Assembly (NCBI GenBank): GCA_037134915.1
Contig: JBAXLJ010000002.1
Span: forward strand, 935-64,934
Length of the DNA stretch: 64,000 nucleotides
Source of the DNA: Candidatus Falkowbacteria bacterium
GTDB taxonomy: Bacteria > Patescibacteriota > Patescibacteriia > Patescibacteriales > UBA12465
Direction: 5' to 3'
Shown here: positions 1 through 64,000 of the stretch, piece by piece
Position numbering within the stretch: the stretch's first letter is position 1
How the letters are laid out: every line of letters begins with the position of its first letter
Program-made: the position numbers and the translations under genes
Notes under the pieces: generated by a model
The model's input: only the letters and a program-made list of their open reading frames with translations
The model's database searches: none
What the model was told of the DNA's origin: nothing

Positions 1-3000
1 GGTGTCGCTCAAGATATCTCTAGTAACCCTAATAATTTATCTAATACTTTGTCTTATACTTCTGATACAGTGGCCCCAACAGTGGTTTTGTCTTCAGTTA
101 ATCCTGACCCGACTAACACGGCTATTGCTGTGACCGCCACTTTCAGTGAAGCGGTTTCTAATTTTGTCGTCGGCGATATTTCTGTTGGTAACGGAACGGC
201 TGGTTCATTTTCTGGATCCGGAACAACTTATGATTTTACCGTGACTCCAACTGCCTCCGGATTGGTGACGGTAAACATCGCTGGTGATGTGGCTAGCGAT
301 GCCGCTGGTAATGGAAATATTGTGGCCACTGCCTTAACTCGAAATTATAACAATACTAATCCGTCAGTGACTTTATCTTCGCTTACTCCTGATCCGACAA
401 ATGGTTTGATTGCGGTTGCAGCCACCTTCAGTACTAACGTCACTGGTTTCGCTGATGGTGATATTTTGGTAACAAATGGCACGGTTCAAAACTTTAGCAT
501 TGTTGATGGTAAAACTTATACCTTTAACGTTAATCCAACCAGCGGGGCCAACGTCGCAGTAACAATTAGTGTTCCAGCTGGTGTCGCTCAAGATGATTCA
601 AGTAATGATAATGCAATTTCTAACACCTTATCCTATACTTCTGATACGGTTGCGCCAACGGTTGTTTTATCTTCAACTAATCCTGATCCGACTAATTCCA
701 ATATTGCTGTCACGGCTACATTTAGCGAACCAGTCTTTAATTTTGTAGTCGGCGATATCACAGTCGGTAATGGAGTGGCAGGGACTTTTGCCGGCACGAG
801 TACGACTTATACTTTTATAGTGACACCAAGCGCTACTGGAACAGTAACTGTCGATTTGGCGGCTGGCAAGGCTAACGACGCAGCCGGTAATAATAATACC
901 GCCGCGACGCAACTGACTCGAGATTATGATAACACTAACCCTACGGTCGTTCTAAATTCAGCGACTCCCGATCCGACTAATAGTTTAATTGCGGTTTCGG
1001 CTATTTTCAGTTCAGATGTTACTGGTTTTGTCGCTGGCGATATAAATGTCAGTGGTGGCACAGTACAAAATTTCACCGCTCTTGATGGTCAAACTTATAT
1101 TTTTGATGTCAGCCCTACTCCTGGTGACAGTGTCGCAGTGACTATTAATGTCCCCGCTGATGTCGCTGCTGATGTCTTCGCTAATAATAATTTAGTTTCT
1201 AATACTTTATCTTATACTTCTGATACTGTTGCCCCAATAATTACTCCACTGACCAATGTGACAACTAACGCTACTTATTCTGAAGATGCTAGCACCACCG
1301 GTGCTACTGCTTGGTCATGGACTAAACAATCTGGTCCAGGTACGATTACTTTTAGTTCGCCGACTACTGAAGACACTCTAATTAGTGCTGATACCGATGG
1401 TCTTTACGTTATCAGATTAACCGCGACTGATGCGGCTGGTAATTCTTCTTACAGTGAAATGAACTTTACCAGAACGACGGTCGGTCCAATCGTTGACGTT
1501 GGTCCGGATATTACCACTAATGCCCAGTTTACTAGAAACGCGACCACTACTGGAGCCACTTCTTGGTCTTGGACTGAAGTTTCTGGCCCGGGCACTATTA
1601 CTTTTGGCACCTCTAACACCGAAGACACTACTATCGCTGCTGATACCGATGGTACTTATGTGATTAAATTGGCAGCCTATGATATTGCCTTTAATAAGAG
1701 CGAAGGTACCTTCACTTTAGTTTGGGATACAGCGCCACCAATAATTACTGTTTTACCTGACGTCACCGCCTCTTCTACTTACTCGGTCGATGCTACAACT
1801 ACCGGTGCTATCTCTTGGCTATGGACGCAGCGATCTGGTCCAGGTACGATTACTTTTGGTACACCAACGGCTGAAGACACAACTATTTCCGCCGATACTG
1901 ACGGCACTTATATAATCAGATTAACCGCGACTGATGCGGCTGGTAATTCTTCATATAGAGAGATGATTTTCATTCGCAACACCGTTGGCCCCGCAGTTAA
2001 TGTCGGATCTGATGTTATAACTAATACTCAGATTAATAAAAATGCTACGACCACTGGAGCTAGTACTTGGTCTTGGTCTAAAGTTTCTGGCCCGGGCACT
2101 ATTACCTTTGGCACACCTAACACCGAAGATACCACTATTTCCGCTGACACTGACGGTACTTATGTAATTAAATTAACGTCGACTGATGCAGCTCTTAATA
2201 GTAACTCCGGTTCCTTTAATTTGATTTGGGATACTACTGCTCCGGTAATTACCACCCCTAATCTAGGATCAATATCGGCGGTTACTTTAATGAGTGCCAC
2301 CTCCGACACAGCTTCTAGTACTTATCTCTGGTCTAAAGTTTCTGGTCCCGGTAATGTTAATTTTTCGAGCAGCGCTAATATTTTAAATCCTAGTGTTTAT
2401 GCCGATATCGCCGGTAATTATTCAATTATGTTAACGGCGACTGATATAGCTGGTAATGTCGCTACTTCAACAGCCACCTTTACTTGGGTAATAAATTCTG
2501 GCGGTGGAGGAGGGGGTGGTGGTGGAGGAGGAGGTGGTGGTGGAGGAGGAGGTGGTGGCGGTGGTACGGTTGTCTCAACTTGTACGTCCGTAGTTTATGG
2601 TCCTTGGAGCGCCTGTCTGGGCGGCTTCCAGTCTCGTAATTTCTTGTCTCAGACACCTAATTCTTGTCAGCCTACAGCTGCTCAATTAGCGGCCACTTCG
2701 CAAACCTGTACTCCGATTGTCGTTGTTCCTGAACCGACTCCGGCCCCAAGTAATTATATTGCTGAAGCCACAGTTATTATGGCTAAAGCCCGAGCCGATT
2801 TTACCAAAACTAATATTGCTTTACTAAATAAAGTTGATGGTCAAATTCTAATTCAAGTTGAAAGCAGAGGTGAAACTTGGTATGTTAATCCGGTTGATAA
2901 GAAACGCTATTACTTAGGCCGCCCGGAAAGCGCTTACGCGGTAATGCGACTCTTAGGGGTTGGTATTAATAACCAAAATTTAAGAAAAATCCCCATTGGC

Positions 3001-3435
3001 TTAATGGATAAAAACTTAGAAGGCGGTGATATTGATACTGATAAAGACGGGCTAACTGATCGCCTAGAAAAAGCTATTGGCACCAATCTAAACAAAGTGG
3101 ATACCGATGGCGACGGCTTCCCGGATTATGTGGAAGTTAAAAATGATTACAATCCCTTAGGTAAAGGGAAGACGACCGTTGATAAGAAGTTTACCAAAAC
3201 CGTTTTAGGCCGCATGTTTATTCAAGTCCAAACTAACGGTGAAGCTTGGTATATAGATCCTAAAACTCAGCGCCGTTATTATCTTGGTCGACCGAACGAA
3301 GCTGCTTATATTACTAATAAGTTTGGTATCGGTATTTCCAATAAACAGATTAATCAAATTCCGGTGGGCAAATTTACCCCCGCTCAACTAAAGAAGATTG
3401 CTGAACTACTTAAATGGTTTGAACCTAAAAAGTAA
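1..3435 (+). CDS. Giant secreted repeat protein, 5' end cut by the window edge (Ig-like repeats, five PKD-like repeats, poly-Gly linker, 4-Cys module, thrombospondin-type-3-like Asp-rich repeats, two C-terminal WY..RYYLGRP repeats)
   Basis: Frame 1 is open from nt 1. Nt 1-48 translate to GVAQDISSNPNNLSNTL, the same motif that recurs at nt 575 (GVAQDDSSNDNAISNTL), so the track's TTG start at 49 is internal. Repeats LSYTSDTVAPTVVLSS.NPDPTN, TTGA..WSW...SGPGTITF..EDT.I.ADTDG.Y.I.L.A.D, and DTDKDGLTDRLE / DTDGDGFPDYVE are read directly from the translation. Confidence 0.8.
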   Translation, partial: GVAQDISSNPNNLSNTLSYTSDTVAPTVVLSSVNPDPTNTAIAVTATFSEAVSNFVVGDISVGNGTAGSFSGSGTTYDFTVTPTASGLVTVNIAGDVASDAAGNGNIVATALTRNYNNTNPSVTLSSLTPDPTNGLIAVAATFSTNVTGFADGDILVTNGTVQNFSIVDGKTYTFNVNPTSGANVAVTISVPAGVAQDDSSNDNAISNTLSYTSDTVAPTVVLSSTNPDPTNSNIAVTATFSEPVFNFVVGDITVGNGVAGTFAGTSTTYTFIVTPSATGTVTVDLAAGKANDAAGNNNTAATQLTRDYDNTNPTVVLNSATPDPTNSLIAVSAIFSSDVTGFVAGDINVSGGTVQNFTALDGQTYIFDVSPTPGDSVAVTINVPADVAADVFANNNLVSNTLSYTSDTVAPIITPLTNVTTNATYSEDASTTGATAWSWTKQSGPGTITFSSPTTEDTLISADTDGLYVIRLTATDAAGNSSYSEMNFTRTTVGPIVDVGPDITTNAQFTRNATTTGATSWSWTEVSGPGTITFGTSNTEDTTIAADTDGTYVIKLAAYDIAFNKSEGTFTLVWDTAPPIITVLPDVTASSTYSVDATTTGAISWLWTQRSGPGTITFGTPTAEDTTISADTDGTYIIRLTATDAAGNSSYREMIFIRNTVGPAVNVGSDVITNTQINKNATTTGASTWSWSKVSGPGTITFGTPNTEDTTISADTDGTYVIKLTSTDAALNSNSGSFNLIWDTTAPVITTPNLGSISAVTLMSATSDTASSTYLWSKVSGPGNVNFSSSANILNPSVYADIAGNYSIMLTATDIAGNVATSTATFTWVINSGGGGGGGGGGGGGGGGGGGGGGTVVSTCTSVVYGPWSACLGGFQSRNFLSQTPNSCQPTAAQLAATSQTCTPIVVVPEPTPAPSNYIAEATVIMAKARADFTKTNIALLNKVDGQILIQVESRGETWYVNPVDKKRYYLGRPESAYAVMRLLGVGINNQNLRKIPIGLMDKNLEGGDIDTDKDGLTDRLEKAIGTNLNKVDTDGDGFPDYVEVKNDYNPLGKGKTTVDKKFTKTVLGRMFIQVQTNGEAWYIDPKTQRRYYLGRPNEAAYITNKFGIGISNKQINQIPVGKFTPAQLKKIAELLKWFEPKK

Positions 3436-3453
3436 TCACAACTCATAAAAAAA

Positions 3454-3485
3454 CCGCCACTAGAACGATTCTAGCGGCGGTTTTT
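3454..3485 (+). terminator. Rho-independent terminator of the surface-protein gene
   Basis: ccgccactagaa / ttctagcggcgg stem (one mismatch) with a 3-nt loop, followed by TTTTT, 19 nt after the stop codon. Confidence 0.8.
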
Positions 3486-3490
3486 AGTAA

Positions 3491-3519
3491 TTGACCAATT
3501 AAGTATTTTCTGTTAACGT
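3491..3519 (+). promoter_or_regulatory. Candidate sigma70-type promoter for the RT leader (TTGACC-N17-TAACGT)
   Basis: TTGACC at 3491-3496, a 17-nt spacer, then TAACGT at 3514-3519. It lies just after the upstream terminator. The -10 box is weak. Confidence 0.35.
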
Positions 3520-3520
3520 T

Positions 3521-3727
3521 GGTGGCAGTGGGGTGTGGATCGGGCTTGTACATTCCATGGGAAACCATAGAATACCGTTTTCCCGACCTTTAATTTATTT
3601 AGAGGTTATGGACAGCGATCTGAATCGGATCGTTGAATTTTTATTAATCAAGGTGTCGTAATTTAACATTACTACCCTGAGTGAAGAGAGAAGCCTAAGC
3701 GAGGGGAGGCTTTGCCCCCCTCCACCC
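3521..3727 (+). ncRNA. Candidate structured ncRNA / 5' leader associated with the reverse transcriptase (msr-msd-like or DRT-type template RNA)
   Basis: The ~275-nt gap upstream of the RT contains no ORF of 60 aa or more and is locally GC-enriched. The ends can pair: ggtgg(3521-25)/ccacc(3722-26) and gggg(3530-33)/cccc(3717-20). Internal hairpins are gggaaa(3559-64)/tttccc(3579-84), cagcgatc(3613-20)/gatcgttg(3628-35), gtaat(3659-63)/attac(3668-72) and gagggg(3701-06)/cccctc(3717-22). The boundaries are guesses. Confidence 0.35.
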
Positions 3728-3764
3728 TTTAAAAAAATTCTTTAACAACTTAAAAAACAAAAAA

Positions 3765-5297
3765 ATGGATAATAATCAGCCAACCGTTGAAGATGCCGCT
3801 GTTTTACTCCTGGCACGTATTTGCAGAACCACGATAACTGTTATCGGTCGCGCTTTTGATGAAGTTGATTCATATCAGATTCATAAAAAACACAAATCAT
3901 CCGGAGGTTTCCGCATAATCGCGGAACCTCCGGAAACATTAAAGTTTGTGCAGAAACGCCTTTTAATTTGGTTAAATAGATTGTCGAAGCGTTTTGATTT
4001 TTATAATAGTAAACGGCGGCATAACAACCGGTCGTACGATCAATTGGTTTATAAAAAAGTTTTAGAACATACAATTGATAAGCGATTACATGCTCAAAGA
4101 AATAAATCAATTTCTACAACCGCCGCGGCTTTAAAGGTTCATTCTAATTTTCTGATTGAAATTGACTTAAAAAATGCTTTTCCTTCAGTGAGCGCTGAAT
4201 TTCTACAAGCCATCCTTTACCCAATTTTCTTGGATGAGTGTAATAGTTATTATTATCCGCCCCATCAAAAATTATTCTATCAAAAATTGATGGCAATTTC
4301 TGAGATTATGAAAGATAAAATTGGCCCACCGCCGACAATTAATGTGTCTTTTCGCTATCGCTATTATCAAGATGAAGAATTTAAAACCTGGAAGGAAGCT
4401 TTACTTAAATGGAATGTCGAAGCTGAAAAATTACTGACAGAATTAGGGTTTTGTAAAATTCATCAATATCAGGATAACAGTTGGATCGTAAATGGTCCGC
4501 TTGGCGAATCTTGGCGTGTTCCTCTTATTAGCAAAGATAGTTATCCGCACTACCCACTTTTTTCAACCAGAACCTGTCGTGAATTTAGAAATTTAATCCG
4601 AGAGGTTAGTGGTCAAGAAAGACTATTAGAGGCTTCGCAGATTCCAGAAATTATTGATTATTTTACTAAGTATCTGGTAAGACTCACCACTTTTCATAAT
4701 TCTTTGCCACAAGGAGCGCCGACCTCAGGTTTTTTGTTAAATTTAGTCATTTCCGAAATGAAATTGCCCGAGAAAATAATGACCAATTTTGGTAATAAAT
4801 GGAATAGTAAGCTGGCGGTTTATGTAGATAATTTTTTCATTACCTCCATCAAGAAGCCGGATGAAAAGTTACTTTCTAATATAGAGCAAGTTGTAGCCCA
4901 AACCGGAGTCTTTCAACTTAATCCTAAAAAGACCAAAGTTTATGACTTACGTTGTAATTCTGGTCCAATTTTAGGCATGAAATTAACCCAACGCCCGGCG
5001 ACGGAAAAAGAATTAATAGTTATTGATAAATTAAAACCCTGTGGTTATGTTAAAGCTAAAAAATCTTCCAGAAAATGGTTGATAACTACCACTACCTTGT
5101 CTCAAAAAAAACAAAAACAGTATCGCGCTTTTTTGCATCATGTTATTACGCAATCAGTTTCTGACAAAGAAATTAGTCGCGCTGAAGGTTATCATGGTCA
5201 TATCGTGTCTGTTTATGGAAAAAATCTGGAAAATCTACCTGCCACTTTGCGTGGTTTAGTAGGTGCTTTTCGAATGAAAATTCATAAAATAAGATAA
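3765..5297 (+). CDS. Reverse transcriptase, retron/UG-like, atypical (YVDN catalytic box, large insertion between motifs A and B)
   Basis: RT motifs are readable in the translation: SGGFRIIAEP (1), LKFVQKRLL (2), RNKSISTTAAALKVH + IEIDLKNAFPSV (3/A), LPQGAPTSGFLLN (4/B), AVYVDNFFI (5/C), LNPKKTKV + ILGMKL (6/7). A ~110-aa basic C-terminal extension follows. Confidence 0.85.
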   Translation: MDNNQPTVEDAAVLLLARICRTTITVIGRAFDEVDSYQIHKKHKSSGGFRIIAEPPETLKFVQKRLLIWLNRLSKRFDFYNSKRRHNNRSYDQLVYKKVLEHTIDKRLHAQRNKSISTTAAALKVHSNFLIEIDLKNAFPSVSAEFLQAILYPIFLDECNSYYYPPHQKLFYQKLMAISEIMKDKIGPPPTINVSFRYRYYQDEEFKTWKEALLKWNVEAEKLLTELGFCKIHQYQDNSWIVNGPLGESWRVPLISKDSYPHYPLFSTRTCREFRNLIREVSGQERLLEASQIPEIIDYFTKYLVRLTTFHNSLPQGAPTSGFLLNLVISEMKLPEKIMTNFGNKWNSKLAVYVDNFFITSIKKPDEKLLSNIEQVVAQTGVFQLNPKKTKVYDLRCNSGPILGMKLTQRPATEKELIVIDKLKPCGYVKAKKSSRKWLITTTTLSQKKQKQYRAFLHHVITQSVSDKEISRAEGYHGHIVSVYGKNLENLPATLRGLVGAFRMKIHKIR

Positions 5298-5300
5298 AAT

Positions 5301-5332
5301 AAAATCCCCAGTTAAAAACGGGGGATTTTTTT
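5301..5332. terminator. Bidirectional terminator between the convergent RT and def genes
   Basis: aaaatcccc / ggggatttt stem with A-run and T-run flanks, usable on both strands. Confidence 0.8.
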
Positions 5333-5343
5333 ATTTGGCAAAT

Positions 5344-5844
5344 TTATTTAACCAACAAATCAATAAACAAAATTCCTTCTAAATGATCAGTTTCATGCTG
5401 GATAATTCGCGATAGCATTCGATCAGCTTGAATCTTTTTCTTATCACCATTTTCGTCGTAGTAATTGCAGGTGACTTTTTTATGGCGGGAGACGCGGCCG
5501 TAAATTATTTTTCCTTGATCGTCGAGCACTGACAAGCAGCCTTCTTCGTCGATTTCTTGCCCCCAGGATTTTTTAGTGATTTTGGGATTAATCATGAAAA
5601 TCGTTCGGTTCGCTTTTTCGTCATGCATCACTACTAGTCGGATATTTAAACCGATTTGCGGCGCGGCTAAGCCGGCGCCGTCTAGCTCTTTCATGGTGTG
5701 TTCCATATCCAGTAGCAATTGCTTCATTTCCGATTTTTTAATATCAGACAACGGAATTTCGACGGATTTATCGCGCAGTGATGGGGTGGGGTATTTAATT
5801 ATATCTAGTATTTTTGGCATAAGTTTTGGGTGTATAAGGGACAC
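5344..5844 (-). CDS. def: Peptide deformylase
   Basis: All three signature motifs are present: GAGLAAPQIG, EGCLS, HETDHLEG. An alternative ATG at 5820 (MPKILD..) would shorten the overlap with the upstream ORF. Confidence 0.95.
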   Translation of the reverse strand: MSLIHPKLMPKILDIIKYPTPSLRDKSVEIPLSDIKKSEMKQLLLDMEHTMKELDGAGLAAPQIGLNIRLVVMHDEKANRTIFMINPKITKKSWGQEIDEEGCLSVLDDQGKIIYGRVSRHKKVTCNYYDENGDKKKIQADRMLSRIIQHETDHLEGILFIDLLVK

Positions 5845-6115
5845 CTAAAGGGGCGTCGATAATTTTAAAAAAGTATTTCCATTTCTCACCACTCTTGCAT
5901 AATTCTTTGGTATCGTTAATGGCTCTTTCGATTACAGTTGCTGGTTTATCGCGGCAGATTTTAAAAACCGAAGAACGCTTTACATCAGGGACCTCAAGCT
6001 CTTTGATAATTCGCAGAGCTAAATCTTGCCAAGAGTAAGCCGGTGCCTTAACTAGCTTTTTAGTTTCTCGAGCTTTAAAAATATCCGCGAAAGAAGTTGG
6101 TTCGGATTTTTTCAT
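5795..6115 (-). CDS. Hypothetical protein (106 aa)
   Basis: An ORF with an ATG start tightly packed between the LigB-like gene and def. No recognisable motif. Confidence 0.45.
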   Translation of the reverse strand: MKKSEPTSFADIFKARETKKLVKAPAYSWQDLALRIIKELEVPDVKRSSVFKICRDKPATVIERAINDTKELCKSGEKWKYFFKIIDAPLGVPYTPKTYAKNTRYN

Positions 6116-6118
6116 AGG

Positions 6119-6910
6119 TTATAATTTAAAATTCATCATTAAATAACCAATGCCAAAGTCAGTTTGGTAAGACATGATTTCTGGAGTATAGACTTTATCC
6201 TCTAGCGCGCCCAGTAGGGTAACTATAGATTTTAATCCACATTCACCAGCATCTTTTATTAGCTTAGTGTCTAGGCTTAAAATATTATTTTTGATATCGG
6301 TGGGGTTGTTTAATAGTTCAATTAATTTATTATCAAATTTAGAACCTTTGGGCGAATAGCCGTTAGGCGAAGTTTTTTTAAGACGGTGTGATAAATCGCC
6401 GGAAGCAATTAAAGCAATTCTTTTGGCCGACCCAGAAATTACTTGGCTAATTCGATAACCCAGATTAAAATGGTTCGCTAAATCTAGTTCGCCGGCGTAG
6501 CTAATAACCACTATTTTGACATCAGGCATGGCGCTAGTTAGAAGGTGTAAAGGCACAGAAGCGCCGTAATCTAACTTGGCTTCGCTGATTAACTGGATTT
6601 CCGGGCCTTCAGTTTTTTTGAGTTCATCAATAAATTCTAGATCACTTAAAAATTTTCTCGTGTTACCTAGAAAACCGAAAGAACTTAAGTCGATGGCTAA
6701 TTCTGGACCGACGTTAATTGTAAAACGGTCGCTTTGAATTTGACCATGAGGGGAAATAATAATAATTGTCTCAATATCATTGCCTTGTAATTCTCTGGCA
6801 ATTTCCGAGTAACTATCAGCAGTTTTTTTGAGGATATTATAGTTTAGCTTACCAATTTCAGGAATTAAAATTGGTGAGTGGGAGCAAATAGCAGCATTAA
6901 GTAGGGGCAT
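6119..6910 (-). CDS. Class III extradiol dioxygenase (LigB/MEMO-like) family protein
   Basis: N-terminal ..CSHSPILIPE.., IIIISPHG, LDYGASVPL and ASGDLSHRL resemble LigB-subunit-type motifs. The call is at family level only. Confidence 0.55.
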   Translation of the reverse strand: MPLLNAAICSHSPILIPEIGKLNYNILKKTADSYSEIARELQGNDIETIIIISPHGQIQSDRFTINVGPELAIDLSSFGFLGNTRKFLSDLEFIDELKKTEGPEIQLISEAKLDYGASVPLHLLTSAMPDVKIVVISYAGELDLANHFNLGYRISQVISGSAKRIALIASGDLSHRLKKTSPNGYSPKGSKFDNKLIELLNNPTDIKNNILSLDTKLIKDAGECGLKSIVTLLGALEDKVYTPEIMSYQTDFGIGYLMMNFKL

Positions 6911-6916
6911 ATTTTT

Positions 6917-8401
6917 TTAATTAACCGGAGTGGCAATAACAATCGGTTCGCCAGTCGGATACTGAGCTAAGAGTTGTGGGGAAATACTAATTACGTTACT
7001 GAATTTGTAGCCCAAATTTATAAAGACATCACCGCTAGCAAAGGGTCTTTTGCGACCGCCAGAAATAAGATAAACAGTAGCTGAGCTCGGGGAACTTAAG
7101 AGTTCGCCGTCATCAAATAGAACGGGGCTGCCTTTGGTGTATTTGTTAAGTTCTAAAGTTGTTCCTTTAGTAACCTTTTTACCCTTAAATTTGGTATTTA
7201 GCAAGACTTTGTCTGTAATCGGATATTTATAACCGCTTTCAATATAGAAAATACCGCCTGATTTAGGGTCTTGCAATAACTTGCCGGTCGGATAAGTGGA
7301 GGTGGCCGTAATAATTTGACCAGTAGTATAGGAGCTTAATTCTTCGGGGGTTGCTTTAATAATCTCTTCAGCATTAAAACCGATCTTTTTAAAAATATCT
7401 TTAGAGATTATCGGTCTTTTTTCATTATTAACTAATAAATAAATGCCACCGGTCGGGATTTGCACTAATGAGTAATTAGGGAACTTAATGGGGTCGCCCT
7501 TAGTATAAGAAGCTAAGGCAGAAGCGTCTGTTATTACAATTTTTTTAGGATCGAAGCGGGAAATAAGCGCGCTATAACTAGCGAAGGGTCGTTTCTGTCC
7601 GTTTTGCAGTAACCAGACACCGGATTCACCATTTATCTGTAGCAAAGTGCCATCGGGATAATTCTTGGTGCCCTTAGGAAAATATTTTTTATACAGAACA
7701 AAAAAATTATAGTTACCGTTATAAACATGGGGGGTGTAATTATATAAGGCGGCGGTGGCAAGATTGTCCGGTGTGACCGTGGTGACTAAATCACTACAAT
7801 AAGCATTATAAGGGTTATTAAAAGTATAAGTTTGGCCCATCTTATAAGGATAACGGTCGTGCTCGTTCATATAAGCTAAAAACTGGAGCGCGGCGCTATT
7901 TATTTGTTTGCCTAGTCCTTTGTAATAGGGGTTACAGGCATTGCCATCGGGGCAGCCATAACCGGTGGCCCAATCAAGTCTTGACTGGGCTGGAGCCGAG
8001 CTTTCAATTAAACTCGATTCTTTCTGTAATAAAGCGATGAGAAATTTAGGATTAATTGTAGTAATTTTACGACACTTAGCTTGACGAGTGGCTTCGGTAG
8101 GGCTGTCGCCTAGGTCAATATTAGAGCAATCATAGTTGTTATTAGCGGCATCGTAAATTATTTCAGCGGCGCTTTTAAGGGTGCCATAAGAATTCAAAGT
8201 GCTATAAGTGGCCAAATAACTATTTTTGTTAGCTAAAAAATTCTGAATATCAGACACACTTAAGCTTCGAGTGTCTAACATTTCCGAGTCATCAATAATG
8301 TGATTAGGATTGAAAGTGGGGTCTAGCGCCTGAGCTGATACTGGTAAAATCGGGAGCACTAAACTAATAATCATTAAAATCCCAAAAAATTTATTTGACA
8401 T
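6917..8401 (-). CDS. Secreted protein with four C-terminal ~50-aa repeats; the N-terminal domain may be a cell-wall hydrolase
   Basis: Signal peptide MSNKFFGILMIISLVLPILPVSAQA. LLQKESSL resembles a lytic-transglycosylase catalytic ES motif (weak). Repeats of the form G.(L/Y)LL.NG.KRP(F/I).S..(F/I) occur four times. Confidence 0.55.
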   Translation of the reverse strand: MSNKFFGILMIISLVLPILPVSAQALDPTFNPNHIIDDSEMLDTRSLSVSDIQNFLANKNSYLATYSTLNSYGTLKSAAEIIYDAANNNYDCSNIDLGDSPTEATRQAKCRKITTINPKFLIALLQKESSLIESSAPAQSRLDWATGYGCPDGNACNPYYKGLGKQINSAALQFLAYMNEHDRYPYKMGQTYTFNNPYNAYCSDLVTTVTPDNLATAALYNYTPHVYNGNYNFFVLYKKYFPKGTKNYPDGTLLQINGESGVWLLQNGQKRPFASYSALISRFDPKKIVITDASALASYTKGDPIKFPNYSLVQIPTGGIYLLVNNEKRPIISKDIFKKIGFNAEEIIKATPEELSSYTTGQIITATSTYPTGKLLQDPKSGGIFYIESGYKYPITDKVLLNTKFKGKKVTKGTTLELNKYTKGSPVLFDDGELLSSPSSATVYLISGGRKRPFASGDVFINLGYKFSNVISISPQLLAQYPTGEPIVIATPVN

Positions 8402-8483
8402 ATATTAAATAGTTGCTTTATTACAAGGATAACTATTCTATTATAATATAAATAGGATTCTTTGGCTAATGTCTTAGTATAAG

Positions 8484-8512
8484 AAAAGGCGCTCATTTTG
8501 TAAGAGCGCCCT
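8484..8512 (-). terminator. Terminator downstream of the DHH-like gene
   Basis: On the minus strand: ggcgctc / gagcgcc stem followed by ttttctt. Confidence 0.7.
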
Positions 8513-8516
8513 TTAT

Positions 8517-9404
8517 TTAGTTTAAATCAATTAAGATTTTTTTCAGCAGACTTTCGTGGTCCCCATTCAGATTAACCCGAAAGGCGGAGCCGCCTGGCAA
8601 GTTTAGTTTTTTGACTAAATTTAAATCCTTGCGGTTGGTGGCTAACATCGTTATTGGTTCGCCATTTTCCAATGAAAAAAATTGAGCGATGACCACCGGA
8701 AATCTCTTGTACCCCTCCAGACATAAGAGGGTTTTATCGACTTTGGCTTTGCCTAAGGTAATTAAACCGATGCCGGGAGCAACTTCCACCAGCGATTCGG
8801 CGGCTGCATGGGTAACTCGCATAATGGCGCTGTAACGGCTCCCAAAGTTGGTGATCATTTCCGATTTTTGTTGAGTCAGGAGTTCGTCGATAAAAGCGTG
8901 CTGTATTTTAGAAATTGCCTCTTTATCACCATATTGAAGATCAATTAGCGCCACTTTAAAGGCCCGGTTATATCGTTCGGATAATTCAGTGGCTGGAAAT
9001 TCCGTTGGTCGGTCGCAAGCGTTAGCGGCATCGATCCATTCCTGGGGGATATTATAATACCCCTTAATTCTGCAAAGTAATGACGGACACGAGGGGGCGT
9101 CAAGATCAAAATGTAATCTTTCACCAAGTAAATCAATCAGGATTTCCGTGCCCTGATGGTGATCTACCCAAAGAGCAATTCGCTCATCATTTCTGGAGAT
9201 AAATCGGGCGGTCATGGTGGCGTCGCGGTTGTTAATCGCCATATCCACTACATAAATTAAATCGACATCTTCCTCGACCTTTACCTCGTTTAAGAGAAAA
9301 GGTTGGGTAATGGCAAACGAGATCGAGCCACCAATTCTTTTAGCAATCGCGGCGGCCGCAATAACGCCATCGCCATCGCCGTGGCAAATAATTAAATTTT
9401 TCAT
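8517..9404 (-). CDS. DHH-family phosphoesterase-like protein
   Basis: MKNLIICHGDGDGVIAAAAIA (DHH motif I-like), VVDMA (II), LWVDHHQG (III). I prefer the ATG at 9404. The track ORF extends to 9488. Confidence 0.55.
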   Translation of the reverse strand: MKNLIICHGDGDGVIAAAAIAKRIGGSISFAITQPFLLNEVKVEEDVDLIYVVDMAINNRDATMTARFISRNDERIALWVDHHQGTEILIDLLGERLHFDLDAPSCPSLLCRIKGYYNIPQEWIDAANACDRPTEFPATELSERYNRAFKVALIDLQYGDKEAISKIQHAFIDELLTQQKSEMITNFGSRYSAIMRVTHAAAESLVEVAPGIGLITLGKAKVDKTLLCLEGYKRFPVVIAQFFSLENGEPITMLATNRKDLNLVKKLNLPGGSAFRVNLNGDHESLLKKILIDLN

Positions 9405-9491
9405 TTCTGCTTCTTTTTTTTGGTTAATATTTAATTTTAAATGATCCTTCTGAGACCTAAATCTATCATTTATTATTACTTTTGTCAATAC

Positions 9492-9524
9492 AAAAAAGAC
9501 GGTCTAGTGATGACCGTCTTTTTT
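9492..9524 (-). terminator. Terminator downstream of clpB
   Basis: aaaaaagacggtc / gaccgtctttttt perfect stem with a 7-nt loop, 10 nt after the clpB stop. Confidence 0.85.
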
Positions 9525-9534
9525 GAGCTTCTAT

Positions 9535-12168
9535 TTAGATAACACTGATAACAATTTCTTCAGTTTTACCGATTTCAATTTTTACTTTGTCACCTTCTTT
9601 AATCTTACCTTCGATAATATCTAGAGCCAGTTCATCGAGTAACATCGTTTGGATAATGCGCTTGAGCGGTCTGGCACCATAAGTTGGGTCATAACCTTTC
9701 TCAGCCAGCGTCTTCTTAACTTTGGCGCTGATTTTAAGAGTAATGTTTTTATTATGCAAACGGTTTTCCACTTTAGCCAGTTCTAAGTCGACAATATTTT
9801 CTAAGGCTTCTTTAGACAGACTTTTAAACAAGACAATTTCATCGATTCGGTTTAGAAATTCCAGTTTAAAATGATTGCGCAAAATCTTATCAATTTTTTC
9901 TTTCATCTCATCTTGGCGCCAATTATTTTTATCTTCTTGTTCGCCAGCGTTAAAACCAATGGTGTATTGTTTAATGATCTCATTGCCTAAATTAGAGGTC
10001 ATGATAATAATGGTGTTTTTGAAGTTGATGGTTCGTCCTTTAGAATCAGTGAGCCGGCCGTCATCTAAAATCTGGAGCAGCATATTAAAGGTATCGGGAT
10101 GAGCTTTTTCAATCTCATCAAATAAGACGACGGAATAAGGATGACGGCGCACCTTATCAGTTAACTGTCCGCCTTCTTCGTGTCCGATATAGCCTGGTGG
10201 GGAACCGATTAATTTAGCCACGGAATGTTTTTCCATAAACTCACTCATGTCGATTCTAATTAAAGAATTCTCATCATCAAAAATGAATCGGGCCATCGCT
10301 TTGGCTAGTTCCGTTTTACCAACGCCGGTGGGGCCAACAAACAAAAAGGAACCAATGGGTCGTTTTTCTTCATTAATGCCGGCGCGAGAACGACGAATGG
10401 CGTTGGCCACTGCTTTAATGGCTTCATTTTGACCAATTACTTCTTGGGTTAAAACGTTTTCCGCTTCACCTAATTTTTTCGCTTCCGAAGTTAACATTTT
10501 TTGCACGGGAATCCCGGTCCAACGAGCGACAACTTTAGCGACATCTTCTTCGTCAACTTCCTCTTTTAAGATTCTCTGGCCTTTCTTTTGAATCTTGGTC
10601 AGTTCGTCTTGAAATTTTTTAATATTATTTTCGAGGGTGGGAATCAAGCCGTATTTTATCTTAGCCACTTCGGTTAAGTCAGATCCTTGACGCTGGATAA
10701 TTTCCGCTTTAGTTTTTAACTCTTCAATTTCTTTTTTGGAATTTCGAATTTCCGAGATGATATTTTTTTCATTATTCCAATGCAGCTCTAATTGAGAAGA
10801 TTGTTCTTTTAGTTTAGCTAGTTCCTGATTTATGGTTCGTAGCTTGCTAGATTTTTTATCAGTGGCCACAATCGCGGCTTTATTTATCTCTAATTGTTTA
10901 ATGTTTCGTTTAAGTTGGTCGAGCTCTTCGGGCATAGAATCAATTTCCATCCGGAGCGATGAGGTCGCCTCGTCAATTAAATCAACGGCCTTGTCAGGTA
11001 AGAAACGATCACTAATATAACGGTCGGATAATTTGGCAGCGGCAATTAAAGCATCGTCAGTAATTCTAACGCCGTGGTGAACCTCATATTTTTCTTTGAG
11101 GCCACGCAACATACTGATAGTATCTTCAACGCTGGGTTCGTTAACTAAAATCGGCTGAAAACGACGTTCTAGAGCCGCGTCTTTTTCAATATATTTTTGG
11201 TATTCTTTAGTAGTCGTGGCGCCGATTGTGCGCAACTCACCGCGAGCTAAAGCCGGCTTTAACATATTAGAAGCATCCATTGAGCCTTCGCTTTGTCCAG
11301 CACCAACAAGAGTATGTAATTCATCGATGAATAGGATAATGCGGCCATTTTGTGATTTTACTTCGCGAAGCACGGCTTTTAATCGATCTTCAAATTCACC
11401 GCGAAATTTAGCCCCGGCGATTAACGCCCCTAAATCTAAGGTCACCACTTCTTTATTCTTTAAATTTTCTGGGACATCACCAGAAACAATTCGTTGGGCT
11501 AGGCCTTCGACGATGGCGGTTTTTCCGGTTCCAGGTTCACCGATCAAAACTGGATTATTCTTGGTGCGACGCAACAGTATCTGCATGATGCGACGGATTT
11601 CAGTGTCGCGACCGACCACGGGGTCAAGTTTTTCGTTGCGGGCTAGCTCCGTTAAGTTGGTGGTATATTTTTCCAAGACTTTAAATTTAGTTTCGGGGTA
11701 GGGGTCAGTGATATGGGAGTCGCCGCGTAAGTCTTTAAGAATATTTTTGACGATTTGATATTCGGCTTTGAAATTTAATAAAATATTTTGCGCCGGGGAA
11801 GGCACGCCGATCAAAGCTAAAAAAATATGTTCCGTCGAAATAAATTCGTCACCCATCCCGTCGGCTTCTTTTTGGGCCCGTTCTAAAATAATCGCCGTTT
11901 CACTGGTCCCAGAAACAGCCTGAATCGGACCGTCTTGCGGCTTAACCTTAATCTTGGGTAATTTATTAATCTCGGTTACGACGTAATTTTCAATTAAGTC
12001 TGGATCAATTTTTATTTTTTCTAGTAAGGGTTTTATCAGTCCCTCGTTTTGTTGTAATAAGGCGAGTAAGATGTGCACGGCTTCAATATTTGCCTGTCCG
12101 TTAGCCGCCGCAATCATTTGCGCACCAATAATTGCTTCTTGGGATTTATCTGTGAATTTATTGAACAT
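9535..12168 (-). CDS. clpB: ATP-dependent chaperone ClpB
   Basis: Clp_N repeats. NBD1 has [15 protein letters not shown] and [15 protein letters not shown] long coiled-coil middle domain is present. NBD2 has [13 protein letters not shown] and [11 protein letters not shown]. Length is 877 aa. Confidence 0.95.
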
Positions 12169-12189
12169 ATATGTATTTTTTTTAGTTAA

Positions 12190-12216
12190 TTAGCAGTCAA
12201 GCATTATGAGTGCTAA
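12190..12216. promoter_or_regulatory. CIRCE operator (HrcA binding site) in the clpB 5' UTR
   Basis: TTAGCAGTC-aagcattat-GAGTGCTAA against the consensus TTAGCACTC-N9-GAGTGCTAA (17/18 match). It lies 22 nt upstream of the clpB start. Confidence 0.8.
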
Positions 12217-12220
12217 GCTA

Positions 12221-12249
12221 ATAATACCCTAGCTTCCGCCCGCTGTCAA
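12221..12249 (-). promoter_or_regulatory. clpB promoter (TTGACA-N17-TATTAT on the minus strand)
   Basis: The reverse complement of 12244-12249 is TTGACA and that of 12221-12226 is TATTAT. The spacer is 17 nt. It sits immediately upstream of CIRCE. Confidence 0.7.
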
Positions 12250-12333
12250 TGCTACTTAATAAGCTAAATCGACCCCTTATTTTAGTGGTGGTCTTAGCTT
12301 AGTTTCTGCTATAATAGAACTAACTATAAATTT

Positions 12334-12759
12334 ATGCCTTATAACAGTGAAGCCATTAGACCGCTATCTTTAGCGATTATTCGAAATCATAAAAATCAAA
12401 TTCTCGTTTCTCCGGGTTACGATGAGAAAAAAGGGGAATCTTTTTATCGCTTGCTGGGCGGTGGCATTGAATTTGGGGAATCCTCACTTGAAGCCTTATG
12501 TCGCGAATTTAAGGAAGAGTTAAACGTTGAACTGACAGACTGCCATCTACTTAAAGTGGCTGAGAACATTTTTTCTTTTAACGGACTCCCGGGGCATGAA
12601 CTGAATTTTATTTATGAGGCCAAATTTTTAGACCCTAAAGATTATCTCCGTGATCATTTTTCAATTCTAGATTCTCAGGATGAGGGGCGGGCCATTTGGC
12701 TGGATTTGTCAGACAAAGATAAACAAATAATTTATCCCGATATTTCGGCCTGGCTTTAA
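12334..12759 (+). CDS. NUDIX hydrolase
   Basis: Nudix box GGGIEFGESSLEALCREFKEELNV. Confidence 0.85.
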   Translation: MPYNSEAIRPLSLAIIRNHKNQILVSPGYDEKKGESFYRLLGGGIEFGESSLEALCREFKEELNVELTDCHLLKVAENIFSFNGLPGHELNFIYEAKFLDPKDYLRDHFSILDSQDEGRAIWLDLSDKDKQIIYPDISAWL

Positions 12760-12806
12760 TAATTTTTATTTTTATCCTAATTTTATTTGTGGTATAATTA
12801 AAAAAT

Positions 12807-13169
12807 ATGAAACATAATTCAGTTACTTACACTGGAAAAATTTTGACGATTATTCTTTGGGATTTTTTATATTTTCCGCTCTGGTGGTATAGCGCCGGCT
12901 TAGTTAAAACGGCTCGGGGCGTTCTCAATTTTTATAAGAATCAAGAAGCGGCTTTAGGTTTTTTAGTTTGGTTAAAAAATATTCTGGTACCGATGTATGG
13001 ACAAAGAGATTTAGCTGGTCGCTTAGTTTCTTTTTTTGTCCGTTTAGTCCAGGTGATTTATCGCGGCCTAGTGATGTTAGTAGTTATTTTTTTAGGCTTG
13101 GTTTTTTTCATCTTTTATTTAATTCTGCCCCCGCTTATTCTGCTAGCTGTTTATAAACAGCTTTTTTAA
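12807..13169 (+). CDS. Small membrane protein, hypothetical
   Basis: 120 aa with hydrophobic helices at the N and C termini. The stop lies 4 nt before the next gene, so an operon is likely. Confidence 0.5.
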   Translation: MKHNSVTYTGKILTIILWDFLYFPLWWYSAGLVKTARGVLNFYKNQEAALGFLVWLKNILVPMYGQRDLAGRLVSFFVRLVQVIYRGLVMLVVIFLGLVFFIFYLILPPLILLAVYKQLF

Positions 13170-13173
13170 TTTT

Positions 13174-15852
13174 ATGAATGAAGAAGTTCCTAAATTTGAA
13201 TATAATGAGAAGTTAAAGAGTTTTGGCTTATGGTTTTTAGGCTCTTTTATTTTTTGTCGCTTAAATCTTAAGCGGTCCCTTATCATCTTGGACAAAACTT
13301 TAATTCGAGTCCGTCGTTTGGTAAATTTTATTGCTTTCTGTTTGGCGGCCTTAGGCTGGATAGCTTTGGTTTGGTATTTTTACGATAAAAGATTTTGGCT
13401 ATTTACCAGTCCATTACAGATTTTGCGTCCGGAAAATTATCAGCACCCCCTGATGCTGGTTTTCTGGCTGTCTTTAATTTTTGATTTATTTCTATATTAT
13501 CGCACGAGTGTTACTTTGTCGGCCAAACAAAAAATTAATTATCAGAAATTTCAAATTGATAATAAGAACGGACAATTTAAGAAAAAAGTTAATTGGAATT
13601 TAGCTAAAACTTTAGACGACGAGGCCAAGAGTGTTATTGATGAGGCTTATTTGTTGGCTGCGAGCCTTAAACAGGCGGAAGTAAATCCTCGTCATCTCTT
13701 TCGAGCCCTGCTTAAAACGAAAAAAATTCAAGCGATGTTTATTCGCCTGGGAGTTGACGCTAATCTACTGATTGAAAAATTAGATAAGCATTTAGCTGAT
13801 GACTCCTTGGCCTCTAAAAACACGGTTCTTAGCAATGAGTTAAAAGAAATAATTATCTTATCGGGATTGGAAGCTTTTTCACGTCAGCAAATAGCGACCA
13901 CCGTTTTAGATTTGGCTGGACCTTGTTACGCCCACGATTCGATTTTGGCGGAAATTTTGTATGATTTAGAGGTTGACGAAAACAAAATAAAAAATGTGAT
14001 TGCTTGGTTTCGAGTTAATGATGAACTGACTCAGAATTACCGCTCCTATCATCAGGCTTCACTTTTAAAGCCCACGACGAATATGAACCGCTCTTATACA
14101 GCGGTCGCTACGCCGACCTTAGATCATTTTTCCAGCGACCTAACTCTAGAAGCGATTTCTGGAAACCTAGATTTATGTATTGAGCGGAATAAAGAGATAA
14201 CTTCTATTTTTGAAGCTTACGCTGGCGGACACGCCGGTGTTTTGCTAGTTGGAACCACTGGAGTTGGCAAAAGAACTATCGTTGAAGGTTTGGCCAGGCT
14301 AATGGTTAAAGAAAGTGTGCCTAAATTCTTGCAGGACAAAAGATTAATCGAGCTTGATTTAGCAGCGCTTATTTCCGGCGCTACGCCAAGTGGCGCTCAA
14401 GAAAGACTGCTTAATTGTCTAACAGAAGTAAATCAAGCCGGTAATATTATTTTATATATTCCTAACGTTGAAAATTTAATCGGTATCAGCTCAGGTGCTG
14501 AAGAGAGTTTTGAACTCTCAGAAGTTTTAGCCGAGGCGATAAACAAGCAAGCTTTATTTTGCTTAGCGACGACCACTCCGGAAAATTATACTAAATTTAT
14601 CGAGGGTAAGTCTCTGGGCGAAGAACTAACTACTGTCGGGGTTTTAGAACCCAATTTTAATCAGATAATTCAGATTTTAGAAAGTAAAGCTAGTAACCTG
14701 GAAGCTCGTTACGGTATTTATTTAACTTATAGTGCTTTAGAGAAAACCGTCAGTTTATCTAATAAGTATTTACACGACGCTAGCAGTCCGCTTAAAGCGA
14801 TTAATCTGTTACAAAAAGCGGCGCTTATTGCTAGCAAAGTCGCGCGTAATAATCCTCAGAAGGTAATTTGCGACGGGGAGGCGGTGGCGGCGGCGATTGA
14901 AGATTTAACCGGTATTCCGGCGAGCAAAGTCTCTGAAGACGAGGGGCAAAAATTACTTAATTTAGAAACTGATATCCATGAACGGATGATTGGCCAAGAA
15001 GAGGCGGTAAAAGCGGTTTCTGCTTCACTACGTCGTGCGCGCGCCGAACTTAAAGATACCGCTCGACCAATCGCTAGTTTTTTATTTTTAGGTCCGACTG
15101 GGGTGGGGAAAACTGAGCTGGCTAAAACCGTGTCGGAAGTTTATTTTGGTAGCGAAGATTACATGATTCGCTTGGATATGAGTGAATATCAAGAAGCTAG
15201 CAGTGTCAGTAAAATGATTGGCGCGCCTAACGGAACCTTAGGTTACTTAACGGAAGCGGTGCGTAAAAAGCCCTTTTCTTTAATCCTTTTAGACGAAATC
15301 GAAAAAGCTAACCCAGATATTTTAAATTTATTTTTACAACTACTCGATGATGGTCGCTTAACCGATGGCCAAGGACGAACTATTAGTTTTGCGCAGTCAA
15401 TTATTATTGCAACTTCCAATATTGGTTCAGTATTTATTCAAGAGGAAATTAAATTGGGCGTCGAGACTAATTTGATCAAACAGGATTTAGTTGATAACCA
15501 GTTGAATAAGTATATGCGCCCCGAACTAATTAATCGTTTTGACAGTATTGTCGTCTTTAGGCCGCTAACCGAAGAAGATATTTTTACCATTGCAACTTTG
15601 ATGCTTAAGAAGATTAAGAAAAATTTAGCGGAGAAGGGGGTTAATTTTAAGGCCGATAAAACCGGGGTTCAGATTTTAGCTAAAGCGGGCTACGACCCTA
15701 AATTTGGTGCCAGGCCGCTGCGGCGTTTACTTCAGGAGCGAGTTGAAGATGAGGTTGCTAATTTATTCTTAGCTGCTAAGCTAAAAAGGCGCGACACGGT
15801 TTTTATCGATAATCGCGGTAAAATTGGTGTTGAAAAAGCCCGTGAATTATAA
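13174..15852 (+). CDS. Membrane-anchored Clp/Hsp100-family AAA+ ATPase with a degenerate first nucleotide-binding domain
   Basis: ~110-aa hydrophobic N terminus, then Clp_N-like repeats. NBD1 Walker A is GTTGVGKRT and the Walker B position reads ILYIPNVENL (DE lost). NBD2 is intact ([24 protein letters not shown]). No long ClpB-type coiled coil. Confidence 0.8.
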   Translation: MNEEVPKFEYNEKLKSFGLWFLGSFIFCRLNLKRSLIILDKTLIRVRRLVNFIAFCLAALGWIALVWYFYDKRFWLFTSPLQILRPENYQHPLMLVFWLSLIFDLFLYYRTSVTLSAKQKINYQKFQIDNKNGQFKKKVNWNLAKTLDDEAKSVIDEAYLLAASLKQAEVNPRHLFRALLKTKKIQAMFIRLGVDANLLIEKLDKHLADDSLASKNTVLSNELKEIIILSGLEAFSRQQIATTVLDLAGPCYAHDSILAEILYDLEVDENKIKNVIAWFRVNDELTQNYRSYHQASLLKPTTNMNRSYTAVATPTLDHFSSDLTLEAISGNLDLCIERNKEITSIFEAYAGGHAGVLLVGTTGVGKRTIVEGLARLMVKESVPKFLQDKRLIELDLAALISGATPSGAQERLLNCLTEVNQAGNIILYIPNVENLIGISSGAEESFELSEVLAEAINKQALFCLATTTPENYTKFIEGKSLGEELTTVGVLEPNFNQIIQILESKASNLEARYGIYLTYSALEKTVSLSNKYLHDASSPLKAINLLQKAALIASKVARNNPQKVICDGEAVAAAIEDLTGIPASKVSEDEGQKLLNLETDIHERMIGQEEAVKAVSASLRRARAELKDTARPIASFLFLGPTGVGKTELAKTVSEVYFGSEDYMIRLDMSEYQEASSVSKMIGAPNGTLGYLTEAVRKKPFSLILLDEIEKANPDILNLFLQLLDDGRLTDGQGRTISFAQSIIIATSNIGSVFIQEEIKLGVETNLIKQDLVDNQLNKYMRPELINRFDSIVVFRPLTEEDIFTIATLMLKKIKKNLAEKGVNFKADKTGVQILAKAGYDPKFGARPLRRLLQERVEDEVANLFLAAKLKRRDTVFIDNRGKIGVEKAREL

Positions 15853-15879
15853 AGAGTATTTCCGAATTTATTAAAAGTT

Positions 15880-17439
15880 ATGATTTTTATTTTAGCCTTC
15901 ATTTTAGCTCTTGGTTTATCCGCCTTGCTAACACCGCTAGCGAGTAAATTAGCCATTCACTGGCAAATCGTGGACCAGCCGGATTTTACACGCAAGATTC
16001 ACTCAAAACCGATACCACTTTTAGGGGGGACGGTTATTTTTATCGTTTTTTTTGCGGTTATTTTTTTGTTTTACCATCAGCTTCTAGTTGGCAATTTAAA
16101 CTTACGCCATTGGTTAGGTTTTTTTGCGGGCGGCTTGATTTTAATTAGTGGTGGTTTACTAGATGACAAATATAATTTTAGTCCGAAGCAGCAAATTATT
16201 TTTCCTCTGCTGGCCATTGCCGCTATTTTGCTCGGTGGCGTGGAAATTCTTAAACTGTCTAATCCTTTCGGTGGTTATTTTAGTTTAGCCTCTTGGGCTT
16301 GGCTTTCACCAATTTTTATTTCAGTCTGGTTACTTGGCATGATGTACACCACTAAGTTGCTCGACGGAGTTGATGGACTAGTGGGGGGCGTCACTGCGAT
16401 TGGGTCTTTAGTAATTTTTTTGTTTACCTTGACTACTAAATATTATCAACCAGATATCGCTTTTGCTTCGCTTATTTTAGCCGGGGCTATTCTAGGTTTT
16501 TTGATTTATAATTTTAATCCCGCTTCGATTTTCTTAGGCGAGGGCGGTTCACTTTTTTTAGGTTTTGCTTTGGGGGTTCTGGCTATTATTTCCGGCGGTA
16601 AAATTGCCATTGCTTTACTTATTATGGGTATCCCGATTCTAGATGTGGTTTGGACAATTCTGCGCCGTTTATTTTCTGGTCATAATCCTTTCAAATCAGC
16701 GGACAAAAAACATTTACATCATCGTCTTCTGGCCCTAGGTTTAAATCAAAAGCAAACCGTTTTAGTTTTTTATGGTCTAGCCGCTTTTTTTGGCGGCGCT
16801 GGTTTATTTTTACAAAGCCAGGGCAAACTTTTAGCTCTTGGGCTAATAGTTTTAGTCATGTTAGCTTTAGTCATTTTATTTTCCTATTTAAAACCACCAA
16901 CTAAAAAGCCCAAACTATTGCTACATGTTTGCTGCGCGCCTTGTAGCGCTTATTTAGTTAAAGAAATTTTAAATCCAGAATTTGCTGTCACTTTATATTT
17001 TTATAACTCTAATCTGGATTCGGAATCGGAGTATGAGGCGCGTCTTAAATGGGTTAAAGAAGTAGCGACTCAAAATAAAATTCCTTTGATTGTCGAGCCT
17101 TATAATCATGAGGCTTGGACTAGTTTGATAAGCGGACGTGAAAGTGATCCGGAGCGAGGCGCTCGTTGCCTAATTTGCTACCGAGATCGTTTAGTTAAAA
17201 CTGCTCAATTAGCTAAAGCCCAGAGCTTCGACTTTTTTTCCACTAGTTTACTGGTATCTCCGTATAAAGATACTGACAGTCTACTTAGAATCTCTAAAGA
17301 ATTAGCTAAGACTTATCAAATTAACTTTTTAGACCGTGATTTTCAAGCGAACGATCTTTATAAAAAATCCCAAGAACTGGCCAAGTCTTCCGGCTTTTAT
17401 CGTCAGAAGTTTTGTGGCTGTGAATTTACTAAAAGATAA
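15880..17439 (+). CDS. Fusion protein: polyprenyl-phosphate HexNAc-1-phosphate transferase (MraY/WecA family) plus epoxyqueuosine reductase QueH (DUF208)
   Basis: N-terminal half: DQPDFTRKIHSKPIPLLGG, LLDGVDGL, NFNPASIFLGEGGS, DKKHLHHRL. C-terminal half: LLLHVCCAPCS, ARCLICYRDRL, SPYKD, YRQKFCGCEF. One uninterrupted ORF. Confidence 0.75.
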   Translation: MIFILAFILALGLSALLTPLASKLAIHWQIVDQPDFTRKIHSKPIPLLGGTVIFIVFFAVIFLFYHQLLVGNLNLRHWLGFFAGGLILISGGLLDDKYNFSPKQQIIFPLLAIAAILLGGVEILKLSNPFGGYFSLASWAWLSPIFISVWLLGMMYTTKLLDGVDGLVGGVTAIGSLVIFLFTLTTKYYQPDIAFASLILAGAILGFLIYNFNPASIFLGEGGSLFLGFALGVLAIISGGKIAIALLIMGIPILDVVWTILRRLFSGHNPFKSADKKHLHHRLLALGLNQKQTVLVFYGLAAFFGGAGLFLQSQGKLLALGLIVLVMLALVILFSYLKPPTKKPKLLLHVCCAPCSAYLVKEILNPEFAVTLYFYNSNLDSESEYEARLKWVKEVATQNKIPLIVEPYNHEAWTSLISGRESDPERGARCLICYRDRLVKTAQLAKAQSFDFFSTSLLVSPYKDTDSLLRISKELAKTYQINFLDRDFQANDLYKKSQELAKSSGFYRQKFCGCEFTKR

Positions 17440-17442
17440 AAC

Positions 17443-18036
17443 ATGAGACATAAAAGTTTAATTTTATTACTGCTAATTGGGTCTTTATTATTTTTAGCCT
17501 CGCCATCTCGGGCCGTTACGCCAGTAGATAGTGACAATGATGGTTTAGGCGATAATTTAGAATTACAATTTCATACCGACCCCCATAACCCCGATACCGA
17601 TGGCGATGGTTTTAAAGATGGAGAAGAAGTTGATTGGGGCTATAACCCTCTAGCTAAATCAACTAGCAAGCTCGCCCAAAAGATTGAGATAAATTTAAAG
17701 AGCCAGCGTTTAGCCTATTTTGTTGGCGGCGTAAAATTAAAAGAATTTGTAGTTTCAACGGGCAAGAAAAGCACCCCCACCCCTAAGGGTGATTTTAAAA
17801 TTAAAGACAAAATTAAAAAAGCTTGGTCTCGGTCTCACGGTTTGTGGATGCCTTACTGGCTGGGCATCGGTGGCGGAGTTGGTATTCACGAACTACCAAT
17901 CTGGCCCAATGGTTATCGCGAAGGCGAAAATCATTTAGGCACGCCAGTCTCTCATGGTTGTATTCGCTTAGGTCTAAAAGACGCGGCTTATGTTTTTGAT
18001 CGCGTCGCACCTGGGGTCAGCGTTAAAATATACTAA
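17443..18036 (+). CDS. L,D-transpeptidase (YkuD domain) with N-terminal thrombospondin-type-3-like repeats
   Basis: Signal peptide, then DSDNDGLGDNLE and DTDGDGFKDGEE. The YkuD catalytic motif SHGCIRL is present. Confidence 0.8.
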   Translation: MRHKSLILLLLIGSLLFLASPSRAVTPVDSDNDGLGDNLELQFHTDPHNPDTDGDGFKDGEEVDWGYNPLAKSTSKLAQKIEINLKSQRLAYFVGGVKLKEFVVSTGKKSTPTPKGDFKIKDKIKKAWSRSHGLWMPYWLGIGGGVGIHELPIWPNGYREGENHLGTPVSHGCIRLGLKDAAYVFDRVAPGVSVKIY

Positions 18037-18098
18037 TTGTTAGCTGGGGTTTTAAGTGATATAATAAAAACATTCTAACCTTTAATTCTTTGACTTTT

Positions 18099-20414
18099 AT
18101 GTCTAAAAAAAGTTATATAATGATATTTCTGTCAATAATAACGCTATTTACCTTGACCGGCTGTACTTTTCCGTGGCAAAAAAAGAAAGTCGCACCGGTA
18201 ACTATAAATTATAATAATGCTAGTTCGACAGTTACTACAACTAGTGATGGTTTAGTGGGTGATATTAAGAAATTTAAAAGTTTGGATGATTTGCAAGCTT
18301 TTTTGATTCAAAATCCTAATCTAAATAATCAATCAAGCGGCCCAGTTTCAACTAAAACAAGTTCACCGGTAAACCCTCAGGTCCCATTAACGGATGTTAA
18401 AATTCCGGATGCTGGCGGTGCCGATATTATGAAGACTGATGGCACTTATGTTTATTTTTTAGATTATAGCGATCTCTATATTTACAAAACCGCTCCGGCT
18501 AGTGATGCTGGGGTGATTACTAAAATAACCTTTAAATCTCGGCCTAAAGAATTTTATGTCAGTGGCGACCGTTTAGTTATTTTTGGCTATGATGATCAAA
18601 TTTATAACAACGCGACTTACCAAAGTTTTAAACGCCAGAGCGCTTTTACTTATGTAAAAGTTTTTGATGTCAGTGATCCAAAGAATCCCAAACAAATTCG
18701 CGATCTTAATTTTGAAGGCAATTATGTAAACTCTCGTTTAGTCGGCGATTACCTTTATTTTATAACCAGCAATTATCAAAATTATTTAGAGAGCGAACCG
18801 CTCTTGCCGCGGATTTTAGATAACGGCCAAGTTTTGTCTGAAAAATGCTCTTTGTCGAGTAAATGCTTAAACGCCGACATTTTTTATTTTAATGTGCCTT
18901 ATCAGTCTTATAGTTTTAACTCAGTTAGCGCTATTAACCTTAAAAATCCTAGTGAACCAATCTCTGATAGTGTTTACCTGTTAACCGATAATCAAAGTTT
19001 ATACGTGTCTCCAAATAATATTTATATTACTTATACAGATTATTTGGATGAAGCTGAGGTGGAGCGGGATGTGACCACTAATTTAATTCAAACGAAGTTA
19101 TCCGCCGCCGATCAAGACCGGGTTACCAAGATTCAGGCAGTTGATAATTTTATTCTGTCAGAGACAGAGAAAAAAGATAAAATATACGCTCTGGTTAAAG
19201 ATTATATTGCCAAACTAAGCAACGAAGAAAAAAAGGTCTTACAGCTTAATGTTGATGCCGCTTTAAAACAAACTCTGGAAACTAAGGCTAAAGAAATCGA
19301 GAAGACCGTGATCCATAAAATTGCTTTTAGTGGTCCTAAATTAGAGTATCTAGCGGGCGGGGTGGTGCCGGGTCGCATTTTAAGCCCCTCATCGATGGAC
19401 GAAAATAATGGTTATTTTAGAATTGCAACTTCAATGAGTCAGTCTTGGTCGAAATTGGTGAGCGCTACTAACACTAATAATGTCTACATTTTAGATGATA
19501 AATTAAAAACCGTGGGCACCTTGGAAAATGTCGCCCCCGGTGAACAAATTTATTCAGCCCGTTTTACCGGTGATCGCGCTTATTTAATTACTTTTAAACC
19601 TAATGAACCCTTGTTTGCGGTTGATTTAAAGGATCCTAAGGCCCCTCAGATTTTAGGCGCTCTTAAGACTCCAGGTTATTTAACTTATTTTGAACCTTAC
19701 GCTGGAAATTTGTGGCTCGGCTTCGGTCGGGACACCGAAACTAGCGCTTCCGGATCAATTAAAAATAAGGGTTTAAAACTCAGTTTGTTTGATTTTACTA
19801 TTCCAGGAGCACCTCTGGAATTAGATAGTTTTATTACAGGCGATGAATATAGTAGTTCGATTGCCTTATCGGATCACAAGGCTCTTTTGGTAGCTAGCGA
19901 TAAGAATTTAGTGGTCTTTCCGGCCACACTTCGAGGCGGTGATTCTGGTTCTCGGGTGGAATTTAGCGGCGCCTTAGCCTTTAGTATCACTGATAATAAA
20001 ATTAAATTACGCGGTCGAATTGATCACAGTGATGGCGGCAATTATACTCATGCCGATTCTTGGGAAGGCTTTAATTATTTTGATAATTCCGTTAAACGTA
20101 GTCTTTATAATGGCGACTCGCTGTTTACTTTGTCTAATAAATTCTTGAGAATTAATGATTTAAGCCAGGCGGCCAGCGACCTCTCACCGCTGAAGATGAT
20201 TGACTTATTACCGAATTTGAATAAAGATTTTGAAGTACCACCAGTAGAAGCGCCTTTACTCACTCCTGAGGCTGGTCTAGGGTTAAATCCAGCCATTGCT
20301 ACCGACTCGGCTTCGGGCACGTCACCAGACTTAGTCGTCCCCGTGCCAACTAGCACTGAAGCGGCTATTAGTTCAGGAACGGATACTAGTTCTTCTTCGA
20401 CACTGTCTAATTAA
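18099..20414 (+). CDS. Secreted lipoprotein with a C-terminal beta-propeller domain (Beta_propel family-like)
   Basis: Lipobox LTGC. YSARFTGDRAYLITFKPNEPLFAVDLKDPKAPQILGALKTPGYLTYFEPY matches my recollection of the family's core motif. I prefer the ATG at 18099 over the TTG at 18090. Confidence 0.6.
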   Translation: MSKKSYIMIFLSIITLFTLTGCTFPWQKKKVAPVTINYNNASSTVTTTSDGLVGDIKKFKSLDDLQAFLIQNPNLNNQSSGPVSTKTSSPVNPQVPLTDVKIPDAGGADIMKTDGTYVYFLDYSDLYIYKTAPASDAGVITKITFKSRPKEFYVSGDRLVIFGYDDQIYNNATYQSFKRQSAFTYVKVFDVSDPKNPKQIRDLNFEGNYVNSRLVGDYLYFITSNYQNYLESEPLLPRILDNGQVLSEKCSLSSKCLNADIFYFNVPYQSYSFNSVSAINLKNPSEPISDSVYLLTDNQSLYVSPNNIYITYTDYLDEAEVERDVTTNLIQTKLSAADQDRVTKIQAVDNFILSETEKKDKIYALVKDYIAKLSNEEKKVLQLNVDAALKQTLETKAKEIEKTVIHKIAFSGPKLEYLAGGVVPGRILSPSSMDENNGYFRIATSMSQSWSKLVSATNTNNVYILDDKLKTVGTLENVAPGEQIYSARFTGDRAYLITFKPNEPLFAVDLKDPKAPQILGALKTPGYLTYFEPYAGNLWLGFGRDTETSASGSIKNKGLKLSLFDFTIPGAPLELDSFITGDEYSSSIALSDHKALLVASDKNLVVFPATLRGGDSGSRVEFSGALAFSITDNKIKLRGRIDHSDGGNYTHADSWEGFNYFDNSVKRSLYNGDSLFTLSNKFLRINDLSQAASDLSPLKMIDLLPNLNKDFEVPPVEAPLLTPEAGLGLNPAIATDSASGTSPDLVVPVPTSTEAAISSGTDTSSSSTLSN

Positions 20415-20422
20415 AATATCTT

Positions 20423-21184
20423 ATGAAACTTTCACGCTTAGCAGTTATTGTCTTTCCTCTAATTATCTGGCTTTTGTCCCAGGCTTATTTTGTTTGGCCG
20501 GAGTTTTTTTATATTTCTTTAGGCTTATCAGCTGCTTTAACCGTTTTCTTTGCCTTCTTTGTTAAAACCCCAGAACGAAACACCCCCTGGCCGGTAACGG
20601 CGATGTTACCTTTAAGTTTTTTAGTGGTAATTAGTGTTTATATTTCTTTGCAAGCTAATGGTTTATTTATTCAACTGCTATTTTTTGCCTTGGTAACTTT
20701 TCTGTTTAACTATTTTAAAAATTTATATTATTTTTGGAGTCGTCCTGATTTATATCAAGAAGAAAATTCCGGAATCATCCGCGCCTATGGCAGTTTCTTG
20801 GTAATATTTTTTGCCGCCGCTGATTTATATGGCCTGCAATCGCTGCTCAGTTTGACCGTTTGGCCGATGTTTTTAATGTTTACCGCTTTCTTGCTCGCCG
20901 TCTCTTATCTTAATCTTAATTTGGAGGGAATTGATAAAAAAACTACCTGGCAGTTTTCGGTCTTAGCTACTTGGTTGCTAGCGGAAATGTCTTGGGTTTT
21001 TGTTTTTTTACCCTTAAATTATAATGTCTCGGCTTTATCGATCGGTATCGTCTATTATGCCTTAATTAATATCTCCCGCTTATACTTACAAAAAGCTTTA
21101 ACGCCTAAAAAAATTAAATTATATCTTATTATAAGTTACGTCGGTTTAGCGATTTTGCTTTTCACCGCTAACTGGCTCAGTTAA
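20423..21184 (+). CDS. Polytopic membrane protein, hypothetical
   Basis: 253 aa and highly hydrophobic throughout. No motif recognised. Confidence 0.5.
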   Translation: MKLSRLAVIVFPLIIWLLSQAYFVWPEFFYISLGLSAALTVFFAFFVKTPERNTPWPVTAMLPLSFLVVISVYISLQANGLFIQLLFFALVTFLFNYFKNLYYFWSRPDLYQEENSGIIRAYGSFLVIFFAAADLYGLQSLLSLTVWPMFLMFTAFLLAVSYLNLNLEGIDKKTTWQFSVLATWLLAEMSWVFVFLPLNYNVSALSIGIVYYALINISRLYLQKALTPKKIKLYLIISYVGLAILLFTANWLS

Positions 21185-21185
21185 T

Positions 21186-22304
21186 ATGAAAAAACCTACA
21201 AATTTATTTATTCTGATTTTAGCCGCTTTATTTTTTGGAGCTTTAGCCGGCGCCTTAGCTTCAGTGGTTACCAGTTCTTACTTAGGTAAAAGTTTAACTG
21301 ATTTAATCGGAGCTAAAGAACTCGACTTAGCCAATTCAGTCTACGATCGCGCCAATTTAGTAATTCGTGATGCTAAAAAGGTGGTGGTTAGTCAGGATGT
21401 TAAAATTGAAGAAACCGCCAATTCATTGCAACCGGTTCTGGTCTCCGCTTTTAAAAATAGTAATAATTATTATGTTTTAGAAAATGCTGATGCCTTTGGT
21501 TTAATTTTGTCTAATGACGGTTGGGTTTTATTTAATGGTTTTAAGGAAACTAATCCTCAGGAGATCGTTAAGAATTACTCGGTTGTTTCAGCTGATAAGA
21601 AAGTTTACCAACTAGACAGCGCCTATACTTTAAAAATAAACGGTGACGGTAATATAATTTTAGCTCATTTAAAAGGCGCCTTAAATTTACCAGTACGGCA
21701 GATGCTTGGTTCTTATAATTTAAAGCCAGGCACTTCGGTGATTCTTTTGTCTTCTGATGGCAAAACACTGCTAAGTTCTCTGGTGTCCAAAAAAAGACCC
21801 GCTATTAGTTTAACCAGTGATCGTCCGGATGTCCGTTTAGAATTAGCTAATCCAATTAGCGATGAATTTAAAAATGCTTTAATTTTTAATCTCGGCGGTG
21901 ATTTTGTCGGTTGGATAGATAGTAATAAAGAAGCTCGGCCTAACTATACTTTTTTGCCGGCTTGGCGCACGTTTATTGCTAAGCAGAAATTATCTTTTCC
22001 ATCTCTAGGGGTTAACTACTTAGACTTATCGGTTATTAAAGCTCCGGCTCTTAAAATTGATAAAGGTGCTTGGTTAAAGAGCCTTGACGCTACTCATCCC
22101 GCTATAATTCCGGGTGGTATAGCTGAAAAAGCTGGCTTACAAGAAGGTGATATTATTACACGAATCAATAATCAAGAACTGGATCAGAACAATGACTTAG
22201 GAGAAACCATCTCCTCTTATCTAAGTGGAGAGACAATTAATATTACTTACGATCGTGCGGGTGTGAGTTTAGAGAAAGAAATTATTTTAGGCGAAGCCAA
22301 ATAA
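21186..22304 (+). CDS. Membrane-anchored PDZ-domain protein (HtrA-like layout without a recognisable Ser-protease triad)
   Basis: N-terminal TM helix. C-terminal PDZ signature GGIAEKAGLQEGDIITRINNQEL. No GNSGGP-type motif seen. Confidence 0.55.
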   Translation: MKKPTNLFILILAALFFGALAGALASVVTSSYLGKSLTDLIGAKELDLANSVYDRANLVIRDAKKVVVSQDVKIEETANSLQPVLVSAFKNSNNYYVLENADAFGLILSNDGWVLFNGFKETNPQEIVKNYSVVSADKKVYQLDSAYTLKINGDGNIILAHLKGALNLPVRQMLGSYNLKPGTSVILLSSDGKTLLSSLVSKKRPAISLTSDRPDVRLELANPISDEFKNALIFNLGGDFVGWIDSNKEARPNYTFLPAWRTFIAKQKLSFPSLGVNYLDLSVIKAPALKIDKGAWLKSLDATHPAIIPGGIAEKAGLQEGDIITRINNQELDQNNDLGETISSYLSGETINITYDRAGVSLEKEIILGEAK

Positions 22305-22316
22305 AATAAAATTTAT

Positions 22317-23480
22317 ATGACGCTAAATTCAATTAAAAAAATTAAAGGTTTAAAAAATAAGAAAGTTTTAGTGCGCGTTGATTTTAATGTGCCGCTGGAA
22401 AATGGCAAAATAAAAGATGATTATCGAATTGTCTCGGCCGTGCCAACTATAAATTATTTAACCGAGGCGGGAGCTAAGGTAATTTTAATGGCTCATTTAG
22501 GTGATCCAGGAGCCAAAGTAGTGCCAGAACTGTCTTTAAAACCGGTCGCTAAAAGATTGGCACAGATTCTTAAAAAGCCGGTGCATTTCGTCTCCGAAAC
22601 TGTCGGTTACCGGGCTGATGAAGAAGTTAAAAAAATGTTGGCTGGGGAGATTCTATTTTTAGAAAATCTACGTTTTAATGACGGGGAATTAAAAGATGAT
22701 TTTAAATTTGCTAAGCGTTTAGCTGGCCACGCCGATGTCTATGTTAATGAAGCTTTTTCTGTGTGTCACCGTAAACAAGCCTCAGTTAGCGCCATTAGAA
22801 AAATCTTGCCAACTTATTATGGTTTACAACTAGTCAGTGAAGTTAAGAATCTGGATCGGGTTTTAAAACCAGTTAAACCTTTAATTGTTATTATGGGTGG
22901 TGCAAAGATTAGTACTAAAGCACCGATTATTTCGCGGATGTATGACAAGGCGGATGAAATTTTGTTAGGCGGTGGTTTGGCGAATAATTTTTTTAAACAC
23001 CAGAAACTGGAAATCGGCAAATCTTTAGCCGATAGTGATAGTGAAGTTTTTATCAAACCATTTTTTAAAGGCCAAAAGCTGGCCGCCAAAATTATTTTAC
23101 CAATTGACGTGGTGGTTTGTGGACGCAACAAATTACCCAAAATAAAAAAATTAGCTGAAGTTTTAAAAACCGATTCAATTTTTGATATCGGTCCCGAGAC
23201 CATCGCTTTATTTTCTAATTACATTAAGACTGCCCAAACTATTATCTGGAATGGCCCCTTAGGTAAATTTGAAGAAAATTCTTATAAACACGGGACACTA
23301 GCGATTGCAACTTCGGTAGCGGCGCGTTCAACCGGTAAAGCCTTTGGTTTAGTTGGTGGCGGGGAAACGGTGGAAGCTTTAAAGCAAACTAAAATGGAAG
23401 CTTACGTTGATTTTGTCTCTACTGCCGGCGGAGCCATGCTCGCCTATTTAGGTGGCGACAAAATGCCAGGTTTAAAATAA
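22317..23480 (+). CDS. pgk: Phosphoglycerate kinase
   Basis: VLVRVDFNVPL near the N terminus and the GGGE..A / STAGGA C-terminal motifs. 387 aa. Confidence 0.95.
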   Translation: MTLNSIKKIKGLKNKKVLVRVDFNVPLENGKIKDDYRIVSAVPTINYLTEAGAKVILMAHLGDPGAKVVPELSLKPVAKRLAQILKKPVHFVSETVGYRADEEVKKMLAGEILFLENLRFNDGELKDDFKFAKRLAGHADVYVNEAFSVCHRKQASVSAIRKILPTYYGLQLVSEVKNLDRVLKPVKPLIVIMGGAKISTKAPIISRMYDKADEILLGGGLANNFFKHQKLEIGKSLADSDSEVFIKPFFKGQKLAAKIILPIDVVVCGRNKLPKIKKLAEVLKTDSIFDIGPETIALFSNYIKTAQTIIWNGPLGKFEENSYKHGTLAIATSVAARSTGKAFGLVGGGETVEALKQTKMEAYVDFVSTAGGAMLAYLGGDKMPGLK

Positions 23481-23484
23481 ATAT

Positions 23485-23769
23485 ATGTTATCTAAAGAAC
23501 AAATAAAACACATCGCGACTTTAGCTCGTTTAGAGTTATCGGAAGCGGAGGAATTAAAATATAGTCAGGAGTTATCTAATATTTTAAACTATATCGACAA
23601 GTTAAGTCAGGTCAATACAGATAAGGTTTTGATTACCTCACAAATTGGCGGCTTAGTTAATTCTTGGCGCGAAGACCGGGTTAAGCCTTGGGACAAAGAT
23701 GAGGTGGCCCTGGCCTTAGCTCAAGGGGAAACAAGTGGTGGGCAGGTAAAAGTTAAAAGAGTGCTTTAA
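23485..23769 (+). CDS. gatC: Asp/Glu-tRNA amidotransferase subunit C
   Basis: 94 aa with IKHIATLARLELSEEE..., directly upstream of gatA. Confidence 0.85.
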   Translation: MLSKEQIKHIATLARLELSEAEELKYSQELSNILNYIDKLSQVNTDKVLITSQIGGLVNSWREDRVKPWDKDEVALALAQGETSGGQVKVKRVL

Positions 23770-23781
23770 AATAAAATTATT

Positions 23782-25236
23782 ATGGAACTTAATCGTTTAA
23801 ATATTCAAGAAGCGCGAGCCAAATTAGATAGCGGGGAAATAAGCGCCCGCGAGTTAACTGAAGCTTGTCTGGAACAAATCGCGGCTACCAGTGAGCGCTT
23901 AAATGCCGTGCTAACTTTGTGTACAGAAACCGCGCGCCAGGAAGCTGACGAGGCGGATAAGCGCCTTAAAAATGGTGAGCGACAGCCGCTGCTCGGTATT
24001 CCTTATTTATGTAAGGATAATATCATGACCAAAGGGATTAGGACGACCGCGGCCTCTAAAATTTTAGAAAATTATATTGCCCCTTACGATGCTACAGTTA
24101 TTCGTAAATTAAAAGCAGCGGGCGCAATTTTACTGGGTAAAACCAATTTAGATGAATTTGCTCACGGAGCTTCAACTGAGAATTCCGCTTATGGGCCGAC
24201 TAAGAATCCTTGGGATTTAAGCCGTGTTCCCGGCGGGTCATCGGGCGGCAGTGCGGCAGGCGTGGCCGCTGATTTATGTATTTTTGCCATCGGTTCTGAT
24301 ACTGGTGGTTCTATCCGCTATCCAGCGGCTTTTTGTGGTGTGGTCGGTTATAAATCAGCCTATGGCGCCGTTTCTCGTTCTGGTTTGTTATCTATGACCT
24401 CATCTACCGATGTTATTGGTCCAATTACTAAAACCGTCGCCGATGCGGCGCTAGTTTATAATGAAATTTCCGGACTCGATGAACTCGACGCCACTACTTA
24501 TCCCGGCCCGCGTTTAGTGGAATTTAAATCAGAGATTAAGGGTTTAAAAATTGGCTTGCCTAAAGAATATTTTGTTGATGGTTTGGATCCGGAAATCAAA
24601 GCCTCGATTGAGCGGGTAAAAGATGAGTTAACAGCTGCCGGCGCCACTTTTGGTGAAGTTAGTTTGCCTTATACAGAATATGGTATCCCGGTTTACTACA
24701 TTATTACGCCTTCAGAAGTTAGTTCCAATTTAGCCAGATTCGATGGTGTTGCTTGGGGTTTTAAAGCTGAGGAAGCCGGTGGCCTGCAAGAATTTTATAA
24801 AAAGAGTCGGGGTCAAGGTTTTGGGCCAGAAGCTAAACGACGCATTATGTTGGGCACTTTTGCTTTGTCCGCTGGTTATTTTGAGGCTTACTATAAAAAG
24901 GCTCAGGCAGTTCGAACTTTAATTTGTCAGGATTTTTCTAAAGCTTTTTCTGAATTTGATTTACTGCTAACTCCGACCTCGCCCCATCCCGCTTTTAAAA
25001 TTGGCGAAATTAGTAATGACCCACTGGCTATGTATTTAGAAGATATTTATGTTACCGGTGCCAGTCTGGCGGGGCTACCGGCTATTTCCATTCCTTCGGG
25101 ACTAGTAAATCGAGATGGAAAATCTTTACCAATTGCCGGGCAATTAATTGCTCCTCGCGGTTTTGAAAATAAATTATTTTCAGCGGCTAGCGTTTGGGAG
25201 AATAAAATTAAGATTGATAAAAATAATTTTATATAA
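23782..25236 (+). CDS. gatA: Asp/Glu-tRNA amidotransferase subunit A
   Basis: Amidase signature GGSSGGSAAGVAA...GSDTGGSIR. 484 aa. Confidence 0.95.
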   Translation: MELNRLNIQEARAKLDSGEISARELTEACLEQIAATSERLNAVLTLCTETARQEADEADKRLKNGERQPLLGIPYLCKDNIMTKGIRTTAASKILENYIAPYDATVIRKLKAAGAILLGKTNLDEFAHGASTENSAYGPTKNPWDLSRVPGGSSGGSAAGVAADLCIFAIGSDTGGSIRYPAAFCGVVGYKSAYGAVSRSGLLSMTSSTDVIGPITKTVADAALVYNEISGLDELDATTYPGPRLVEFKSEIKGLKIGLPKEYFVDGLDPEIKASIERVKDELTAAGATFGEVSLPYTEYGIPVYYIITPSEVSSNLARFDGVAWGFKAEEAGGLQEFYKKSRGQGFGPEAKRRIMLGTFALSAGYFEAYYKKAQAVRTLICQDFSKAFSEFDLLLTPTSPHPAFKIGEISNDPLAMYLEDIYVTGASLAGLPAISIPSGLVNRDGKSLPIAGQLIAPRGFENKLFSAASVWENKIKIDKNNFI

Positions 25237-25244
25237 TAAAAAAT

Positions 25245-25949
25245 ATGAAAAAGTCATCATACATTTGGGGCGGGGCGATTTTTCTGCTAATCGTAATTGC
25301 CGGGTTATTTATTATTAAAGCTAGCTGGCAAAAAAATCCGGATAAGGCTAATACAGATTTGGGTAATGCGGTTAAAGCCGAAAGTTTTGCGCCCACCAAT
25401 TCGCCGACTATTTCGGCTGATGAAAAGATTATCGGTTCCATTTCAGCTCCGATAAAAGTTTTGGTTTACGAGGACTATTCCAATTCTTTTTCTGCGGATG
25501 CGGCAGATTCGATTAAAAAATTAGAAACCGATTTTGGCGATAAATTAGTAATCGCTTTTAGACCCTATGCCACACGAGAGAAGCCGGCCTCAATTGAAGC
25601 AGCTATGGCCGTGGAATGTGCGGCTGACCAAGAGAAGTGGTCTCAGATGCGCGAAGCTATTTTAAAGGATGTTAAAAATAGCAGCTTAAACAGCGATCAA
25701 ATTAAGGCGGACGCTACGGCCATTGGTCTTGATCAAGCCATTTTTGGCAAGTGCTTGACCGATGTCGAAAAACAAGGAATAATGTTACAGGTAGCCACGG
25801 ATGCGAAGCAGTTTTCCGTCTACGGGGCGCCGACTATCTTTGTTAATAACGAATTAGTGGTTGGTGCTAGACCCTATGAAGATTATTTAGATGAGTTCGG
25901 AGCTAAAGTTGAAGGTCTAAAAAGTTTAGTTACTAGACAAATAAAATAA
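25245..25949 (+). CDS. DsbA/thioredoxin-like fold protein lacking the CxxC active site
   Basis: N-terminal TM anchor. The APIKVLVYEDYSNSFSA segment aligns to the usual ..EF.DFQCPFCA region, with the CPFC positions reading NSFS. Confidence 0.55.
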   Translation: MKKSSYIWGGAIFLLIVIAGLFIIKASWQKNPDKANTDLGNAVKAESFAPTNSPTISADEKIIGSISAPIKVLVYEDYSNSFSADAADSIKKLETDFGDKLVIAFRPYATREKPASIEAAMAVECAADQEKWSQMREAILKDVKNSSLNSDQIKADATAIGLDQAIFGKCLTDVEKQGIMLQVATDAKQFSVYGAPTIFVNNELVVGARPYEDYLDEFGAKVEGLKSLVTRQIK

Positions 25950-25970
25950 GATGAGGCCTCGGCCTCTATT

Positions 25971-26055
25971 GGAGAGCTCGCATAGTGGTCGAGTGCGCAC
26001 GCTTGGAAAGCGTGTATACCGCAAGGTATCAAGGGTTCGAATCCCTTGCTCTCCG
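25971..26055 (+). tRNA. tRNA-Ser (anticodon GGA)
   Basis: Hand-folded cloverleaf: acceptor ggagagc/gctctcc, D stem gcat/gtgc, anticodon stem cacgc/gcgtg, loop ttGGAaa, 16-nt variable arm (atacc/ggtat), T arm aaggg-ttcgaat-ccctt, discriminator G. CCA is not encoded. Confidence 0.9.
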
Positions 26056-26092
26056 CAGATACGAAAAAGCAGTTTTAATTAGCTGCTTTTTT
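26043..26092 (+). repeat. Island repeat copy R0 (tRNA 3' end core ctctccgcagat plus hairpin-terminator)
   Basis: cccttgctctccgcagatacgaaaaagcag-ttttaatta-gctgctttttt. The core and hairpin are nearly duplicated at 27996-28043. Confidence 0.8.
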
Positions 26093-26204
26093 GTCATATA
26101 TAAGCCTAAATATTGAGTTCCAAAGTAGTTCGAACTTTTTCTTAAAATTGTCTATTTTTATCATTATTCCATTATTAATTAGCTTACTTTACACAAAATA
26201 GCTT

Positions 26205-26225
26205 GGTTCGAAATCCCTAACTCCC
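26205..26225 (+). repeat. tRNA T-arm/acceptor-like fragment
   Basis: ggttcgaaatccctaactccc compared with the tRNA's gggttcgaatcccttgctctcc, 150 nt downstream of the intact tRNA. Confidence 0.55.
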
Positions 26226-26235
26226 TAAAATTTAA

Positions 26236-26264
26236 TTGACAATAAATAAAATATGTGATATAGT
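26236..26264 (+). promoter_or_regulatory. Near-consensus promoter (TTGACA-N17-TATAGT with an extended -10 TG)
   Basis: TTGACA at 26236-41, a 17-nt spacer ending in tgtga, TATAGT at 26259-64. Confidence 0.7.
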
Positions 26265-26519
26265 CTATTTGTAAATTTAATTCGCGTTTTTAGCAATCAA
26301 AAGCACATTTGTATATAGCTTACGGAGTACAGTTGGGTTGTATAAACCTATACAAAGAGAATTTTATTTAACACGGTAGACTGATAAGGCCAGAAATTTG
26401 ATGGATTGCTCATCTTTTTTCTATAAGGCGAACGATTTTTTATTCGACTCCAGTTACGGAAGTAACCTAAGAAAGAATAGAAAATCGTTAACTTGCTGAT
26501 CAAACAAAAAAGGCAAGTT

Positions 26520-26774
26520 ATGAAAAACATTGAATGTACATTAATTCAGGTCAAAAAAACTTTTAATGAGAACGCTGATACTTTAGCAATAAATTATTGT
26601 CAGCAAAATGATTTGATTCCAACATTGGTTAAGATAAGCTTGAAAACAATGGAATTTGTATTTGAAGATTATTGGAATGATGATTGGATTATAAGAGTGC
26701 TCACTAATTTTTTTACTGGACTTGGCGGAGTGGATGTGTTGTGGAATAATAAAACATTCACAACTATTTACTAA
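26520..26774 (+). CDS. Hypothetical protein (84 aa), first island cassette
   Basis: ATG at 26520 preceded by aaaaagg. The track's TTG start at 26493 is less likely. No motif recognised. Confidence 0.5.
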   Translation: MKNIECTLIQVKKTFNENADTLAINYCQQNDLIPTLVKISLKTMEFVFEDYWNDDWIIRVLTNFFTGLGGVDVLWNNKTFTTIY

Positions 26775-26781
26775 AGTAATT

Positions 26782-26811
26782 AAGCTTATCTGTAACGGGT
26801 AAGCTTTTTTA
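26782..26811 (+). terminator. Terminator after the 84-aa ORF
   Basis: aagctta / taagctt stem followed by TTTTT. Confidence 0.65.
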
Positions 26812-26849
26812 ATTTTCATTGGCATTTTCATAAATCTCAGTGTGAATAG

Positions 26850-26902
26850 CGTTCCTTACTCCCCGCAGATTGTAAATAGCCCTGGAATAGGGGCTATTTT
26901 TT
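26850..26902 (+). repeat. Island repeat copy R1 (short form)
   Basis: cgttccttactccccgcagattgtaaatagccc-tggaatag-gggctatttttt. Confidence 0.7.
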
Positions 26903-26960
26903 GTAGGGAGAATTGAACTTTGAAACGAGTGGTGCTAATATTAAAATAAATAATAAAAAT

Positions 26961-27434
26961 ATGCAAAAATTATTATCAGATGAAGAATATTTTAGCAATC
27001 TCCCCAAAAAACATATTGGGGCCGGCGTTTTAATATTCAATAAAAGTAACCAGCTTTTAATAGTAAAGCCTAATTATAAAGAAGGATGGTCAATACCAGG
27101 TGGTGGTGTAGATACAGATGAGTCTCCCGAGGCAGCGGCAATCAGAGAGACTAAAGAAGAGATTAGTTTGGATTTGGAAAATATAACCCTGATTTGTATT
27201 GAATATACTTTAAAAAGAGGAATAAAACCGGAGACTCTGCAATTTATTTTTTATGGAGGGGAATTGGATGCAAATGAAATAAATAAGATTTCCTTGGACA
27301 AAAACGAGCACAGCGAATTCAAATTTGTTGATATCTCCGAAGCCACAAATCTGCTTAATGAAAGGCATCAATATATAATACCATTTTGTATTGAGGCAAT
27401 TAAAAATAAGACCACTGCTTATATAGAATTATAG
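26961..27434 (+). CDS. NUDIX hydrolase (island cassette)
   Basis: Nudix box GGGVDTDESPEAAAIRETKEEISL. I prefer the ATG at 26961 (MQKLLSDEEYF) over the track's TTG at 26913. Confidence 0.8.
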   Translation: MQKLLSDEEYFSNLPKKHIGAGVLIFNKSNQLLIVKPNYKEGWSIPGGGVDTDESPEAAAIRETKEEISLDLENITLICIEYTLKRGIKPETLQFIFYGGELDANEINKISLDKNEHSEFKFVDISEATNLLNERHQYIIPFCIEAIKNKTTAYIEL

Positions 27435-27461
27435 ATATTTAGACGATTCAATCAGTATAGT

Positions 27462-27524
27462 CGTTCCAACTACGTCCCACTTTCCCCGCAGTTTGTAAAT
27501 AGCCATATTTATGGCTATTTTTTT
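27462..27524 (+). repeat. Island repeat copy R2
   Basis: cgttccaactacgtcccactttccccgcagtttgtaaatagccat-attt-atggctattttttt. Confidence 0.8.
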
Positions 27525-27571
27525 GGTGGAGAGTTTATTGCTTTGGAACGATATGCTATAATTTATTGCAT

Positions 27572-27976
27572 ATGAAATTAACGGAATCAATAAAAAAGGA
27601 TTTAAATACAGAACAAATAGATTCTCTCATGGATTCAGTGGGCTGGACTGATCATAAAGGAGAAAAAAAATGGCGGGAGATTTTAAGCAAATCGTCTTTT
27701 GTTTATAGTATTTATGATGGAAAAAAAATGGTCGGTTTTGGCAGAATTTTAGAAGATGGGGCAATGTGTATGTTTTATGATATTGTGGTTCACTCGGATT
27801 ATCAGGGCAAAGGAATAGGCAAAATGATAATGAATAATTTGTTAGATTTTGTTAAAGATAAAAACTATATTTCAGTTAGCTTATTCGCTTGGCCAAAAAA
27901 TAAAGACTTTTTATTACCTTTTTACAAAAAATTTGGTTTCGAGTTATTTGAAACAGGGATGAGACTTAAGAAATAA
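27572..27976 (+). CDS. GNAT-family N-acetyltransferase (island cassette)
   Basis: Motif A is VVHSDYQGKGIGKMIMNNLLDFV. The ATG at 27572 lies 9 nt after a TATAAT box (27557-62), so the mRNA is nearly leaderless. Confidence 0.8.
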   Translation: MKLTESIKKDLNTEQIDSLMDSVGWTDHKGEKKWREILSKSSFVYSIYDGKKMVGFGRILEDGAMCMFYDIVVHSDYQGKGIGKMIMNNLLDFVKDKNYISVSLFAWPKNKDFLLPFYKKFGFELFETGMRLKK

Positions 27977-27977
27977 T

Positions 27978-28043
27978 CGTTCCAACTACATCCTATTCTC
28001 TCCGCAGATAGGAAAAAGTAGCTTATATAGGCTACTTTTTTTG
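27978..28043 (+). repeat. Island repeat copy R3 (closest copy of the tRNA 3' end plus hairpin)
   Basis: cgttccaactacatcctattctctccgcagataggaaaaagtagc-ttatatag-gctactttttttg. It starts 1 nt after the GNAT stop codon. Confidence 0.8.
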
Positions 28044-28238
28044 TTTATTTTTGGTAAATATTTTGAGTTCTAAAGCGGTTTGGATATTTTTAGAGAGAGC
28101 GTGACGGTTTTTGATAAAATGACTTATTTATATCTATTTTTAGATAAAATTTGTTAGTTCGAACCTGATTAAAAATAGGTTTCTTTTGAACTTTTATTGT
28201 GATATATTATTAGTATAAATTAAGGTTAAATATTTTGT

Positions 28239-29384
28239 ATGAAAAATATTCCAACAGAGTTTAAGCAACCATTTGTCCCAGAAAGCGAGGGTAATCCTGA
28301 AAAATTGGATAAAAATTTTTCTAATCTTAATGTTTTTAAAGAAGAAGTTGCAAGTGGTGAAGAAATAATCGAAATAGTAAAAATGAAAATTGATGATAAG
28401 AATAAACTTTCTCAGGTAAGAGAAGATTTAGGCTTAGAAATAGATAAAGATATTCAGATTCAGATGTATATTGATGCATTGCCAAAAAATAAAGATTATA
28501 TAGATTTTAGTAAATTACAAAAAATTGGTAGCGGGGGCACTCATGATGTTTTTATTGATCCAAATAATCCAAATTTTGTAATCAAATTAAATAGAAATGC
28601 CCTAGAAAAAGCTAGTAGTTTAAGCCAGTCGGATTGGTCAGACGAAACACAGAAAAAAGTTAATGAATATGTAGAAGGGGAGAATGATAAAAATAAGCAA
28701 CTATATAAATTTTTTGGCGTAGAAAATTGTTTAAGTGAAAAGGTGATGATGGCAAAAATAAATATAGAACATAACAATGAATCACAAAATATTAACGGTG
28801 TGATTTCAATCCAGGAAACAAGTGATGTTTTTAAAAATCCTACAAAAAAAGATTTTAGTATAGGGTACGTTGAAAAAGGTGAACTGTTTAAAGAAAATAA
28901 GGATGTTTATGATGATATGAATAGGGCTCTTTTCGGTAGTGCTGATTTTAGTGAAGAAGATGTTTTGTTATTTAATGAAAAATTGAAGCCAATTTTTGAG
29001 CTTGTAGATACTGACCAAAAATTTGCTGACAGTATGAGAGAATTCTTAGTTAGATTCAAAGATTACTTTGAAGCATCTGGGCACTTCATTGATTTAGTTG
29101 GCGAGGAAAATGTTTTATTTTATCAAAAAGATGGTAATTGGTCTTTTAAACTAGGTAGTGTAATTAAGCAAGAAACAAAACAAGGAATGGAAACCGCCCT
29201 AGATTCTCTAAGGGGGAATCCGGACACTTTAAATCAGGACGAATCTTTACGTAACCAACTAATTAATCAATTAGCTGTATCGAGATTGTTGAATGCGGCT
29301 GGGATAAAAGTTGGCATTGGTAAAGTCGTTGATATTGAGTTATCAGAAAAACAGTTAGAAAATTTAGATAAAGTAAAATTTTAG
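28239..29384 (+). CDS. Hypothetical protein with protein-kinase-like motifs (atypical)
   Basis: IGSGGTHDVF (Gly-rich loop-like), FVIKLNR (VAIK-like Lys), HFIDLVGEENVLF (HxD....N catalytic-loop-like). The motif order fits a kinase fold. No search was done. Confidence 0.35.
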   Translation: MKNIPTEFKQPFVPESEGNPEKLDKNFSNLNVFKEEVASGEEIIEIVKMKIDDKNKLSQVREDLGLEIDKDIQIQMYIDALPKNKDYIDFSKLQKIGSGGTHDVFIDPNNPNFVIKLNRNALEKASSLSQSDWSDETQKKVNEYVEGENDKNKQLYKFFGVENCLSEKVMMAKINIEHNNESQNINGVISIQETSDVFKNPTKKDFSIGYVEKGELFKENKDVYDDMNRALFGSADFSEEDVLLFNEKLKPIFELVDTDQKFADSMREFLVRFKDYFEASGHFIDLVGEENVLFYQKDGNWSFKLGSVIKQETKQGMETALDSLRGNPDTLNQDESLRNQLINQLAVSRLLNAAGIKVGIGKVVDIELSEKQLENLDKVKF

Positions 29385-29512
29385 AAATAATTTAAAATTA
29401 GCGTAAGGCATCTTTGTTTTGGGTTAATTATTACTAGACATAATTATTTTACCTGAACTTAGGTGTCTTTTGTATTAAATTAAGCTTGGGACCAGAATGT
29501 AGGCACTATAGA

Positions 29513-29541
29513 TTGACGTAAGTGTATTAATATAGTATTAT
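29513..29541 (+). promoter_or_regulatory. Island promoter module copy (TTGACG-N17-TATTAT)
   Basis: gattgacgtaagtgtattaatatagtattat, homologous to the modules at 31440 and 33602. Followed by the ttgtt..aactttaaaaattaaa leader and a strong SD (aggagg) for the next ORF. Confidence 0.6.
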
Positions 29542-29605
29542 TCCTTGTTGCGAAAGAACTTTAAAAATTAAATATTAGTATAAATATAATACAGGAGGCG
29601 TCGTC

Positions 29606-30946
29606 ATGAAAAAGGCCAATGAATTAGATGATAATCTTACTAAAATTAATCCTTTGAATTATGAAAAATTGCAGTTAATGAATTTTTCACTTCAGGATTT
29701 TCAGGCAGCAGTAGCTAGCGGTACTTTAAATGATTTACAGGTATTAAATGCTATGGAAATTATTTATAGCGTTAAGGGCTCATCTCAAAAGTATAAAGTC
29801 AGGGTTAATTATAAAAATGATCCTAGAATATTACAGTCTACAACAAAGGGGTCTATTTTTTTGGAATCTGAAAAGAAAAATATTTACATCGCTAATCCCA
29901 ATTGCGCTTTTTTCACTATAGAAGAAAAAAGTAGCACGGGGTGGAGTGTCGTGGTCGAAAGTATTTTGACGATTAATCAGGATTTACATATCAACGTTGC
30001 GAAACTGATTAAAAATGAAGAAACAATCGAAAATATTTTATCAACTAAAGATACTTATCAGAAGGCGGAAAAATTTTTGTTCTGCGTTAGTATTAATGTT
30101 TTGCCTGTAATGAGAAACAAAATTAATTTAGTCGAAACAATGTACAAAGACTTTTTTAATAAATATATTGCATTTCAAAACAAGAATTCAACAGAAATAG
30201 TACTTAATAGTTCTAATCTGATTATTGGTTCTATTCTTGCCAATATTCATTTTGGAGAAAAACGAAGCAATACTTATTTACCTATTTCGTTGATTAGTTG
30301 CTCAAGAAGGCAAAAATCATTTATCTACGTGCTAGATTTAATCAAAGTTAGTGAAAATAAAAGTATATCCGAGTATAAGGTTAGCCAGGATATTTTTAAT
30401 TTCAAAAAAAGTTCAGAGAAAGGCGGCGGGGTTCAATCTTTACTGGGCACTGATATATCAGCTATACCGGTAATAGAAAAAATGGCATATCCTGATGATA
30501 TGCATGAGGGCATGGCCGAACTTCAGAATTATATTTTTGCGAGTGCTATAAATAACAAAATTAATAATTTTCCCAACTTATCGTTAAAATATATCGATGC
30601 TGAAGGCAAGATGGCGGGGTATTTTATTTCTTATCAAGGAGTGCGTCAAGGTGTTAAAATTGTTTATATAGAGAACCTGGCAGTTGACCCTAAAAATAAA
30701 ATTGCTGCTGGCAGAATAATTAACCGCTTCATTGAAAAATATCTGGCAGAATATACAGATAAAGGAAACCCCCTGCCTATATATATTCAGTCTCGTGAAG
30801 AGACTACTTATTTCATGATGCAAAAACAATTTGATAAATTGAGAGATAAGTATGGTGTTAATTTTAGTGTTGAAGAGGTTAATAAATATAGATTTGGTAG
30901 TTCGATTATGTACTCGCAATTAATAACCCCTTATTTGACAGATTGA
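29606..30946 (+). CDS. Hypothetical protein with a C-terminal GNAT-like acetyltransferase domain
   Basis: Strong RBS acaggaggcgtcgtcATG. The C-terminal IVYIENLAVDPKNKIAAGRIINRFIEKY resembles GNAT beta4-alpha3 (motif A). The ~330-aa N-terminal part is unrecognised. Confidence 0.45.
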   Translation: MKKANELDDNLTKINPLNYEKLQLMNFSLQDFQAAVASGTLNDLQVLNAMEIIYSVKGSSQKYKVRVNYKNDPRILQSTTKGSIFLESEKKNIYIANPNCAFFTIEEKSSTGWSVVVESILTINQDLHINVAKLIKNEETIENILSTKDTYQKAEKFLFCVSINVLPVMRNKINLVETMYKDFFNKYIAFQNKNSTEIVLNSSNLIIGSILANIHFGEKRSNTYLPISLISCSRRQKSFIYVLDLIKVSENKSISEYKVSQDIFNFKKSSEKGGGVQSLLGTDISAIPVIEKMAYPDDMHEGMAELQNYIFASAINNKINNFPNLSLKYIDAEGKMAGYFISYQGVRQGVKIVYIENLAVDPKNKIAAGRIINRFIEKYLAEYTDKGNPLPIYIQSREETTYFMMQKQFDKLRDKYGVNFSVEEVNKYRFGSSIMYSQLITPYLTD

Positions 30947-31012
30947 TACGATTTAGATTATAATTGTTTCGCGTTATTTTAAGTGTTTAATTTAATTTTA
31001 AAGGAGGTTAAG

Positions 31013-31237
31013 ATGAAAAAGTTTGAATTTCCAGTGGATGATTCGCAGTTTATAAAAGCTAGCGGATCGATGAAATCAAATGGCGGCGGCGGAGGAGACA
31101 TTTGCGTTTTGGTCGCTAAAACAGAACTTGGCGTGGCCGTGCGTGACTCGAAAGATCCTGATAAGGAAACGTTGTATTTTACAACTCAGGAGTTTGATGT
31201 TTTCAAAACAGCCGTTAAAGCAGGCGAGTTCGACTAA
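31013..31237 (+). CDS. DUF397 domain protein
   Basis: FIKASGS...GGGGDICVLVA...GVAVRDSKDPDKETLYFTTQEFDVFKTAVKAGEFD matches the DUF397 pattern W.KSS.S...CVEVA...VAVRDSKDP....L.F....W..F...VK.GEFD. RBS is aaggagg with ATG at 31013. The track's GTG/TTG-type start at 30983 is rejected. Confidence 0.75.
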   Translation: MKKFEFPVDDSQFIKASGSMKSNGGGGGDICVLVAKTELGVAVRDSKDPDKETLYFTTQEFDVFKTAVKAGEFD

Positions 31238-31261
31238 TGTGACTAAAAAGTCAGCAACTTA

Positions 31262-31286
31262 AAGCAGGAATCTTTCCTGCTTTTTT
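31262..31286 (+). terminator. Terminator after the DUF397 gene
   Basis: aagcagga / tcctgctt stem plus a T-run. Confidence 0.8.
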
Positions 31287-31407
31287 ATTTAGAAGAACAG
31301 TTCCAGTTAACCTAATGTAACAAACCAAAACGAAGATTAATTTATGATTTAGCAAAATCGGCAATCTTAAAAGGTAAATTAAAGATATTTAAATTTTTAT
31401 TGAATAA

Positions 31408-31470
31408 CTGCTCCAACTACGTCCCGCTCTCCCTGTGTATTGACAAGAGCATGCTAATATAGTATACTTT
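31408..31470 (+). repeat. Island repeat copy R4 (core plus promoter module TTGACA-N17-TATACT)
   Basis: ctgctccaactacgtcccgctctccctgtgtattgacaagagcatgctaatatagtatacttt. TTGACA at 31440-45, TATACT at 31463-68. Confidence 0.75.
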
Positions 31471-31503
31471 ATTGTTACTTTAAAACTAAATATTAATTAA
31501 AAA

Positions 31504-31728
31504 ATGGGGGACCCAAAGATGACTTCAAAAAGACCATTTCATGAAACCGTTGTGGATGTTATTAATCGATGTCCTAAAGACAATCTTGCAATTTTGCTTG
31601 AACTTCTAGTAAACACTAAAGTTCCTTCTAATAAGGATGCAATTGTCAATGCGTTAGAAAATAAAAAGGGCGACCAAGATAAAGATAATAATGCCTTGGA
31701 TTACGCAATTAAATGCATTTTAGATTAA
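31504..31728 (+). CDS. Hypothetical small protein (74 aa; alternative start 31519)
   Basis: An ORF between repeat R4 and a clean terminator. No motif recognised. Confidence 0.45.
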   Translation: MGDPKMTSKRPFHETVVDVINRCPKDNLAILLELLVNTKVPSNKDAIVNALENKKGDQDKDNNALDYAIKCILD

Positions 31729-31731
31729 ATT

Positions 31732-31759
31732 AAAACCTTTCTTTCAGAAAGGTTTTTTT
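31732..31759 (+). terminator. Terminator after the 74-aa ORF
   Basis: aaaaccttt / aaaggtttt perfect stem plus a T-run. Confidence 0.8.
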
Positions 31760-31793
31760 ATAGCTTAATAACATTTTAAACTATAACCATTAA

Positions 31794-31858
31794 CTATTCC
31801 AACTACGTCCCATTCTCCACGCAGATTGTCAAAATAGCATTAAATGTGCTATTTTTTG
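31794..31858 (+). repeat. Island repeat copy R5
   Basis: ctattccaactacgtcccattctccacgcagattgtcaaaatagca-ttaaatg-tgctattttttg. Confidence 0.8.
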
Positions 31859-31861
31859 TAT

Positions 31862-32401
31862 ATGAATGTTTTATTAAACAACCAAAAAATCAATTTTAAT
31901 TCCAATGACTTTCCAATGTTAATCTCTGGAACCGAGAAGACTGGCTCGTCGTTTTTCAGTGTTTGTTTGTTAGCTGAATTGTTAAAAAATGGATATAAAG
32001 TGTTATTCCTTTCCGCTTATCCAATGGCAAAAGAGGAATTTAGAAAGCAGATAGGCGGTGAATTTGAAAATGCGGTAATTATTGAATCCGGTGAAGAAAG
32101 TGATTTGATAAAGGCGATTAAAGGTCTTACGGATCTAGAAGAACGTCTAGTTTTAATAAAAAATATCGATGTATATAGCCATAAAATATTTGATGTCTTA
32201 AAAAACTTGCAGTTGGTTATTTTTTCAGGCGATTTAGATAAGTGTAAGTTTGCTAGCAGTTTGATTGATAAAACTTTTCCAACTAAAATATTTTTTTCAT
32301 CATCTGAGAAAGATAGACACGTCATAGCGCCAAGTTTGGCAAAATTTTGTGGAGAAGTAGTTAGCAAAAAATATGGTGGTGTAATTAGTCTGGGTATTTA
32401 G
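31862..32401 (+). CDS. Hypothetical protein, RecA/KaiC-like P-loop fold with a degenerate Walker A
   Basis: LISGTEKTGSSFFSVCLLAELLKNGYKVLFLS resembles the KaiC/RadA-type i.G.pGtGKT.f..q.....g.kvlyis pattern, but the conserved Lys is missing. Weak, pattern-based call. Confidence 0.3.
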   Translation: MNVLLNNQKINFNSNDFPMLISGTEKTGSSFFSVCLLAELLKNGYKVLFLSAYPMAKEEFRKQIGGEFENAVIIESGEESDLIKAIKGLTDLEERLVLIKNIDVYSHKIFDVLKNLQLVIFSGDLDKCKFASSLIDKTFPTKIFFSSSEKDRHVIAPSLAKFCGEVVSKKYGGVISLGI

Positions 32402-32428
32402 GTAAATAATTATTTTTTATAATTAAAG

Positions 32429-32486
32429 CTGCAACTAGGTCGCTACCTTTTTTAAAGGACCTCAATAATTGTAATAGTATAAAATT
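32429..32486 (+). repeat. Degenerate island repeat copy (R5b)
   Basis: ctgcaactaggtcgctacc resembles ctgctccaactacgtcccgctctcc with gaps. It is followed by attgtaatagtataaaatt, a degraded promoter module. Confidence 0.3.
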
Positions 32487-32488
32487 AT

Positions 32489-33538
32489 ATGGAAGGAAGA
32501 ACGCACTATGAAAAAATAATCGGTGGCACATCAGAAGATAAAGAAATAGCTTCTGGGGAGCTTCAAACTGCCTTTGAAGAGCAGGATACAAGGTTGGCCG
32601 AGTATGAAATTAAGAAGAGCCCGGAAGACTTAGAGATTATTAAAAAAACAGAATCTCTTGTTGATAAATTTGTTTTAAAATACGGGGGCGATCCAAAACC
32701 ACTTCCAGCTGATAATATTTATATTCTTAAGCCTGATAGTGTTTTAGAAATTAGCCATGGCAAAATTTCTGGTGGTATTTTTAAACCACTAGTGTTAAAA
32801 ATTGGCGTTGAACAACAAAAATCAAAATTGTTATTTGTAAGTATTCTGGCTCACGAGTTATTTCATTTAAAATCTTATAAATCTGCCCGTTTTGGTCAAT
32901 CTAATGAAGATATTCGTCTTTATCGTAGCGGACTCTCCATGATTGACCTCAAGAACCAAAGTGAAGAAGGGGGTGAAGAGAAGCGTTATTTTGATGATCT
33001 GGAAGAAGCTATTGTCGCAGAATGCACAAAAAAAATTGTAGACGAAATCAGTAAAGATGAAGAGTTTAGGGAAGAAATGAAAGCGGTCGTAAAACTTCGT
33101 GATTGGCATTCTGCTTATTATGGAATATCGAGCGAAGAAGCAATAGGATCTGGAAGCGAAATAAAATATATTGTAAACCCCCAAGATAAGGTTGCGGATG
33201 TTCTTGCATTCTCTGATAACGAAGAAAGCCGGCAAGCTTATGCTGCCGGCATGATAGACTATGCTTATGAAGAAGGGGACGCTGAAATAGTTGAAAGACA
33301 AAGAGAAAGAGAAAAATTATATAAACTTTTAGATAATCTAATAACCGGTTCTGGGGGAAAATTAAAAAATCGCGAGGAAGTTTTTGATGAATTCGCAAGA
33401 GCTAATTTCTCCGGTAATTATTTGCCTCTGGCGCGAATGGTCGAAGATATTCTGGGTAAAGGATCATTTAGAAAATTGGCGGAAGAATTTAGTAATGAAT
33501 CAAGTAAGGAGGACGATGAAAATTTGCCAGATAATTAA
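32489..33538 (+). CDS. Hypothetical protein with an HExxH zinc-metallopeptidase motif (ImmA/IrrE-like context)
   Basis: FVSILAHELFHLKSY is the only HExxH motif. The C-terminal tail is acidic. Confidence 0.4.
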   Translation: MEGRTHYEKIIGGTSEDKEIASGELQTAFEEQDTRLAEYEIKKSPEDLEIIKKTESLVDKFVLKYGGDPKPLPADNIYILKPDSVLEISHGKISGGIFKPLVLKIGVEQQKSKLLFVSILAHELFHLKSYKSARFGQSNEDIRLYRSGLSMIDLKNQSEEGGEEKRYFDDLEEAIVAECTKKIVDEISKDEEFREEMKAVVKLRDWHSAYYGISSEEAIGSGSEIKYIVNPQDKVADVLAFSDNEESRQAYAAGMIDYAYEEGDAEIVERQREREKLYKLLDNLITGSGGKLKNREEVFDEFARANFSGNYLPLARMVEDILGKGSFRKLAEEFSNESSKEDDENLPDN

Positions 33539-33562
33539 TTTTTAATTTCATTTACATTTTTA

Positions 33563-33636
33563 CAAGTTCCAATTTAAACAAAGCCTCTAGTTCTCCACTG
33601 ATTGACAAAAGCATACTAATATAGTATGCTTTTTTG
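33563..33636 (+). repeat. Island repeat copy R6 (diverged core plus promoter module TTGACA-N17-TATGCT with a perfect hairpin)
   Basis: caagttccaatttaaacaaagcctctagttctccactgattgacaaaagcatact-aatat-agtatgcttttttg. TTGACA at 33602-07, TATGCT at 33625-30. Confidence 0.7.
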
Positions 33637-33665
33637 TTATATTTAGAACCTTAAAAATTAAAGTC

Positions 33666-34130
33666 ATGACAAATGTGATGTGCCAAGCAAAAGACAAAAT
33701 GGTAACAAGCTACTTTGTTGCCAAGTTAGTAAAAAGGATTTTCTGGTTTCTGCTACCCGTATGTTTAATTCTAGGGATTACAATTATTACGACCACCTCG
33801 GGACTTAGTGTGGTAAATTTATTTATCACTGGACTAGCGACTATTGGTTTAAGTCAGTTTTTGTCAGAGCTTATTTCGAGGCTGGTTATAATTAATAGAA
33901 TTAGTTCAGCTGACGGTCAGGATGTTGCGTCTATTTATTTCAAGATAAAGAGAGAGTTGGAGGAAATGGAGAAAGAAAAAAATGATCTTGAAACAGAATG
34001 CCCCGAAAAGACTCTTTTTTTCCCAGCTTATATAGATAATCTATCAAGGACTGACCCCAGAAAGAGGCTCGCTAAGATAAAAACAAAGATCCTGCTTGCT
34101 AGAACAGAGCTAAATTTATTTAGCTACTAG
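33666..34130 (+). CDS. Membrane protein with a C-terminal coiled-coil-like segment, hypothetical
   Basis: Two hydrophobic helices (FWFLLPVCLILGITIITT, VVNLFITGLATIGLSQFL) followed by the charged KRELEEMEKEKNDLE segment. Confidence 0.45.
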   Translation: MTNVMCQAKDKMVTSYFVAKLVKRIFWFLLPVCLILGITIITTTSGLSVVNLFITGLATIGLSQFLSELISRLVIINRISSADGQDVASIYFKIKRELEEMEKEKNDLETECPEKTLFFPAYIDNLSRTDPRKRLAKIKTKILLARTELNLFSY

Positions 34131-34169
34131 TGAATCGGTAAAAAGTAGTTTGAAAAACTCTTAACTAAG

Positions 34170-34198
34170 AAGGTGTCCATTTAATGAGCACCTTTTTT
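34170..34198 (+). terminator. Terminator at the right end of the island
   Basis: aaggtg / cacctt stem plus TTTTTT. Confidence 0.65.
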
Positions 34199-34277
34199 AT
34201 TTTGACTTTAATTGCTAATTATGATTAAATTAATGAAATTAAAGGTATCTTCAATAATTTAAATAAAGCCTATATAT

Positions 34278-36755
34278 ATGGAATTTAAACCAGAAGAATT
34301 CGAGAAAAAGTGGCAAGAAAAATGGGAGAGCTTGCACCTTTATCGCGCCGATGATAATTCTACCGCGCCTAGGTGTTTTGTCGTGGATATGTTTCCGTAT
34401 CCGTCTGGCAGCTCCATGCACGTCGGTCATCCCCGGGGTTATGTGGCCACCGATGTTTACAGTCGTTTTAAGAGGATGAGCGGATTTAATGTTCTACATC
34501 CGATGGGTTGGGATGCTTTTGGCTTACCAGCTGAAGAAACGGCTATCTTAAACAAGGAATATCCTACGGTGACCGTTAATCGCAACATCGATAAATTTAA
34601 ATTGCAGCTGACTATGTTGGGCTTGGGCTATGATTGGTCTCGAGAGATAAATACCACTGATCCAAAATACTATATTCAAACACAGAGAATCTTTTTAGAA
34701 TTTTTCAAAAGAGGCTTGGCGCAGAATAAGACGGTGGCGGTTAACTGGTGTCCTGAATTAGGTACGGTTTTGGCTAACGAAGACATCGTTGATGGTAAAA
34801 GTGAACGCGGTGGTTATCCGGTTTATCAACAACCCATGCGCCAATGGATTTTGGCTATTACTCAGTATGCCGATCGCTTAGTCGATGACTTGGAACTGCT
34901 ACCTCATTGGCCGGAAAAAATAAAAACCGCTCAACGTAATTGGATTGGCCGCAGTGAGGGGCATGAATTTGAATTTGTGACTACTGCCGGTATTAATGTT
35001 CCAGTCTTTACTACTCGACTGGAGACTCTTCCTGGCGCGACTTTTTTAGTCTTGGCTCCAGACAGTGAAATTACTAAAAAGATTATTCCCTCAGCCGCTA
35101 ACTTAGCTGAAATTAAAAATTACATTGAAATCAGTGGTCAAAAAACCGACTTAGATAAACAGTTGTCCAATGAAAAAACGGGAGTAATTATTGAAGGTGT
35201 TACCGCCACTAATTCATTTAGTAACACCCAAATACCAATTGTGATTGCTGATTATGTCCTGTCTTCTTATGGAACGGGGGCTATTATGGCAGTTCCGGCT
35301 CACGATGAGCGTGATGCTGAAATGGCTCAAGTTTTAAAGTTGCCAGTAGTGACTGTGGTTGAGGCTGATAAAATGATTAACGCTGGTTCTCTTAGTGGTG
35401 AGACTATTTTAGAAGCTCGTCAAAAAGTTTCAAAGATGATAAATGCCACATCTCAAAAAAGATTTAAAATTCGTGATTGGGTTTTTTCTAGGCAGAGATT
35501 TTGGGGGGAACCATTTCCTATTGTTTGGGTTGAAGGCCAAGATAACTATGAATTAATTGCCAAGAGTCCGGTTGGAAAATGGTTACCGAAAGAACCGGTG
35601 TCTTATTCTAATGAAGCAGTCGAATATTTTGCCGTTCCGGTATTACCAGAATTTTTAAGTGCCATGCGTTTACCTCAAGTGGAGTCATATCAAGCCACGG
35701 GCACTTTGGAAGGACCCCTAGCTGGTATTAGCGAGTGGGTTAATACTTTTATAAATACTGAGACTGGTGAAGTATCAAATGAATCGCGTGGTGAAAATTG
35801 GATCCCGGCGCTTAGAGAAACTAACACGATGCCACAATGGGCCGGGTCTTCCTGGTATTGGTTGCGTTATATGGACCCCACAAATGAGACGGCTCCTTTT
35901 TCAAAAGAGTCATCTAAGTATTGGGGCCCCGTAAATGTTTACGCCGGCGCTGACCACGCAGTCGCTCATCTTATTTACGCTCGTTTTTGGCACAAGATGA
36001 TGCAAGACGCTGGTATGGTTGATTTTCCAGAACCTTTTGAGAGATTAGAGTTTTTAGGTTACATTTTAGCTGCCGATGGCACTAAGATTTCTAAGAGAAA
36101 AGGTAACAGCCGCAGTCCCGAAGATATTGTTAAAGAGGTTGGGGCTGACGCTTTCCGTTTATACGAAACATTTATTGGTCCCTTTGAAAAACCAATTCCT
36201 TGGAGTGATAATGGACTTATCGGTTGCAGGCGTTTTCTGGAGAAGATTTGGCGTTTGGCGGAAACAGTTATCGAAGCTAAGGCTGAAGTCTCTGACCCCG
36301 CGGCGGCCTCGTCGATTAATAAGACGATCCAAAAAGTGGGACAGGACATTGAGACTTTTAAATTCAACACCGCCGTTTCTAGCATGATGATTTGCTTAAA
36401 TGAAATTCAGAAGAGTGTTGTTAGTATCGCTGATTTTAAATCCTATCTGGCTTTACTGGCACCTTTTGCTCCGCATATGGCTGAAGAAATTTGGTCGATG
36501 TCAAAAGCCGAAGGTTCTATTCATCTTTCTTCTTGGCCTAAAGTTGACGCTAAAATGATTAATGATAACGAGGTGACTGTAGCCATTCAAATTAATGGTA
36601 AACATCGCTCAAATATTATGGCCTCTAGAGATGCCGACGAAGCAACCATTAGGGGACTAGTTCTAAATGATGACGCGGTTAAGAAGTATTTAGCCGGAAG
36701 CGAACTCAAAAAGTTTATTTATGTTCCCGGAAAAATTGTTAGTCTCATAATTTAA
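34278..36755 (+). CDS. leuS: Leucine--tRNA ligase
   Basis: PYPSGSSMHVGHPRGY (HIGH motif), KISKRKGN (KMSKS motif), and a typical LeuRS N terminus EKKWQEKWE. 825 aa. Confidence 0.95.
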   Translation: MEFKPEEFEKKWQEKWESLHLYRADDNSTAPRCFVVDMFPYPSGSSMHVGHPRGYVATDVYSRFKRMSGFNVLHPMGWDAFGLPAEETAILNKEYPTVTVNRNIDKFKLQLTMLGLGYDWSREINTTDPKYYIQTQRIFLEFFKRGLAQNKTVAVNWCPELGTVLANEDIVDGKSERGGYPVYQQPMRQWILAITQYADRLVDDLELLPHWPEKIKTAQRNWIGRSEGHEFEFVTTAGINVPVFTTRLETLPGATFLVLAPDSEITKKIIPSAANLAEIKNYIEISGQKTDLDKQLSNEKTGVIIEGVTATNSFSNTQIPIVIADYVLSSYGTGAIMAVPAHDERDAEMAQVLKLPVVTVVEADKMINAGSLSGETILEARQKVSKMINATSQKRFKIRDWVFSRQRFWGEPFPIVWVEGQDNYELIAKSPVGKWLPKEPVSYSNEAVEYFAVPVLPEFLSAMRLPQVESYQATGTLEGPLAGISEWVNTFINTETGEVSNESRGENWIPALRETNTMPQWAGSSWYWLRYMDPTNETAPFSKESSKYWGPVNVYAGADHAVAHLIYARFWHKMMQDAGMVDFPEPFERLEFLGYILAADGTKISKRKGNSRSPEDIVKEVGADAFRLYETFIGPFEKPIPWSDNGLIGCRRFLEKIWRLAETVIEAKAEVSDPAAASSINKTIQKVGQDIETFKFNTAVSSMMICLNEIQKSVVSIADFKSYLALLAPFAPHMAEEIWSMSKAEGSIHLSSWPKVDAKMINDNEVTVAIQINGKHRSNIMASRDADEATIRGLVLNDDAVKKYLAGSELKKFIYVPGKIVSLII

Positions 36756-36763
36756 AAAATACC

Positions 36764-36792
36764 CCACCGATGTCAAAGTCGGTGGTTTTTTT
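36764..36792 (+). terminator. leuS terminator
   Basis: ccaccga / tcggtgg stem plus TTTTTTT. Confidence 0.8.
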
Positions 36793-36822
36793 AAAATCAG
36801 GTCATTATGATATAATAAAACT

Positions 36823-37494
36823 ATGAATTTTACTGACAACCAAGATTTATATTTAGGGCTATCAACCAAGAAAGACGGGCCAATGAAAAATTCCTTAGAG
36901 AATCGTCTTTTATTTTTCAAAAATAATAATTTAGACACTAAAATTATAGTCTCAGCTGGCTTAGTTCATCAAAACAAAGTGATTTCAGTTGATGATGTGT
37001 TCGGAAGCCAAATTATTCCCGGTTGTGATGCTTTAATTACTAACAACCCGCGACACTTATTAACTGTCACGGTTTCTGATTGTGTCCCAATTTATTTTTA
37101 TGATTCAAATAAAAAAGTAGTAGCTCTGGCACATGCCGGTTGGCGAGGCGTGATTTCTGAAATTGCCAAAGAAGTCGTTAATAAATTTATTACCAATTAT
37201 CAATCTAAACCCGGCGATATTGAAGTTTTTGTCGGCCCTCACATTAAAGAGTGTCATTTTGAGGTTAAAGCCGACGTCGCCAGTCAATTTAAAGTTTCTG
37301 ATTTGGTGTTAAGAGACGAAAAAATATACATTAATCTGGCACAGGTGATTAAAAATCAATTATTTGATTTAGGAGTGGTAAATGTTAAAGTTAGCCCAGA
37401 TTGCACTTATTGCTGCTTAGACAAATATTTCTCTTATCGTCGGGATAAGTCTTTGGAGCTTAAAACGATGATGGCTTATCTAGGCTTAAAGTAG
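36823..37494 (+). CDS. pgeF: YfiH/PgeF-family (polyphenol oxidase-like, peptidoglycan editing factor) protein
   Basis: DCVPI, HAGWRG and the C-terminal CTYC...FSYRRD motifs. Confidence 0.8.
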   Translation: MNFTDNQDLYLGLSTKKDGPMKNSLENRLLFFKNNNLDTKIIVSAGLVHQNKVISVDDVFGSQIIPGCDALITNNPRHLLTVTVSDCVPIYFYDSNKKVVALAHAGWRGVISEIAKEVVNKFITNYQSKPGDIEVFVGPHIKECHFEVKADVASQFKVSDLVLRDEKIYINLAQVIKNQLFDLGVVNVKVSPDCTYCCLDKYFSYRRDKSLELKTMMAYLGLK

Positions 37495-37756
37495 TCACTA
37501 ATTAAAATATTATTTTTTTTGTCATATCTAGGCCTTAAATAATTGCATCATCAACTAAAAAGTTTTATAATAGAGATAGATTAAAAATAGAGTTGTAGAC
37601 AATAAAAAATAGTGAAAATGAGAGAAAATCTTGTTTAGTTAAAAAAATAGACTAACTAGTTAAAATAAAAGGTAATTAGCGGCGATGAACCCCTACCACT
37701 TGCCGTTATCCGTTTATTGTTTTAGTAATAGGTCTATTATAAGGAAAAATTATTAG

Positions 37757-37795
37757 CATCATAAAAGTGGTCGGTGACTTTTGTGATGTTTTTTT
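37757..37795 (+). terminator. Orphan rho-independent terminator (no ORF of 60 aa or more upstream)
   Basis: catcataaaagt / acttttgtgatg 12-bp stem (one G-U pair) with an 8-nt loop and TTTTTTT. Confidence 0.75.
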
Positions 37796-37924
37796 GTTGT
37801 TATTCTAGTTTTTATTTGCAATTAATTTACATATAAAATAATAAAATAAAATTTGGGTGGTAAGAGCTCGCTTAGTCGGAGTTTGAGCCAAGATTCTTAA
37901 ATCTTTCACCCCTAATTAAAAAGT

Positions 37925-40900
37925 ATGAAAAAAATTTTAAAAACTAGGATGCTTAAACGGACTCTACTGAGTTTATCATTAGCAATAATGATGATTGGTG
38001 GAGTTTTTGTTTACAACGCTTCAGCTGGCACAGCCGTAACTATTGATCCGGCAACCGGTGCTGGCAGCGTTTCCATTGACACTACTTCGTATACCGGTGG
38101 GGCTTCGACTTGGACGTCGCTTACTCTGCCTAAGATTACGGAAAATGGTGTCGGTGAAATTTCTACCGGAACTCATTACTTAAATTTGCCATCGGGTTGG
38201 GTATTTGATACTGAAACGCCTCTAACTGTGTCAGTTCTTGGTGGCACTGGTATGATTTTTGGTGAGGTTTATTACAATAGTCCTACCCAAATAGTTTTTA
38301 CAATTCTTGGCCCTTCACTAACTTCATCAGGCAAACTAACATTTTCTGATATTAAAGTTAAACCAACCGGCAACCGAGTTTCTTCCGGCAATATAACTCA
38401 TGCTGGGGCGGCGATTACGGGTGTCGATGGGGGAACTAATTTTGGTACTTTAACGACCGTTGCGGGCGCAGTAACTAAGTTAGCTTTTACCACTGAACCG
38501 GTTGATACTGTTTACGGATCAACAATTACTAGCGTAGTTAAAACTCAGGATCAGTTTGGTAATAATTCCGTTAATGGTCTAGTGGGTTCAGAAACGGTCA
38601 CGATTGCTAAAGGAACAGGAACGGGTACTTTATCGGGAACAGTTACCGGTAATATCGGTACTAGTGGTCAGAATGGTACACTTACTTTTAATAATTTAAA
38701 GTTTGATAACGTTGGCATTTTTACTCTCGAGGCTCAAGGTAGTGCTTATACTCTGGCAACTAGCAGTTCTTTTGAAGTTACACCAAAAACTATTACCGCC
38801 AGCATGTCTGTTAATAATAAAAATTATGACGGAAACGACTCGGCCACAATAGATGGCTTAGATCCAGTGGGCGTAGAAAGCGGTGACACGGTAACTCTTT
38901 CGGGAGGAACCGCTACTTTTTCAGATAAAAACGTTGATACTGGTAAAACGGTTAGCGCTACCGGAATTGAAATGGGTGGGGCTCAGTCCGCTAAGTATTC
39001 TTATGATGGCACCGCCACCGCCACCGCTAATATTTCGGCAATTGAAATAACTTTAGGTGGATCATTTACGGCTAATAATAAAACTTATGATCGTGGCACA
39101 GCCGCTACTGTCGCTAGTGATAGTTTAACTTTTACTGGTTTAATTAGCGGTGATGATCTTACTTTTTCTCCCGCACCTACTTTTGCTTCAGCCACTGTGG
39201 GCGATGAAAAGACTGTTAGTATTACTGATGGTTCTTGGGGTGGCGCTGATAAAGATAATTATACTTTTTCTTTGGTGGGCGCGCCGACAGCCACGGCTAA
39301 TATCACCGCCAAGCAATTATATATTACCGGTAGTTTTACTCCAGCTTCTAAAACTTATGATAAAACCACTTCCGCTTCTTTAGATAGTAATAATATTGGT
39401 TTAAGCGGAATTATTTCTGGCGATGCTGTTAGTTTTGATTGGGGGGCTTTTAACTTCGATAATGTAAATAAGGGGACAGGGAAGACAGTTACCGGTTCTA
39501 TAGTTTTAACCGGCGCCGATAAAGATAACTATTCATTACCAAATAGTGGCACGATTACTTCTTCCGCTGGCGTTATTACCGCTCGAACTATTACTCTTGG
39601 CGGCACCTTAGTTGTTTATGATCGAGCTTACAATGGTAATAGGAATGCCACGATTGATTATAGCTCTAGTTTACCAATTGAAGGCGCCATCGAAGGCGAT
39701 GGCCTTGGCTTAACACCTTATGCTCAATTCTCCGATAAGAATGTGGGCGACGAAAAAGAAGTAACAATTACTTCCACTTCAGCTATTTCAGGAGCGGCGG
39801 CCGCTAACTATGTTGTATCTTTAGTGGGCGCGCCAACGGCATTTGCGAAAATTACTCCAGTAGCGATTACCGTTACGGCGCAACACGATAGCAAAACTTA
39901 TGATGGCGATGCCACCTCGGATGTCTCGCCAATAATTACTTTAGGAGCCTTAATTGCTGGTGATAATGGTATCTACTTAGAGTCCTATAACAATAAGAAT
40001 GTTGGTACTGGCAAAACTTTAACCCCAAGTGTGACTTCTATTAAAGATAGTTCTGACGCTGACATGACCGGAAACTATACGGTTACCCTAGTTGATGACA
40101 CCACCGGTGTTATTAGCGCTAAAGAATTAACCGTTACTGGGGCTGCTGTTACTAGTAAGGTTTATGATAATAACCGAAATGCGGTTATTACCGGTGCTAC
40201 TTTATCAGGAGTAATCGGCGAAGATGATGTTACTTTAAGTAACAATACCGCCGGTGCTTTTAACAATGAACATGCTGGCAATAATAAATCAGTTACCACT
40301 TTACCAATGACAATTATTGGTGACGATATTTCCAATTACTCTCTAACTCAGCCAACTTTAACCGGAAACATTACAGCTAGACCAATTAATGTAAGTGCCC
40401 AAACTGATTCTAAGATATATAATAATAATAATTTATCATCAGTTTTACCAATTGGTGACGCTCTTTTAGAGTCTGATACTTACACTAGTGTTGGCACTCA
40501 AACTTTTTCTGATAAATATGTTGGTTTAGACAAGACGATTACGGCTGCTAACGCGGTGATTAATGATGGTAATGACGGTCAGGATTATGATATCACCTAT
40601 GTCGATGCTTCTGGCTCTATTATTTCTGGTCCTTTGCATCACTTCAATGTTACAACCTCAACTTTAACACCAAATACCGGCACCCCGATTGACTTAACTA
40701 TTACGGCTGTTGACCGATACGATAATACAATTAGCGCGGCGAGTGGTGTAACTCCTTACACTGGTAAAGCATATATCAGTACCAACGCCTCTCAATCTTA
40801 TAATTTACCTTTGCCCTACGCTTATGTTTCTGGAGACGAGGGAACTAAGACCTTCGTCAGTGGCGCTTTGTTTAAGGTCGCTCAGAATGACGTTTCAATT

Positions 40901-41659
40901 TCGGTGCGTGATGGCGATAACGCCACTATTGTCGGTGAATTATCTGGATTGAATGTTTCTAACACCGCCGATGTTGTCGCACCGGTCATTTCCGCTATCT
41001 CAGTTACCCCCACTCAAAGCACGGCTTCAGTGGACTTTACTTCTGGTGAAGCTGGAACAGCTAAAGTCGGTTATGGTTTAACGGCGACCCACGGTAATAT
41101 GACGAGTTATTTATCCATGGCCTCTGGCGATAATTCTATTGTCTTAAGCGGCTTAACTTGTGGCACCACTTATCATTATGCAGTTTACGGAAAAGATGCC
41201 TCAGGTAATGAGTCTATTTCTAGTGATGCTACTTTTAGAACAGATGCTTGCACTGAGCCAACTGAAGTCTCTGTGACTAGGACCAGCTTAGTTAAGCGAG
41301 TGGCCACTAAGAATGGTCAATTTGCCGATGGTTGGAAATGGATTTTAGACGTTACTTTACCAACCAATTCGACCACTTTGAGTATGAGCTTTAATAATTT
41401 AACCGGGGCAGGGACAATCCAGGCAGCTAACAATATTCGTTTTTATTCAAACGAAGCTTCAACCTCAACCCCAACTGTTATTACCGCTGCTGGTGCTGGA
41501 ACTGCTTGGTCAAATTCGATTAGTTTAAATAAAGATTTAGATACAGTTAACCCGGGTCGTCAAATTCAAATCACAGTTGAAGCCGCTGTTCCTAGCGGGA
41601 GTATCGACGGTGCTTACTCGGCAGCTTATGACATTCGCGCTATTAGAGACGTCCGCTAA
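37925..41659 (+). CDS. Large secreted adhesin-like protein with at least 7 YDG/MBG-type repeats and a C-terminal FN3-like module
   Basis: Signal peptide present. Recurrent ..ITA....NNK.YDG...AT......G....D.V.L.....F.DKNVG..K.V........G.D..NY.. units. The C terminus contains ..VGYGLT..HGN......G.NSIVLSGLTCGTTYHYAVYG. Confidence 0.8.
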   Translation: MKKILKTRMLKRTLLSLSLAIMMIGGVFVYNASAGTAVTIDPATGAGSVSIDTTSYTGGASTWTSLTLPKITENGVGEISTGTHYLNLPSGWVFDTETPLTVSVLGGTGMIFGEVYYNSPTQIVFTILGPSLTSSGKLTFSDIKVKPTGNRVSSGNITHAGAAITGVDGGTNFGTLTTVAGAVTKLAFTTEPVDTVYGSTITSVVKTQDQFGNNSVNGLVGSETVTIAKGTGTGTLSGTVTGNIGTSGQNGTLTFNNLKFDNVGIFTLEAQGSAYTLATSSSFEVTPKTITASMSVNNKNYDGNDSATIDGLDPVGVESGDTVTLSGGTATFSDKNVDTGKTVSATGIEMGGAQSAKYSYDGTATATANISAIEITLGGSFTANNKTYDRGTAATVASDSLTFTGLISGDDLTFSPAPTFASATVGDEKTVSITDGSWGGADKDNYTFSLVGAPTATANITAKQLYITGSFTPASKTYDKTTSASLDSNNIGLSGIISGDAVSFDWGAFNFDNVNKGTGKTVTGSIVLTGADKDNYSLPNSGTITSSAGVITARTITLGGTLVVYDRAYNGNRNATIDYSSSLPIEGAIEGDGLGLTPYAQFSDKNVGDEKEVTITSTSAISGAAAANYVVSLVGAPTAFAKITPVAITVTAQHDSKTYDGDATSDVSPIITLGALIAGDNGIYLESYNNKNVGTGKTLTPSVTSIKDSSDADMTGNYTVTLVDDTTGVISAKELTVTGAAVTSKVYDNNRNAVITGATLSGVIGEDDVTLSNNTAGAFNNEHAGNNKSVTTLPMTIIGDDISNYSLTQPTLTGNITARPINVSAQTDSKIYNNNNLSSVLPIGDALLESDTYTSVGTQTFSDKYVGLDKTITAANAVINDGNDGQDYDITYVDASGSIISGPLHHFNVTTSTLTPNTGTPIDLTITAVDRYDNTISAASGVTPYTGKAYISTNASQSYNLPLPYAYVSGDEGTKTFVSGALFKVAQNDVSISVRDGDNATIVGELSGLNVSNTADVVAPVISAISVTPTQSTASVDFTSGEAGTAKVGYGLTATHGNMTSYLSMASGDNSIVLSGLTCGTTYHYAVYGKDASGNESISSDATFRTDACTEPTEVSVTRTSLVKRVATKNGQFADGWKWILDVTLPTNSTTLSMSFNNLTGAGTIQAANNIRFYSNEASTSTPTVITAAGAGTAWSNSISLNKDLDTVNPGRQIQITVEAAVPSGSIDGAYSAAYDIRAIRDVR

Positions 41660-41688
41660 ATCTAATTTATTAATTAATCTATACGCCT

Positions 41689-42888
41689 ATGAAAATATCC
41701 AGAATTCTATCAGTTAGCGTGCTAGGCTTATTTTTAGCCGTTTCCGGCGCCTCGGCTTGGACAATTGATAACGGAATTAATAATAATAGCAATAGCGGAA
41801 CTACCGCTTATGAGCCAGCGGCTAGCCCGGCAGCTGGAACTTACACTTCTAGTCAAAGCGTGTCTTTATCGGCTAGTGGCGCCAGTAGTATTCGCTACAC
41901 GACTGACGGTTCAACTCCAAGTTGTACTAGTGGCATCGTTTACTCTTCAGATATTTATATCACTTCATCGCAAACTATTAGAGCTATTTCCTGCTATTTA
42001 GATAATGGCAGTACCTCAGCCTCTAATGTCATTAGTCATACTTATACAATTAACATCTCTTCCGGTGGTGGCGGTGGTGGCGGCTCAGTTACTTATTGTA
42101 ACGCGGTTACCTTCGACAATTGGCAAAGTGCTTGTGCTGGCGGTTTTCAGTTTCGTAATGTTTTAACTCAGACGCCTAATAATTGTACTTTAACCACTGA
42201 CCAACAATTAGCCAGACAACGAACTTGCACTGTTACCACGGCTCCGGTGACCAGTCCCGAGATTTCAGGCGCAACCTCGACCACAGTTTCATCTGGCAAT
42301 CTGCTAAATAATATTTTAGATGAAGCACAAATTTTAGATACCAAAAAAATTGAGGTTTTACTAAATCATTTAGGTGGCGTGGCTAATCCAGCTATTGAGC
42401 AGGGGGGTCTAAGCAAATATAAAGTTATTTTAGGTTTAGATAAGGCTCTTAACAATGAAGAAAAATTAACCGTAAATAATTTTATTGTTTATGGTACTTT
42501 AAGTACCAAGCGTTTAGGGGCCGGAGAAAGAGCTGGCGTGATTAATTCTTATTATCAAGCCTATAATAAAATGCCAAATACTGAAGCGGAATGGTCTGAT
42601 GTGTTAAAGATTGCCAGCGGTCGTTGGCCTAGTGAACGAAGTGCGGCCGCTGAAGCCCAGGCTAAGGTGGAATTTAAGCGCGTTTACGCTCGTAGTGCGG
42701 TGATGACCAGCAATATTGATGAAAATGCTATCATGGTCATCGCTTATGGTTTGCTACCCTTAGAACGCAATTTAATTAGCGAGAAGACAGCGATTAAAAC
42801 CTTTAAATGGGTTTATGGTCACGCACCAGTTAGCGCTCTATCTTGGAATGTAGTTCGCGCCATCGCTTATTCTGGCGCTGCTAGATAA
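41689..42888 (+). CDS. Secreted protein: chitobiase/hexosaminidase-C-like Ig domain, poly-Gly linker, 4-Cys module, conserved C-terminal domain of unknown function
   Basis: Signal peptide. PAAGTYTSSQSVSLSASGASSIRYTTDGSTPS (CHB_HEX_C-like). GGGGGGG, then the Cys module YCNAVTFDNWQSACAGGFQFRN..QTPNNC......RTC. C-terminal LGAGERAGVINSYYQ...GRWP...IAYSGAAR. Confidence 0.75.
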   Translation: MKISRILSVSVLGLFLAVSGASAWTIDNGINNNSNSGTTAYEPAASPAAGTYTSSQSVSLSASGASSIRYTTDGSTPSCTSGIVYSSDIYITSSQTIRAISCYLDNGSTSASNVISHTYTINISSGGGGGGGSVTYCNAVTFDNWQSACAGGFQFRNVLTQTPNNCTLTTDQQLARQRTCTVTTAPVTSPEISGATSTTVSSGNLLNNILDEAQILDTKKIEVLLNHLGGVANPAIEQGGLSKYKVILGLDKALNNEEKLTVNNFIVYGTLSTKRLGAGERAGVINSYYQAYNKMPNTEAEWSDVLKIASGRWPSERSAAAEAQAKVEFKRVYARSAVMTSNIDENAIMVIAYGLLPLERNLISEKTAIKTFKWVYGHAPVSALSWNVVRAIAYSGAAR

Positions 42889-42911
42889 TAATAATTCTTA
42901 CCAAATTATAA

Positions 42912-42941
42912 AAAAAGCAGACAGCAAGTGTCTGCTTTTTT
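42912..42941 (+). terminator. Terminator after the 399-aa gene
   Basis: aaaaagcagaca / tgtctgcttttt perfect stem with a 5-nt loop. Confidence 0.85.
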
Positions 42942-43040
42942 GGTGGCTACTTTTGAGTCAATCAGGTAAAACCCCGATTAGAATTCAGGGGCAAATTACA
43001 AATATTATTTAAGACTAGCTTTCTAATTATTTTTATGGGG

Positions 43041-43081
43041 AAATAATTTATTTTTAAAATAATTTATTTTTATGGTATAAT
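43041..43081 (+). promoter_or_regulatory. Promoter of the giant adhesin gene: two exact tandem 16-nt AT-rich repeats followed by an extended -10 (TGgTATAAT)
   Basis: aaataatttattttta at 43041-56 and again at 43057-72, then tg-g-tataat (TATAAT at 43076-81). Confidence 0.6.
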
Positions 43082-43157
43082 TTTATATTATAAATATTAA
43101 AATTTGTTAGTTTTTTTATATTTTTATTTTATGTTAAAAGCTTGTAATCTATTTTTT

Positions 43158-46100
43158 ATGCAAAAAGAAAAACTTAAAAATTGTATAAATATCTTAATAT
43201 TTTTTACTTTTTTGTTGTTTTTTCCTTTTGTGACCAATGCGGCAACGGTGCTAACTGAAAATTTTACCGGAACAACGATCGATACAAATAAATGGACTGA
43301 GTATGACGCCGGTGGTATCGGCGGCACTACCGGTAACGTTCAACAAAATGATGTCTTGTCTATTACAGGCGATGGCACTTGGAATCATAATGGCTTAAAA
43401 TCGGTTCAAACTTTCGATAGAAGTAAGGGCGATATTATTATTGAAGGCGATTGGCAGTTAAATAATTCTTGTGCTTCAGATTATACGGCCCCTTCTTTAG
43501 GTGTTATTTATGGCGATATGATAAGTGGGTTTAATCAAGAAGATGGGGCTCTTTCCCTAATTTATTATGGTGGGTCATTCCGTTTATTCAACACATCTGG
43601 AACATTCGTTTTAGATACTCAAGTTGCTTGTATTCCTAATACAACAGTTCATTATAAATTTGTCGTTAAACAAGCCGGCGGTGTAGATGTTTATTTAAAC
43701 GGAAGTCTCACCCCTAATGGGTCTATGTCGGCCGCTGATGCCCCGAATACTTACACAAATAAACCTATCTCTTTGCAACAAAAATCGGGTGGAACTAACC
43801 CCACTATTAGTCTCGATAATATTACGGTATCAGTTAGTGACTCCCCGTCTATTCCTGCTAATCTAGCGGCTACCCCCGCCTCTGGTCAAGTAACTCTTAA
43901 CTGGACGGCTCCAAGTAGCGTCGGTTCAGCACTCACTGATTATCAAATCGAATATAAACTTACCAGCGAGCCTACTGTATGGACAACATATGGTCATGCA
44001 GCGTCAACTTCAACCTCGGTCATAGTAGGCGGCCTTTTAAATGGCGAATCTTATGATTTTCGAGTATCGGGTATAAACGGCATGGGGACAGGAAGTCCTT
44101 CTGACGCTATTTCATCAACTCCAAATCTTTACGTTTCCTCAGCTCCTTATGATCTAGTTTCTAGTTTTGGTTCTAATAATCATATTAATTTGTCATGGAC
44201 CGCACCCTTGTCAAATGGTGGGGCAAGTATCACTGATTATTTAGTGGAATATAAATTATCTACTGAGCCTACTGTCTGGACTACCTTTGTAGATGGTGTA
44301 TCTACGTCTACTTCAGCTACTGTTGTTGGACTTACAAGTGATATGATCTATGATTTTCGAGTTTCGGCCATAAATTCTGTAGGCACAGGTCCAGCTTCAA
44401 ACACCACAACTAAAAAGGCGGGAGCTTATTTACTCTATGATGATTTTACTGGAACTACAATAGATTCAAGCAAATGGACGGAATATGATTCGGCAACAGG
44501 AGGAAGCGGTGGAACGACTGGCAAAGTTCAACAAAATGGTGCCGTAGACATAGTTGGAACATTTGCCTGGAATACCAATGCTTTAAAATCCGTTAAAACT
44601 TTTGATAGAAGCACCGGAGATATTATTATAGAAGGCGATTGGACAATCAATGATTGTTCTTCGGAAATAGGTGAAAATAGTGCAATTTCCTTTGGAGATT
44701 GGGTTACAAATGGCACTGTGGTAAATGGATCATTATTTTTTAAATATGCCAACGGATTTTTTAAATTATTCTATTGGCCATCAGCTGTTTCTTCTGAGAT
44801 TTCATGTACAAGTGGCGTCCCTACACACATAAAGGAAGTTATAAGACAGGCCGGAGGGATGGATGTGTATCTAAATAATAGCAGCACCGCCGCCCTTTCC
44901 CTTACTGCCGGTCAAGCACCAAATACTTGGAATAATGAACCTATAGTTTTGCAACAATCTAATAGTTCGGGTGCGAGTTTTGATAATTTAACTGTATCAA
45001 ATTCAGGTTATACAGTTCCAGATAAAACAACAGGATTAACGGCAACCCCTAGAGATAATCAGGTGGAGTTATCTTGGATTACGCCAGCCGATGGGGGAGA
45101 TGCTATTACTGATTATCTTGTTCAGTATAAACTTTCTTCCGAGCCAACTACCTGGATAACATTTTCTCATAACGTTTCTACTTCAACTACTAACTTCGTT
45201 ACTGGTCTTATAAGTGGCTCAAGCTATGATTTTAAAGTGTCGGCGGTGAATATAAACGGAGTAGGCCCTTCTTCGGATTCAGCAACTGCCACCCCAATAC
45301 AGAGCGCTCCTTCTGCTCCACAGAATCTATCGGCAGGAAATGCGGTTAGTAATCAGATTGATCTAACTTGGGAGGCTCCGGTATCAAATGGTGGAAAAAG
45401 TATTACTAATTATTTAGTGGAATATAAATTAACTTCAGAGCCTACTTTCTGGACCACATTTGCACATGGAGTTTCTACTACTACAAATATTTCAGTTACA
45501 GGCCTTACAAACGGAGTAAGTTATGATTTTAGGGTTTCTGCTGTAAATAGTAACGGATCAGGAACTTTTTCTTCTATCGTAACAATACCAACGGTCAATT
45601 CTACTCCGACCGCTCCGATTGCAAGTGAGGTTAATATTACAGGACAATCACACGTTTCTGAGTATTTGCTTGGATCATATATTTATTCTGATCCGAATGC
45701 TGACCCTGAGGGGGCGACTACTTTTCGTTGGCTTAGCTCAAATACATTAGGGGGCACATATTTACCGATTTCTGGGGCCACAAGCACTAACTACACTGTT
45801 AGATCAGAAGATTTAAATAACTATTTAAAGCTTGAAGTAACACCAGTTTCAACTATTGCTCCATTTACAGGAACACCAGTTTTAAGCAACGCCATCGGCC
45901 CGATTACAGCGGCAAATTATATTTATCATATACTTTCTACTGGACAGAGTTTGTCTCTGGGGTATGCTGGTTCTCCTGTCCTTTCAACTACTCAACCATA
46001 TAATAATAAAATGTTAGATGGGACCGATACCGATCCCGGAACTAATCTTGTACCACTAGTAGAATCTAGTAATGAGACGCCAGCTTCTGCTATGGGTAAC

Positions 46101-49100
46101 GGAATTACTTTTCAAAACGGTGTTCAAACTGTTGTTACAAGACATGGTGTAGGGGGGACGGCCTATCAAGGCCTCAAAAAGGGAACCGCTCCATATGAAA
46201 ATGGTATACAACAGATGATAAATGTTAGAAATGCGGCAACTTTACTTGGAAAAACTTCCCAAGTAATGGGTATTACCACCGTTCATGGAGAAACTGATAA
46301 TGTTTCTGGTAATTCTCCTTACTATGAAGGTTACTTAGCTGAATGGCAACGCGATTATGAGGCAGATATTAAAGCTATAAATGGTCAGTCTGGAACTATA
46401 CCGATGTTTACAGACCAGATGGATTCATGGACTACTTACGGGTATGCTACTTCTTCTATTCCTGAGGCTCAATTAGCTGCATCAGAAGATTATCCTGGGA
46501 AGATAGTGCTTGTTGGTCCTAAATATTTTTTAACTTACGCAACTGGCCCACACTTAACGGATACCAGCTACAGAATGCTCGGAGAATATTATGCAAAAGT
46601 TATGAAGAAGGTTTTTTTTGATAAAGTCTTATGGAGACCTCTTTCGCCCGACTCAACACAACTGATTGGGAATGTAATATATGCAAAATTCCACGTACCA
46701 GAGGGGGTACTTGCGTTTGATACAAACATTGTTAAGGAGAATACTAACTATGGTTTTGAGTATTACGATAATGCTTCTTCGGCGACAATTAGCTCCGTTT
46801 CAATAATGAATTCGGATACCGTTAAAATAACATTAAGCAATATTCCAACAGGCGGAAATCAACGATTACGATATGCATATACGGGGGTAGCAAATGCTAC
46901 CGCCGGAGCGCAATCCGACGGATCCCCCCGTGGTAATCTGCGTGATACAGATCCAGAGGTTTCTCTTTCGGGAAGCAATCTTTATGATTGGGCCGTTCAT
47001 TTTGATAAAGCAATAACTTCAGTGACAGATACAACCTCGCCGGTCGTTACCCAATTTAATGTGTCTGCCACTTCTTCTTCATTAACTGTTCCGATAGGTT
47101 CATTTACGGCTAGCGATGATTATTACGTCACTGGTTACTTACTAACCGAATCATCCTCCACTCCGCTAGTTAGTGATGCTGGTTGGTCGATTGCGGCCCC
47201 AACTTCATATATTTTTTCAACTCAAGGGCCAAAGACTTTATATGCTTGGGCTAAAGATGCTGCTGGCAATATTTCCGCCTCGATGAGTGCTTCACTGACA
47301 GTTACTATTAATGCCAACGCCTTTACATTCACTGGCCCAACTTCAGGTAATGTAAATAGTACTTCAACTATTTTTACCATCACGCCAAACAATTATTATG
47401 CTGGGACAATTACGGTTACTCCATCGGGATCAGGAAGCTCGGGTTTATCAGCTATAGTTCTAAATTTTTCAAGTGCTGCCGCTCAAACATTTACTATTAC
47501 TCCGGCTAGCAGTGGAACTATTACGCTCACCCCGACAAATAGTGGCGGTTTAACCAATCCGGCAAATATCGTTTACACCTCTAATGAGATACCTCCTGAT
47601 GATGCTGCGCCGGTAGTATCATTAATTTCTGCTAGCTCAATATCTACTGCTTCGGAGTCTATTACTTGGTTGACTAATATTTTGTCTTCTAGCCGGGTTG
47701 ATTATGGCCTTACTGATAGTTATGGGTCTCTAACGGCAGAAGCAGATGTCTCGCCGGCGGGAGTGGTTAGTCATACCGTCGTGCTTTCAGGTTTAGTTCC
47801 GTGTACTACTTATCACTATAGTATTTATTCAAATAGTAGTTTGAATTTATTTACTAAGAGCTCTGACAATTACTTTACAACCTCTGGCTGTGTTGGTGGC
47901 GCAACTATTATAGAGGGCTCAATGAATAATATCGCCGTTGCTACTGGCGGAAATATTAATCTTATAACAAATGGCCAAGGAATTAACTTAGTTGTTCCTA
48001 TAAATTTTGGAGTAACTGATGCAAATTTTCAGATTAAAAAGTTAAATGAAAGCACTACAGTTGCGTCAACCTCTGTTCCAGTGGGCTATCTAAATATAGG
48101 CTCTTATGTTTATGAAATGAAAGCCCTAAGTTCCAGTGGGACTGTTATGTCAACTTTTGATAACCCTTTAACTGTTTCGCTGACTTACACACCCTCTGAT
48201 GTTTCAGGGAAAGATGAGACAAGTTTAAAAATCTATAGATGGGATGGAGTAAATTGGAATGAGCTGTCTAACTGCAGTGTAGACACTAATTTAAAAAAAG
48301 TAACATGTAGCACTAATCATTTTTCTGTATTTGGATTATTTGGGCGGGCCACCGTAACTTATTCCGGCGGCGGAGGCGGCGGTAGTTTAGGGGGAGGGAG
48401 CAGTTCTTTATGTTCCATTACTTATGATGGTAACGGCTCTATTTCTGGTACAGTGCCGACCGTTAATTATGTTATTTCTGGTTCAAACATTATCCTGGCC
48501 GATAACAAAGGTTCGCTAACCAGACCAAAATATGTCTTTAGTGGTTGGAATACGACCGCTGACGGCTCTGGAACAAAGTACTCTCCCGGTGCGCTTCTGA
48601 AAATTGAGTCTAATATAAAACTTTATTCCCAGTGGATTTTGGCTACCACTAGTGATAGCGTTATCAGTAATTCTTCTTCTGGTTCTTTGCCAAATATCAT
48701 TATCAGCCCCTCTGCTTCTAGTTCTTCAACTGTCGTTACCAGCAAAACGAAGATTCCAGCTTCCTTCCGCTTTACTAAAAATTTAAAATTTGGTTTGAAA
48801 GATAAAGAAGTTCTTTATCTCCAGTATTTCCTTATTAACTATGGTTATGATATTGCAAGTCCAAATAGCTATTTTGGTGTCAAAACAAAAGCGGCGCTAA
48901 TAAAGTTCCAAAAAGATTATGGTCTAAGTCCGGAATATCAAACGGGCGCTTTCTATGTTAAGACCAGAGAACTTGTAAATAATTTATTGGTCAAGAAAAA
49001 TATTTCCGCAAAGCCAACTATTATCAGCCCCTCTGCTTCTAGTTCTTCAACTGTCGTTACCAGCAAAACGAAGATTCCAGCTTCCTTCCGCTTTACTAAA

Positions 49101-49325
49101 AATTTAAAATTTGGTTTGAAAGATAAAGAAGTTCTTTATCTCCAGTATTTCCTTATTAACTATGGTTATGATATTGCAAGTCCAAATAGCTATTTTGGTG
49201 TCAAAACAAAAGCGGCGCTAATAAAGTTCCAAAAAGATTATGGTCTAAGTCCGGAATATCAAACGGGCGCTTTCTATGTTAAGACCAGAGAACTTGTAAA
49301 TAATTTATTGGTTGTTAGTAGATAA
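43158..49325 (+). CDS. Giant (~2055 aa) secreted multidomain protein: 2x LamG/lectin-like, 5x FN3, SGNH/SASA-like esterase-like domain, Ig/FN3-like modules, poly-Gly, Listeria-Bacteroides (Flg_new) repeat, 2x peptidoglycan-binding domain
   Basis: The ATG at 43158 gives the signal peptide MQKEKLKNCINILIFFTFLLFFPFVTNA. The track's TTG at 43104 and the ATG at 43131 are alternatives. FN3 units read P..L.A......V.L.W..P...G..ITDY.VEYK....P..WTT......ST...V.GL..G..YDFRVSA.N..G.G. YHILSTGQSLSLG ... VHGETDN fits an esterase-like domain. FSGWNT..DGSG..Y fits Flg_new. Two identical copies of LKFGLKDKEVLYLQYFLINYGY....YFGVKTKAALIKFQKDYGL fit PG_binding_1-like domains. Confidence 0.85.
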   Translation: MQKEKLKNCINILIFFTFLLFFPFVTNAATVLTENFTGTTIDTNKWTEYDAGGIGGTTGNVQQNDVLSITGDGTWNHNGLKSVQTFDRSKGDIIIEGDWQLNNSCASDYTAPSLGVIYGDMISGFNQEDGALSLIYYGGSFRLFNTSGTFVLDTQVACIPNTTVHYKFVVKQAGGVDVYLNGSLTPNGSMSAADAPNTYTNKPISLQQKSGGTNPTISLDNITVSVSDSPSIPANLAATPASGQVTLNWTAPSSVGSALTDYQIEYKLTSEPTVWTTYGHAASTSTSVIVGGLLNGESYDFRVSGINGMGTGSPSDAISSTPNLYVSSAPYDLVSSFGSNNHINLSWTAPLSNGGASITDYLVEYKLSTEPTVWTTFVDGVSTSTSATVVGLTSDMIYDFRVSAINSVGTGPASNTTTKKAGAYLLYDDFTGTTIDSSKWTEYDSATGGSGGTTGKVQQNGAVDIVGTFAWNTNALKSVKTFDRSTGDIIIEGDWTINDCSSEIGENSAISFGDWVTNGTVVNGSLFFKYANGFFKLFYWPSAVSSEISCTSGVPTHIKEVIRQAGGMDVYLNNSSTAALSLTAGQAPNTWNNEPIVLQQSNSSGASFDNLTVSNSGYTVPDKTTGLTATPRDNQVELSWITPADGGDAITDYLVQYKLSSEPTTWITFSHNVSTSTTNFVTGLISGSSYDFKVSAVNINGVGPSSDSATATPIQSAPSAPQNLSAGNAVSNQIDLTWEAPVSNGGKSITNYLVEYKLTSEPTFWTTFAHGVSTTTNISVTGLTNGVSYDFRVSAVNSNGSGTFSSIVTIPTVNSTPTAPIASEVNITGQSHVSEYLLGSYIYSDPNADPEGATTFRWLSSNTLGGTYLPISGATSTNYTVRSEDLNNYLKLEVTPVSTIAPFTGTPVLSNAIGPITAANYIYHILSTGQSLSLGYAGSPVLSTTQPYNNKMLDGTDTDPGTNLVPLVESSNETPASAMGNGITFQNGVQTVVTRHGVGGTAYQGLKKGTAPYENGIQQMINVRNAATLLGKTSQVMGITTVHGETDNVSGNSPYYEGYLAEWQRDYEADIKAINGQSGTIPMFTDQMDSWTTYGYATSSIPEAQLAASEDYPGKIVLVGPKYFLTYATGPHLTDTSYRMLGEYYAKVMKKVFFDKVLWRPLSPDSTQLIGNVIYAKFHVPEGVLAFDTNIVKENTNYGFEYYDNASSATISSVSIMNSDTVKITLSNIPTGGNQRLRYAYTGVANATAGAQSDGSPRGNLRDTDPEVSLSGSNLYDWAVHFDKAITSVTDTTSPVVTQFNVSATSSSLTVPIGSFTASDDYYVTGYLLTESSSTPLVSDAGWSIAAPTSYIFSTQGPKTLYAWAKDAAGNISASMSASLTVTINANAFTFTGPTSGNVNSTSTIFTITPNNYYAGTITVTPSGSGSSGLSAIVLNFSSAAAQTFTITPASSGTITLTPTNSGGLTNPANIVYTSNEIPPDDAAPVVSLISASSISTASESITWLTNILSSSRVDYGLTDSYGSLTAEADVSPAGVVSHTVVLSGLVPCTTYHYSIYSNSSLNLFTKSSDNYFTTSGCVGGATIIEGSMNNIAVATGGNINLITNGQGINLVVPINFGVTDANFQIKKLNESTTVASTSVPVGYLNIGSYVYEMKALSSSGTVMSTFDNPLTVSLTYTPSDVSGKDETSLKIYRWDGVNWNELSNCSVDTNLKKVTCSTNHFSVFGLFGRATVTYSGGGGGGSLGGGSSSLCSITYDGNGSISGTVPTVNYVISGSNIILADNKGSLTRPKYVFSGWNTTADGSGTKYSPGALLKIESNIKLYSQWILATTSDSVISNSSSGSLPNIIISPSASSSSTVVTSKTKIPASFRFTKNLKFGLKDKEVLYLQYFLINYGYDIASPNSYFGVKTKAALIKFQKDYGLSPEYQTGAFYVKTRELVNNLLVKKNISAKPTIISPSASSSSTVVTSKTKIPASFRFTKNLKFGLKDKEVLYLQYFLINYGYDIASPNSYFGVKTKAALIKFQKDYGLSPEYQTGAFYVKTRELVNNLLVVSR
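48699..49312 (+). repeat. Perfect tandem duplication, period 321 bp (293 bp identical: 48699-48991 and 49020-49312)
   Basis: Base-by-base comparison of the two stretches shows no differences. Each encodes the Ser-rich linker plus the peptidoglycan-binding domain. Confidence 0.9.
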
Positions 49326-49478
49326 AGTTTTATACTATTGCCACAGTAGTAATATTTTAGTGGCTAAGTTTCTCTTCTTGGTGAAAGCTAAAATTATTTG
49401 GGTTTTCATTAGCTTTTTTTCGGCCGGCCTTTTAATTTCCGGTTATTTTTGCTATAATGAAGGATAATATTTAAATAT

Positions 49479-50147
49479 ATGACTAATCAAATAAATTTTG
49501 TAAATACTTCCGACATCACTTTAGCGGCTGATTTTATTGCCGATTTAGTGATTGATAAATTAAAACTTAACCAGCGTGTTTTGTGGTTAGTGCCTGGCGG
49601 CTCATCAATTAGTGTCGCCGCTCTCGCCGCTGAGAAAATAGCAAAATACGATCATCATAAATTAACCGTGACTCTGACCGATGAAAGATATGGCTCTTTA
49701 GATCACCCAGACTCTAATTGGCGTCAGCTTCGAGAAGCTGGTTTTTTCTTACCAGAAGCTAAACTAATCCCAGTACTAGTTAACGATGATTTTTTAACGA
49801 GTGCCCAAAATTTTGCGATTAATTTAGAGCGAGCCTTTTTAAATAATGATTATGTCGTCGGCTTCTTTGGTATTGGCCCAGACGGACATACGGCCGGTAT
49901 CTTACCTGGTAGCCCAGCTATTACTGCTTCAGAGCTAACTTGTGCCTATGATGCTGGCAATTTTAAACGCATCACGATTACGCCGAAAGCCATTGCCCAT
50001 TTAAATGAAGCCATCGTTTTTGCTCAAGGCGAATTTAAGTGGCCGATTTTAAAACAATTAAATCAAGAGCTACCTCTAACTACGCAACCGGCTCAAGTTT
50101 TAAAAACGCTTAAAAAATTAACAATCTTTTCTGATTATCAAAATTAA
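49479..50147 (+). CDS. pgl: 6-phosphogluconolactonase
   Basis: VPGGSS near the N terminus and FGIGPDGHTAGILPGSP. Directly upstream of gnd. Confidence 0.8.
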   Translation: MTNQINFVNTSDITLAADFIADLVIDKLKLNQRVLWLVPGGSSISVAALAAEKIAKYDHHKLTVTLTDERYGSLDHPDSNWRQLREAGFFLPEAKLIPVLVNDDFLTSAQNFAINLERAFLNNDYVVGFFGIGPDGHTAGILPGSPAITASELTCAYDAGNFKRITITPKAIAHLNEAIVFAQGEFKWPILKQLNQELPLTTQPAQVLKTLKKLTIFSDYQN

Positions 50148-50153
50148 AAATAT

Positions 50154-51056
50154 ATGAAAATAGCAATTAGTGGTTTAGGCCGCATGGGCGGACAAATCGC
50201 TCGTAAGTTAATTGAGAGTGGGGAAGTCGTCGTTGCTCACAACCGTAGCTTAGAGCCGATAAAAGAACTCACTGCCTTAGGAGCAATTCCGGCTTATTCT
50301 CGGGAGGCGCTAGTTAAAGCTTTCGGAGCGGAAACGCCAATTATTTGGCTGATGGTTCCGGCAGAAATTGTCGCCTCAGAAATAAGTGAATGGTTAAAGA
50401 TATTACCTCAAAATAGTATTATTATTGATGGGGGCAATTCTGATTTTAGAAATACTAAAGAGCACGCCAAGTTAGTGGCCGCTCAGGGTTCCAGTTTGCT
50501 TGATATCGGCACCAGTGGTGGTGTTTGGGGTTATCAAAATGGTTTTTCAATGATGGTTGGCGGAGAATCAAAAGCTTTTAGAATTGTGGAACCGTTTTTG
50601 AAGATTCTCGCCCGCCCGGAGGGTGATTATAAATTTTTTGGTGAATCTGGCTCCGGTCATTATGTTAAAATGGTTCATAATGCTATTGAATATGGCATGA
50701 TGGAAAGCTTGGCTGAAGGTTATCATCTGTTAAAAGAAGGACCCTATAAAAATTTAGATTTAGCGGCGGCCGGCGAAGTCTGGCAGCATCACAGCGTGAT
50801 TACTTCTTGGCTTAATGAATTATCCCGCGACGCTTTACAAGAAAATCCTGAGCTAAGCGGCATCGATGGTTATGTGGCGGAATCCGGTGAAGCGCGTTGG
50901 GCACTTGAGGCGGCCGAAGAGCATAATATTGAAATGCCTTCGATTCAGGCTTCTTTTGTGGTTCGCTTGAAATCGCAAAAAGGGGAAATAAATTTTGCGA
51001 CCAAATTGCTCGCAGCAATGAGAAATGCTTTTGGTGGTCATAAAATTAATCAGTAA
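50154..51056 (+). CDS. gnd: 6-phosphogluconate dehydrogenase, decarboxylating (short form)
   Basis: MKIAISGLGRMGGQIARKL (Rossmann fold), GSGHYVKMVHNAIEYGMMESLAEGY. 300 aa. Confidence 0.85.
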   Translation: MKIAISGLGRMGGQIARKLIESGEVVVAHNRSLEPIKELTALGAIPAYSREALVKAFGAETPIIWLMVPAEIVASEISEWLKILPQNSIIIDGGNSDFRNTKEHAKLVAAQGSSLLDIGTSGGVWGYQNGFSMMVGGESKAFRIVEPFLKILARPEGDYKFFGESGSGHYVKMVHNAIEYGMMESLAEGYHLLKEGPYKNLDLAAAGEVWQHHSVITSWLNELSRDALQENPELSGIDGYVAESGEARWALEAAEEHNIEMPSIQASFVVRLKSQKGEINFATKLLAAMRNAFGGHKINQ

Positions 51057-51071
51057 TTTAGAAACCAAGAG

Positions 51072-51099
51072 GCCGCTAGTTTTAAACTGGCGGCTTTTT
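51072..51099 (+). terminator. gnd terminator
   Basis: gccgctag / ctggcggc stem (one G-U pair) plus TTTTT. Confidence 0.7.
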
Positions 51100-51172
51100 G
51101 TTTGCTCTTGAATTAACTTAAAAGGCTTGCTATAATAACCTTTCTTAAAAATTATTAAAATTATTTAATTAT

Positions 51173-51754
51173 ATGGCTAGATATCCTAAAACAACCTTGA
51201 GGAATCGGCAGCGATTCGGCTTAGCCGCTGAAAGCGAAAGCATTCGCCGCCGCAATCAAATAAAACCCAGAAAGTCCGCTTATGGCGAAAGATTAGAGCA
51301 AAAACAAAAACTTAAATTTATTTATGGGGTAGCTGAACGGCAAATGAAGCGTTATGCTAAAGAAGCTTTTAATAGTAAAAATGATCCCCAAATTGATTTA
51401 TTACAGAAATTAGAAACTAGATTAGATAACGTTGTTTATCGTTTGGGCTTTGGCAAAACTAGGGAACAAGCACGACAACTAGTTAATCATGGTCACATTT
51501 TAGTTGATAACGAAAAAGTTGATATTCCATCTTACTTGTTAAAACCTGGTCAAGAAATTAGCTTACGTAGTAAAAGCTTAAAGAATAAGGCTATCTCTGA
51601 GCAGATTGAAGCTAATCGCAAAGAACTGTCTCCAGTTGGCTATTTAGAATATAAAGTGAGCGCTGGTCGTTTCTTGTCACAGCCAGGAAAAATTGATTTG
51701 GCCAATAATGTGGATATCTCTAAAGTTTTAGAATCTTATCACAACTTAGTCTAA
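51173..51754 (+). CDS. rpsD: 30S ribosomal protein S4
   Basis: LKFIYGVAERQMKRY, and the S4 domain RLDNVVYRLGFGKTREQARQLVNHGHILVDNEKV. Confidence 0.95.
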   Translation: MARYPKTTLRNRQRFGLAAESESIRRRNQIKPRKSAYGERLEQKQKLKFIYGVAERQMKRYAKEAFNSKNDPQIDLLQKLETRLDNVVYRLGFGKTREQARQLVNHGHILVDNEKVDIPSYLLKPGQEISLRSKSLKNKAISEQIEANRKELSPVGYLEYKVSAGRFLSQPGKIDLANNVDISKVLESYHNLV

Positions 51755-51775
51755 TTTGAACTTAGGGGCGCTCTT

Positions 51776-51804
51776 AAAAAATAAGGTTAAAAGCCTTATT
51801 TTTT
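51776..51804 (+). terminator. rpsD terminator
   Basis: aaaaaataagg / ccttatttttt stem. It overlaps the track's TTG start at 51803, which argues against that start. Confidence 0.8.
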
Positions 51805-51898
51805 GTTGTTTAAAATTATATTATTGACTCAAATTAAAAATGGTTGTATTGTTTGGTTGCTTATTTATAGTCCTTTGAAAAATTTAAAAAAAAGAAAA

Positions 51899-52903
51899 AT
51901 GGAAAAATCAGTCAAAGAGTATTTTGGTCTCGGCTCGGTTCCAGTAGGAATTGGCGCCGTACTTAAGGGGTGGGATTTTACTTCTGAAGAATTCAAAGAT
52001 AAAAATCGTTTATCAGTCGTTGATTTTAGAGCCATGGCTCCGATCTGTTATCATAATTGTTTCCATTGTTTTACCGATAAGTCCGCTAAGAGTCTTAAAA
52101 TTTCCGAAATTAAAAGAGTTATCAGTGAAATAGTCGAAATGAAGGGTCGCTCAATTAATTTTTTAGGTGAAGGCGAGCCAACTCTTGATCCTAATTTTTT
52201 TGAGATTATTATTTTTGCCTCTCTTTTAGGAGTAACTCCAATTGTTTTTACCGACGGCGCTACCAGGTTAAGAAACCCAGAATTTGTTAAACGCTTAAAG
52301 TCGTATGGAGTTAGTATCTGTCTAAAATGTGATAGTATTTTTAATGAAGATTATCAAAATTGGGTGGTCAGAGACCGCCACGATAAATACTTTTCTCAGC
52401 GCAACGATTCCCTAAGACTTCTGATGAAGGAAGGCTTTAATGAGAAATTAAGCGACGGCAATACCCGACTTGGTTTTGATATGGTGGTTTCGACTCGTAA
52501 TATTGCCGAGGTCCCCGAAACCTTACGTTTTTGTCGGCAGCATAATATTTGGGTAGTTTTTGCTTCCTATTTGCCGGCCGGACGTAGTGGCCAAGGAAGT
52601 TTTGACAAAAAACTCACGCCGTCAGCCGAACAGCTGCGTAAAATGCGCCAACTGATTTATCAGATTGATAAGGAGGAATTTGGCTTCGATCATCATATTT
52701 GGAATAACTTTGCCACCACTCCTTGTGTGGAAAGATTACAAATTTATGGTGATGGTCGCGTATCACCTTGTCCCGGGAATGAAAAAATAATCGGTAATGT
52801 CCGAATTAATTCCATTAAAAGTTTGCACGAAAAAATTCTCAAAGAATTTCCGTGCCACGATCCGGAATTATTTTCTGGAAATTGCCCCTATCGTCCTAAG
52901 TAA
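51899..52903 (+). CDS. Radical SAM enzyme with a Cys-rich (SPASM/twitch-like) C terminus
   Basis: CYHNCFHCF (CxxxCxxC), GEGEPTL. C-terminal C(V)ERL...GRVSPCPG ... PCHD...GNCPY. ATG at 51899 (MEKSVKEYF). Confidence 0.75.
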   Translation: MEKSVKEYFGLGSVPVGIGAVLKGWDFTSEEFKDKNRLSVVDFRAMAPICYHNCFHCFTDKSAKSLKISEIKRVISEIVEMKGRSINFLGEGEPTLDPNFFEIIIFASLLGVTPIVFTDGATRLRNPEFVKRLKSYGVSICLKCDSIFNEDYQNWVVRDRHDKYFSQRNDSLRLLMKEGFNEKLSDGNTRLGFDMVVSTRNIAEVPETLRFCRQHNIWVVFASYLPAGRSGQGSFDKKLTPSAEQLRKMRQLIYQIDKEEFGFDHHIWNNFATTPCVERLQIYGDGRVSPCPGNEKIIGNVRINSIKSLHEKILKEFPCHDPELFSGNCPYRPK

Positions 52904-52916
52904 TTAGTATTAACAG

Positions 52917-52947
52917 GAGTCCTCTAAAAAAGAGGACTCTTTTTTTG
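52917..52947 (+). terminator. Terminator after the radical SAM gene
   Basis: gagtcctc / gaggactc stem plus TTTTTTT. Confidence 0.85.
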
Positions 52948-52985
52948 TTGACTCGGAGCTATTTTCGCGGTATTTTATTAGTATT

Positions 52986-53468
52986 ATGATTATTTTTATA
53001 AATGGTTCGATTAATTCTGGTAAAAGCACAGTCGCCAAGTTAGTGGCCGACTCTTTGGGTAATACCGCCTTGTTAGAAATCGACAGCTTGCGAGAATTTA
53101 TTAGCTGGCTTCCAATTAAACAAGCAATTCCGCTTAATTTAATTAATGCCGTCTCAGTGATTAATAATTTTTTAAAAAATAAAATTGATGTCATTGTTCC
53201 TTATCCATTATCTCAAGCGAACTATGATTTTTTTCTTCAAGAACTAAAAGATTATCAGTCGAGTATTTTTGCTTTTACTTTAAGTCCTAAATTGGAAGTT
53301 GCTCTTAGTAATCGCGGCACCAGAAATCTTGATGAGGCAGAAAAAGAAAGGATTAAATATCATTATTCCATTGGTATTCCTAAGCCAGACTTTGGAATTA
53401 TTCTAGATAATTCTTTGGAAACACCAGAAGTTACCGCCGCCAAGATTTTAAAAATAATTAATCCCTAA
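52986..53468 (+). CDS. P-loop NTPase / small-molecule kinase-like protein (AAA_33 or chloramphenicol-phosphotransferase-like size and layout)
   Basis: The Walker A motif is at the extreme N terminus: MIIFINGSINSGKSTVAKLVA. 160 aa. Confidence 0.6.
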   Translation: MIIFINGSINSGKSTVAKLVADSLGNTALLEIDSLREFISWLPIKQAIPLNLINAVSVINNFLKNKIDVIVPYPLSQANYDFFLQELKDYQSSIFAFTLSPKLEVALSNRGTRNLDEAEKERIKYHYSIGIPKPDFGIILDNSLETPEVTAAKILKIINP

Positions 53469-53473
53469 CTTAT

Positions 53474-54001
53474 ATGACCTTTGAAAAAACTTTAGCTCTT
53501 CCTAAGATTGATACCGCCAGCTTAGCGAGGTTTACGGCTCTGCTTTCGGTCGCAATTTTAGCCCCCTTGGTTCATAACCAAATTTTGACCGGTTCTTTGG
53601 TTAATGCCACTTTATTTATCGCCGCCGCGACCTTAGGTCTTGGAGCTGCAGTTTTAATTAGTTTTTTGCCAAGTTTATTTGCTCTATTAACCGGCACCCT
53701 GCCTTTAGCCTTAGCGCCACTGTTGCCGTTTATCATGCTCAGTAATATTTTGTTAGTTTTATCTTTTACTGCTTTTTCAAAATCTAATTTTTGGTGGCGC
53801 ATCTCTTTAGCCGCGACCTTAAAATTCGTTTTTCTTTATCTAGTGTCCTCTTTAGCGGTGAAGCTGCTCTTTGGTGGGGCACTTATCGGCGTGGCCACTA
53901 TTATGCTTAGCTGGCCCCAACTTCTAACCGCTTTACTCGGTGGAGTTCTGGCTTTTGTAGTTTTAAAAAATCTCAGTGTTTATGATCAGCAATCAAAATA
54001 A
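53474..54001 (+). CDS. Polytopic membrane protein, hypothetical
   Basis: 175 aa with about five hydrophobic helices. No motif recognised with confidence. Confidence 0.5.
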   Translation: MTFEKTLALPKIDTASLARFTALLSVAILAPLVHNQILTGSLVNATLFIAAATLGLGAAVLISFLPSLFALLTGTLPLALAPLLPFIMLSNILLVLSFTAFSKSNFWWRISLAATLKFVFLYLVSSLAVKLLFGGALIGVATIMLSWPQLLTALLGGVLAFVVLKNLSVYDQQSK

Positions 54002-54815
54002 AGTTAAAATTCTGTGGGGCTTATTTTCTTTAACGGTAATTATTCCTATAGCCGACTTTATCTTAACTTCCTTTGGAATTAATATTCCTTTAGTTGCTGT
54101 CCTAAAATTTATTATCCCACTAGTTATTTTACTGACCCACTCCTTGATACTTTTTAGTCCTTCGCGCAGCGCCTTGCTCTTAGTTCCGCCATTTGTTATT
54201 GGTTTTATTTTTGAAATTATTGGTGTTAATTTTGGAGTCATCTTTGGTGGTAATTATTTCTATAATTGCAGTTTACTCGGTCCTAGTTTTTGCGGTGTCC
54301 CGCTGCTGATTCCATTTTTTTGGTCATTTTTTGTTTACACCGGCTACCTTATAACCTCATCTTTTTTAATTTGGCTAAGGGTTGATAAGCCGTCACCGCA
54401 AAATAAAAAAATCTGGCTTTTGGTCTTACTGATAATTATTGACGGCTTAATTGTAGTTGCTATCGATCTTTTTATGGATCCGATTATGGTGGCGAGTAAC
54501 TATTGGACTTGGACGAGCCGCGGTTCTTATTTTGGCATACCTTTAGGTAATTTTTTTGGTTGGTTCTTGGTCTCAATAATTTCTAGCGGTATTTTTAGAA
54601 TTAGGGAATTCTTCCGACCTTTAAAAACGAGCACTTTACCTGATTCCATATTTCTGATTCCCGTTATCGGTTACGGCGCCCTGGGTCTGATATTTTTAAT
54701 TTTGGCCTTAAAATTAGAATTGGGCCAACTAGCTCTTGTTGGACTGATAATCATGTGGCCGATAGTTTTGCTTAATTTATTCTTGTACTTAAAATATCGT
54801 TATGAAAATAATTAA
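53982..54815 (+). CDS. Polytopic membrane protein (possibly of the carotenoid-biosynthesis-protein/DUF422-like family)
   Basis: Highly hydrophobic. DLFMDPIMVASNYWTW resembles my recollection of that family's motif (low certainty). ATG at 53982; the track's GTG is at 53976. Confidence 0.4.
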   Translation: MISNQNKVKILWGLFSLTVIIPIADFILTSFGINIPLVAVLKFIIPLVILLTHSLILFSPSRSALLLVPPFVIGFIFEIIGVNFGVIFGGNYFYNCSLLGPSFCGVPLLIPFFWSFFVYTGYLITSSFLIWLRVDKPSPQNKKIWLLVLLIIIDGLIVVAIDLFMDPIMVASNYWTWTSRGSYFGIPLGNFFGWFLVSIISSGIFRIREFFRPLKTSTLPDSIFLIPVIGYGALGLIFLILALKLELGQLALVGLIIMWPIVLLNLFLYLKYRYENN

Positions 54816-55461
54816 TAAAAAAATATTTCTGTACTCATCGCTAGCCCTTTGGTTTTTAGCGGCCGCGACCTTAATCGGATTAACTGAGGAAGTTGTTAAC
54901 TTAGAGAGTGTAGTGGCTTTTGACAAATATTGGTCGCTAATTTTTTTAAATTGGCGCAGTGATTTATGGATCTCTATTTTTTCCGTTTTAACCTGGTTAG
55001 GGAATTGGCAATTAGTTGCGCTGTTAATTTTACTAGTCATTTATTTTTTACTGAGAAAAAAACAGCAGACTTTTATTTTGCCTTTTTTGTTTACCATTGC
55101 GAGCGCGGAAACCGTGACTTTTATCGGTAAATTACTAGTCGGACGCTCGCGGCCACTAAGCGCTGCGATTTATGAAACGGATTTTTCTTTTCCCAGTGGA
55201 CACGCCACGATTGCTGTCACTTTTTATGGTTATCTGGCCTATATGCTCTGTAAGTTGGCAAAAAACAAAAAACAGCCAGTGGCTGTTTCGGTGGGTACTT
55301 TGCTAATCGTTTTACTAATTGGCTTTAGTCGTCTATATCTAGGCGTGCATTATATCAGTGATGTTTTGGCTGGCTATCTAGTAGGCTTGCTCGCTTTAAT
55401 CGCCGGTCTTAATTTAAATGAATGGCTGGAAACTAAATCCAATCAAAAATCAAGGCAATAA
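54802..55461 (+). CDS. PAP2-family phosphatase (undecaprenyl-diphosphatase / phosphatidate phosphatase type)
   Basis: KLLVGRSRP, PSGH and SRLYLGVHYISD give the complete KxxxxxxRP / PSGH / SRxxxxxHxxxD signature. Confidence 0.85.
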   Translation: MKIINKKIFLYSSLALWFLAAATLIGLTEEVVNLESVVAFDKYWSLIFLNWRSDLWISIFSVLTWLGNWQLVALLILLVIYFLLRKKQQTFILPFLFTIASAETVTFIGKLLVGRSRPLSAAIYETDFSFPSGHATIAVTFYGYLAYMLCKLAKNKKQPVAVSVGTLLIVLLIGFSRLYLGVHYISDVLAGYLVGLLALIAGLNLNEWLETKSNQKSRQ

Positions 55462-56227
55462 TTGAGATAATAATTAAGAATAAGAAACCGAAAGAAGCCA
55501 GATATAATTTTAGCTTAGATGATTTCCAGATGAAGAATTCACTAAAAGCTGGATAACGTTTCTCAATATATTTGGTGAGTCGATAATTTTCGACTCTTTT
55601 AGCAAAAATATCACTACGAGTTCGGAAATATTGTTTTACAGATTCCTTATGATGTTTGTTGAGCCAGATTAAAAGCGGCAGAACAGTTAAAAGGACTACC
55701 AACCAAGCTAAGCGGTAGCTCCAGCGTTTAATAATTACTAAGAATAAGTTCCCGGAAAAGTGTCCGAGCATCACGTAAAAAATTCCCCAAGCAATGCCGC
55801 TAAAAACATTCCAGGTCCAGAAGGTTTTTTGTTTTAGTTTGGCTAGACCGGCTAAAAAGGGCATAACGGATCTAATGGGTCCGATAAAGCGTCCCCAAAG
55901 CAAACTTTGGTTGCCGTATTTAGTAAAAAAATCTTCACCTTTTTGTAGTAAACTATCTTTCATTAGTTTTTTCCGGCGGATATAATTACCGCCGTGAGTG
56001 CCGATATAGTAACTAATAGCGTCACCAGTAATGGCTCCGGCAATAGAAAATATAATTACCGAGCTTAAAGAAAAATAGCCTTGAGCGGCTGCAAAACCGC
56101 CTAAGGTGACAATTGTGGCTCCAGGCAAGAAAGTACCGATAAATGGCAAGGCCTCAATGGTTGCTCCAATAAAGAATAACCAGGGGCCCAACCAAGCTAA
56201 ATGGCTGGTAAAAAATTCTAAATTCAT
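55433..56227 (-). CDS. DedA-family membrane protein with a C-terminal extension
   Basis: EALPFIGTFLPGATIVTLGGFAAAQG and GRFIGPIRSVMPFLAG are DedA/SNARE-associated motifs. I prefer the ATG at 56227. Confidence 0.75.
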   Translation of the reverse strand: MNLEFFTSHLAWLGPWLFFIGATIEALPFIGTFLPGATIVTLGGFAAAQGYFSLSSVIIFSIAGAITGDAISYYIGTHGGNYIRRKKLMKDSLLQKGEDFFTKYGNQSLLWGRFIGPIRSVMPFLAGLAKLKQKTFWTWNVFSGIAWGIFYVMLGHFSGNLFLVIIKRWSYRLAWLVVLLTVLPLLIWLNKHHKESVKQYFRTRSDIFAKRVENYRLTKYIEKRYPAFSEFFIWKSSKLKLYLASFGFLFLIIISIIALIFDWI

Positions 56228-56302
56228 AGAGACATTATAGCACAACAGTTCTAAAAATTAATTAGATAAAAAAAGAGAGTCATTTTGACTCTCTGTGTCT
56301 GT

Positions 56303-56617
56303 TTATTTTTCGAGATGGATTATCTCCAGAATCTCAAAAGTTTTACAGCTGATGGTTTTTTGGCCACGCTGGGGTGGCGGAAAGGAAATCCTGACCTTAT
56401 TCCAGGGGCTAATAAAATTGGCCTCAGAGCACATCCGTTGGTCGATTGAAAAAATTTCCCTTCGGCCTTCAATCATAAAGTAAATCATGGTATCTCCAAT
56501 AATCTGTGGTTCAACTCGGGAGACTACCCCTTCAATTGTTTTTGGGGCTGTTTCCTTAGCTTGAACGTAGCTGGTAATTAGGAGAATCACTAGCAGTAAA
56601 TGCATTCCTTGCTTCAT
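56303..56617 (-). CDS. Small secreted protein, hypothetical
   Basis: The start at 56617 gives the signal peptide MKQGMHLLLVILLITSYVQA. The track start at 56659 lies only 3 nt beyond the predicted -10 box. Confidence 0.5.
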   Translation of the reverse strand: MKQGMHLLLVILLITSYVQAKETAPKTIEGVVSRVEPQIIGDTMIYFMIEGRREIFSIDQRMCSEANFISPWNKVRISFPPPQRGQKTISCKTFEILEIIHLEK

Positions 56618-56662
56618 TTTTAGATTTTTTTGGTTTTTAATGATACTTATGTACTTCAAATA

Positions 56663-56727
56663 ACTATATTACAAAAACAGGTTTCTGTCAATAGTAATTT
56701 GACAAGCCAGCAGCTAGGTGACAAAAT
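56663..56727. promoter_or_regulatory. Divergent back-to-back promoters sharing the inverted repeat TGTCAA-N7-TTGACA
   Basis: Minus strand: TTGACA (rc of 56686-91), N17, TATAGT (rc of 56663-68). Plus strand: TTGACA at 56699-704, N17, CAAAAT at 56722-27. Confidence 0.6.
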
Positions 56728-56787
56728 GTAAAGTCCTAAAAAATTAGGCAAATTCTTTAACAATCAAAAAAACAGGAGGGTAGTATT

Positions 56788-57771
56788 ATGGAAAATCATT
56801 GGTATTATTGGATGGCTGTTGTTATTGGTGAGCTAGGGGCCGCCACTATTTTTTTAAGCGCCGCTCGGTATAAAATAATTACTTTCGGTGTCTTGGGGGT
56901 TTTTTATATTGTTTTTGCTTCAATTTTCTTTTATTATGCCTTACCGGCACTAAGTCGTCCGCTGCTTGGTTTATTTGGCTTTGCACTTTTTATTTTCTGG
57001 CTTTTAACCTGGTTTGTCTCATCAGTTTTGCCTAAAGAAGCTGGTCCTCATAAATTAAAGAATTATCAAGAGTGGCCGCCAATTATTTACGCGGTTATTA
57101 TGATGATTATTTTCTTTGCAGATGTTTATGGACTGGGCATCGAAAATAAAATTATAATTAACGCTAATTTAGAGAGTGAAGTAAAAAAATATTGGTCTTG
57201 TGATCCTGAACTTAAAAAAATTATTCCTCAAGACCTAGCGATTACTTACGCCGAAAGAGCTTTGGGTAATACAGATCTGGAAAAATATTTTATGATTGAT
57301 AAGACTCACATTACTCTTCAGATAAATAAAGGCGTTTATTGGTATCTGGTTCCTTTAGAATTTAAAGATGACAGAAGTTGGCAAGAAAAATTAGAAATCC
57401 CCGGCTATTATAAGATTTTAGCTGGTGATCCGCTGGCTAATCCAGTTTTAGTTGATGGTCTTAAGATAAGGTATACGCCCGGTGCTTCGTTTGATAAAAA
57501 TTTGGGCCGGAAACTTTATTTTGATTATTTTAACCGTTTTTTGTCCGTCAATTCTTTTCAGGAAGATGATAACGGCCGTGTTTTTTGGATCATAGATGTT
57601 ACCAAAACTAATTTTTTCTCTTGGGATAATCAAAAAGAGGGGATAATTATTTATGACCCAGAAACCGGTGGTCACGAATATGTGCCTCAAAATAAACTCT
57701 CAGGGTCGCAGTATTCCTGGATTGATGGGAGTATTCCGACCAAGGTCTTTCAAAATTTAATTTTAGACTAA
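56788..57771 (+). CDS. Membrane protein, hypothetical (N-terminal TM bundle plus soluble domain)
   Basis: RBS acaggagggtagtattATG. Four hydrophobic helices are followed by a ~200-aa hydrophilic domain. Confidence 0.55.
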   Translation: MENHWYYWMAVVIGELGAATIFLSAARYKIITFGVLGVFYIVFASIFFYYALPALSRPLLGLFGFALFIFWLLTWFVSSVLPKEAGPHKLKNYQEWPPIIYAVIMMIIFFADVYGLGIENKIIINANLESEVKKYWSCDPELKKIIPQDLAITYAERALGNTDLEKYFMIDKTHITLQINKGVYWYLVPLEFKDDRSWQEKLEIPGYYKILAGDPLANPVLVDGLKIRYTPGASFDKNLGRKLYFDYFNRFLSVNSFQEDDNGRVFWIIDVTKTNFFSWDNQKEGIIIYDPETGGHEYVPQNKLSGSQYSWIDGSIPTKVFQNLILD

Positions 57772-57781
57772 TTCGAATTTT

Positions 57782-57816
57782 AGGCTCAGCTATTAAACGC
57801 TGAGCCTCTTTTTTTT
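57782..57816 (+). terminator. Terminator
   Basis: aggctcagc / gctgagcct perfect 9-bp stem plus T8. Confidence 0.85.
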
Positions 57817-57820
57817 GGCA

Positions 57821-57850
57821 TAATGACCTCTAATGACCCTTATTGACCTA
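57821..57850 (+). repeat. Three tandem 10-bp direct repeats (TAATGACCTC TAATGACCCT TATTGACCTA), operator/iteron-like
   Basis: Read directly from the sequence. The third repeat supplies the -35 TTGACC of the HTH gene promoter. Confidence 0.7.
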
Positions 57851-57872
57851 TAAACCCATAAAAAGGTATAAT
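57843..57872 (+). promoter_or_regulatory. Promoter TTGACC-N18-TATAAT, predicted to give a leaderless mRNA
   Basis: TTGACC at 57843-48 and TATAAT at 57867-72. The ATG at 57879 begins 7 nt after the -10 box. Confidence 0.65.
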
Positions 57873-57878
57873 AATTGT

Positions 57879-58127
57879 ATGACTGAAGAAATTAAACCAA
57901 ACGCCGTTTACACCACCAGTGAAACGGAAAAAATCTTAAAGATTAGTAATAGCACTTTAAAGCGCCTGCTAAAACAGGGGCTACTTAAGGCTAATAAAGT
58001 GGGGAAGCAATACCGCATTTTGGGACTTGAGATTTTAAAATTAGTTTCGCCGACGGTTGAGAAAAAAGCGGTTGCGGCTTATTTAGATTTGAAAAATAAA
58101 GTTATTGAAAAAACTAAAGGGTGGTAA
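57879..58127 (+). CDS. Excisionase/MerR-type helix-turn-helix DNA-binding protein
   Basis: VYTTSETEKILKISNSTLKRLLKQGLLKANKVGKQYRI matches the HTH_17 (excisionase family) pattern. The track's TTG start at 57843 overlaps the promoter and is rejected. Confidence 0.7.
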   Translation: MTEEIKPNAVYTTSETEKILKISNSTLKRLLKQGLLKANKVGKQYRILGLEILKLVSPTVEKKAVAAYLDLKNKVIEKTKGW

Positions 58128-58138
58128 GGATATTTAGT

Positions 58139-59347
58139 ATGAAGAAAATCCTGATAATAAATACAACTCTAAATAAGGGCGGAGCGGCTAGAGTCGCTTA
58201 TGATATTTTTGAAAATCTAAATTCTGATTTTGAGATTTTTTTTGCTTACGGTCGCGGCGCTAAAAACGCTGATTCTAAAACTTTTTATTTTGGCAATAAA
58301 CTGGAAATGTTAATCCACATCTTTTTAGTCAGATTTTTAGGCTTAGAAGGTTATGGCACTTATTTTTCCACCAGAAAACTAATTAAATTTATTAAAAAAG
58401 GGAACTTTGATTTAATCAATCTCCATAATTTACACGGTTATTATCTAAATTTTTTCAAGTTGCTTAATTTTCTTAAGAAGTTGGATGTCCCTATTATTTA
58501 TTCCTTGCACGATGAGTGGCCGATTACTTGGTTACCGGCGCACAGTCTGGGTTGTTCTCACTGCAAAACCGGGCAAGGTCAGTGTTCTAATACTTATTCA
58601 TACCCCAAAAACTATTTACCTTTATTTTCAAAATACATGCTACTTAAAAAGCAAGCGGTTTTTTCTAGTTTAGAAAAAACGTCGATTGTTTGTCCTTCGA
58701 TTTGGTTAAAAGAGCAAATAGCCAAGTCATACTTAAACAAATTTAAGATTGACATCATTTATAATGGCGTTGATACTGATATTTTTCAGCCAGCACCAGA
58801 CAAGGATAGTTTAAGAACAAAATATACTTTGCCGCTCGATAAAAAAATCATCACTTTTTCCGCTTCCAATTTAAATGATAGTAGTAAAGGTATTAATTAT
58901 ATAATTGAAGCAGCTCATAACCTAAGAGATAAAAATTATTTATTTGTGGGTCTAGGGGCGGGTGAAATAAATAATATTCATAACATTAAAACTCTAGGCT
59001 ATATTTATGATAAACAAAAACTCGCCGAGCTTTATGCTTTAAGTGATTTGTATTGTTTTGCTTCCGCCGCTGAAACTTTTTTGTTATCCGCCGCCGAGGC
59101 GCTCGCTTGTGGTGTGCCGGTTATCGGTTTTGATTTACCGGTGGTTAGAGAACTGGTTACTCCGGCTGTTGGCTTATTAACCGAGAATAATAGTGAAAAT
59201 TTAGCCAAATCAATGACTTATTTATTGCATAATGAAGATGAACTAAGAAATCTGGGCCAAGCCGGGCGTCAATTAATTGAAAATAATTATTCTAAGAAAA
59301 TTTTTTATACTAGCTACCTAAATTTATATAATAAGTCTTTAAAGTAA
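58139..59347 (+). CDS. Glycosyltransferase, GT4 (GT-B fold) family
   Basis: MKKILIINTTLNKGGAARV at the N terminus and the C-terminal EX7E-type region AETFLLSAAEALACGVPVIGFD. Confidence 0.8.
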   Translation: MKKILIINTTLNKGGAARVAYDIFENLNSDFEIFFAYGRGAKNADSKTFYFGNKLEMLIHIFLVRFLGLEGYGTYFSTRKLIKFIKKGNFDLINLHNLHGYYLNFFKLLNFLKKLDVPIIYSLHDEWPITWLPAHSLGCSHCKTGQGQCSNTYSYPKNYLPLFSKYMLLKKQAVFSSLEKTSIVCPSIWLKEQIAKSYLNKFKIDIIYNGVDTDIFQPAPDKDSLRTKYTLPLDKKIITFSASNLNDSSKGINYIIEAAHNLRDKNYLFVGLGAGEINNIHNIKTLGYIYDKQKLAELYALSDLYCFASAAETFLLSAAEALACGVPVIGFDLPVVRELVTPAVGLLTENNSENLAKSMTYLLHNEDELRNLGQAGRQLIENNYSKKIFYTSYLNLYNKSLK

Positions 59348-59351
59348 CTTT

Positions 59352-60884
59352 GTGATTAATACCACCGCTCAAAACACAATCAAGAATTCAATTTATAACT
59401 TCATCGGTTTTTTGCTGCCGATTTTAATCCTGGTCATTTTTACGCCGATTATTATTTCTAAATTGGGCGTTAGAGATTATGGTATTTTTATTTTCTTAAA
59501 TACGGTCTTAACCTTTTTAGGTCTGCTGGATCTAGGTATTGGCACGGCCACTAATAAACACGTCATTGAATATTACTCAACTAATCAAACTGATAGACTT
59601 AAGAAGTTATTGTATTCAATGAACTCGATTTATTTGATAATGGCCTTTGTTTATCTATTCGTCTGTATAACGATTGGCCTTGTGATGCAGAAATTTTTTG
59701 TTAAGCCAGGCACGGAGACTGACTATTTCATTCTCTTTTTAATCCTTGGTTTAACTGGTTTCGTTGGCGCTTTCTTTGCGAATTTTAATAATTCAATAAT
59801 TGCCATGCAAAGATATGATATTTATTTAAAGATTAGCAGCATATTTTTGCTGTTATCCAATATTAGCATGCTGGTTTTAGCTTCTTTGGGCTATAAGTTG
59901 GTACCAATTTTAGCTGTCCAGCTCTTTTTATCTCTGTTTAGTGGTTTATCATTTTTTTTCATTGCCAAAAAGGTTCTCAGTTCTCTAAAATTAAAATACG
60001 CCTGGGACAAAATTGAACTAATTAAAAATTATAAATTTGCTTTGCCGGTGGCTTTCAACAACTTGGCCAGTTCTTCGCTGGTTCATTTTGATAAGCTGCT
60101 GGTGCCTATGTTTTACGGTAGTGCCGCCTTAACTTATTACAGCGTGCCGGGTAGCGTAGCTACTAAGATTTCCACTATTTCTGGAACTTTTTCTTCTTTG
60201 TTATTTCCCATTACAGTTAATCTCCAGGCCTTAAATGATACGGAAAAAATTAAGCGGGTGTATATTAGATCAGTTCGATTGATTACAATCCTGTCTTCAG
60301 CTATTGCTTTATCAATTATTTTTACAGCCGATAAAATTTTACTTTATTGGTTGAATGATAGTTTTGTAAAACAATCAGCCGTTGTTTTAATCCTCTTAGT
60401 TTTAACTAATTTTGTTCTAGCTTTATTTAGCCCCTTGTCTAATCTTTTAATGGCCATGAATAAGATGCGATTTTTAACTACCGGTTCAGTTATTATGGCT
60501 TTAATTAATATTATTACGCTTTTTATCTTCTTACCAAAGTATGGCATTAACGGCGCAGCCCTGTCTTATTTGATCTCGGTATTATTTGTTTTTTATATGT
60601 TCCATTTTGCCGAGAAAAAATATTTTAGTATCAAAGAGAATATTCATCTGAAGCTACTGATTAAAATAATATTAACTACTATTCCATTTTTTGTAATTAC
60701 TAGATTTTTGCTTTACCCTCTAATTACTAGTTTTGTAACGCTCGCCTTAGTTGGTCCGACCTGTGTTTTGTTGTTCTTACTGTTGTATAAAGTCTTAGGT
60801 TTTGTGGAGATAGAAGACTGGCGCGATTTTCTTCTTTCCTTTAGAAATATTTTAGTGAAATTAAAATTAAAAAATAATTTATAA
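59352..60884 (+). CDS. Polysaccharide/oligosaccharide flippase (Wzx/MOP superfamily)
   Basis: 510 aa with ~12-14 hydrophobic helices, GTG start, embedded in a glycan-synthesis cluster. Confidence 0.65.
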   Translation: MINTTAQNTIKNSIYNFIGFLLPILILVIFTPIIISKLGVRDYGIFIFLNTVLTFLGLLDLGIGTATNKHVIEYYSTNQTDRLKKLLYSMNSIYLIMAFVYLFVCITIGLVMQKFFVKPGTETDYFILFLILGLTGFVGAFFANFNNSIIAMQRYDIYLKISSIFLLLSNISMLVLASLGYKLVPILAVQLFLSLFSGLSFFFIAKKVLSSLKLKYAWDKIELIKNYKFALPVAFNNLASSSLVHFDKLLVPMFYGSAALTYYSVPGSVATKISTISGTFSSLLFPITVNLQALNDTEKIKRVYIRSVRLITILSSAIALSIIFTADKILLYWLNDSFVKQSAVVLILLVLTNFVLALFSPLSNLLMAMNKMRFLTTGSVIMALINIITLFIFLPKYGINGAALSYLISVLFVFYMFHFAEKKYFSIKENIHLKLLIKIILTTIPFFVITRFLLYPLITSFVTLALVGPTCVLLFLLLYKVLGFVEIEDWRDFLLSFRNILVKLKLKNNL

Positions 60885-60887
60885 TAT

Positions 60888-61883
60888 ATGCCAAATAAAA
60901 AAGCTTTAGTTACTGGCGGCGCTGGTTTCATTGGTTCTCATCTGGTTGACGAATTATTAAAATTGAATCTAGATGTTGTTGTTATTGACGATTTAAGTGG
61001 CGGATTTGTTGAAAATGTAAACAAGGATGTTAAGTTCATCCAAGGCGATATCGGAGATGTTGAGTTTATCAATAATATTTTCAAAGAAGAGCGATTTGAT
61101 TACGTCTTTCATTTAGCAGCCTACGCCGCCGAGGGTCTGAGCCATTTTATTAAGCACTTTAATTACCAGAACAATCTAATTGGAAGCGTTAATCTTATTA
61201 ACGCCTCAATAAATAATGATATTAAGTGTTTTGTTTTTACTTCTTCGATCGCCGTTTATGGAGCTGGACAATTACCGATGATTGAAAGCACCAAACCTCA
61301 ACCGGAAGATTCTTATGGTATCTCTAAATATGCCATTGAGCTTGAGCTGGAAGCAAGTCATAAAATGTTTGGCCTTAATTATATAATTTTCAGGCCTCAT
61401 AACGTTTACGGAGAACGTCAAAATATCGGCGATAAATATCGCAACGTAGTTGGTATTTTTATGAATCAAATAATGCAGGATAAGCCTTTAACTATTTTTG
61501 GTGACGGCAATCAACAGCGCGCCTTTACCTATATCGGCGATGTGGCGCCAATAATTGCTAACTCTATTTTTAATGAATCGGCCTATAATGATATTTTTAA
61601 CATTGGAGCTAATACTTTTGCAACTGTAAACAAATTGGTAAATGTCGTCTCTGAAGCTATGGGTGCGGAGGCAAAAACAAATTATCTACCGGCCAGAAAC
61701 GAAGTAGTTAGTGCTTATTCTGACCACAGTAAAGTCCAAAGAATCTTAGGCTATCAAGATTTAACCTCTTTGGAGGATGGGGTGAAGAAGATGGCTTCTT
61801 GGGCCAAAGAAGAAGGCGCAAAGCAAAGTAAAAAATTTGAAAATATTGAGATTTTAAAAAATTTACCGCCATCTTGGGCTTAA
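60888..61883 (+). CDS. NAD-dependent sugar-nucleotide epimerase/dehydratase (SDR family)
   Basis: VTGGAGFIGSHLV and the catalytic YGISKYAIE (YxxxK). Confidence 0.85.
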   Translation: MPNKKALVTGGAGFIGSHLVDELLKLNLDVVVIDDLSGGFVENVNKDVKFIQGDIGDVEFINNIFKEERFDYVFHLAAYAAEGLSHFIKHFNYQNNLIGSVNLINASINNDIKCFVFTSSIAVYGAGQLPMIESTKPQPEDSYGISKYAIELELEASHKMFGLNYIIFRPHNVYGERQNIGDKYRNVVGIFMNQIMQDKPLTIFGDGNQQRAFTYIGDVAPIIANSIFNESAYNDIFNIGANTFATVNKLVNVVSEAMGAEAKTNYLPARNEVVSAYSDHSKVQRILGYQDLTSLEDGVKKMASWAKEEGAKQSKKFENIEILKNLPPSWA

Positions 61884-61890
61884 AATTTGT

Positions 61891-62769
61891 ATGGAAAAAA
61901 ACAATCATAATTATTCAATTGGCGTGGTAACTTATATTAATCGGTATCATACTTATTTCAAGAAAAACATTGAAAGTCTGGCCAAGTATTTTCCTGATAA
62001 ACAAATTATTTGTATAATCAATGGTCATCCAGACAAAGTAAGAAATATCGCCTACTTAAAAGAAATCACTAGTTGGTTATCGACTTTTAATAATGTTAAA
62101 TATGTCACCTTTGAAGATCACCAATCTCTGGCTAAGTGCTGGAATTGGATATTACTAATGTCATCTACGGAAAATAACCTATTCTTGAATGATGATATTT
62201 CTGTAAAACAAAAATTTAGACAAGATTTTGAAAGCCATCTAGCAGATAATTTAGATTTTTTTGCTATCAATAATTCTTTTTCCCATTTTTTACTTAATAA
62301 AAAAGTAGTCAAAAAAATAGGCTGGTTTGATGAACGATTTTTGGGGGTGGGGTATGAGGATGGCGATTATTTAATTAGATTAGCTCAAGGAGGCATTGAT
62401 TTGGTTAGCGTTACTTGCCGCGATATTGTAAATTTTATTGCCAAAAATTATGATCCTGGATTCAAAGAAATTTCTACCTCAATGATGAATGATAAATATT
62501 CTAGCGTAAATGGTGAATTCATGAGAAAAAAATGGTTTTTCAATCATCTTGGCGATGTTGATTTTGGTCATGATATTGAATTTTTTTGGAATGATCAAGA
62601 ATACCTTGTTAAGTTAAAAGATGAGATGGCAACTCCGGTTTTTTACAGTTATGAGCTGCTTGATAATAATTTAAGATTTTCTTTGGATCTTAGCGATATC
62701 TCCGACAGCATTAGTGATATTAAAAAAACTTTCAAGAGCTATTTAAAAAGTTTTTTTAAAGTTAAATAA
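61891..62769 (+). CDS. Glycosyltransferase-like protein (GT2-like, GT-A fold)
   Basis: YSIGVVTYINR at the N terminus and LFLNDDISV (DxD-like). Family-level guess. Confidence 0.5.
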   Translation: MEKNNHNYSIGVVTYINRYHTYFKKNIESLAKYFPDKQIICIINGHPDKVRNIAYLKEITSWLSTFNNVKYVTFEDHQSLAKCWNWILLMSSTENNLFLNDDISVKQKFRQDFESHLADNLDFFAINNSFSHFLLNKKVVKKIGWFDERFLGVGYEDGDYLIRLAQGGIDLVSVTCRDIVNFIAKNYDPGFKEISTSMMNDKYSSVNGEFMRKKWFFNHLGDVDFGHDIEFFWNDQEYLVKLKDEMATPVFYSYELLDNNLRFSLDLSDISDSISDIKKTFKSYLKSFFKVK

Positions 62770-62783
62770 TTTATTAAAAAATT

Positions 62784-63728
62784 ATGAGCCTTAATAATAA
62801 AATCAGGAAATTTGTATCAGCCACTAAAGAAGAAAAAGTTGTATACTTTTTTAAATTCTTTAAAAAAATTTATATTTTGATCTTACCATTTTTTAGATTA
62901 TTTAAACTTCCATTTGTTTCTGGTTCAAAAAGAAGAAATATTTTTCTAGATTTTTCGGAGAGAATGACTAATCTGGGTAAATTTATTAGATATAGATATT
63001 ATCTGGGGTTTAAATTGTTTTACAGCTGCTCTAAAAACGGTACCGGAATAGTTAATCATATAATGTTTGATAATATATATGAAAAAGATACCTGTGTTTT
63101 TTTGAAAGAATCTTTAAGAGGCCTCAATAAACCTTCTTTTGTGGATGTTGGGGCTAATATCGGTTTAATTAGCTTGTTTTTACTAAAAAATGTTAAAGAC
63201 ATTTCCATATACGCTTTTGAGCCATCTCCTCATCAGCACATGTTATTTAAAAAAACTATTGAAGAAAATAATATTTCTGACTCCGTTAAGTTGTTTGACC
63301 TAGCCTTAAGCGATACTAGCGGTACGGTGCCATTTTTTGTGCACAACGAAGCAAACTGTTCCGGTGATGGATTCTATGATACTGGCAGGGGTGGTGACGG
63401 TAGGGTGATAAATGTAATTGCGACTCCTCTAGATCTTTGGTGGCAGAATAATGGAAAAGTTAAAATTGATTTAATTAAGGTTGATACGGAGGGCGCCGAA
63501 CTATCTGTCTTTAAGGGGGCTAAAGAATTAATAACCGAATGTCATCCTTGCATATTTTTTGAAATGCAGGAAGTTAATTACAGAGCTTATAATTATACAT
63601 GGAGAGATGTCTTATCTTTTTTTGAATCAATAAATTATTCGGTTTACACCGAATCGGGAAAAAAATTAGATATTTATAATACCGAGGAAATAATGCTTGA
63701 TAATTATAATTTTATTGCTAAAAATTAG
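62784..63728 (+). CDS. FkbM-family methyltransferase
   Basis: FVDVGANIGLISLF and IDLIKVDTEGAELSVFKGA. Confidence 0.8.
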   Translation: MSLNNKIRKFVSATKEEKVVYFFKFFKKIYILILPFFRLFKLPFVSGSKRRNIFLDFSERMTNLGKFIRYRYYLGFKLFYSCSKNGTGIVNHIMFDNIYEKDTCVFLKESLRGLNKPSFVDVGANIGLISLFLLKNVKDISIYAFEPSPHQHMLFKKTIEENNISDSVKLFDLALSDTSGTVPFFVHNEANCSGDGFYDTGRGGDGRVINVIATPLDLWWQNNGKVKIDLIKVDTEGAELSVFKGAKELITECHPCIFFEMQEVNYRAYNYTWRDVLSFFESINYSVYTESGKKLDIYNTEEIMLDNYNFIAKN

Positions 63729-63746
63729 CATTTTATTCACAGCTAT

Positions 63747-64000
63747 ATGGAGAAAAATATTTGGGAAAAAGAAGAATACTATAAGGATATTGAAAACACT
63801 CACTCAGATGATCTTATAAAAGAAGATTCTATATTCTTGCATTTTATCGAGCTGCTAAAGGAAAATAAACCAGCCTCAGTTTTGGATGTCGGTTGCGGTG
63901 AGGGGTGGCTAATTGATCAATTTTCTAAGCGAGTAGATATCGTCCAGTCATTTACGGGTATTGATGTTTCAAGTATTGGATTAAAAAGAGCTGAAGGAAA
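63747..64000 (+). CDS. Class I SAM-dependent methyltransferase, 3' end cut by the window edge
   Basis: SVLDVGCGEGWLI (motif I). The ORF runs off the end of the window. Confidence 0.7.
   Translation, partial: MEKNIWEKEEYYKDIENTHSDDLIKEDSIFLHFIELLKENKPASVLDVGCGEGWLIDQFSKRVDIVQSFTGIDVSSIGLKRAEG

Follow-up and report, generated by a model that had tools for sequence, protein, structure and literature searches.

A probable LSR-linked array of gene cassettes at a tRNA-Ser gene in a Patescibacteria bacterium

What placed ten ORFs, all in one orientation, between tRNA-Ser(GGA) and leuS in a genome stretch that encodes no recombinase? The tRNA gene lies at 25971-26056 on the + strand of the window, by which we mean the whole 64-kb stretch of DNA analysed (ARAGORN; Rfam tRNA, 55.4 bits), leuS starts at 34278, and the ORF listing places all ten ORFs between them. 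The AT-richness described in the earlier note is borne out by a GC content of 0.28–0.35 over 26–34 kb versus ~0.40 on either flank. With good confidence, we read the interval as a cassette array of an SCC-like or integron-like kind that a large serine recombinase (LSR) built with tRNA-Ser as its anchor; it likely represents about nine small, recombinase-less cassettes stacked at the tRNA-Ser(GGA) 3′ end by serial site-specific recombination. This agrees with the earlier note, which described small cassettes arrayed from tRNA-Ser and delimited by what resembles a recombination site.

Repeats and cassettes between tRNA-Ser(GGA) and leuS

The recurring element that the earlier note saw in this interval is real. 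TCCAACTACGTCCC occurs exactly at 27465, 31412 and 31798 and with 2 mismatches at 27981, a count reached by no shuffle, and CTCTCCGCAGAT, the tRNA 3′ end, recurs exactly at 27998 and with 1–2 mismatches at 26859 and 31815. Searching the 64-kb window with a profile of 196 sites taken from other contigs gave four full sites (27456, 27972, 31403 and 31792; E = 4e-12 to 6e-7) and two right-half sites, at 26859 (R1) and 26049 (the tRNA end). The same search gave no significant match in the rest of the window, and the repeat is confined to 26.0–34.2 kb. Decay has put R6 (33563) and the copy near 29490 beyond the reach of the profile, and both are backed by homology of their adjoining modules to other arrays; the second degraded copy that had been proposed, near 32429, matches no better than chance (3 mismatches) and is not supported as a boundary. 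Decay is seen at several sites of the window: R1, R4 and R6, as well as the copies near 29490 and 32429. The parts of the array are as follows.

25971..26056, + strand: tRNA-Ser(GGA), the docking gene, with attB-type left half GGTTCGAATCCCTTGCTCTCCGC (ARAGORN, Rfam)
26041..26092, + strand: R0, the proximal junction of the array; tRNA 3′ end/core ATCCCTTGCTCTCCGC, AGAT, terminator-like hairpin AAAAAGCAG..CTGCTTTTTT; repeat family D3; right-half profile match
26110..26265, + strand: R0-type leader module (repeat family D10) with GAGTTCCAAAGTAGTTCGAAC, a P-arm-like motif repeated at 28060; the same module type lies upstream of leuS in relative L001
26203-26225: tRNA-3′-like fragment TTGGTTCGAAATCCCTAACTCCC in this leader
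26236-26264: promoter-like TTGACA-17-TATAGT in this leader
26493..26774, + strand: cassette 1 ORF, 93 aa from TTG (ATG at 26521), no Pfam family match
26782-26806: terminator-like hairpin after the cassette 1 ORF
26850..26963, + strand: R1, truncated left arm (CGTTCC/TTACTCCCCGC), then a type-1 module (hairpin AAATAGCCC..GGGCTATTT, TTGAAC-17-TAATAT, leader) 75–92% identical to modules of ~60 other loci
26913..27434, + strand: cassette 2 ORF, Nudix hydrolase (Pfam NUDIX, E = 1.6e-20), likely ATG 26961
27456..27573, + strand: R2, full site CGTTCCAACTACGTCCCACTTTCCCCGC (profile E = 3.9e-12), then a type-1 module with hairpin 27497-27520 and TTTATT-17-TATAAT with TG
27566..27976, + strand: cassette 3 ORF, GNAT acetyltransferase (Pfam), likely ATG 27572
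27972..28042, + strand: R3, full site CGTTCCAACTACATCCTATTCTCTCCGC (profile E = 2.7e-11), then hairpin 28011-28042
28060-28090: R0-type leader after R3
28239..29384, + strand: cassette 4 ORF, 381 aa, at most a weak YrbL/kinase-like Pfam match
29480..29550, + strand: decayed site (family D4), GGGACCAGAATGTAG and a ruined core, then type-2 module ATTGACG..TATAGTAT; the L111 homologue retains CCCCCGCAGATTGACAAAAG
29606..31288, + strand: two-gene unit, 446-aa ORF 29606-30946, then DUF397 ORF 30983-31237 with its own TTGACA-18-TATAAT (30935-30964) and terminator (31261-31283)
31403..31477, + strand: R4, left arm intact, core decayed TCCAACTACGTCCCGCTCTCCCTGTGT (profile E = 6e-7), fused to a type-2 promoter/hairpin module (TTGACA-17-TATACT)
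31504..31760, + strand: cassette ORF of 74 aa and terminator-like hairpin
31792..31858, + strand: R5, full site ATTCCAACTACGTCCCATTCTCCACGC (profile E = 1.1e-9), then AGATTGTCAAAATAGCA..TGCTATTTTTT
31844..32401, + strand: cassette ORF, 185 aa, no Pfam family match
32489..33538, + strand: cassette ORF, 349 aa, faint DUF5700 match
33563..33639, + strand: R6, decayed left arm GTTCCAATTTAAAC..TTCTCCACTG, then a well-kept type-2 module ATTGACAAAAGCATACTAATATAGTATGCTTTTTTGTTA that lies directly 3′ of tRNA-Ser in L007, L098 and L107
33666..34199, + strand: last cassette ORF, 154 aa, predicted membrane protein, and terminal hairpin; leuS follows from 34278

The tRNA-Ser(GGA) gene is intact, and comparison with 30 other tRNA-Ser genes showed no CCA encoded past the junction. 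The absence of a recombinase, asserted in the earlier note, holds up: Pfam scans covered all 47 non-overlapping ORFs of ≥120 aa in the 64-kb window, as well as the three smaller cassette ORFs, and revealed none, and tblastn over the same window gave no match to the LSR associated with the site elsewhere. The array is thus either supplied by an LSR encoded in another part of the genome or now frozen, and any recombination at this locus must come in trans or have been lost.

Anatomy of the site and its distribution

Across loci the site has the consensus AAAACCGTTCCAACTACGTCCCACCCTCTCCGCA, and its conserved part is ~34 nt of primary sequence rather than structure. Its left arm, AAAACC-GTTCCAA-CTACG, is of attP type, and next to it are 15 nt that copy a tRNA-Ser 3′ end, TCCC-ACC-CTCTCCGC; the tRNA-Ser gene supplies an attB-type counterpart, GTTCGAA-TCCC-nnn-CTCTCCGC. 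The likeness of the core to the tRNA, as first noted, stands for the 3′ end. The T-arm-like left part is no decayed piece of tRNA: internal cores hold one global consensus, TCCCACCCTCTCCGC, irrespective of the resident tRNA's T-stem. The left arm is a non-tRNA sequence common to all loci. Variation is concentrated in the 5-nt linker of the repeat. Relative to its place in the tRNA (GTTCGAA), the outer motif GTTCSAA is set 5 bp farther out from the core in the repeat (GTTCCAA), which matches the rule for serine integrases, where the zinc-ribbon motif is offset by 5 bp between attP and attB (PMC3783163).

The hairpin that the earlier note took for the structure-conserved part of the element is present, with stems that vary as described (109 different sequences among site hairpins), but it is not what the site conserves. 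It is terminator-like and forms the start of the cassette that follows, where a conserved promoter-like module usually comes next. A hairpin and T-run lie ~30–35 nt past the motif start in 148 of 218 sites from all loci, versus 41 in shuffles. The array region holds 13 terminator-like hairpins against 4.0 ± 2.6 expected, the strongest on the + strand being at cassette boundaries. A 105-bp terminator-plus-promoter module stands before unrelated genes in about 60 loci, and it is unlike the LSR element's own end.

The site is present in at least 125 other contigs, in up to 10 copies that are co-oriented within a locus. Of the 128 motif-bearing sequences listed, 124 are real loci besides the window and 3 are chance matches; such counts are biased samples, since collections were scanned with an exact 21-nt pattern and the metagenome matches (at least 120 stretches) are listed only in part. 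The link to tRNA-Ser is exclusive: among the matches listed, the upstream same-strand tRNA is tRNA-Ser in 27 of 28 loci, and all four anticodons occur (TGA 10, GCT 7, CGA 5, GGA 5). Genome-wide scatter, which the earlier note had named as grounds for abandoning its idea, is not seen; in nine contigs of 84–831 kb, exact matches all fall inside one region of ≤20 kb.

Cassette exchange and the LSR elements that share the site

The cassettes are discrete, diverse and shuffled. Site-to-site units (n = 133) have a median length of 849 bp (10–90%: 439–1614), and 92 of them contain a single ORF of ≥50 aa. Of the 181 ORFs, 159 are co-oriented, and the full set falls into 128 clusters, 97 of them singletons. 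Where homologous cassettes were paired (41–95% identity), neighbours differed on every side that could be compared. A Bro-N cassette in L057 and L048 is 92.9% identical over 1028 nt, from site to site, between unrelated flanks, and cassette 3 of the window, taken entire (27483-28005), is 89.5% identical to L104 555-1075, the homology running from core to core. Comparison with relatives, which the earlier note had advised, points to turnover: the ten cassette ORFs of the window have no homologue within 10 kb upstream of leuS in four relatives (76–84% LeuS identity).

Near-identical contigs are polymorphic exactly at the site. L093 and L126 match at 99.2% identity over the 2.9 kb that lead up to ..CTCTCCGC and differ from there on, and one cassette lies directly 3′ of the tRNA in L082 and after a left arm in L112 (99.8% identity); L026 and L045 differ in the same way. 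Divergence starts past CCGC, with occupied tRNAs reading ..CCGC/AGATTG.. and alternative flanks ..CCGC/CAAGAC.., and breakpoints of homology between arrays map to the tRNA-like core and not to the hairpin. The crossover thus appears to fall within CTCTCCGC. In L082/L112 the core variant moves with the downstream DNA, which fits a crossover further left, or homologous recombination.

A search for a recombinase that co-occurs with the repeat, as the earlier note had advised, pointed to an LSR. It is found in 10–11 of the listed loci, always on the opposite strand, with Resolvase, Recombinase and Zn_ribbon_recom domains and a match to the phrog_95 integrase. In L012, L035/L068 and L099 the LSR adjoins a tRNA-Ser 3′ end and the motif lies 6.4–7.8 kb downstream; in L080, L114, L119 and L127 the LSR-to-motif distance is 6.2–7.7 kb. 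The site is therefore the distal end of 6–8 kb integrative elements whose proximal end is a tRNA-Ser 3′ end. Besides the LSR, these Patescibacteria elements encode a rolling-circle Rep protein. Among the listed loci just three 'mobility' families recur, those of the LSR, of Rep and of a 316-aa protein, and no tyrosine recombinase recurs among protein families of the ~125 listed loci. Together, these associations suggest that the LSR is the catalyst.

Alternative explanations and a proposed mechanism

Complete 6–8 kb LSR elements could have integrated serially and then been mostly deleted, leaving one-gene units as non-mobile remnants, with present shuffling due to homologous recombination between ~140-bp conserved modules. 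We regard such a fossil array as unlikely. LSR pseudogenes do exist (that of L067 is frameshifted), Falkowbacteria have annotations of short LSR fragments, decay has affected several sites of the window, breakpoints in L082/L112 are compatible with homologous exchange, and the window lacks a recombinase. However, the cassettes contain no remnants of LSR, Rep or 316-aa genes beside their cores, and they bear their own conserved terminator/promoter modules. Unit size is tight around one gene, which random decay of 7-kb elements would not yield, and cassette families recur intact, site to site, across arrays. A classical tRNA-gene genomic island, built by tyrosine integrases with repeats that are displaced tRNA 3′ fragments, would account for anchoring at the tRNA 3′ end, for a core equal to the tRNA-Ser 3′ end, and for the few internal sites that look like displaced T-loop fragments (26203; 29480 and its L111 homologue; L082 at 4250). 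It is nevertheless very improbable, given internal cores that do not match the resident tRNA, a shared non-tRNA left arm, and no tyrosine integrase in the window or in the loci's recurrent protein families.

Hardly any weight is left for the proposal that the repeats are integron (CALIN) attC sites, folded single strands recombined by an IntI-type tyrosine recombinase encoded elsewhere. One ORF per unit and very diverse gene content are integron-like, as are the Nudix, GNAT and toxin-antitoxin genes, cargo typical of integron cassettes. The type-1 left arm CGTTCCAA can also pair with inverted TTGGAACG ~75 nt downstream, around the central hairpin, as an attC-like imperfect palindrome in single-sequence DNA folds. 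Yet the inverted motif occurs in only ~1/5 of sites, and the alignment fold supports the inner hairpin only. Conservation resides in 34 nt of sequence, with breakpoints in the tRNA-like core, and cassettes bring their own promoter-like modules. Docking is at a tRNA gene, not at attI beside intI. The window holds no IntI or tyrosine recombinase, none recurs across the listed loci, and the sole recurrent recombinase is the LSR; the attC likeness raised in the earlier note does not hold as membership, and its other suggestion, serial tRNA-targeted integrations, is the one that comparative data favour. Equally implausible, and already contradicted, is a generic intergenic repeat of REP or terminator type that is dense here by chance. 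Most copies do include a terminator-like hairpin 3′ of stop codons, but hairpin sequence is not the conserved part, the rest of the window holds no further copy, long contigs confine the matches to one region, tRNA-Ser dominates upstream, and the site marks LSR element ends.

In the LSR-built array that we favour, strand exchange would occur inside CTCTCCGC, probably in the invariant CCGC, so that the tRNA would retain its own T-stem and acceptor stem. Its new 3′ neighbour would be the incoming cassette: a terminator-like hairpin, usually a promoter-like module, the gene, and an attP-type left arm with core. The tRNA-proximal junction would still resemble a docking site, so the next cassette could enter there; later entries would push older cassettes toward leuS, and each array gene would be terminated by its neighbour's hairpin. 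Single cassettes may move as circles with the LSR acting in trans. The circular cassette junctions suggested in the earlier note did not emerge from the contigs, which gave no clear single-cassette circle and one 2385-bp contig with an 82-nt terminal overlap. To our knowledge, canonical LSRs recombine attP with attB only. Repeated entry at a junction with the right half of an earlier cassette would hence need interchangeable right halves or relaxed directionality.

We found no earlier description in the literature of such LSR-linked tRNA-Ser cassette arrays. Relaxed directionality is a feature of Ccr recombinases and is one putative way to permit repeated entry here. Integrons combine IntI with an attI next to intI, whereas here an LSR-linked site is combined with docking at tRNA-Ser. 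The locus thus resembles an integron-style gene-capture site assembled from other parts, in a Patescibacteria bacterium.

The array and the distribution of its repeat

The array lies between a tRNA-Ser(GGA) gene, the sole tRNA gene of the window, and leuS:

25971-26056 (+), tRNA-Ser(GGA), Rfam tRNA at 55 bits
34278-36755, leuS, distal flank of the array

The earlier note had described a tRNA-anchored array of ten co-oriented, AT-rich ORFs delimited by repeats and lacking a nearby recombinase, and the description is accurate. All ten ORFs are on the strand of the tRNA, and GC content is 0.28–0.35 over 26–34 kb as compared with about 0.40 on both flanks. The 14-mer TCCAACTACGTCCC occurs exactly at 27465, 31412 and 31798 and with two mismatches at 27981, and CTCTCCGCAGAT, comprising the tRNA's final bases and five more, has a second exact copy at 27998 and near-exact ones at 26859 and 31815. 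A profile HMM built solely from copies in other contigs identified four full sites in the window, at 27456, 27972, 31403 and 31792 (E = 4e-12 to 6e-7), as well as two right-half sites at 26859 (R1, the first internal repeat) and 26049 (the tRNA end); no significant match was obtained in the other 56 kb. Decay has placed R6, the last repeat, and the copy near 29490 beyond the reach of the profile, and the modules adjoining them are clearly homologous to modules of other arrays. A further copy that had been proposed near 32429 is unsupported as a cassette boundary. Domain scans detected no recombinase domain in window ORFs of at least 120 aa or in three smaller cassette ORFs, and Rfam scans of the array and related loci gave no family for the repeat, its hairpins or a GC-rich element described below.

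Two features lie elsewhere in the window. An RVT_1 reverse-transcriptase ORF (510 aa; E = 1.3e-10) at 3765-5297 (+) directly follows a 1128-aa Ig-like/PKD-repeat protein at 49-3435 (+) and could be part of a diversity-generating retroelement or another retroelement. Two ClpB-type AAA+ genes are divergently placed close together at 9535-12168 (-) and 13174-15852 (+), the second without Clp_N and first AAA Pfam matches.

A one-genome-per-species collection and metagenome contigs (at least 120 stretches) were scanned with an exact pattern, which skews the sample to well-kept sites, and many of the sampled contigs are short and broken at the repeats. In the genome collection, four further contigs of Patescibacteria type contain real copies (L005, L006, L007 and L009; L numbers denote the comparison loci). 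In total, at least 128 sequences carry the motif. They comprise the window, 124 loci with real copies and three sequences (L008, L010 and L011) matched by chance within coding DNA of Streptomyces and Verrucomicrobia, which were left out. The viral collection gave no matches. Among the loci listed, copies number at most 10 per locus and are one-stranded within each, barring chance-level matches with three mismatches. Where a same-strand tRNA lies upstream of the first copy it is tRNA-Ser in 27 of 28 listed loci, with all four anticodons represented (TGA 10, GCT 7, CGA 5 and GGA 5). The earlier note had raised the alternative of a generic terminator or REP family scattered genome-wide. We found no dispersed copies: in nine contigs of 84–831 kb the exact matches all fall inside one region of at most 20 kb each, and the 64 kb studied here hold none outside the array. 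Clustering in one region, together with the link to tRNA-Ser, rules out a dispersed family of this kind.

Anatomy of the site and the associated recombinase

The consensus of 222 unique copies is AAAACCGTTCCAACTACGTCCCACCCTCTCCGCA, with conservation dropping sharply beyond it, and what is conserved is 34 nt of primary sequence. tRNA-Ser genes read GTTCGAA-TCCC-nnn-CTCTCCGC, and the repeat (AAAACCGTTCCAACTACGTCCCACCCTCTCCGCAGATTGTAAATAGCCC) reads GTTCCAA-CTACG-TCCC-acc-CTCTCCGC. Spacing therefore differs, with GTTCGAA and TCCCnnnCTCTCCGC spanning 22 nt in the tRNA and GTTCCAA, CTACG and TCCCaccCTCTCCGC spanning 27 nt in the repeat, so that the outer heptamer sits 5 bp further out in the latter; the 5-nt linker is the most variable part (CTACG, GTGCG, CATCG). 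In serine integrases the outer zinc-ribbon motif lies 5 bp nearer the centre in attB than in attP, and the inner motif is shared (PMC3783163). Based on this offset, which applies to the left half-sites only, the right halves having no clear dyad, the repeat looks like an attP-type left half and the tRNA like the matching attB-type left half.

Internal cores conform to one global consensus, TCCCACCCTCTCCGC, even where the T-stem strand of the resident tRNA differs (TCCCCGCC.., TCCCTTGC..), which indicates that the tRNA keeps its own T-stem and that exchange takes place to the right of it. Divergence starts straight after CCGC, which is followed by AGATTG at occupied tRNAs (no CCA encoded) and by CAAGAC at other junctions, confining exchange to CTCTCCGC. 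Judged by these breakpoints, the crossover most likely falls within CTCTCCGC, in the invariant CCGC. A crossover left of the T-stem strand, considered on the basis of L082 and L112, was dropped as a general rule because about 40 internal sites ignore the resident T-stem; in this one contig pair the core variant goes with the downstream DNA, a pattern possibly due to homologous recombination between repeats.

Some tRNA-Ser genes and some distal sites are followed by CAAGAMWATTTAGTATCGGAWAGACC, with the encoded CCA kept:

Occurrences of the flank CAAGAMWATTTAGTATCGGAWAGACC
L006, 3128-3155
L007, 1550-1575
L026, ~3425
L126, 5113-5140
L013, L077 and L131, flank also present

Within this flank lies TTTAGTATC, which PMC3783163 gives as the zinc-ribbon motif of the Listeria LI integrase. 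The flank could be native, another cassette leader, a right half-site or a coincidence. An initial reading of CAAGACAATTTAGTATCGGA as native flank was given up; in L007 another degenerate site follows it, so that it may instead be one more cassette leader. Upstream of leuS in L001 (LeuS 84% identical), units are bounded by other tRNA-3′-like fragments (TTGGTTCGAATCCGACCCTGGGAGCCA) at 3860-4060 and 4880-5030, followed by a hairpin and a GTTYCAAAGYRGTTCKAAC motif as in window 26057-26230. These units may represent a sister att system in the same genomic neighbourhood.

In L005 and L057, the second motif copy abuts a convergent gene whose 524-aa product, a large serine recombinase (LSR), has Resolvase, Recombinase and zinc-ribbon domains and matches the integrase family phrog_95. 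Homologues occur in 10–11 of the loci listed, in every case antiparallel to the motif. L012, L035/L068 and L099 share one order: tRNA-Ser 3′ end, LSR, Rep (REP_ORF2-G2P, rolling-circle), a 316-aa protein, cargo of a few genes (for example, a superinfection-exclusion lipoprotein) and, 6.4–7.8 kb downstream, the motif. The LSR ORF spans the tRNA-Ser junction in these loci, and the LSR-to-motif distance is the same in L080, L114, L119 and L127. It follows from this layout that an autonomous integrative element has the tRNA-Ser 3′ end as its proximal att site and the motif as its distal one. When all locus ORFs of at least 180 aa were clustered, the LSR, Rep and the 316-aa protein were the only recurrent mobility families among the loci listed; no tyrosine recombinase recurred among the ORF clusters of at least 125 loci, and none was found in the window. 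The LSR family has 1921 matches at E ≤ 1e-30, mostly Patescibacteria by name. LSR elements and small cassettes are combined in L057, L012, L080, L067 and L127, and the window and most loci consist of cassettes only. The LeuS of the window is 100% identical to MEI6835537.1, placing the source as a Candidatus Falkowbacteria MAG, and the nearest named Falkowbacteria LSR, MEI6379096.1, belongs to a different genome.

Several LSR elements depart from this arrangement or add to it. L132 (8384-11550) carries a 50%-identical LSR with the same Rep neighbour at a tRNA-Gln(CTG) 3′ end, without the Ser-type motif, and the elements seem to form a family with clades targeting different tRNAs. The 3′ end of the LSR frame crosses the att core into the tRNA or the left arm, the attP-type part of the repeat (L012 3808-3931, L035 1993-2047 and L057 2524-2590, oriented coordinates), so that the protein's C-terminal tail varies with integration context. 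At L114 ~3190-3280, L127 ~1590-1680 and L119 ~2440-2500 the proximal junction is not recognisable as tRNA-Ser; the conserved sequence in its place, which ends in ..ACGGTTCCAGCYCGAGGTAGCCCGCA, matches neither a tRNA nor any Rfam family. A LOOT RNA (RF03000; 86 bits, gathering threshold 46) lies within the LSR and Rep element of L080 at 4061-4181 (+), between a conserved 310-aa gene and the cargo; none was detected in the five other LSR elements scanned.

Cassette content and exchange

Among the loci listed, 133 site-to-site intervals have a median length of 849 bp (10–90% range, 439–1614), and 92 contain exactly one ORF of at least 50 aa. Co-orientation is seen for 159 of 181 ORFs, which fall into 128 clusters, 97 of them singletons; recurrent cargo families are Nudix, Bro-N, GNAT and RelE/ParE-type pairs. 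In 148 of 218 sites (41 in shuffles) a hairpin begins 30–35 nt from the start of the motif; it has 109 distinct stems and is terminator-like, with an A-run ahead and a T-run behind. Breakpoint positions assign it to the following cassette. The type-1 module, a promoter-like leader located after the hairpin in about 60 loci (..GGGAGTTTATCGCTTTGGAACGGCATGATATAAT.. or ..GGGAGAATTGAACTTTGGAACGAGTGGTGCTAATATT.., a -35 box, 17 nt and a -10 box), is 75–92% identical ahead of unrelated genes. In the type-2 module (ATTGACAAAAGCATACTAATATAGTATGCTTTTTT; window 29512, 31439 and 33601) promoter and hairpin are merged, and in L007, L098 and L107 it comes straight after the tRNA. Sigma-70-like modules between site and start codon take the forms TTTATC-17-TGnTATAAT, TTGAAC-17-TAATAT and TTGACA-17-TATAGT, these being sequence matches only. 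By this anatomy, each cassette supplies a terminator for the upstream tRNA or gene, its own promoter-like module and its own gene.

Two further elements recur in the arrays. CTTTGGAAC(G), an inverted copy of the left-arm motif CGTTCCAAAG, lies in the type-1 promoter spacer (window 27540-27550 and 26925-26935) and at +70 to +80 in about 30 of 201 sites of other loci. The same 9-mer is direct at the same distance in 11 further sites (for example, window 26117 and 28066). It pairs with the left arm in single-sequence DNA folds and could serve as an operator or as an accessory site for a recombinase. A GC-rich element of about 150–170 nt within the AT-rich arrays starts with GA(C/A)AGRRGGGATGAGAAC.. 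and has a tRNA-Ser-like 3′ end (..CCTCCCTCTCCGCA):

Occurrences of the GC-rich element (oriented coordinates)
L091, 1-150
L082, 4095-4265 (= L112, 1975-2145)
L012, ~11830
L036, ~5500
L079, ~3560
L037, L051 and L052, element also present

ARAGORN recognises no tRNA in it and Rfam gives no match at E ≤ 0.1; it could represent a structured RNA or a docking site carried along.

Comparison of loci provides evidence for the cassettes as discrete units that can be exchanged. The GNAT cassette of the window (27483-28005) is 89.5% identical, core to core, to one in L104, and more diverged copies in L079 and L108 have different neighbours. Bro-N cassettes in L057 and L048 are 92.9% identical over 1028 nt from site to site with unrelated flanks, an LSR following in one and a type-1 cassette in the other. 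For homologous cassette pairs at 41–95% protein identity, neighbours differ on the compared side in every comparable case; pairs at least 99% identical, representing the same strain resampled, mostly keep their neighbours, and no other pairs do. L093 and L126 agree at 99.2% identity over the 2.9 kb that end in ..CTCTCCGC and are unrelated beyond it, and one cassette (99.8% identity) stands straight after the tRNA in L082 and after a left arm in L112; L026 and L045 show a site-exact difference of the same kind. Upstream of leuS, relatives with 76–84% identical LeuS have none of the ten window cassette ORFs. In the closest relatives neither tRNA nor motif lies within 10 kb of leuS, which precludes alignment cassette by cassette, and this comparison demonstrates only complete turnover, along with the related leader modules of L001. 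The boundary-associated variation that the earlier note anticipated was therefore observed, with near-identical contigs differing exactly at the site and the leuS interval of relatives turned over. The only hint of a circular form is L091 (Ga0172373_10089084, 2385 bp), whose first and last 82 nt are identical, as expected of a 2303-bp circle or a tandem copy. It contains one left-arm site, a hairpin, a GC-rich element and two ORFs (431 and 203 aa).

A proposed mechanism and its relation to known systems

These loci display a defined site anatomy, specificity for tRNA-Ser, LSR elements ending in the site, modular cassettes and site-exact polymorphism, and we consider it likely that the array was built via site-specific recombination by an LSR-associated att system. 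In the scheme we propose, the LSR would act on the attP-type site carried by a circular element or cassette and recombine it with the 3′ end of tRNA-Ser. The tRNA would stay intact, and behind it would come the terminator, promoter and gene of the cassette, with an attP-type arm and core at the far end. Since the attB-type left half is kept at the tRNA-proximal junction, later cassettes would enter there, making the newest proximal and the oldest distal. Decay in the window roughly fits this order, with repeats R2, R3 and R5 well kept and R6 and the distal boundary decayed. Serine integrases typically act at a central dinucleotide of 2 bp, join attP to attB alone and need an RDF to excise. Repeated entry would need interchangeable right half-sites or relaxed directionality of the kind known from Ccr enzymes. 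Having no LSR, the window array would be served in trans from another tRNA-Ser locus or now be inactive. Independent mobility of single cassettes in trans is plausible, on a balance tipped slightly against it. Equally tentative is the broadest form of the proposal, a Patescibacteria gene-capture system analogous to integrons, in which four tRNA-Ser docks and a trans-acting LSR from a rolling-circle element would allow circular cassettes of 0.4–1.6 kb (terminator, promoter, one gene and attP-type arm) to be inserted, excised and exchanged between cells. If this is true, the sharing of one approximately 140-bp module ahead of unrelated genes would suggest that cassettes are made by a dedicated process, a suspicion that also exists for attC sites in chromosomal integrons.

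The genomes of CPR bacteria (Patescibacteria) are very small, and few ways for these bacteria to exchange genes are recognised. An array with its own expression signals would provide compact sampling of accessory genes (Nudix, GNAT, toxin-antitoxin, Bro-N and many unknown) and account for hypervariable regions beside tRNA-Ser genes. It would also show that integron logic, with a fixed dock, one-gene cassettes and a trans recombinase, arose a second time, via a serine recombinase, giving a second system for studying cassette origin. An LSR with natural attP and attB sites and a target conserved in every bacterium's tRNA-Ser family is a candidate genome-engineering tool, and possibly a first genetic handle for CPR bacteria. 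A limited survey of literature on Patescibacteria/CPR serine recombinases, tRNA-Ser and integron-like cassettes turned up no account of this system. Recombinase-built cassette arrays are known already; those described here combine an LSR, a tRNA-Ser dock and promoter-bearing one-gene cassettes in a Patescibacteria host.

The closest architectural match is the integron. Integron arrays consist of co-oriented, mostly single-gene, diverse cassettes entering at one fixed docking site; sedentary chromosomal integrons have near-identical attC sites within a lineage (Vibrio VCRs) beside unrelated genes, cargo includes GNAT, Nudix and toxin-antitoxin genes, and CALINs are arrays without a nearby integrase. 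The loci described here resemble them in each of these respects, their cassettes being short, mostly one-ORF, co-oriented and highly diverse. However, the likeness to attC cassettes that the earlier note had seen does not extend to membership. The sole recurrent recombinase in at least 125 loci is the LSR rather than IntI, and the site is sequence-defined and of double-stranded type, with 34 nt conserved and breakpoints in the tRNA-like core, in contrast to a folded attC, an imperfect palindrome (R''-L''..L'-R') in which structure is conserved more than sequence and the crossover falls at R'. The dock is a tRNA gene, and in place of promoterless, Pc-driven cassettes there are predicted promoter modules for each cassette. 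A long attC-like fold was considered and rejected: the left arm pairs with TTGGAACG when DNA sequences are folded singly, but in the alignment fold only the inner hairpin survives, and just about 20% of sites contain the motif.

The closest mechanistic match is the staphylococcal and enterococcal cassette chromosome (SCC/ECC). SCC elements assemble in tandem into composite islands, some members of which are pseudo-SCC elements that lack ccr and are mobilised in trans; insertion and excision are both catalysed by Ccr enzymes. Each SCC/ECC element has att sites of about 50 bp on both sides, arranged as direct repeats (PMC6222049). Similarities include insertion by an LSR at the 3′ end of a conserved host gene without loss of that gene's function, direct repeats of about 50 bp and variable cargo. 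Autonomous members here encode an LSR with Resolvase, Recombinase and zinc-ribbon domains (for example, L057 and L012; the window has none), the target gene is intact by ARAGORN and Rfam, and LSR-less units with the same att repeats stand in tandem with autonomous ones. SCC targets rlmH with a TATCATAA core, whereas the target here is tRNA-Ser with the core CTCTCCGC; a single LSR gene beside a rolling-circle Rep gene replaces the ccrAB pair; units are 0.4–3.4 kb and usually one gene, as opposed to 20–60 kb; and each unit has a conserved terminator and promoter module, in a host of the phylum Patescibacteria.

Among tRNA islands, work on tycheposons describes stacking at tRNAs in Prochlorococcus, with partial tRNAs and degenerate elements scattered, a minority using a large serine recombinase, and tRNA-Ser(TGA) among the labelled tRNA genes or snippets (bioRxiv 10.1101/2020.12.28.424599). 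As described there, those islands are multi-gene, mostly use tyrosine recombinases and have plain partial-tRNA repeats, in contrast to the specific non-tRNA left arm and the single-gene units with conserved expression modules and no mobility gene seen here. Nor do our loci behave as tyrosine-integrase islands, whose direct repeats derive from the displaced 3′ part of the resident tRNA and whose integrase gene adjoins that tRNA: internal cores follow the global consensus instead of the resident tRNA, and we found no tyrosine integrase in the window or among the recurrent protein families of the loci. CIMEs and the pdif modules of Acinetobacter plasmids are likewise non-autonomous, site-bounded units that accumulate side by side and depend on a recombinase encoded elsewhere. 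CIMEs, however, derive from ICEs by deletion and depend on tyrosine integrases, pdif modules are plasmid-borne, with inverted pairs of sites on which the host's XerCD acts, and tRNA-anchored arrays of promoter-bearing one-gene cassettes are known from neither.

Follow-up and report, generated by a model that had tools for sequence, protein, structure and literature searches.

A probable integron-like cassette array at the 3' end of tRNA-Ser(GGA) in a Candidatus Falkowbacteria genome

Described cassette and island systems

In integrons, taken here to include sedentary chromosomal integrons and CALINs, an intI gene, for a tyrosine recombinase with the IntI-specific insertion, lies next to the array, cassettes enter at attI and are mostly promoterless under Pc, and the attC sites are conserved in structure, as imperfect palindromes of 57-141 nt. 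The array described here occupies 26057-~34200 of a 64-kb stretch of a Candidatus Falkowbacteria (CPR) genome (the window, i.e. the whole stretch analysed). As in integrons, short cassettes, most with a single ORF, are strung together in one direction into long arrays, and their cargo is very diverse. Each cassette has one recombination site, at its 3' end, within which the cassette boundary falls; the array starts from a fixed primary insertion point, and cassettes recur in several arrays and genomes. In contrast to integrons, no adjacent intI was found by Pfam, regex or phmmer, the primary site is the 3' end of tRNA-Ser, and it is the sequence of the cassette site (35 nt) that is conserved, not its structure. 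The attC R''/R' pair (RYYYAAC-N(35-125)-GTTRRRY) occurs on neither strand of 25901-34300, and an extended palindrome is present only in leader-B junctions (see below). Cassettes carry their own terminator and promoter-like site, and one genome can hold several arrays at different tRNA-Ser genes.

Small modules are also known from Xer systems, namely the IMEX elements at dif and the pdif modules of Acinetobacter plasmids; a Xer site has 28 nt, with two 11-nt inverted Xer-binding arms and a 6-nt spacer. Like the cassettes, these are recombinase-less cargo modules between short conserved sites, sometimes in series, and in the reading proposed here the cassettes would likewise be moved by a host-encoded recombinase. 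By inspection, however, the consensus AAAACCGTTCCAACTACGTCCCACTCTCCCCGC shows no dyad of the XerC/XerD type around a 6-nt spacer; its copies all share one orientation, and they are linked to tRNA-Ser instead of dif. PATEs, which derive from IS200/IS605 and have conserved subterminal hairpins recognised by a Y1 TnpA in the genome, and other hairpin elements that lack a transposase are also mobilised in trans (as proposed here), enter 3' of a defined sequence that is not duplicated, carry a hairpin close to their left end and are strand-specific. The hairpins here are unconserved in sequence and terminator-like, scans of the sampled DNA found no TnpA, and the target is far longer and lies within a tRNA.

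Tandem islands that target tRNA genes have been described as Prochlorococcus tycheposons (10.1101/2020.12.28.424599) and Islander-type islands (PMC4383910). In these, as here, the 3' part of the tRNA is hit and regenerated, a displaced partial tRNA stands at the far end, repeated insertion shifts older units downstream, and the content is accessory; the locus holds both an intact tRNA-Ser and a 3' tRNA fragment as a direct repeat (15 nt of the motif). Those islands, however, encode a tyrosine integrase, as a rule beside one att site, and often replication or packaging genes, and they span kb to tens of kb, whereas the units here are integrase-free single genes, the non-tRNA half of the repeated site is strongly conserved, and all three tRNA-Ser isoacceptor genes seen (GGA, TGA and GCT) are targeted. 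A literature search found no description of such a cassette arrangement.

Anatomy of the array at tRNA-Ser(GGA)

The array coincides with a low-GC island (GC ~0.31, rising back to ~0.40 at 34 kb) and comprises at least six or seven cassettes with at least six junctions (Table 1). Each cassette is bounded by a motif of ~35 nt, (T)AAAACCGTTCCAACTACGTCCCACTCTCCCCGC/A (the slash marks the junction), whose final ~15 nt copy the 3' end of tRNA-Ser (T-stem 3' strand, acceptor 3' strand and discriminator); the last bases of tRNA-Ser(GGA) itself, ...ATCCCTTGCTCTCCGC/A, form the first junction. Analysis with nhmmer indicated four strong copies (E 1e-10 to 2e-5), all inside the island and none elsewhere in the 64 kb. 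With two degenerate copies (26849 and 33565), a copy lies between nearly all island genes; the probable copy at 33565, not detected by nhmmer, was recognised only by eye and in one alignment.

Table 1. Features of the tRNA-Ser(GGA) array (window coordinates).
Feature	Position	Strand	Content
tRNA-Ser(GGA), array anchor	25971-26056	+	ARAGORN; Rfam tRNA, 55.4 bits
Leader type A, copy 1	26057-26270	+	terminator-like hairpin 26064-26092; box GAGTTCCAAAGTAGTTCGAAC 26115-26135; tRNA-end-like string GGTTCGAAATCCC 26205-26217; promoter-like site TTGACA-17-TATAGT 26236-26264
Cassette 1	26057-26867	+	leader A; 84-aa ORF 26520-26774; own terminator 26782-26806; degenerate 3' motif GCGTTCCTTACTCCCCGCA 26849-26867
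Cassette 2	26868-27491	+	leader B (hairpin about 26876-26896, GGGAGA, CTTTGAAACG, -10 TAATAT); Nudix ORF 26961-27434 (NUDIX E=1.2e-20); 3' motif 27456-27491 (nhmmer E=1.2e-10)
Cassette 3	27492-28008	+	leader B; GNAT ORF 27572-27976 (E=7e-14); 3' motif 27971-28008 (E=1.4e-8)
Leader type A, copy 2	28009-28238	+	hairpin 28011-28042; box GAGTTCTAAAGCGGTTTGGAT 28064-28084; TAGTTCGAACC 28155-28165; TTGTGATATATT 28198-28209
Cassette 4	28009-31438	+	leader A; ORFs of 381, 446 and 74 aa; terminator 31261-31283; 3' motif 31403-31438 (E=2.2e-5), degenerate at its 3' end (CTCCCTGTG)
Cassette 5	31439-31825	+	promoter TTGACA-17-TATACT 31440-31468; 74-aa ORF 31504-31728; terminator 31732-31756; 3' motif 31792-31825 (E=2.4e-8)
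Cassette 6	31826-33598	+	hairpin leader; 179-aa ORF 31862-32401; 349-aa ORF 32489-33538 with HExxH; probable decayed motif ~33565-33598 (GTTCCAA...TTCTCCACTGA)
Cassette 7, final unit	33599-34200	+	promoter with palindrome 33602-33630; 154-aa membrane ORF 33666-34130; terminator-like hairpin ~34170-34200, no motif after

The 84-aa ORF of cassette 1 had no family match when the island proteins were searched against Pfam, NCBIfam and PADLOC. The GNAT protein of cassette 3 has a homologue (73% identical) just past the final motif copy of a tRNA-Ser(GCT) array in L055/L081. In cassette 4, the 381-aa ORF is kinase-like with a weak YrbL match, the 74-aa ORF encodes a DUF397 protein, and the 446-aa ORF, which matches no family in Pfam, PADLOC or NCBIfam, has a C-terminal stretch that reads by eye as possibly GNAT-like. 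This cassette is either multi-gene or made of several fused cassettes with decayed junctions, and a promoter-palindrome repeat at 29512 may be one such junction. Together with the two degenerate motif copies, possible junctions inside cassette 4 suggest that parts of the array may be fixed. On the proximal side, GatA-DsbA-tRNA-Ser synteny is preserved in related loci (L001-L004, L021, L022, L048 and L072). On the distal side LeuRS starts at 34278, and synteny with it is not kept in relatives (L087, L090 and L091), so it does not fix the far boundary of the array. Exact look-ups of the window's DsbA and LeuRS proteins and of a third protein (P0001) matched no record. Elsewhere in the window, a reverse transcriptase gene lies at 3765-5297, for which no TR/VR repeat was found.

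The original prediction for this region was that two diverged ~200-bp modules are the left ends of two tandem elements, each integrated at the tRNA 3' end. All strings quoted for the modules were found in place, and the blocks are colinear, since their order and spacing are kept (offsets of 1949, 1950, 1951 and 1944 nt). These blocks are CTCTCCGCAGATA.GAAAAAG with hairpin and T-run (26050-26092 and 27999-28043), TAAATATT(TT)GAGTTCYAAAG (26109-26125 and 28057-28076), GTTCGAA (26206 and 28157) and TGTGATATA (26255 and 28199). Global alignment of 26043-26270 with 27990-28215 gave a score of 112, compared with 39.0±7.3 for 500 dinucleotide shuffles (z=10.0, 0/500). The likeness is concentrated in the proximal 88 nt (z=12.7), with z=1.85 (24/500) for the distal 140 nt alone. 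Two further leader A copies are present in L087 (3894-4090 and 4898-5100), with hairpin, AAGTTCCAAAGnnGTTCGAAC, ~60 nt, TTGGTTCGAATCC and promoter in the same order; their alignment to the window copy gave z=6.3 and 8.6, with z=4.2 for the distal parts against each other, while control alignments with other leaders of the same island gave z between -1.1 and +2.9. The recurrence of the same blocks in the same order in L087 indicates that the distal blocks are not due to chance.

The modules are therefore real, but their reading as element ends has to be revised: they are junction 0 (tRNA/cassette 1) and junction 3 (motif/cassette 4), and leader A, which these two cassettes have in common, is one of several leader types. 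What stands of the two-element proposal is that DNA was inserted at the tRNA-Ser 3' end, with that end copied downstream each time, and that the contents at the same tRNA differ among relatives. The proposed split into 26056-28000 and 28000-34200 does not hold, as the 84-aa, Nudix and GNAT ORFs are separated by motif copies of their own and the second interval is cut at the ends of cassettes 4 and 5 and probably of cassette 6. Nor is the tRNA-end-like core confined to two copies, being found at 26052, 26862, 27485, 28001 and 31818, with degenerate versions at 31432 and ~33592. Local segmental duplication, which had been suggested as another origin of the two modules, is unlikely, because the differences between the hairpin stems are compensatory and a second genome has homologous leaders.

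The motif and its cassettes in related genomes

A metagenome scan returned 97 motif copies (83 unique) in 48 loci of about 20 assemblies. The motif is near-identical even in genomes in which GatA is only 55-64% identical to that of the window, and across the family of scanned copies its information content drops sharply directly after CCGCA. The 3' 15 nt, TCCCACTCTCTCCGC, equal the 3' end of tRNA-Ser(TGA) in L015, and the non-tRNA half (AAAACCGTTCCAACTACG) is strongly conserved across distant genomes. In the close relative L087 (LeuRS 84% identical) there is no 35-nt copy near LeuRS, and a viral scan gave a single match (L005), a chance match within a coding region. The idea that the motif forms a tRNA 3' half with a T-arm was discarded, as the CGT/ACG mini-stem is lost in variants (CATCG, GTGCG and GTTCG) and Rfam gave no match.

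The typical layout in the scanned loci is motif, one co-oriented ORF, motif, with up to nine copies per locus (nine motifs in L065 and seven in L060). The 44 unique motif-bounded cassettes measure 384-3921 bp (median 849); 37 contain a single ORF, co-orientation holds for 50 of 53 ORFs, and a median of 26 nt separates the stop codon from the motif. Of 80 unique leaders, 74 have a hairpin plus T-run within 70 nt of the junction. The stem of this hairpin carries compensatory changes, and its sequence varies between leaders with the T-run present throughout, which gives it the appearance of a terminator. Individual cassettes contain promoter-like sites that match up to 11-12 of 12 consensus positions (sequence matches only), many have their own terminator ahead of the motif, and GTTCCAA-type boxes recur in the leaders, sometimes between -35 and -10. 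The cargo amounts to 287 ORFs in 220 clusters, including Nudix, GNAT, methyltransferases, RhuM, KilA-N, HAD and EamA, and genes for peptide deformylase, SDR, Fic and membrane proteins recurrently adjoin the arrays. An inovirus-type Rep is encoded in L074.

Twelve loci, the window and 11 others, include a tRNA gene, and the tRNA on the array strand is always tRNA-Ser (GGA, TGA or GCT). The array is downstream of the tRNA and co-oriented with it in 11 of the 12; in the exception, L015, the only motif copy lies ~7.7 kb upstream. The sole other tRNA near arrays is a tRNA-Arg on the opposite strand (L055/L077). At genuine tRNA-Ser genes of the three isoacceptors, leaders begin exactly after ...CCGC/A, and tRNA and motif precede equivalent leaders: tRNA-Ser(TGA)/AGATTGAAATAGCCC... 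in L014 corresponds to motif/AGATTGTAAATAGCCC... at window position 26868, the two leaders being ~90% identical.

Several observations bear on mobility. One 274-aa cassette was found in three contexts (L022, L029 and L084), and in nine junction pairs similarity ends or starts at the motif (four 'left-shared', five 'right-shared'), with breakpoints at its 3' edge. Contigs of relatives break 51-510 nt past the tRNA or at motif copies, and a DsbA scan of the genome collection found only four relatives, all on contigs that end just past the tRNA; such breaks are expected if arrays differ between coexisting strains. No circular contigs of excised cassettes were found, and neither an excised circle nor a pair of empty and filled sites was observed. 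The crossover can be localised only to within, or to the edge of, the common ~15 nt. The left side of this putative crossover alone is universally conserved. Such one-sidedness is unusual among classical double-strand core sites, in which two inverted arms bind the recombinase.

No recombinase was found in the window by Pfam (49 of 50 called ORFs; for the 2073-aa ORF at 43104-49325, recombinase motif and phmmer scans only), nor among the island proteins by Pfam, NCBIfam and PADLOC. Six-frame translation of ~350 kb of related array loci likewise revealed no integrase or transposase by regex for Tyr/Ser catalytic motifs or by phmmer with approximate sequences of seven reference enzymes (XerD, Cre, IntI1, lambda Int, gamma-delta resolvase and IS200/IS608 TnpA).

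Proposed mechanism and alternatives

Considering the array anatomy, the restriction to tRNA-Ser, the spread over many genomes, the reuse of cassettes and the lack of a linked recombinase, we think it probable that 26057-~34200 is an integron-like cassette array on tRNA-Ser(GGA), served by a putative recombinase encoded elsewhere. A cassette begins with a terminator-type hairpin and T-run followed by a sigma-70-like promoter, in one of a few conserved leader types, continues with usually one ORF on the strand of the tRNA, often with its own terminator, and ends in the ~35-nt site. We infer that a site-specific recombinase, most likely a tyrosine recombinase, acts in trans from elsewhere in the genome or from a helper element and that cassettes are excised and integrated via a circular intermediate. 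The enzyme would join the cassette-borne site to any tRNA-Ser 3' end or to a site already in the array, with crossover at or just ahead of ...CTCYCCGC/A. The tRNA would be kept intact, with the hairpin of the incoming cassette as its new terminator, and the incoming tRNA mimic would land before the old terminator as a fresh target, so that arrays grow and shuffle.

Of the alternatives, the one that survives best, though we regard it as unlikely, dispenses with a dedicated recombinase and invokes homologous recombination after DNA uptake, in which the conserved tRNA-Ser gene and the copies of the 35-nt motif serve as portable homology anchors. CPR bacteria are considered naturally competent, searches near the arrays yielded no recombinase, and motif identity is enough for short-homology recombination; breakpoints at the motif are equally expected from homology-anchored swapping. 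However, homologies of 35 nt are about as short as RecA can exchange efficiently, and this explanation accounts neither for the first gain of a tRNA-Ser mimic by a cassette nor for the conserved non-tRNA half, the exact start of leaders after ...CCGC/A at three isoacceptors or the exclusive use of tRNA-Ser.

Still less probable is transposition through a single strand (HUH/Y1-type, as in IS200/IS605 PATEs) or a folded, attC-like site, with insertion 3' of the tRNA-Ser end without duplication, a hairpin as the left end and a target-like cleavage site as the right end. The geometry is fitting (target, ~6-12 nt, hairpin, cargo, in some cases a second hairpin, ~20 nt, then a target-like terminus), nearly all leaders start with a hairpin, the cassettes all lie on one strand, and motif plus leader B form an imperfect palindrome (95 nt at 27458-27552, z=-4.7). 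Against this stand the terminator-like hairpins, unconserved in sequence and always with a T-run, the restriction of the extended palindrome to ~15% of junctions, with the junction in its middle (in attC it is at the end), and the lack of an array-linked Y1 transposase or Rep save that in L074. An attC-like palindrome as a universal feature was rejected, as the GGAGAG and TTGGAAC boxes occur in only ~15-20% of leaders, in one leader family.

We give slightly less credence again to two or a few conventional integrative elements with their own integrases, inserted in tandem at tRNA-Ser, with the extra tRNA-end copies as debris. The tRNA-end-like repeats are genuine, and tandem insertion at tRNA genes that leaves displaced partial tRNAs is well known, for example from tycheposons (10.1101/2020.12.28.424599), but neither the island nor the 48 related loci contain an integrase gene or fragment, the units are single genes of under 1 kb at the median, and the conservation of the non-tRNA half in 83 unique copies is unlike debris. 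Least credible of all is a cis-acting RNA or regulatory element on accessory genes (an operator, or a tRNA-like signal for 3' processing or stability) instead of a mobility site, for although the motif lies just 3' of ORFs and related boxes recur in the leaders, many motifs follow a terminator and would thus often be untranscribed, there is no 5' partner for an acceptor or T minihelix and no Rfam match, and tRNA-Ser anchoring and cassette shuffling would be left unexplained.

Starting from the integron-like reading, we tentatively raise the wider possibility that CPR/Patescibacteria own a gene-capture platform, a 'tRNA-Ser integron', in which an array-unlinked recombinase, perhaps from a novel family or one put to new use, adds single-gene cassettes with their own promoter and terminator at every tRNA-Ser 3' end. 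It would recognise the 35-nt mimic of tRNA-Ser, perhaps folded together with the leader into a bipartite site. CPR/Patescibacteria make up a large part of bacterial diversity and have tiny genomes with few recognised mobile elements, and their acquisition of accessory genes is poorly understood. If true, the platform would be a major and previously overlooked route by which genes move horizontally in ultra-small bacteria, would give a concrete mechanism for strain-level variability and would explain the recurrent contig breaks after tRNA-Ser in MAGs. The conserved and easily searchable 35-nt site would mark hundreds of interchangeable cassettes with predicted promoters of their own and thereby give a ready catalogue of mobile accessory genes in these bacteria. 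Once the recombinase is found, the system would offer a natural 'landing pad' and cassette format for their engineering. It would also be a second, independent solution to the integron problem, which would help the study of how cassette platforms evolve.

Two similar modules within a longer array

The sole tRNA of the window (tRNA search; Rfam score of 55.4 bits) is a tRNA-Ser(GGA), and the low-GC island that follows it (∼0.31 vs ∼0.40) extends to the LeuRS gene. The original prediction held that two similar modules, one directly after the tRNA and one further downstream, mark two tandem elements. All of the strings quoted for the modules were found at both places, with four blocks offset by 1949, 1950, 1951, and 1944 nt, and the alignment of the two segments scored 112, compared with 39.0 ± 7.3 for 500 dinucleotide shuffles (z = 10). 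Most of the signal lies in the first 88 nt, which contain the tRNA-end-like core, the hairpin, and TAAATATTGAGTTCCAAAG (z = 12.7), and the distal 140 nt alone gave a weak score (z = 1.85). Two further copies of this leader, i.e. the hairpin/promoter stretch at the 5′ end of a cassette, are present in L087, the LeuRS neighborhood of a relative (LeuRS 84% identical), in the order hairpin, AAGTTCCAAAGnnGTTCGAAC, ∼60 nt, TTGGTTCGAATCC, and promoter. Their alignment with the window copy gave z = 6.3 and 8.6; as controls, six further leaders from the island were aligned, of which five gave z between -1.1 and +1.0 and one gave 2.9. From the conserved order in L087 and these scores, the distal blocks are homologous as well. 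The hairpin stems of the two modules also carry compensatory changes, with 6 pairs altered on both sides, so the two modules are confirmed as colinear similar copies by the shared strings and block offsets, the alignment scores, the L087 copies, and the stem changes.

The tRNA-end-like core is not confined to these two modules, a point absent from the original prediction; YCCGCAGWT occurs at four places. A longer unit, TCCAACTACRTCC...TCTCC(C)CGCAGAT, was located with a repeat finder and alignment, and a profile built from foreign copies of this ∼35-nt motif gave four matches (E values of 1e-10 to 2e-5) and no others in the 64-kb window. Motif copies, some of them degenerate, separate nearly all genes of the island, which encode, in order, an 84-aa ORF, Nudix, GNAT, 381-aa and 446-aa proteins with DUF397, a 74-aa ORF, 179-aa and 349-aa proteins, and a 154-aa membrane protein. 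No recombinase-like protein is found among them. Cassettes 4 and 6, each with more than one gene, may be fusions with decayed junctions, and no recognizable motif was found at the distal end of the array. The window LeuRS matches, at 100% identity, a MAG protein labelled 'Candidatus Falkowbacteria bacterium', with the next matches in Patescibacteria, and the genes of the window are in keeping with CPR.

Outside the island, the window encodes a 510-aa reverse transcriptase (RVT_1, E = 1.3e-10) directly preceded by a 1128-aa surface-type protein (Big_12 and PKD repeats). This layout is suggestive of a diversity-generating retroelement; the search for a template/variable repeat pair found none, and only Ig-domain repeats appear.

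Coordinates of features in the window and in related loci
Locus	Feature	Position
Window	Region of surface-type protein and reverse transcriptase	49-5297
Window	Reverse transcriptase	3765-5297
Window	tRNA-Ser(GGA)	25971-26056
Window	Two modules (type A leaders, cassettes 1 and 4)	26043-26270; 27990-28215
Window	Core YCCGCAGWT	26052; 26862; 27485; 28001
Window	Longer unit	27465; 27981; 31412; 31798
Window	Longer unit, shortened copy	26842
Window	Motif profile matches	27456-27491; 27971-28008; 31792-31825; 31403-31433
Window	Degenerate motif copies	26849-26867; ∼33565-33598
Window	Promoter-palindrome modules (third leader type), right after junctions	29512-29550; 31439-31477; 33601-33639
Window	Segment folded as single-stranded DNA	27458-27552
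Window	LeuRS	34278
Window	Cu-oxidase_4/YfiH-type gene	36823-37494
Window	2073-aa ORF	43104-49325
L087	Type A leaders after tRNA-3′-like ends	3475-5100
L087	tRNA-3′-like ends 1 and 2	∼3868-3893; ∼4878-4897
L087	Promoter-palindrome modules	8799; 12855; 16739
L002	Extra ORF	10727-11160
L055; L019	Accessory peptide deformylase	9640-10164; 1583-2122
L073	YfiH-type homologue	2293-2970
L050; L074 (motif-oriented)	Inovirus-like genes	793-6581; 1102-3326

The motif family, its tRNA-Ser link and its leaders

A single scan of metagenome contigs with TCCAACTACRTCCYNYTYTCY gave 81 loci; after chance matches in GC-rich coding DNA were discarded and a looser search was made, the family comprised 97 motif copies (83 unique) at 48 loci from ∼20 assemblies, the taxonomic spread of which is read from synteny only, for a few loci. 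The consensus is (T)AAAACCGTTCCAACTACGTCCCACTCTCCCCGC/A (the slash marks the junction), and information content drops off directly after CCGCA; polymorphic positions within the motif give CTCTCC, CTCTCT, and CCCTCT. The arrays are laid out as motif, single same-strand ORF, motif, e.g. in L065 (9 copies in 9 kb) and L060 (7), and contigs of 149 and 157 kb each carry three separate motif-bearing places; arrays also occur on a 276-kb contig. The 44 unique cassettes with a motif on both sides are 384–3921 bp long (median 849), and 37 of them contain exactly one ORF (cut-off ≥50 aa); 50/53 ORFs are co-oriented with the motif, which follows the stop codon at a median distance of 26 nt. The 287 ORFs of the family loci form 220 clusters, and the cargo includes Nudix, GNAT, several methyltransferases, RhuM, KilA-N, HAD, EamA, signal peptidase, and an ice-binding-like protein. 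An accessory peptide deformylase (174–179 aa) recurs right after the motif and a type B leader in L055, L019, L080, and L081 (motif-oriented), which echoes the extra deformylase genes that are reported to be often located in mobile elements (PMC12690207). The YfiH-type gene of the window lies outside the array, after LeuRS; its homologue in L073 is 66% identical, has a motif copy 21 nt past its stop codon, and is either a cassette or a neighbor of an array.

ARAGORN found tRNAs in 11 of 47 family loci, and all 11 have a tRNA-Ser (five GGA, four TGA, and two GCT). The array lies 3′ of it in the same orientation in ten; in the exception, L015, the sole motif copy is ∼7.7 kb upstream. Apart from tRNA-Ser, the loci contain only a tRNA-Arg, which is encoded on the other strand (L055/L077). 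The same kind of sequence follows genuine tRNA-Ser ends and motifs: in L014, tRNA-Ser(TGA)...CTCTCCGC/AGATTGAAATAGCCCTGAAATAGGGGCTATTTTTGATAGGGAGAATTGAACTTTGGAACG... is ∼90% identical to the window from 26868 onward, directly after a degenerate motif copy. The 3′ end of the L015 tRNA-Ser(TGA) is identical to the final 15 nt of a frequent motif variant (TCCCACTCTCTCCGC). On sequence grounds, the motif therefore consists of a conserved non-tRNA half, AAAACCGTTCCAACTACG, followed by a tRNA-Ser 3′ end; the non-tRNA half loosely resembles a T-loop (GTTCCAA vs GTTCGAA). In L087, type A leaders follow two other tRNA-3′-like ends: GGTTCGAATCCGACCCTGGGAGCCA, which is like a tRNA-Asn 3′ end with encoded CCA and adjoins an HTH_17 (excisionase-like) gene, and TTCATCCACGACCCCGAGCA. 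Sister versions of the cassette system may be directed at other tRNAs.

A hairpin with a T-run lies within 70 nt of the junction in 74 of 80 unique leaders, followed by promoter-like sites. Besides type A, a type B leader (AGATTGTAAATAGCCC..GGGCTATTTTT..GGGAG..CTTTGGAACG..TGnTAtAAT) precedes ORFs from at least 10 protein clusters, and in two cases it comes after a genuine tRNA-Ser end; it is therefore a standard cassette part that is not inherited with one gene. In the third type, TTGACA directly follows the junction and a perfect palindrome (e.g. AAAAGCATACTAATATAGTATGCTTTT) fills the spacer between the −35 and −10 elements (TTGACA-17-TATnnT); the module is both promoter-like and terminator-like. 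Its copies in L087 occur without the 35-nt motif, one of them ∼375 nt past LeuRS. Leaders are enriched in GTTCCAAAG or its complement CTTTGGAAC: they make up 7% of the sequence and hold 19 of the 37 occurrences, a figure inflated by shared ancestry.

Cassette reuse and proposed mechanism

In an all-against-all comparison of flanks, four junction pairs share the upstream side with unrelated downstream sequences, the similarity stopping just past ...CCGCA, and five pairs show the reverse, the similarity beginning at the motif. In three loci (L022, L029, and L084), a 274-aa cassette is flanked by motif copies, with a different combination of neighbors in each. A homologue of the window GNAT gene (73% identity) is located in L055/L081, where an array lies downstream of tRNA-Ser(GCT) and the homologue comes just past the last motif copy recognized in it. 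At the GatA–DsbA–tRNA-Ser(GGA) locus, which is kept in four genome-collection relatives, arrays are present in L072, L022, L048, and L021; none has a clear match to the window cassettes, the only one being a weak Nudix-domain match in L072 (34% over 80 aa). The motif is nevertheless near-identical in these four loci, although their GatA shares only 55–64% identity with that of the window. The segments thus occur independently in relatives, as originally predicted, at the grain of single genes, with different contents at the same tRNA locus. These computational comparisons document the anatomy of the arrays, their restriction to tRNA-Ser, and the reuse of cassettes.

In L001, L003, and L004, related loci in which the tRNA end could be located, the contig ends 1–512 nt past tRNA-Ser(GGA), and in about one quarter of the family loci (e.g. 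L015, L020, L021, L027, L047, and L078) no more than ∼150 nt separate a motif copy from the end of the contig. Assemblies seem to break systematically at the arrays, probably owing to differences between co-existing strains. L002 has an extra ∼145-aa ORF between DsbA and tRNA-Ser, the latter partly N-masked. The L001–L004 records are titled 'uncultured Gammaproteobacteria bacterium', and proteins with the same or nearly the same sequence bear the names Candidatus Falkowbacteria or Patescibacteria; these MAG titles look mislabelled, since the genes present (GatCAB, DUF5656) and the small genome style are in keeping with the latter groups.

As read from these junctions, the arrays are fairly probably built by site-specific recombination. 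A cassette-borne site would recombine with the 3′ end of the tRNA-Ser gene or with a site already in the array, with the crossover inside the shared ...TCCCAYTCTCYCCGC/A or at its edge, and the tRNA would be left uninterrupted. The incoming cassette would supply a terminator for the upstream sequence and its own promoter, and its tRNA mimic would land in front of the old terminator, so that the target is recreated. Homologous exchange with the motif as anchor is unlikely. Less likely still is a single-strand or folded-site mechanism. At type B junctions, motif and leader form a ∼95-nt imperfect palindrome (CGTTCCAA with TTGGAACG, CTCTCC with GGAGAG, and a central hairpin), which in the window folds as single-stranded DNA with z = -4.7 and is limited to ∼15–20% of junctions. 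The two integrase-type elements of the original prediction are decidedly improbable; Pfam searches of all called ORFs of the window except the 2073-aa ORF gave no recombinase, and the related loci, ∼350 kb in total, yielded none either. The most improbable reading is that the motif acts as an RNA or regulatory element; many cassettes have their own terminator ahead of it. For site-specific recombination, we infer a circular intermediate, a recombinase, and its class; as no linked recombinase was found, the enzyme would act in trans, encoded either at another genomic site or on a helper. L050 and L074 carry inovirus-like prophage genes at a distance of a few kb from motif copies. They comprise a Zot-type ATPase, a LexA/S24-like repressor, an adsorption-like protein of 594 aa, small ORFs, and an HUH rolling-circle Rep with HYHMIFF. 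Their proximity may reflect no more than coinciding integration hot spots, or it may point to a helper element.

Relation to known cassette systems

By analogy, the closest functional counterpart of the arrays is the integron: in both, cassettes hold single ORFs and bear their site 3′, the head of the array is fixed, and the cargo is very diverse. However, defining features of integrons are missing: intI, the attC consensus, and structure-only conservation are absent, and, unlike integron cassettes, those described here bring their own promoter-like sites. Regeneration of the tRNA and displaced tRNA ends are shared with tRNA-targeting islands such as the tycheposons of Prochlorococcus (10.1101/2020.12.28.424599), but the present arrays lack an integrase and their units are single genes. 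A literature search of limited scope found no earlier account of arrays of this kind, in CPR or in other organisms, which is no proof of novelty. We classify the arrays with site-specific cassette platforms, and there is a substantial chance that they will prove to be a distinct system once the recombinase is known.

Follow-up and report, generated by a model that had tools for sequence, protein, structure and literature searches.

In streptococci, cis-mobilizable elements (CIMEs) are integrase-less units that accrete next to integrative elements, and in integrons small cassettes are arrayed with a repeated site, attC, separating them. Additive islands anchored at tRNA or tmRNA genes have been described in Prochlorococcus, where the tycheposons are built by serial site-specific integration (bioRxiv 10.1101/2020.12.28.424599), and in Dehalococcoides, where the ssrA islands belong to the same kind (PMC3146451). 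In T4-like phages, PeSL (promoter-early stem-loop) motifs combine a short, strong sigma-70-type promoter with a stem-loop terminator (PMC2839356; PMC4122927). A search of the literature returned no description, for the ultra-small bacteria of the CPR or for Falkowbacteria, of combined terminator-promoter signals heading small cassettes behind a serine tRNA gene. Here we analyse a 64-kb window, the whole stretch of Falkowbacteria DNA studied, which contains three copies of a short module. These modules are, on balance, probably composite terminator-promoters placed at the 5' edge of small self-expressing cassettes, within an additive island at the 3' end of a tRNA-Ser gene.

Results

The island and its junctions

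The island lies between tRNA-Ser(GGA) and leuS (34278-36755) and comprises about nine co-oriented cassettes with ten ORFs, all on the + strand (Table 1). Its GC content is 0.28-0.35, against 0.40-0.44 in the flanks. No integrase gene was found in the island, and no recombinase among the island ORFs or the scanned ORFs of the window. The 3' end of the tRNA gene (TCCCTTGCTCTCCGCAG) is copied at the cassette junctions: at least seven direct copies, or cores, were located (26850, 27463, 27979, 31410, 31797 and 33566, and a degenerate one at 26205), and a pattern built on this repeat gave three matches against none expected. Each core is immediately followed by a hairpin and/or a promoter and then by a + strand ORF.

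Table 1. Coordinates of the tRNA-Ser anchor, the island, its junctions and the three modules
Feature	Position	Strand	Description
tRNA-Ser(GGA)	25971..26056	+	Island anchor; ARAGORN; Rfam tRNA, 55 bits
Island	26057..34200	+	~8 kb, between tRNA-Ser and leuS
tRNA trailer hairpin	26061..26094	+	AAAAAGCAGTT..AGCTGCTTTTTT + T-run, terminator-like; RNA fold -16.8 kcal/mol, z -4.9
Degenerate T-arm/acceptor copy	26205..26264	+	GGTTCGAAATCCCTAACTCCCTAAAA, then TTGACA-17-TATAGT with TG upstream; promoter scan 11/12
J1	26850..26941	+	Core CGTTCCTTACTCCCCGCAG; hairpin AAATAGCCC..GGGGCTATTT + T-run; type I promoter TTGAAC-17-TGcTAATAT
J2	27463..27562	+	Pre-core + core GTTCCAACTACGTCCCACTTTCCCCGCAG; hairpin 27497-27520 + T-run
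J3	27979..28042	+	Pre-core + core GTTCCAACTACATCCTATTCTCTCCGCAG; 14-bp hairpin + T-run; then type III module, ORF 28239-29384
Module 1	29511..29576	+	TTGACG-17-TATTAT + leader; upstream of ORF 29606-30946 (446 aa, no Pfam family)
J5	31410..31437	+	Pre-core + core GCTCCAACTACGTCCCGCTCTCCCTGTG (tRNA-Ser 3' copy); abuts module 2
Whole mobile cassette	31423..31791	+	Module 2 + ORF 31519-31728 + own terminator 31732-31756
Module 2	31438..31494	+	TTGACA-17-TATACT (11/12) + leader; before ORF 31519-31728 (69 aa)
J6	31797..31857	+	Core TTCCAACTACGTCCCATTCTCCACGCAG; hairpin AAAATAGCA..TGCTATTTT + T-run; embedded TTGTCA-18-TATTTT
J8	33566..33599	+	Degenerate type B pre-core + core GTTCCAATTTAAACAAAGCCTCTAGTTCTCCACT; cf. 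L016 GTTCGAACAAAGCCCCCACTCCCCGCAG
Module 3, intact form	33600..33665	+	TTGACA-17-TATGCT inside perfect 12-bp palindrome (33607-33633) + T-run + TTGTTA

Besides the module shared by the three copies (type II), two further junction module types serve the same role in the same island. Type I is found at J1, where the hairpin folds at -23.1 kcal/mol (z -3.9) and a NUDIX ORF (26961-27434) follows; the promoter region is 84% identical to L011 13507-13577, which there precedes an unrelated Zeta-toxin-like ORF. The type I extended -10 promoter of J2 (TGCTATAAT, 27555-27562) lies upstream of a GNAT ORF (27572-27976), and this junction is 84% identical over 102 nt to L056 1657-1757. Type III is a module of about 200 nt that opens with the trailer hairpin at 26061, occurs again at 28008-28235 and is homologous to sequences in L009, L010 and L016. 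At J6, the ORF 31862-32401 begins 7 nt past the -10 box, and the J8 region aligns with L016 11120-11242 (blastn, 77% over 127 nt). The junction hairpins outside the three modules have z-scores of -3.7 to -4.9, each with a T-run after it. The degenerate copy at 26205..26264 is a fourth, degenerate relative of the three modules and lies upstream of ORF 26520-26774.

The three modules

The first-pass annotation had reported three near-identical modules before unrelated ORFs, and these were recovered: TTGAC(A/G)-17 nt-TATnnT with a common spacer and leader is present on the + strand at 29513, 31440 and 33602. The pattern TTGACA-N9-TAATATAGTAT, with up to three mismatches, matches exactly these three sites in 64 kb, whereas shuffled sequences gave a mean of 0.43 and never reached three (0/100). 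No further copies were found in the window by pattern searches, and the module is therefore not the generic upstream sequence of this genome. The copies form a 39-nt repeat family (D17), in which copy 3 is 90% and copy 1 69% identical to copy 2. The 17-nt spacer is constant, and the hexamers score 10-11 out of 12 against TTGACA/TATAAT. The ORFs that follow matched no Pfam family and share no similarity with one another.

The hairpin differs among the copies. Module 3 resembles an intrinsic terminator that contains the promoter hexamers. Its palindrome AAAAGCATACTA-ATA-TAGTATGCTTTT, followed by TTGTT, was also detected by the terminator scan; the RNA fold is -14.6 kcal/mol (z -5.2), a value matched by none of 200 shuffles. 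A 30-nt AT-rich leader follows TTGTTA and precedes ORF 33666-34130 (154 aa, membrane-like). The hairpin of module 2 is weakened by one C-A mismatch and wobble pairs (-8.2 kcal/mol, z -0.7), and that of module 1 is decayed (-3.4 kcal/mol, z +0.8), so that termination would not be expected at two of the three copies. Modules 2 and 3 each have a copy of the tRNA-Ser 3' end upstream, a member of a larger repeat family (D10/D11/D13), and no core is recognisable on the upstream side of module 1.

The earlier reading of the module as a promoter and leader was only partly borne out. The hexamers and the leader are there, but the intact form is at the same time a terminator-like hairpin with a T-run. 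In addition, the module belongs to an island-wide junction repeat, in which it is the first sequence after the tRNA-Ser 3'-end copy, and is hence part of an attachment-site-like junction. The similarity of the copies is also partly generic, since the sigma-70 and extended -10 consensus by itself accounts for the -35 box, the AATATnGTATAAT motif and the spacing of 17 nt. We infer both the promoter and the terminator function of the modules from such signals. Near-consensus promoters are enriched in the island: of the six window sites scoring 11/12 or more, three fall within its 8 kb.

Copies and cargo in other genomes

The search of the metagenome that had been proposed for further copies yielded homologous palindromic modules at eight or more other loci. 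Type II modules directly follow the genuine tRNA-Ser 3' end in L032, L056 and L068, and a core copy in L016 and L031. Counting the window and the other genomes together, 14 copies precede 12 unrelated ORF families, which agrees with the unrelated cargo noted before, and a co-oriented ORF follows all 14, starting 64-149 nt from the -35 box (284 nt in one case). L031_1310 matches module 2 through module and leader up to the Shine-Dalgarno sequence and continues with a different ORF. The module is not strictly a cassette feature, since module 1 has no recognisable preceding core, one module in L046 has none, and one copy in L031 lies upstream of the housekeeping gene uppS. TTGAC, AATAT, GTAT and TTGTT do not vary from one metagenome copy to another, but this was partly imposed by the search pattern: only L031_343, L046_1550 and L002_1527 were recovered without the full TTGAC...TTGTT pattern, two of the three by a search that still required TTGAC. 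Both motifs were retained in these three copies in the hairpin-only search.

Compensatory changes maintain the module stem across genomes. In 12 copies, 93% of the cells of the 12 pairs are paired, and four pairs are altered on both sides (for example, UA in 6 and CG in 5). The observed pairing was reached by none of 500 shuffles and collapses when the partners are slid. The stem is AT-rich, with only three G-C pairs. The covariation alone does not identify an RNA hairpin, because a dimeric DNA-binding protein would also give symmetric changes in a palindrome.

The comparative data support a portable module. The cassette at 31423-31791 is 90.3% identical over 371 nt to L016 11169-11538 (blastn) and also matches L015; its flanks differ between the islands, L016 is a different species, and the neighbouring DsbA-like proteins of the genomes that share the cassette are only 66% identical. 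The module travels with its cassette, as had been suggested, and it stands before unrelated cargo; these cassettes therefore appear to bring an expression signal with them, which sets them apart from integron cassettes, as the first-pass annotation had held. Relatives with conserved upstream synteny have almost wholly different island content. In a sister strain, the 3' end of the tRNA is the exact insertion point of an element with a large serine recombinase (LSR), and the last 15 codons of the LSR gene are encoded by the complement of that end. L004, which carries this element, and L009, which lacks it, belong to the same species and are identical up to CTCTCCGCAG and divergent after it.

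Discussion

Every junction is built alike. A 17-30-nt copy of the 3' strand of the tRNA-Ser T-stem and acceptor, ending in ...CTCTCCGCAG, forms an attachment-site-like core; 1-2 nt past it begins a hairpin with an A-run on one side and a T-run on the other. A predicted sigma-70 promoter comes next, and after it an AT-rich leader of short length that runs up to the + strand ORF. The type II module fuses the hairpin with the promoter: TTGACA forms the base of the 5' arm, and the 3' arm is the -10 box (TATGCT/TATACT). Transcripts reading through from the tRNA or from an upstream cassette would therefore stop at the hairpin, and RNA polymerase acting on the same 38 bp would initiate about 7 nt past the -10 box, at TTGTTA, beyond the hairpin. 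A newcomer cassette next to the tRNA would thus supply both the tRNA terminator and its own promoter, and later insertions would displace earlier cassettes distally. Units without an integrase could move by site-specific recombination acting on the core in trans, by homologous exchange of the conserved junction modules, or by both.

The modules could instead be passive scars, copies of the tRNA-Ser trailer (terminator) displaced by integrations, whose promoter likeness would be incidental in an AT-rich genome and whose cassette ORFs would be expressed from elsewhere or not at all. The module does occupy the position of the tRNA trailer hairpin, directly after several real tRNA-Ser genes, copies 1 and 2 resemble decaying forms of copy 3, and AT-rich DNA abounds in promoter-like sites (54 in 10 kb, where 38 were expected). 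We nevertheless find this reading rather unlikely, given what has been kept: the two copies with decayed hairpins retain TTGAC(A/G), T1, A2 and T6 of the -10 box and the 17-nt spacing despite 4 and 10 substitutions elsewhere, and their -10 boxes have shifted towards TATAAT. Upstream ORFs often end in terminators of their own (31261-31283, 31732-31756), which leaves the downstream ORFs in need of a promoter, and none better is found between module and ATG for modules 2 and 3; the local enrichment of near-consensus promoters also speaks against incidental likeness. There is even less room for convergence on the optimal promoter of the organism, by which three independent strong promoters would have been mistaken for copies of one element, and we hold it to be very improbable. 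Housekeeping promoters in the window have the same hexamers, and of the 67 metagenome matches to a relaxed pattern about 55 are plain promoters in unrelated settings, of the TTGACA..AAATATGGTATAAT form. The spacer GCATnCTAATATAG, the palindromic symmetry, TTGTTA and the leader (ACYTTAAAAATTAAA / CTTTAAAACTAA), however, are common to the copies beyond what a promoter needs; in other genomes all their recurrences are at tRNA-Ser or core junctions, and no other promoter in the window has them.

The palindrome itself admits other readings. A dimeric repressor, encoded for instance by a helper element, could bind an operator overlapping the -35 and -10 boxes and switch all module-bearing cassettes together. 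The perfect inverted repeat centred between the two boxes, the symmetric changes in both arms, as co-evolving half-sites would show, and the regulon-like recurrence of one sequence before unrelated genes all fit such a site. A continuous symmetry of 12-16 bp with an A-run and a T-run is, however, typical of intrinsic terminators rather than operators, and G-U-type mismatches are tolerated in the stem. Other junctions carry, in the same position, a hairpin of the same shape with a T-run and an entirely different sequence; this points to structure, not sequence, as what is recognised. The island yielded no candidate regulator, and an operator seems improbable to us. To a further proposal, that the hairpin is itself the recombination site, recognised by its shape like an integron attC as a folded single strand or cruciform with the core as its conserved flank, we would give a similarly small chance. 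Promoter and terminator likeness would then be secondary; the hairpins are conserved in shape, variable in sequence and adjoin a conserved core, the cassettes are small, co-oriented and without integrases, and the homology of shared cassettes breaks at the core. The stems are nevertheless perfect, lacking the extrahelical bases and the R''/L''-L'/R' boxes of attC, and copies with decayed hairpins are still located at junctions. The divergence point of L004 and L009 precedes the hairpin, at the tRNA end, and the neighbourhood yielded no recombinase gene, IntI-like or otherwise.

The composite terminator-promoter reading can be set beside the systems named at the outset. Like integron arrays, the island consists of small, co-oriented, mostly single-gene cassettes with a repeated separating site containing a hairpin of variable sequence, and the same cassette is found in different arrays; it differs in having no IntI, attI or Pc, in the predicted promoters of its cassettes, and in a repeated site made of a direct tRNA copy and a perfect hairpin instead of attC. 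With CIMEs it shares units that lack an integrase, are delimited by att-like repeats and accumulate in tandem at a single attachment site, and that the integrase of a neighbouring or visiting element could mobilise; CIMEs are kilobases long, few, and without a standard promoter/terminator head.

Tycheposons and ssrA islands resemble this island in having the full tRNA (or tmRNA) gene at one edge and partial 3' copies scattered inside, in newcomers inserting beside it and pushing older units distally (proposed in our case), in content that is hypervariable between close relatives with streamlined genomes, and in an integrase-bearing element present only in some strains (here the LSR of L004). 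The units of this island differ in their very small size (0.36-1.9 kb); they usually hold one gene and none carries an integrase, every unit bears a standardised terminator/promoter head, and three or more types of head recur in different genomes. The fused head itself may be likened to the PeSL motifs (PMC2839356; PMC4122927): both are short composites of a strong sigma-70-type promoter and a stem-loop terminator, repeated between small ORFs of mostly unknown function in a hyperplastic region, which insulate each ORF transcriptionally and let it be self-expressed (predicted here) and lie at the points where relatives differ by insertions, deletions and replacements. The PeSL motifs belong to T4-like phages and the modules to a bacterial (CPR) chromosome. 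Whereas the PeSL promoter adjoins its hairpin, that of the module is embedded in it, and the module, unlike PeSL, is joined to a copy of a tRNA 3' end and has a tRNA gene as its anchor.

Results

Three near-identical modules in a low-GC island

The island of stacked cassettes behind tRNA-Ser(GGA) contains ten ORFs, all on the + strand, which comprise NUDIX, GNAT, DUF397 and weak kinase-like members and six without a family. Its GC content is 0.28-0.35, compared with 0.40-0.44 in the flanks, which consist of gatCA, a DsbA-like gene, tRNA-Ser and leuS of the Falkowbacteria chromosome; in NCBI, the exact DsbA-like protein of the gene preceding the tRNA carries the name Candidatus Falkowbacteria. 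No recombinase domain was detected by Pfam in the ten island ORFs or in 20 other ORFs of the window, and no phage or plasmid DNA similarity to the island was found.

The three modules quoted in the first-pass annotation were confirmed at their positions. They are termed here modules 1 to 3, or type II heads, a head being a standardized, putative terminator/promoter segment at the front of a cassette. Each carries the 17-nt spacer originally described and matches TTGACA/TATAAT at 10-11 of 12 positions, and all three fit the sequence definition of a sigma-70 promoter, hexamers close to TTGACA and TATAAT at a distance of 16-18 nt. In the 64-kb window, a search for TTGACA-N9-TAATATAGTAT with up to three mismatches returned these 3 + strand sites and no others; dinucleotide shuffles gave a mean of 0.43 and none of 100 reached 3; the spacer motif alone has no other close copies in the window. 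In a repeat search the modules formed a 39-nt family (D17), in which the other two are 90% and 69% identical to the reference. In the three modules a co-oriented ATG lies 64, 64 and 93 nt past the -35 start, and the downstream ORFs (446, 69 and 154 aa) are indeed mutually unrelated and lack a Pfam family. Sites matching the sigma-70 consensus at 11 or more of 12 positions number six in the window, three of them inside the 8-kb island.

Coordinates of the main features (window positions, unless a locus is named)
Feature	Position	Description
tRNA-Ser(GGA)	25971-26056	Sole tRNA in the window (ARAGORN; Rfam agrees)
Island	26057-34200	Between tRNA-Ser and leuS (34278-36755)
Type III heads	26057-26270 (after the tRNA), 28008-28235 (after junction J3)	About 200 nt, repeated GTTCGAA (T-loop-like) motifs, ending in TTGACA-17-TATAGT
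Type I heads	26850-26941, 27463-27562	Hairpin AAATAGCCC..GGGCTATTT, T-run, then GATAGGGAGTTTGTCACTTTGGAAC..TGnTATAAT
Core copies	26850, 27463, 27979, 31410, 31797	Usually preceded by the conserved pre-core GTTCCAACTACG
Degenerate core	33566	
Degenerate core, weaker still	26205	
Modules 1, 2, 3 (type II heads)	29511, 31438, 33600	Hexamers TTGACG/TATTAT, TTGACA/TATACT, TTGACA/TATGCT
LSR/inovirus-like element	L004 10782-20702	Integrated exactly at the tRNA-Ser 3' end

Modules and tRNA-derived junctions

The 3' end of tRNA-Ser with its trailer, TCCCTTGCTCTCCGCAG-AT-ACG-AAAAAGCAG..CTGCTTTTTT, is the founding member of three repeat families (D10, D11 and D13). Copies of its T-stem/acceptor 3' strand, the core (consensus TCCCAyTCTCCnCGCAG), recur in the island, and a 27-nt core pattern gave 3 matches against 0.00 expected. 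A hairpin bordered by a 5' A-run and a 3' T-run follows each core within a few bases, and past each junction hairpin a site resembling a promoter precedes a + strand ORF. The core at 31410-31437 is directly adjacent to module 2, and the degenerate core at 33566-33599 to module 3. Because these two modules adjoin cores and module 3 is palindromic, the "promoter modules" can be placed in a series of att-site-like junctions, where they hold the position of the tRNA-trailer hairpin. Readings of the repeats as DGR variable regions, CRISPR repeats or attC sites were dropped in view of their identity to the tRNA 3' end.

The ORFs at 27572 (after TGCTATAAT) and 31862 (after TATTTT) have their ATG 6-9 nt past the -10 box (27555-27574 and 31850-31864), which implies leaderless mRNAs if the predicted promoters are used.

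The island uses two further standard heads, types I and III. Type I is also found at five loci from other genomes or metagenomes (L001, L002, L018, L032 and L056), and its promoter part lies upstream of an unrelated Zeta-toxin-like ORF in L011. Type III is present in L009 (1149-1400) and L016 (7868-8034), with 70-89% identity between genomes.

Hairpin structure

The sequence of module 3, AAAAGCATACTA-ATA-TAGTATGCTTTT, is perfectly palindromic and continues with TTGTTA. Its fold has 12 pairs, 3 of them G-C, with a T-run (-14.6 kcal/mol, z -5.2), and the module is listed by the terminator scan, which picks up most junction hairpins. On RNA folding, four of these hairpins, among them the tRNA trailer, had z values between -3.7 and -4.9, and the hairpin at 31832 had z -1.4; Rfam returned no meaningful score across the island except for the tRNA. 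The stems of modules 1 and 2 are decayed (z +0.8 and -0.7) and form no stable stem-loop. A stem-loop with a T-run is also present in 9 of the 11 homologues elsewhere. Across 12 copies of the 12-pair stem, 93% of the cells are paired, and the value falls to 32-63% when the partners are slid. Four pairs are altered on both sides (for example, U-A in six copies and C-G in five), and none of 500 shuffles reached the covariation observed.

Homologues of the module in other genomes

A relaxed pattern fitting all three window copies matched 67 metagenome loci. The first-pass annotation had raised the alternative that the module is merely the generic promoter architecture of the organism, and this is true of part of it: the hexamers, the spacing and AATATnGTAT are generic, because most of the 67 matches are ordinary strong promoters, TTGACA..AAATATGGTATAAT, in unrelated contexts. 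It does not apply to a subset of true palindromic homologues, with the consensus TTGACAAAAG(C/T)ATAC(T/C)AATAT(A/G)GTAT(A/G)CTTTTTTGTTA, which were found in L026, L031 (two), L032, L046 (two), L056, L068 and L002, and in L015/L016 via synteny. The 11 homologous copies elsewhere have the same sigma-70 hexamers and spacing, a set that is small and partly ascertained by pattern, so that this agreement, like the constancy of TTGAC and TTGTT, is in part a product of the search pattern. Both motifs are present in three copies found without the full TTGAC...TTGTT pattern (hairpin-only search; two from a search requiring TTGAC). The strict pattern TTGAC-N10-TAATATAGTAT-N6-TTGTT had no match in genome or viral contigs, and neither the relaxed module pattern nor the core pattern matched any viral contig. 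In genome contigs the core pattern hit three loci, of which L003 looks like a chance match; L001 and L002, labelled as Gammaproteobacteria MAGs, hold real junction arrays, and we suspect that they are mis-binned.

The module begins 1-3 nt past a true tRNA-Ser (GGA or TGA) in L032, L056 and L068, and follows a core copy in L016 and in L031_1310, one of the two copies of L031. The proposal that it precedes unrelated cargo holds over this wider set, as the 14 type II copies stand before 12 unrelated ORF families and only two pairs are homologous. L031_1310 equals module 2 in core, module and leader up to the Shine-Dalgarno sequence, and the ORF beyond is different. The other L031 copy (L031_343), upstream of uppS, places the module outside accessory genes as well.

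Whole cassettes are also found in common. The segment 31423-31791 comprises module 2, the 69-aa ORF and a predicted terminator of its own. It matches L016 11169-11538 with 90% identity over 371 nt and has different neighbors there, and the DsbA-like proteins of the two genomes are only 66% identical. The homology begins within the left core and ends just before the next pre-core, limits that fit those expected of a unit exchanged at junctions. Homologues of the 69-aa cargo form two clusters only, from the same genome (L086) and from L016. Similarly, a module and its cargo (91% amino-acid identity) recur in unlike contexts: in L046 behind another ORF that is headed by a module, and in L068 behind the tRNA.

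The tRNA 3' end as an integration site

Syntenic loci of seven related populations were gathered via homologues of the DsbA-like protein. The upstream order ClpB ... PGK-GatC-GatA-DsbA-tRNA-Ser is kept in all of them, and downstream of the tRNA each locus has a different series of small, mostly + strand ORFs, with almost no common cargo by tblastx. L009/L010 and L004/L007/L008 represent two haplotypes of one species, with an identical DsbA-like protein (P0002), that differ exactly at the tRNA end. Past the tRNA, the former have a trailer resembling that of the window, and the latter a 536-aa large serine recombinase (LSR; Resolvase, Recombinase and Zn_ribbon_recom domains) followed by inovirus-like genes (Zot, rolling-circle Rep). 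L004 and L009 are identical through CTCTCCGCAG and divergence begins at the next base, so that these close relatives are polymorphic for the presence of an element precisely at the att site. The divergence of the haplotypes at the tRNA end, together with the LSR element lying there, identifies the point immediately 3' of the tRNA as a used integration site. The element landing at this point brings its own hairpin and T-run, and the C-terminal 15 codons of the LSR come from the complement of the tRNA 3' end together with the hairpin of the element. An integrase coded by the integrated units was not found among the window ORFs scanned, and tblastn detected no homologue of the L004 LSR in the window; it occurs only in this different element, at the same site, in L004.

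Other features were observed in the related loci. L013 (10439-15450), like L014, has three tandem copies of a unit of about 1.8 kb, in which a tRNA-Ser 3' copy and the same trailer are joined to a 425-aa ORF without known function; this suggests amplification through recombination between junctions. An IS110-family transposase (DEDD_Tnp_IS110/Transposase_20) lies inside the homologous island of L018 (13237-14157). A tRNA and a displaced copy resembling a tRNA 3' end enclose a GC-rich element of about 150 nt that stands out from AT-rich surroundings (L011 10871-11017; L031 178-326; L026 ~3660-3800 and upstream of 1428); the tRNA is Ser in L011 and L031, and Gln, about 200 nt upstream, in L026. 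The element begins with a T-arm complement (GGGATTCGAAC), its hairpin stem covaries around a conserved ATCCGGGGGAT loop, and no Rfam family matched it; an unknown structured RNA and a miniature integrative element are both possible identities. A PAP2/VTT-domain gene pair that directly flanks the far end of the island in L011 (17520-18963) is 20 kb from the island in the window (54802-56245), so that relatives are not alike in the chromosomal context beyond the island.

Elsewhere in the window, a 510-aa ORF with a reverse-transcriptase domain (3765-5297; RVT_1, E 1.3e-10) is directly downstream of a 1128-aa ORF (49-3435) made of ~252/285-nt tandem repeats, and the region 49-5297 may be a diversity-generating or other retroelement. 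A repeat-rich ORF of 2073 aa (43104-49325) contains a 293-nt direct repeat with 100% identity (48699-48991 and 49020-49312), which may have arisen by very recent duplication or as an artefact of assembly.

Discussion

Judged from its sequence, the module probably combines a terminator with a promoter in one composite element. Transcripts arriving from the tRNA or the upstream cassette would be stopped by the hairpin and T-run, and the embedded TTGACA-17-TATnnT would start transcription just past the hairpin, at TTGTTA, giving a transcript with a short AT-rich leader and then the ORF. We favor this reading because the module sits where the tRNA needs a terminator, because covariation keeps the stem and hairpins of unrelated sequence fill the same position at other junctions, and because the stem-decayed modules 1 and 2 keep the hexamers and their spacing, with -10 boxes nearer to the consensus. 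The covariation of the palindrome is also compatible with the binding of a dimeric protein to the DNA; the strand asymmetry of G-U wobble pairs does not tell an RNA from a DNA hairpin here, as the stem has U-G as well as C-A mismatches. The terminator-promoter reading is further favored by the neighbors of the modules, in very few cases: the decayed module 2 follows an ORF with its own strong terminator (31261-31283), and the intact module 3 follows one that has none.

Cassettes would move by means of a recombinase supplied in trans, site-specific at the core, by homologous exchange between the conserved heads, or by both. The LSR element shows that enzymes of this kind act at precisely this site. 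A broader proposal, less likely than not, is that Falkowbacteria and related CPR possess, in their tRNA-Ser islands, an integron-like platform for gene capture that has not been described before. Its integrase-less single-gene cassettes, with a tRNA-Ser 3' copy as recombination site and a standard terminator-promoter head, might be inserted next to the tRNA by a recombinase in trans (e.g., the LSR of visiting inovirus-like elements), to be insulated and expressed at once without a platform promoter. No description of such arrays in CPR/Patescibacteria was found within the literature searched.

CPR/Patescibacteria genomes are tiny and their exchange of accessory genes is poorly understood. The locus is a conserved hotspot behind tRNA-Ser, built of stacked self-contained single-gene units (att-site copy, predicted terminator and promoter, and gene), and whole units are common to different species. 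If the modules work as predicted, a streamlined genome could gain or replace a gene and leave the tRNA and the neighboring genes undisturbed, and the modules would provide compact (about 40 bp) natural terminator-promoter parts where genetic tools are absent. The junction signature, a tRNA 3' copy plus a hairpin, is directly searchable and would allow the flexible gene pool of uncultivated CPR to be cataloged from metagenomes.

The closest known elements in function are the PeSLs of T4-like phages, composite promoter-terminator motifs that lie on either side of ORFans in hyperplastic regions and bring about modular shuffling (PMC2839356, PMC4122927). The island likewise has a composite of predicted sigma-70 promoter and stem-loop repeated between ORFans in a hyperplastic region (PMC2839356), although in a Falkowbacteria chromosome instead of a T4-like phage genome. 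Recombination between PeSL motifs yields indels and mini-circles; for the island, the sign of such events is indirect, namely that the breaks in homology between loci fall within the junction modules. Its architecture, with an intact tRNA at one edge and direct partial 3'-end copies inside, is similar to that of tycheposon islands, which are tRNA-anchored and formed by serial integration, with internal partial tRNA copies (bioRxiv 10.1101/2020.12.28.424599), and to the tmRNA-anchored ssrA islands of Dehalococcoides, with serial integration and internal partial copies (PMC3146451). The array does not qualify as an integron. The island is without IntI, attI and Pc, and the head of the array is a tRNA gene; its junctions combine a direct tRNA copy with a perfect hairpin, in contrast to the imperfect R''-L''/L'-R' inverted repeats of attC. 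Unlike promoterless integron cassettes, as the first-pass annotation had pointed out, the cassettes of the island are predicted to carry near-consensus promoters of their own.
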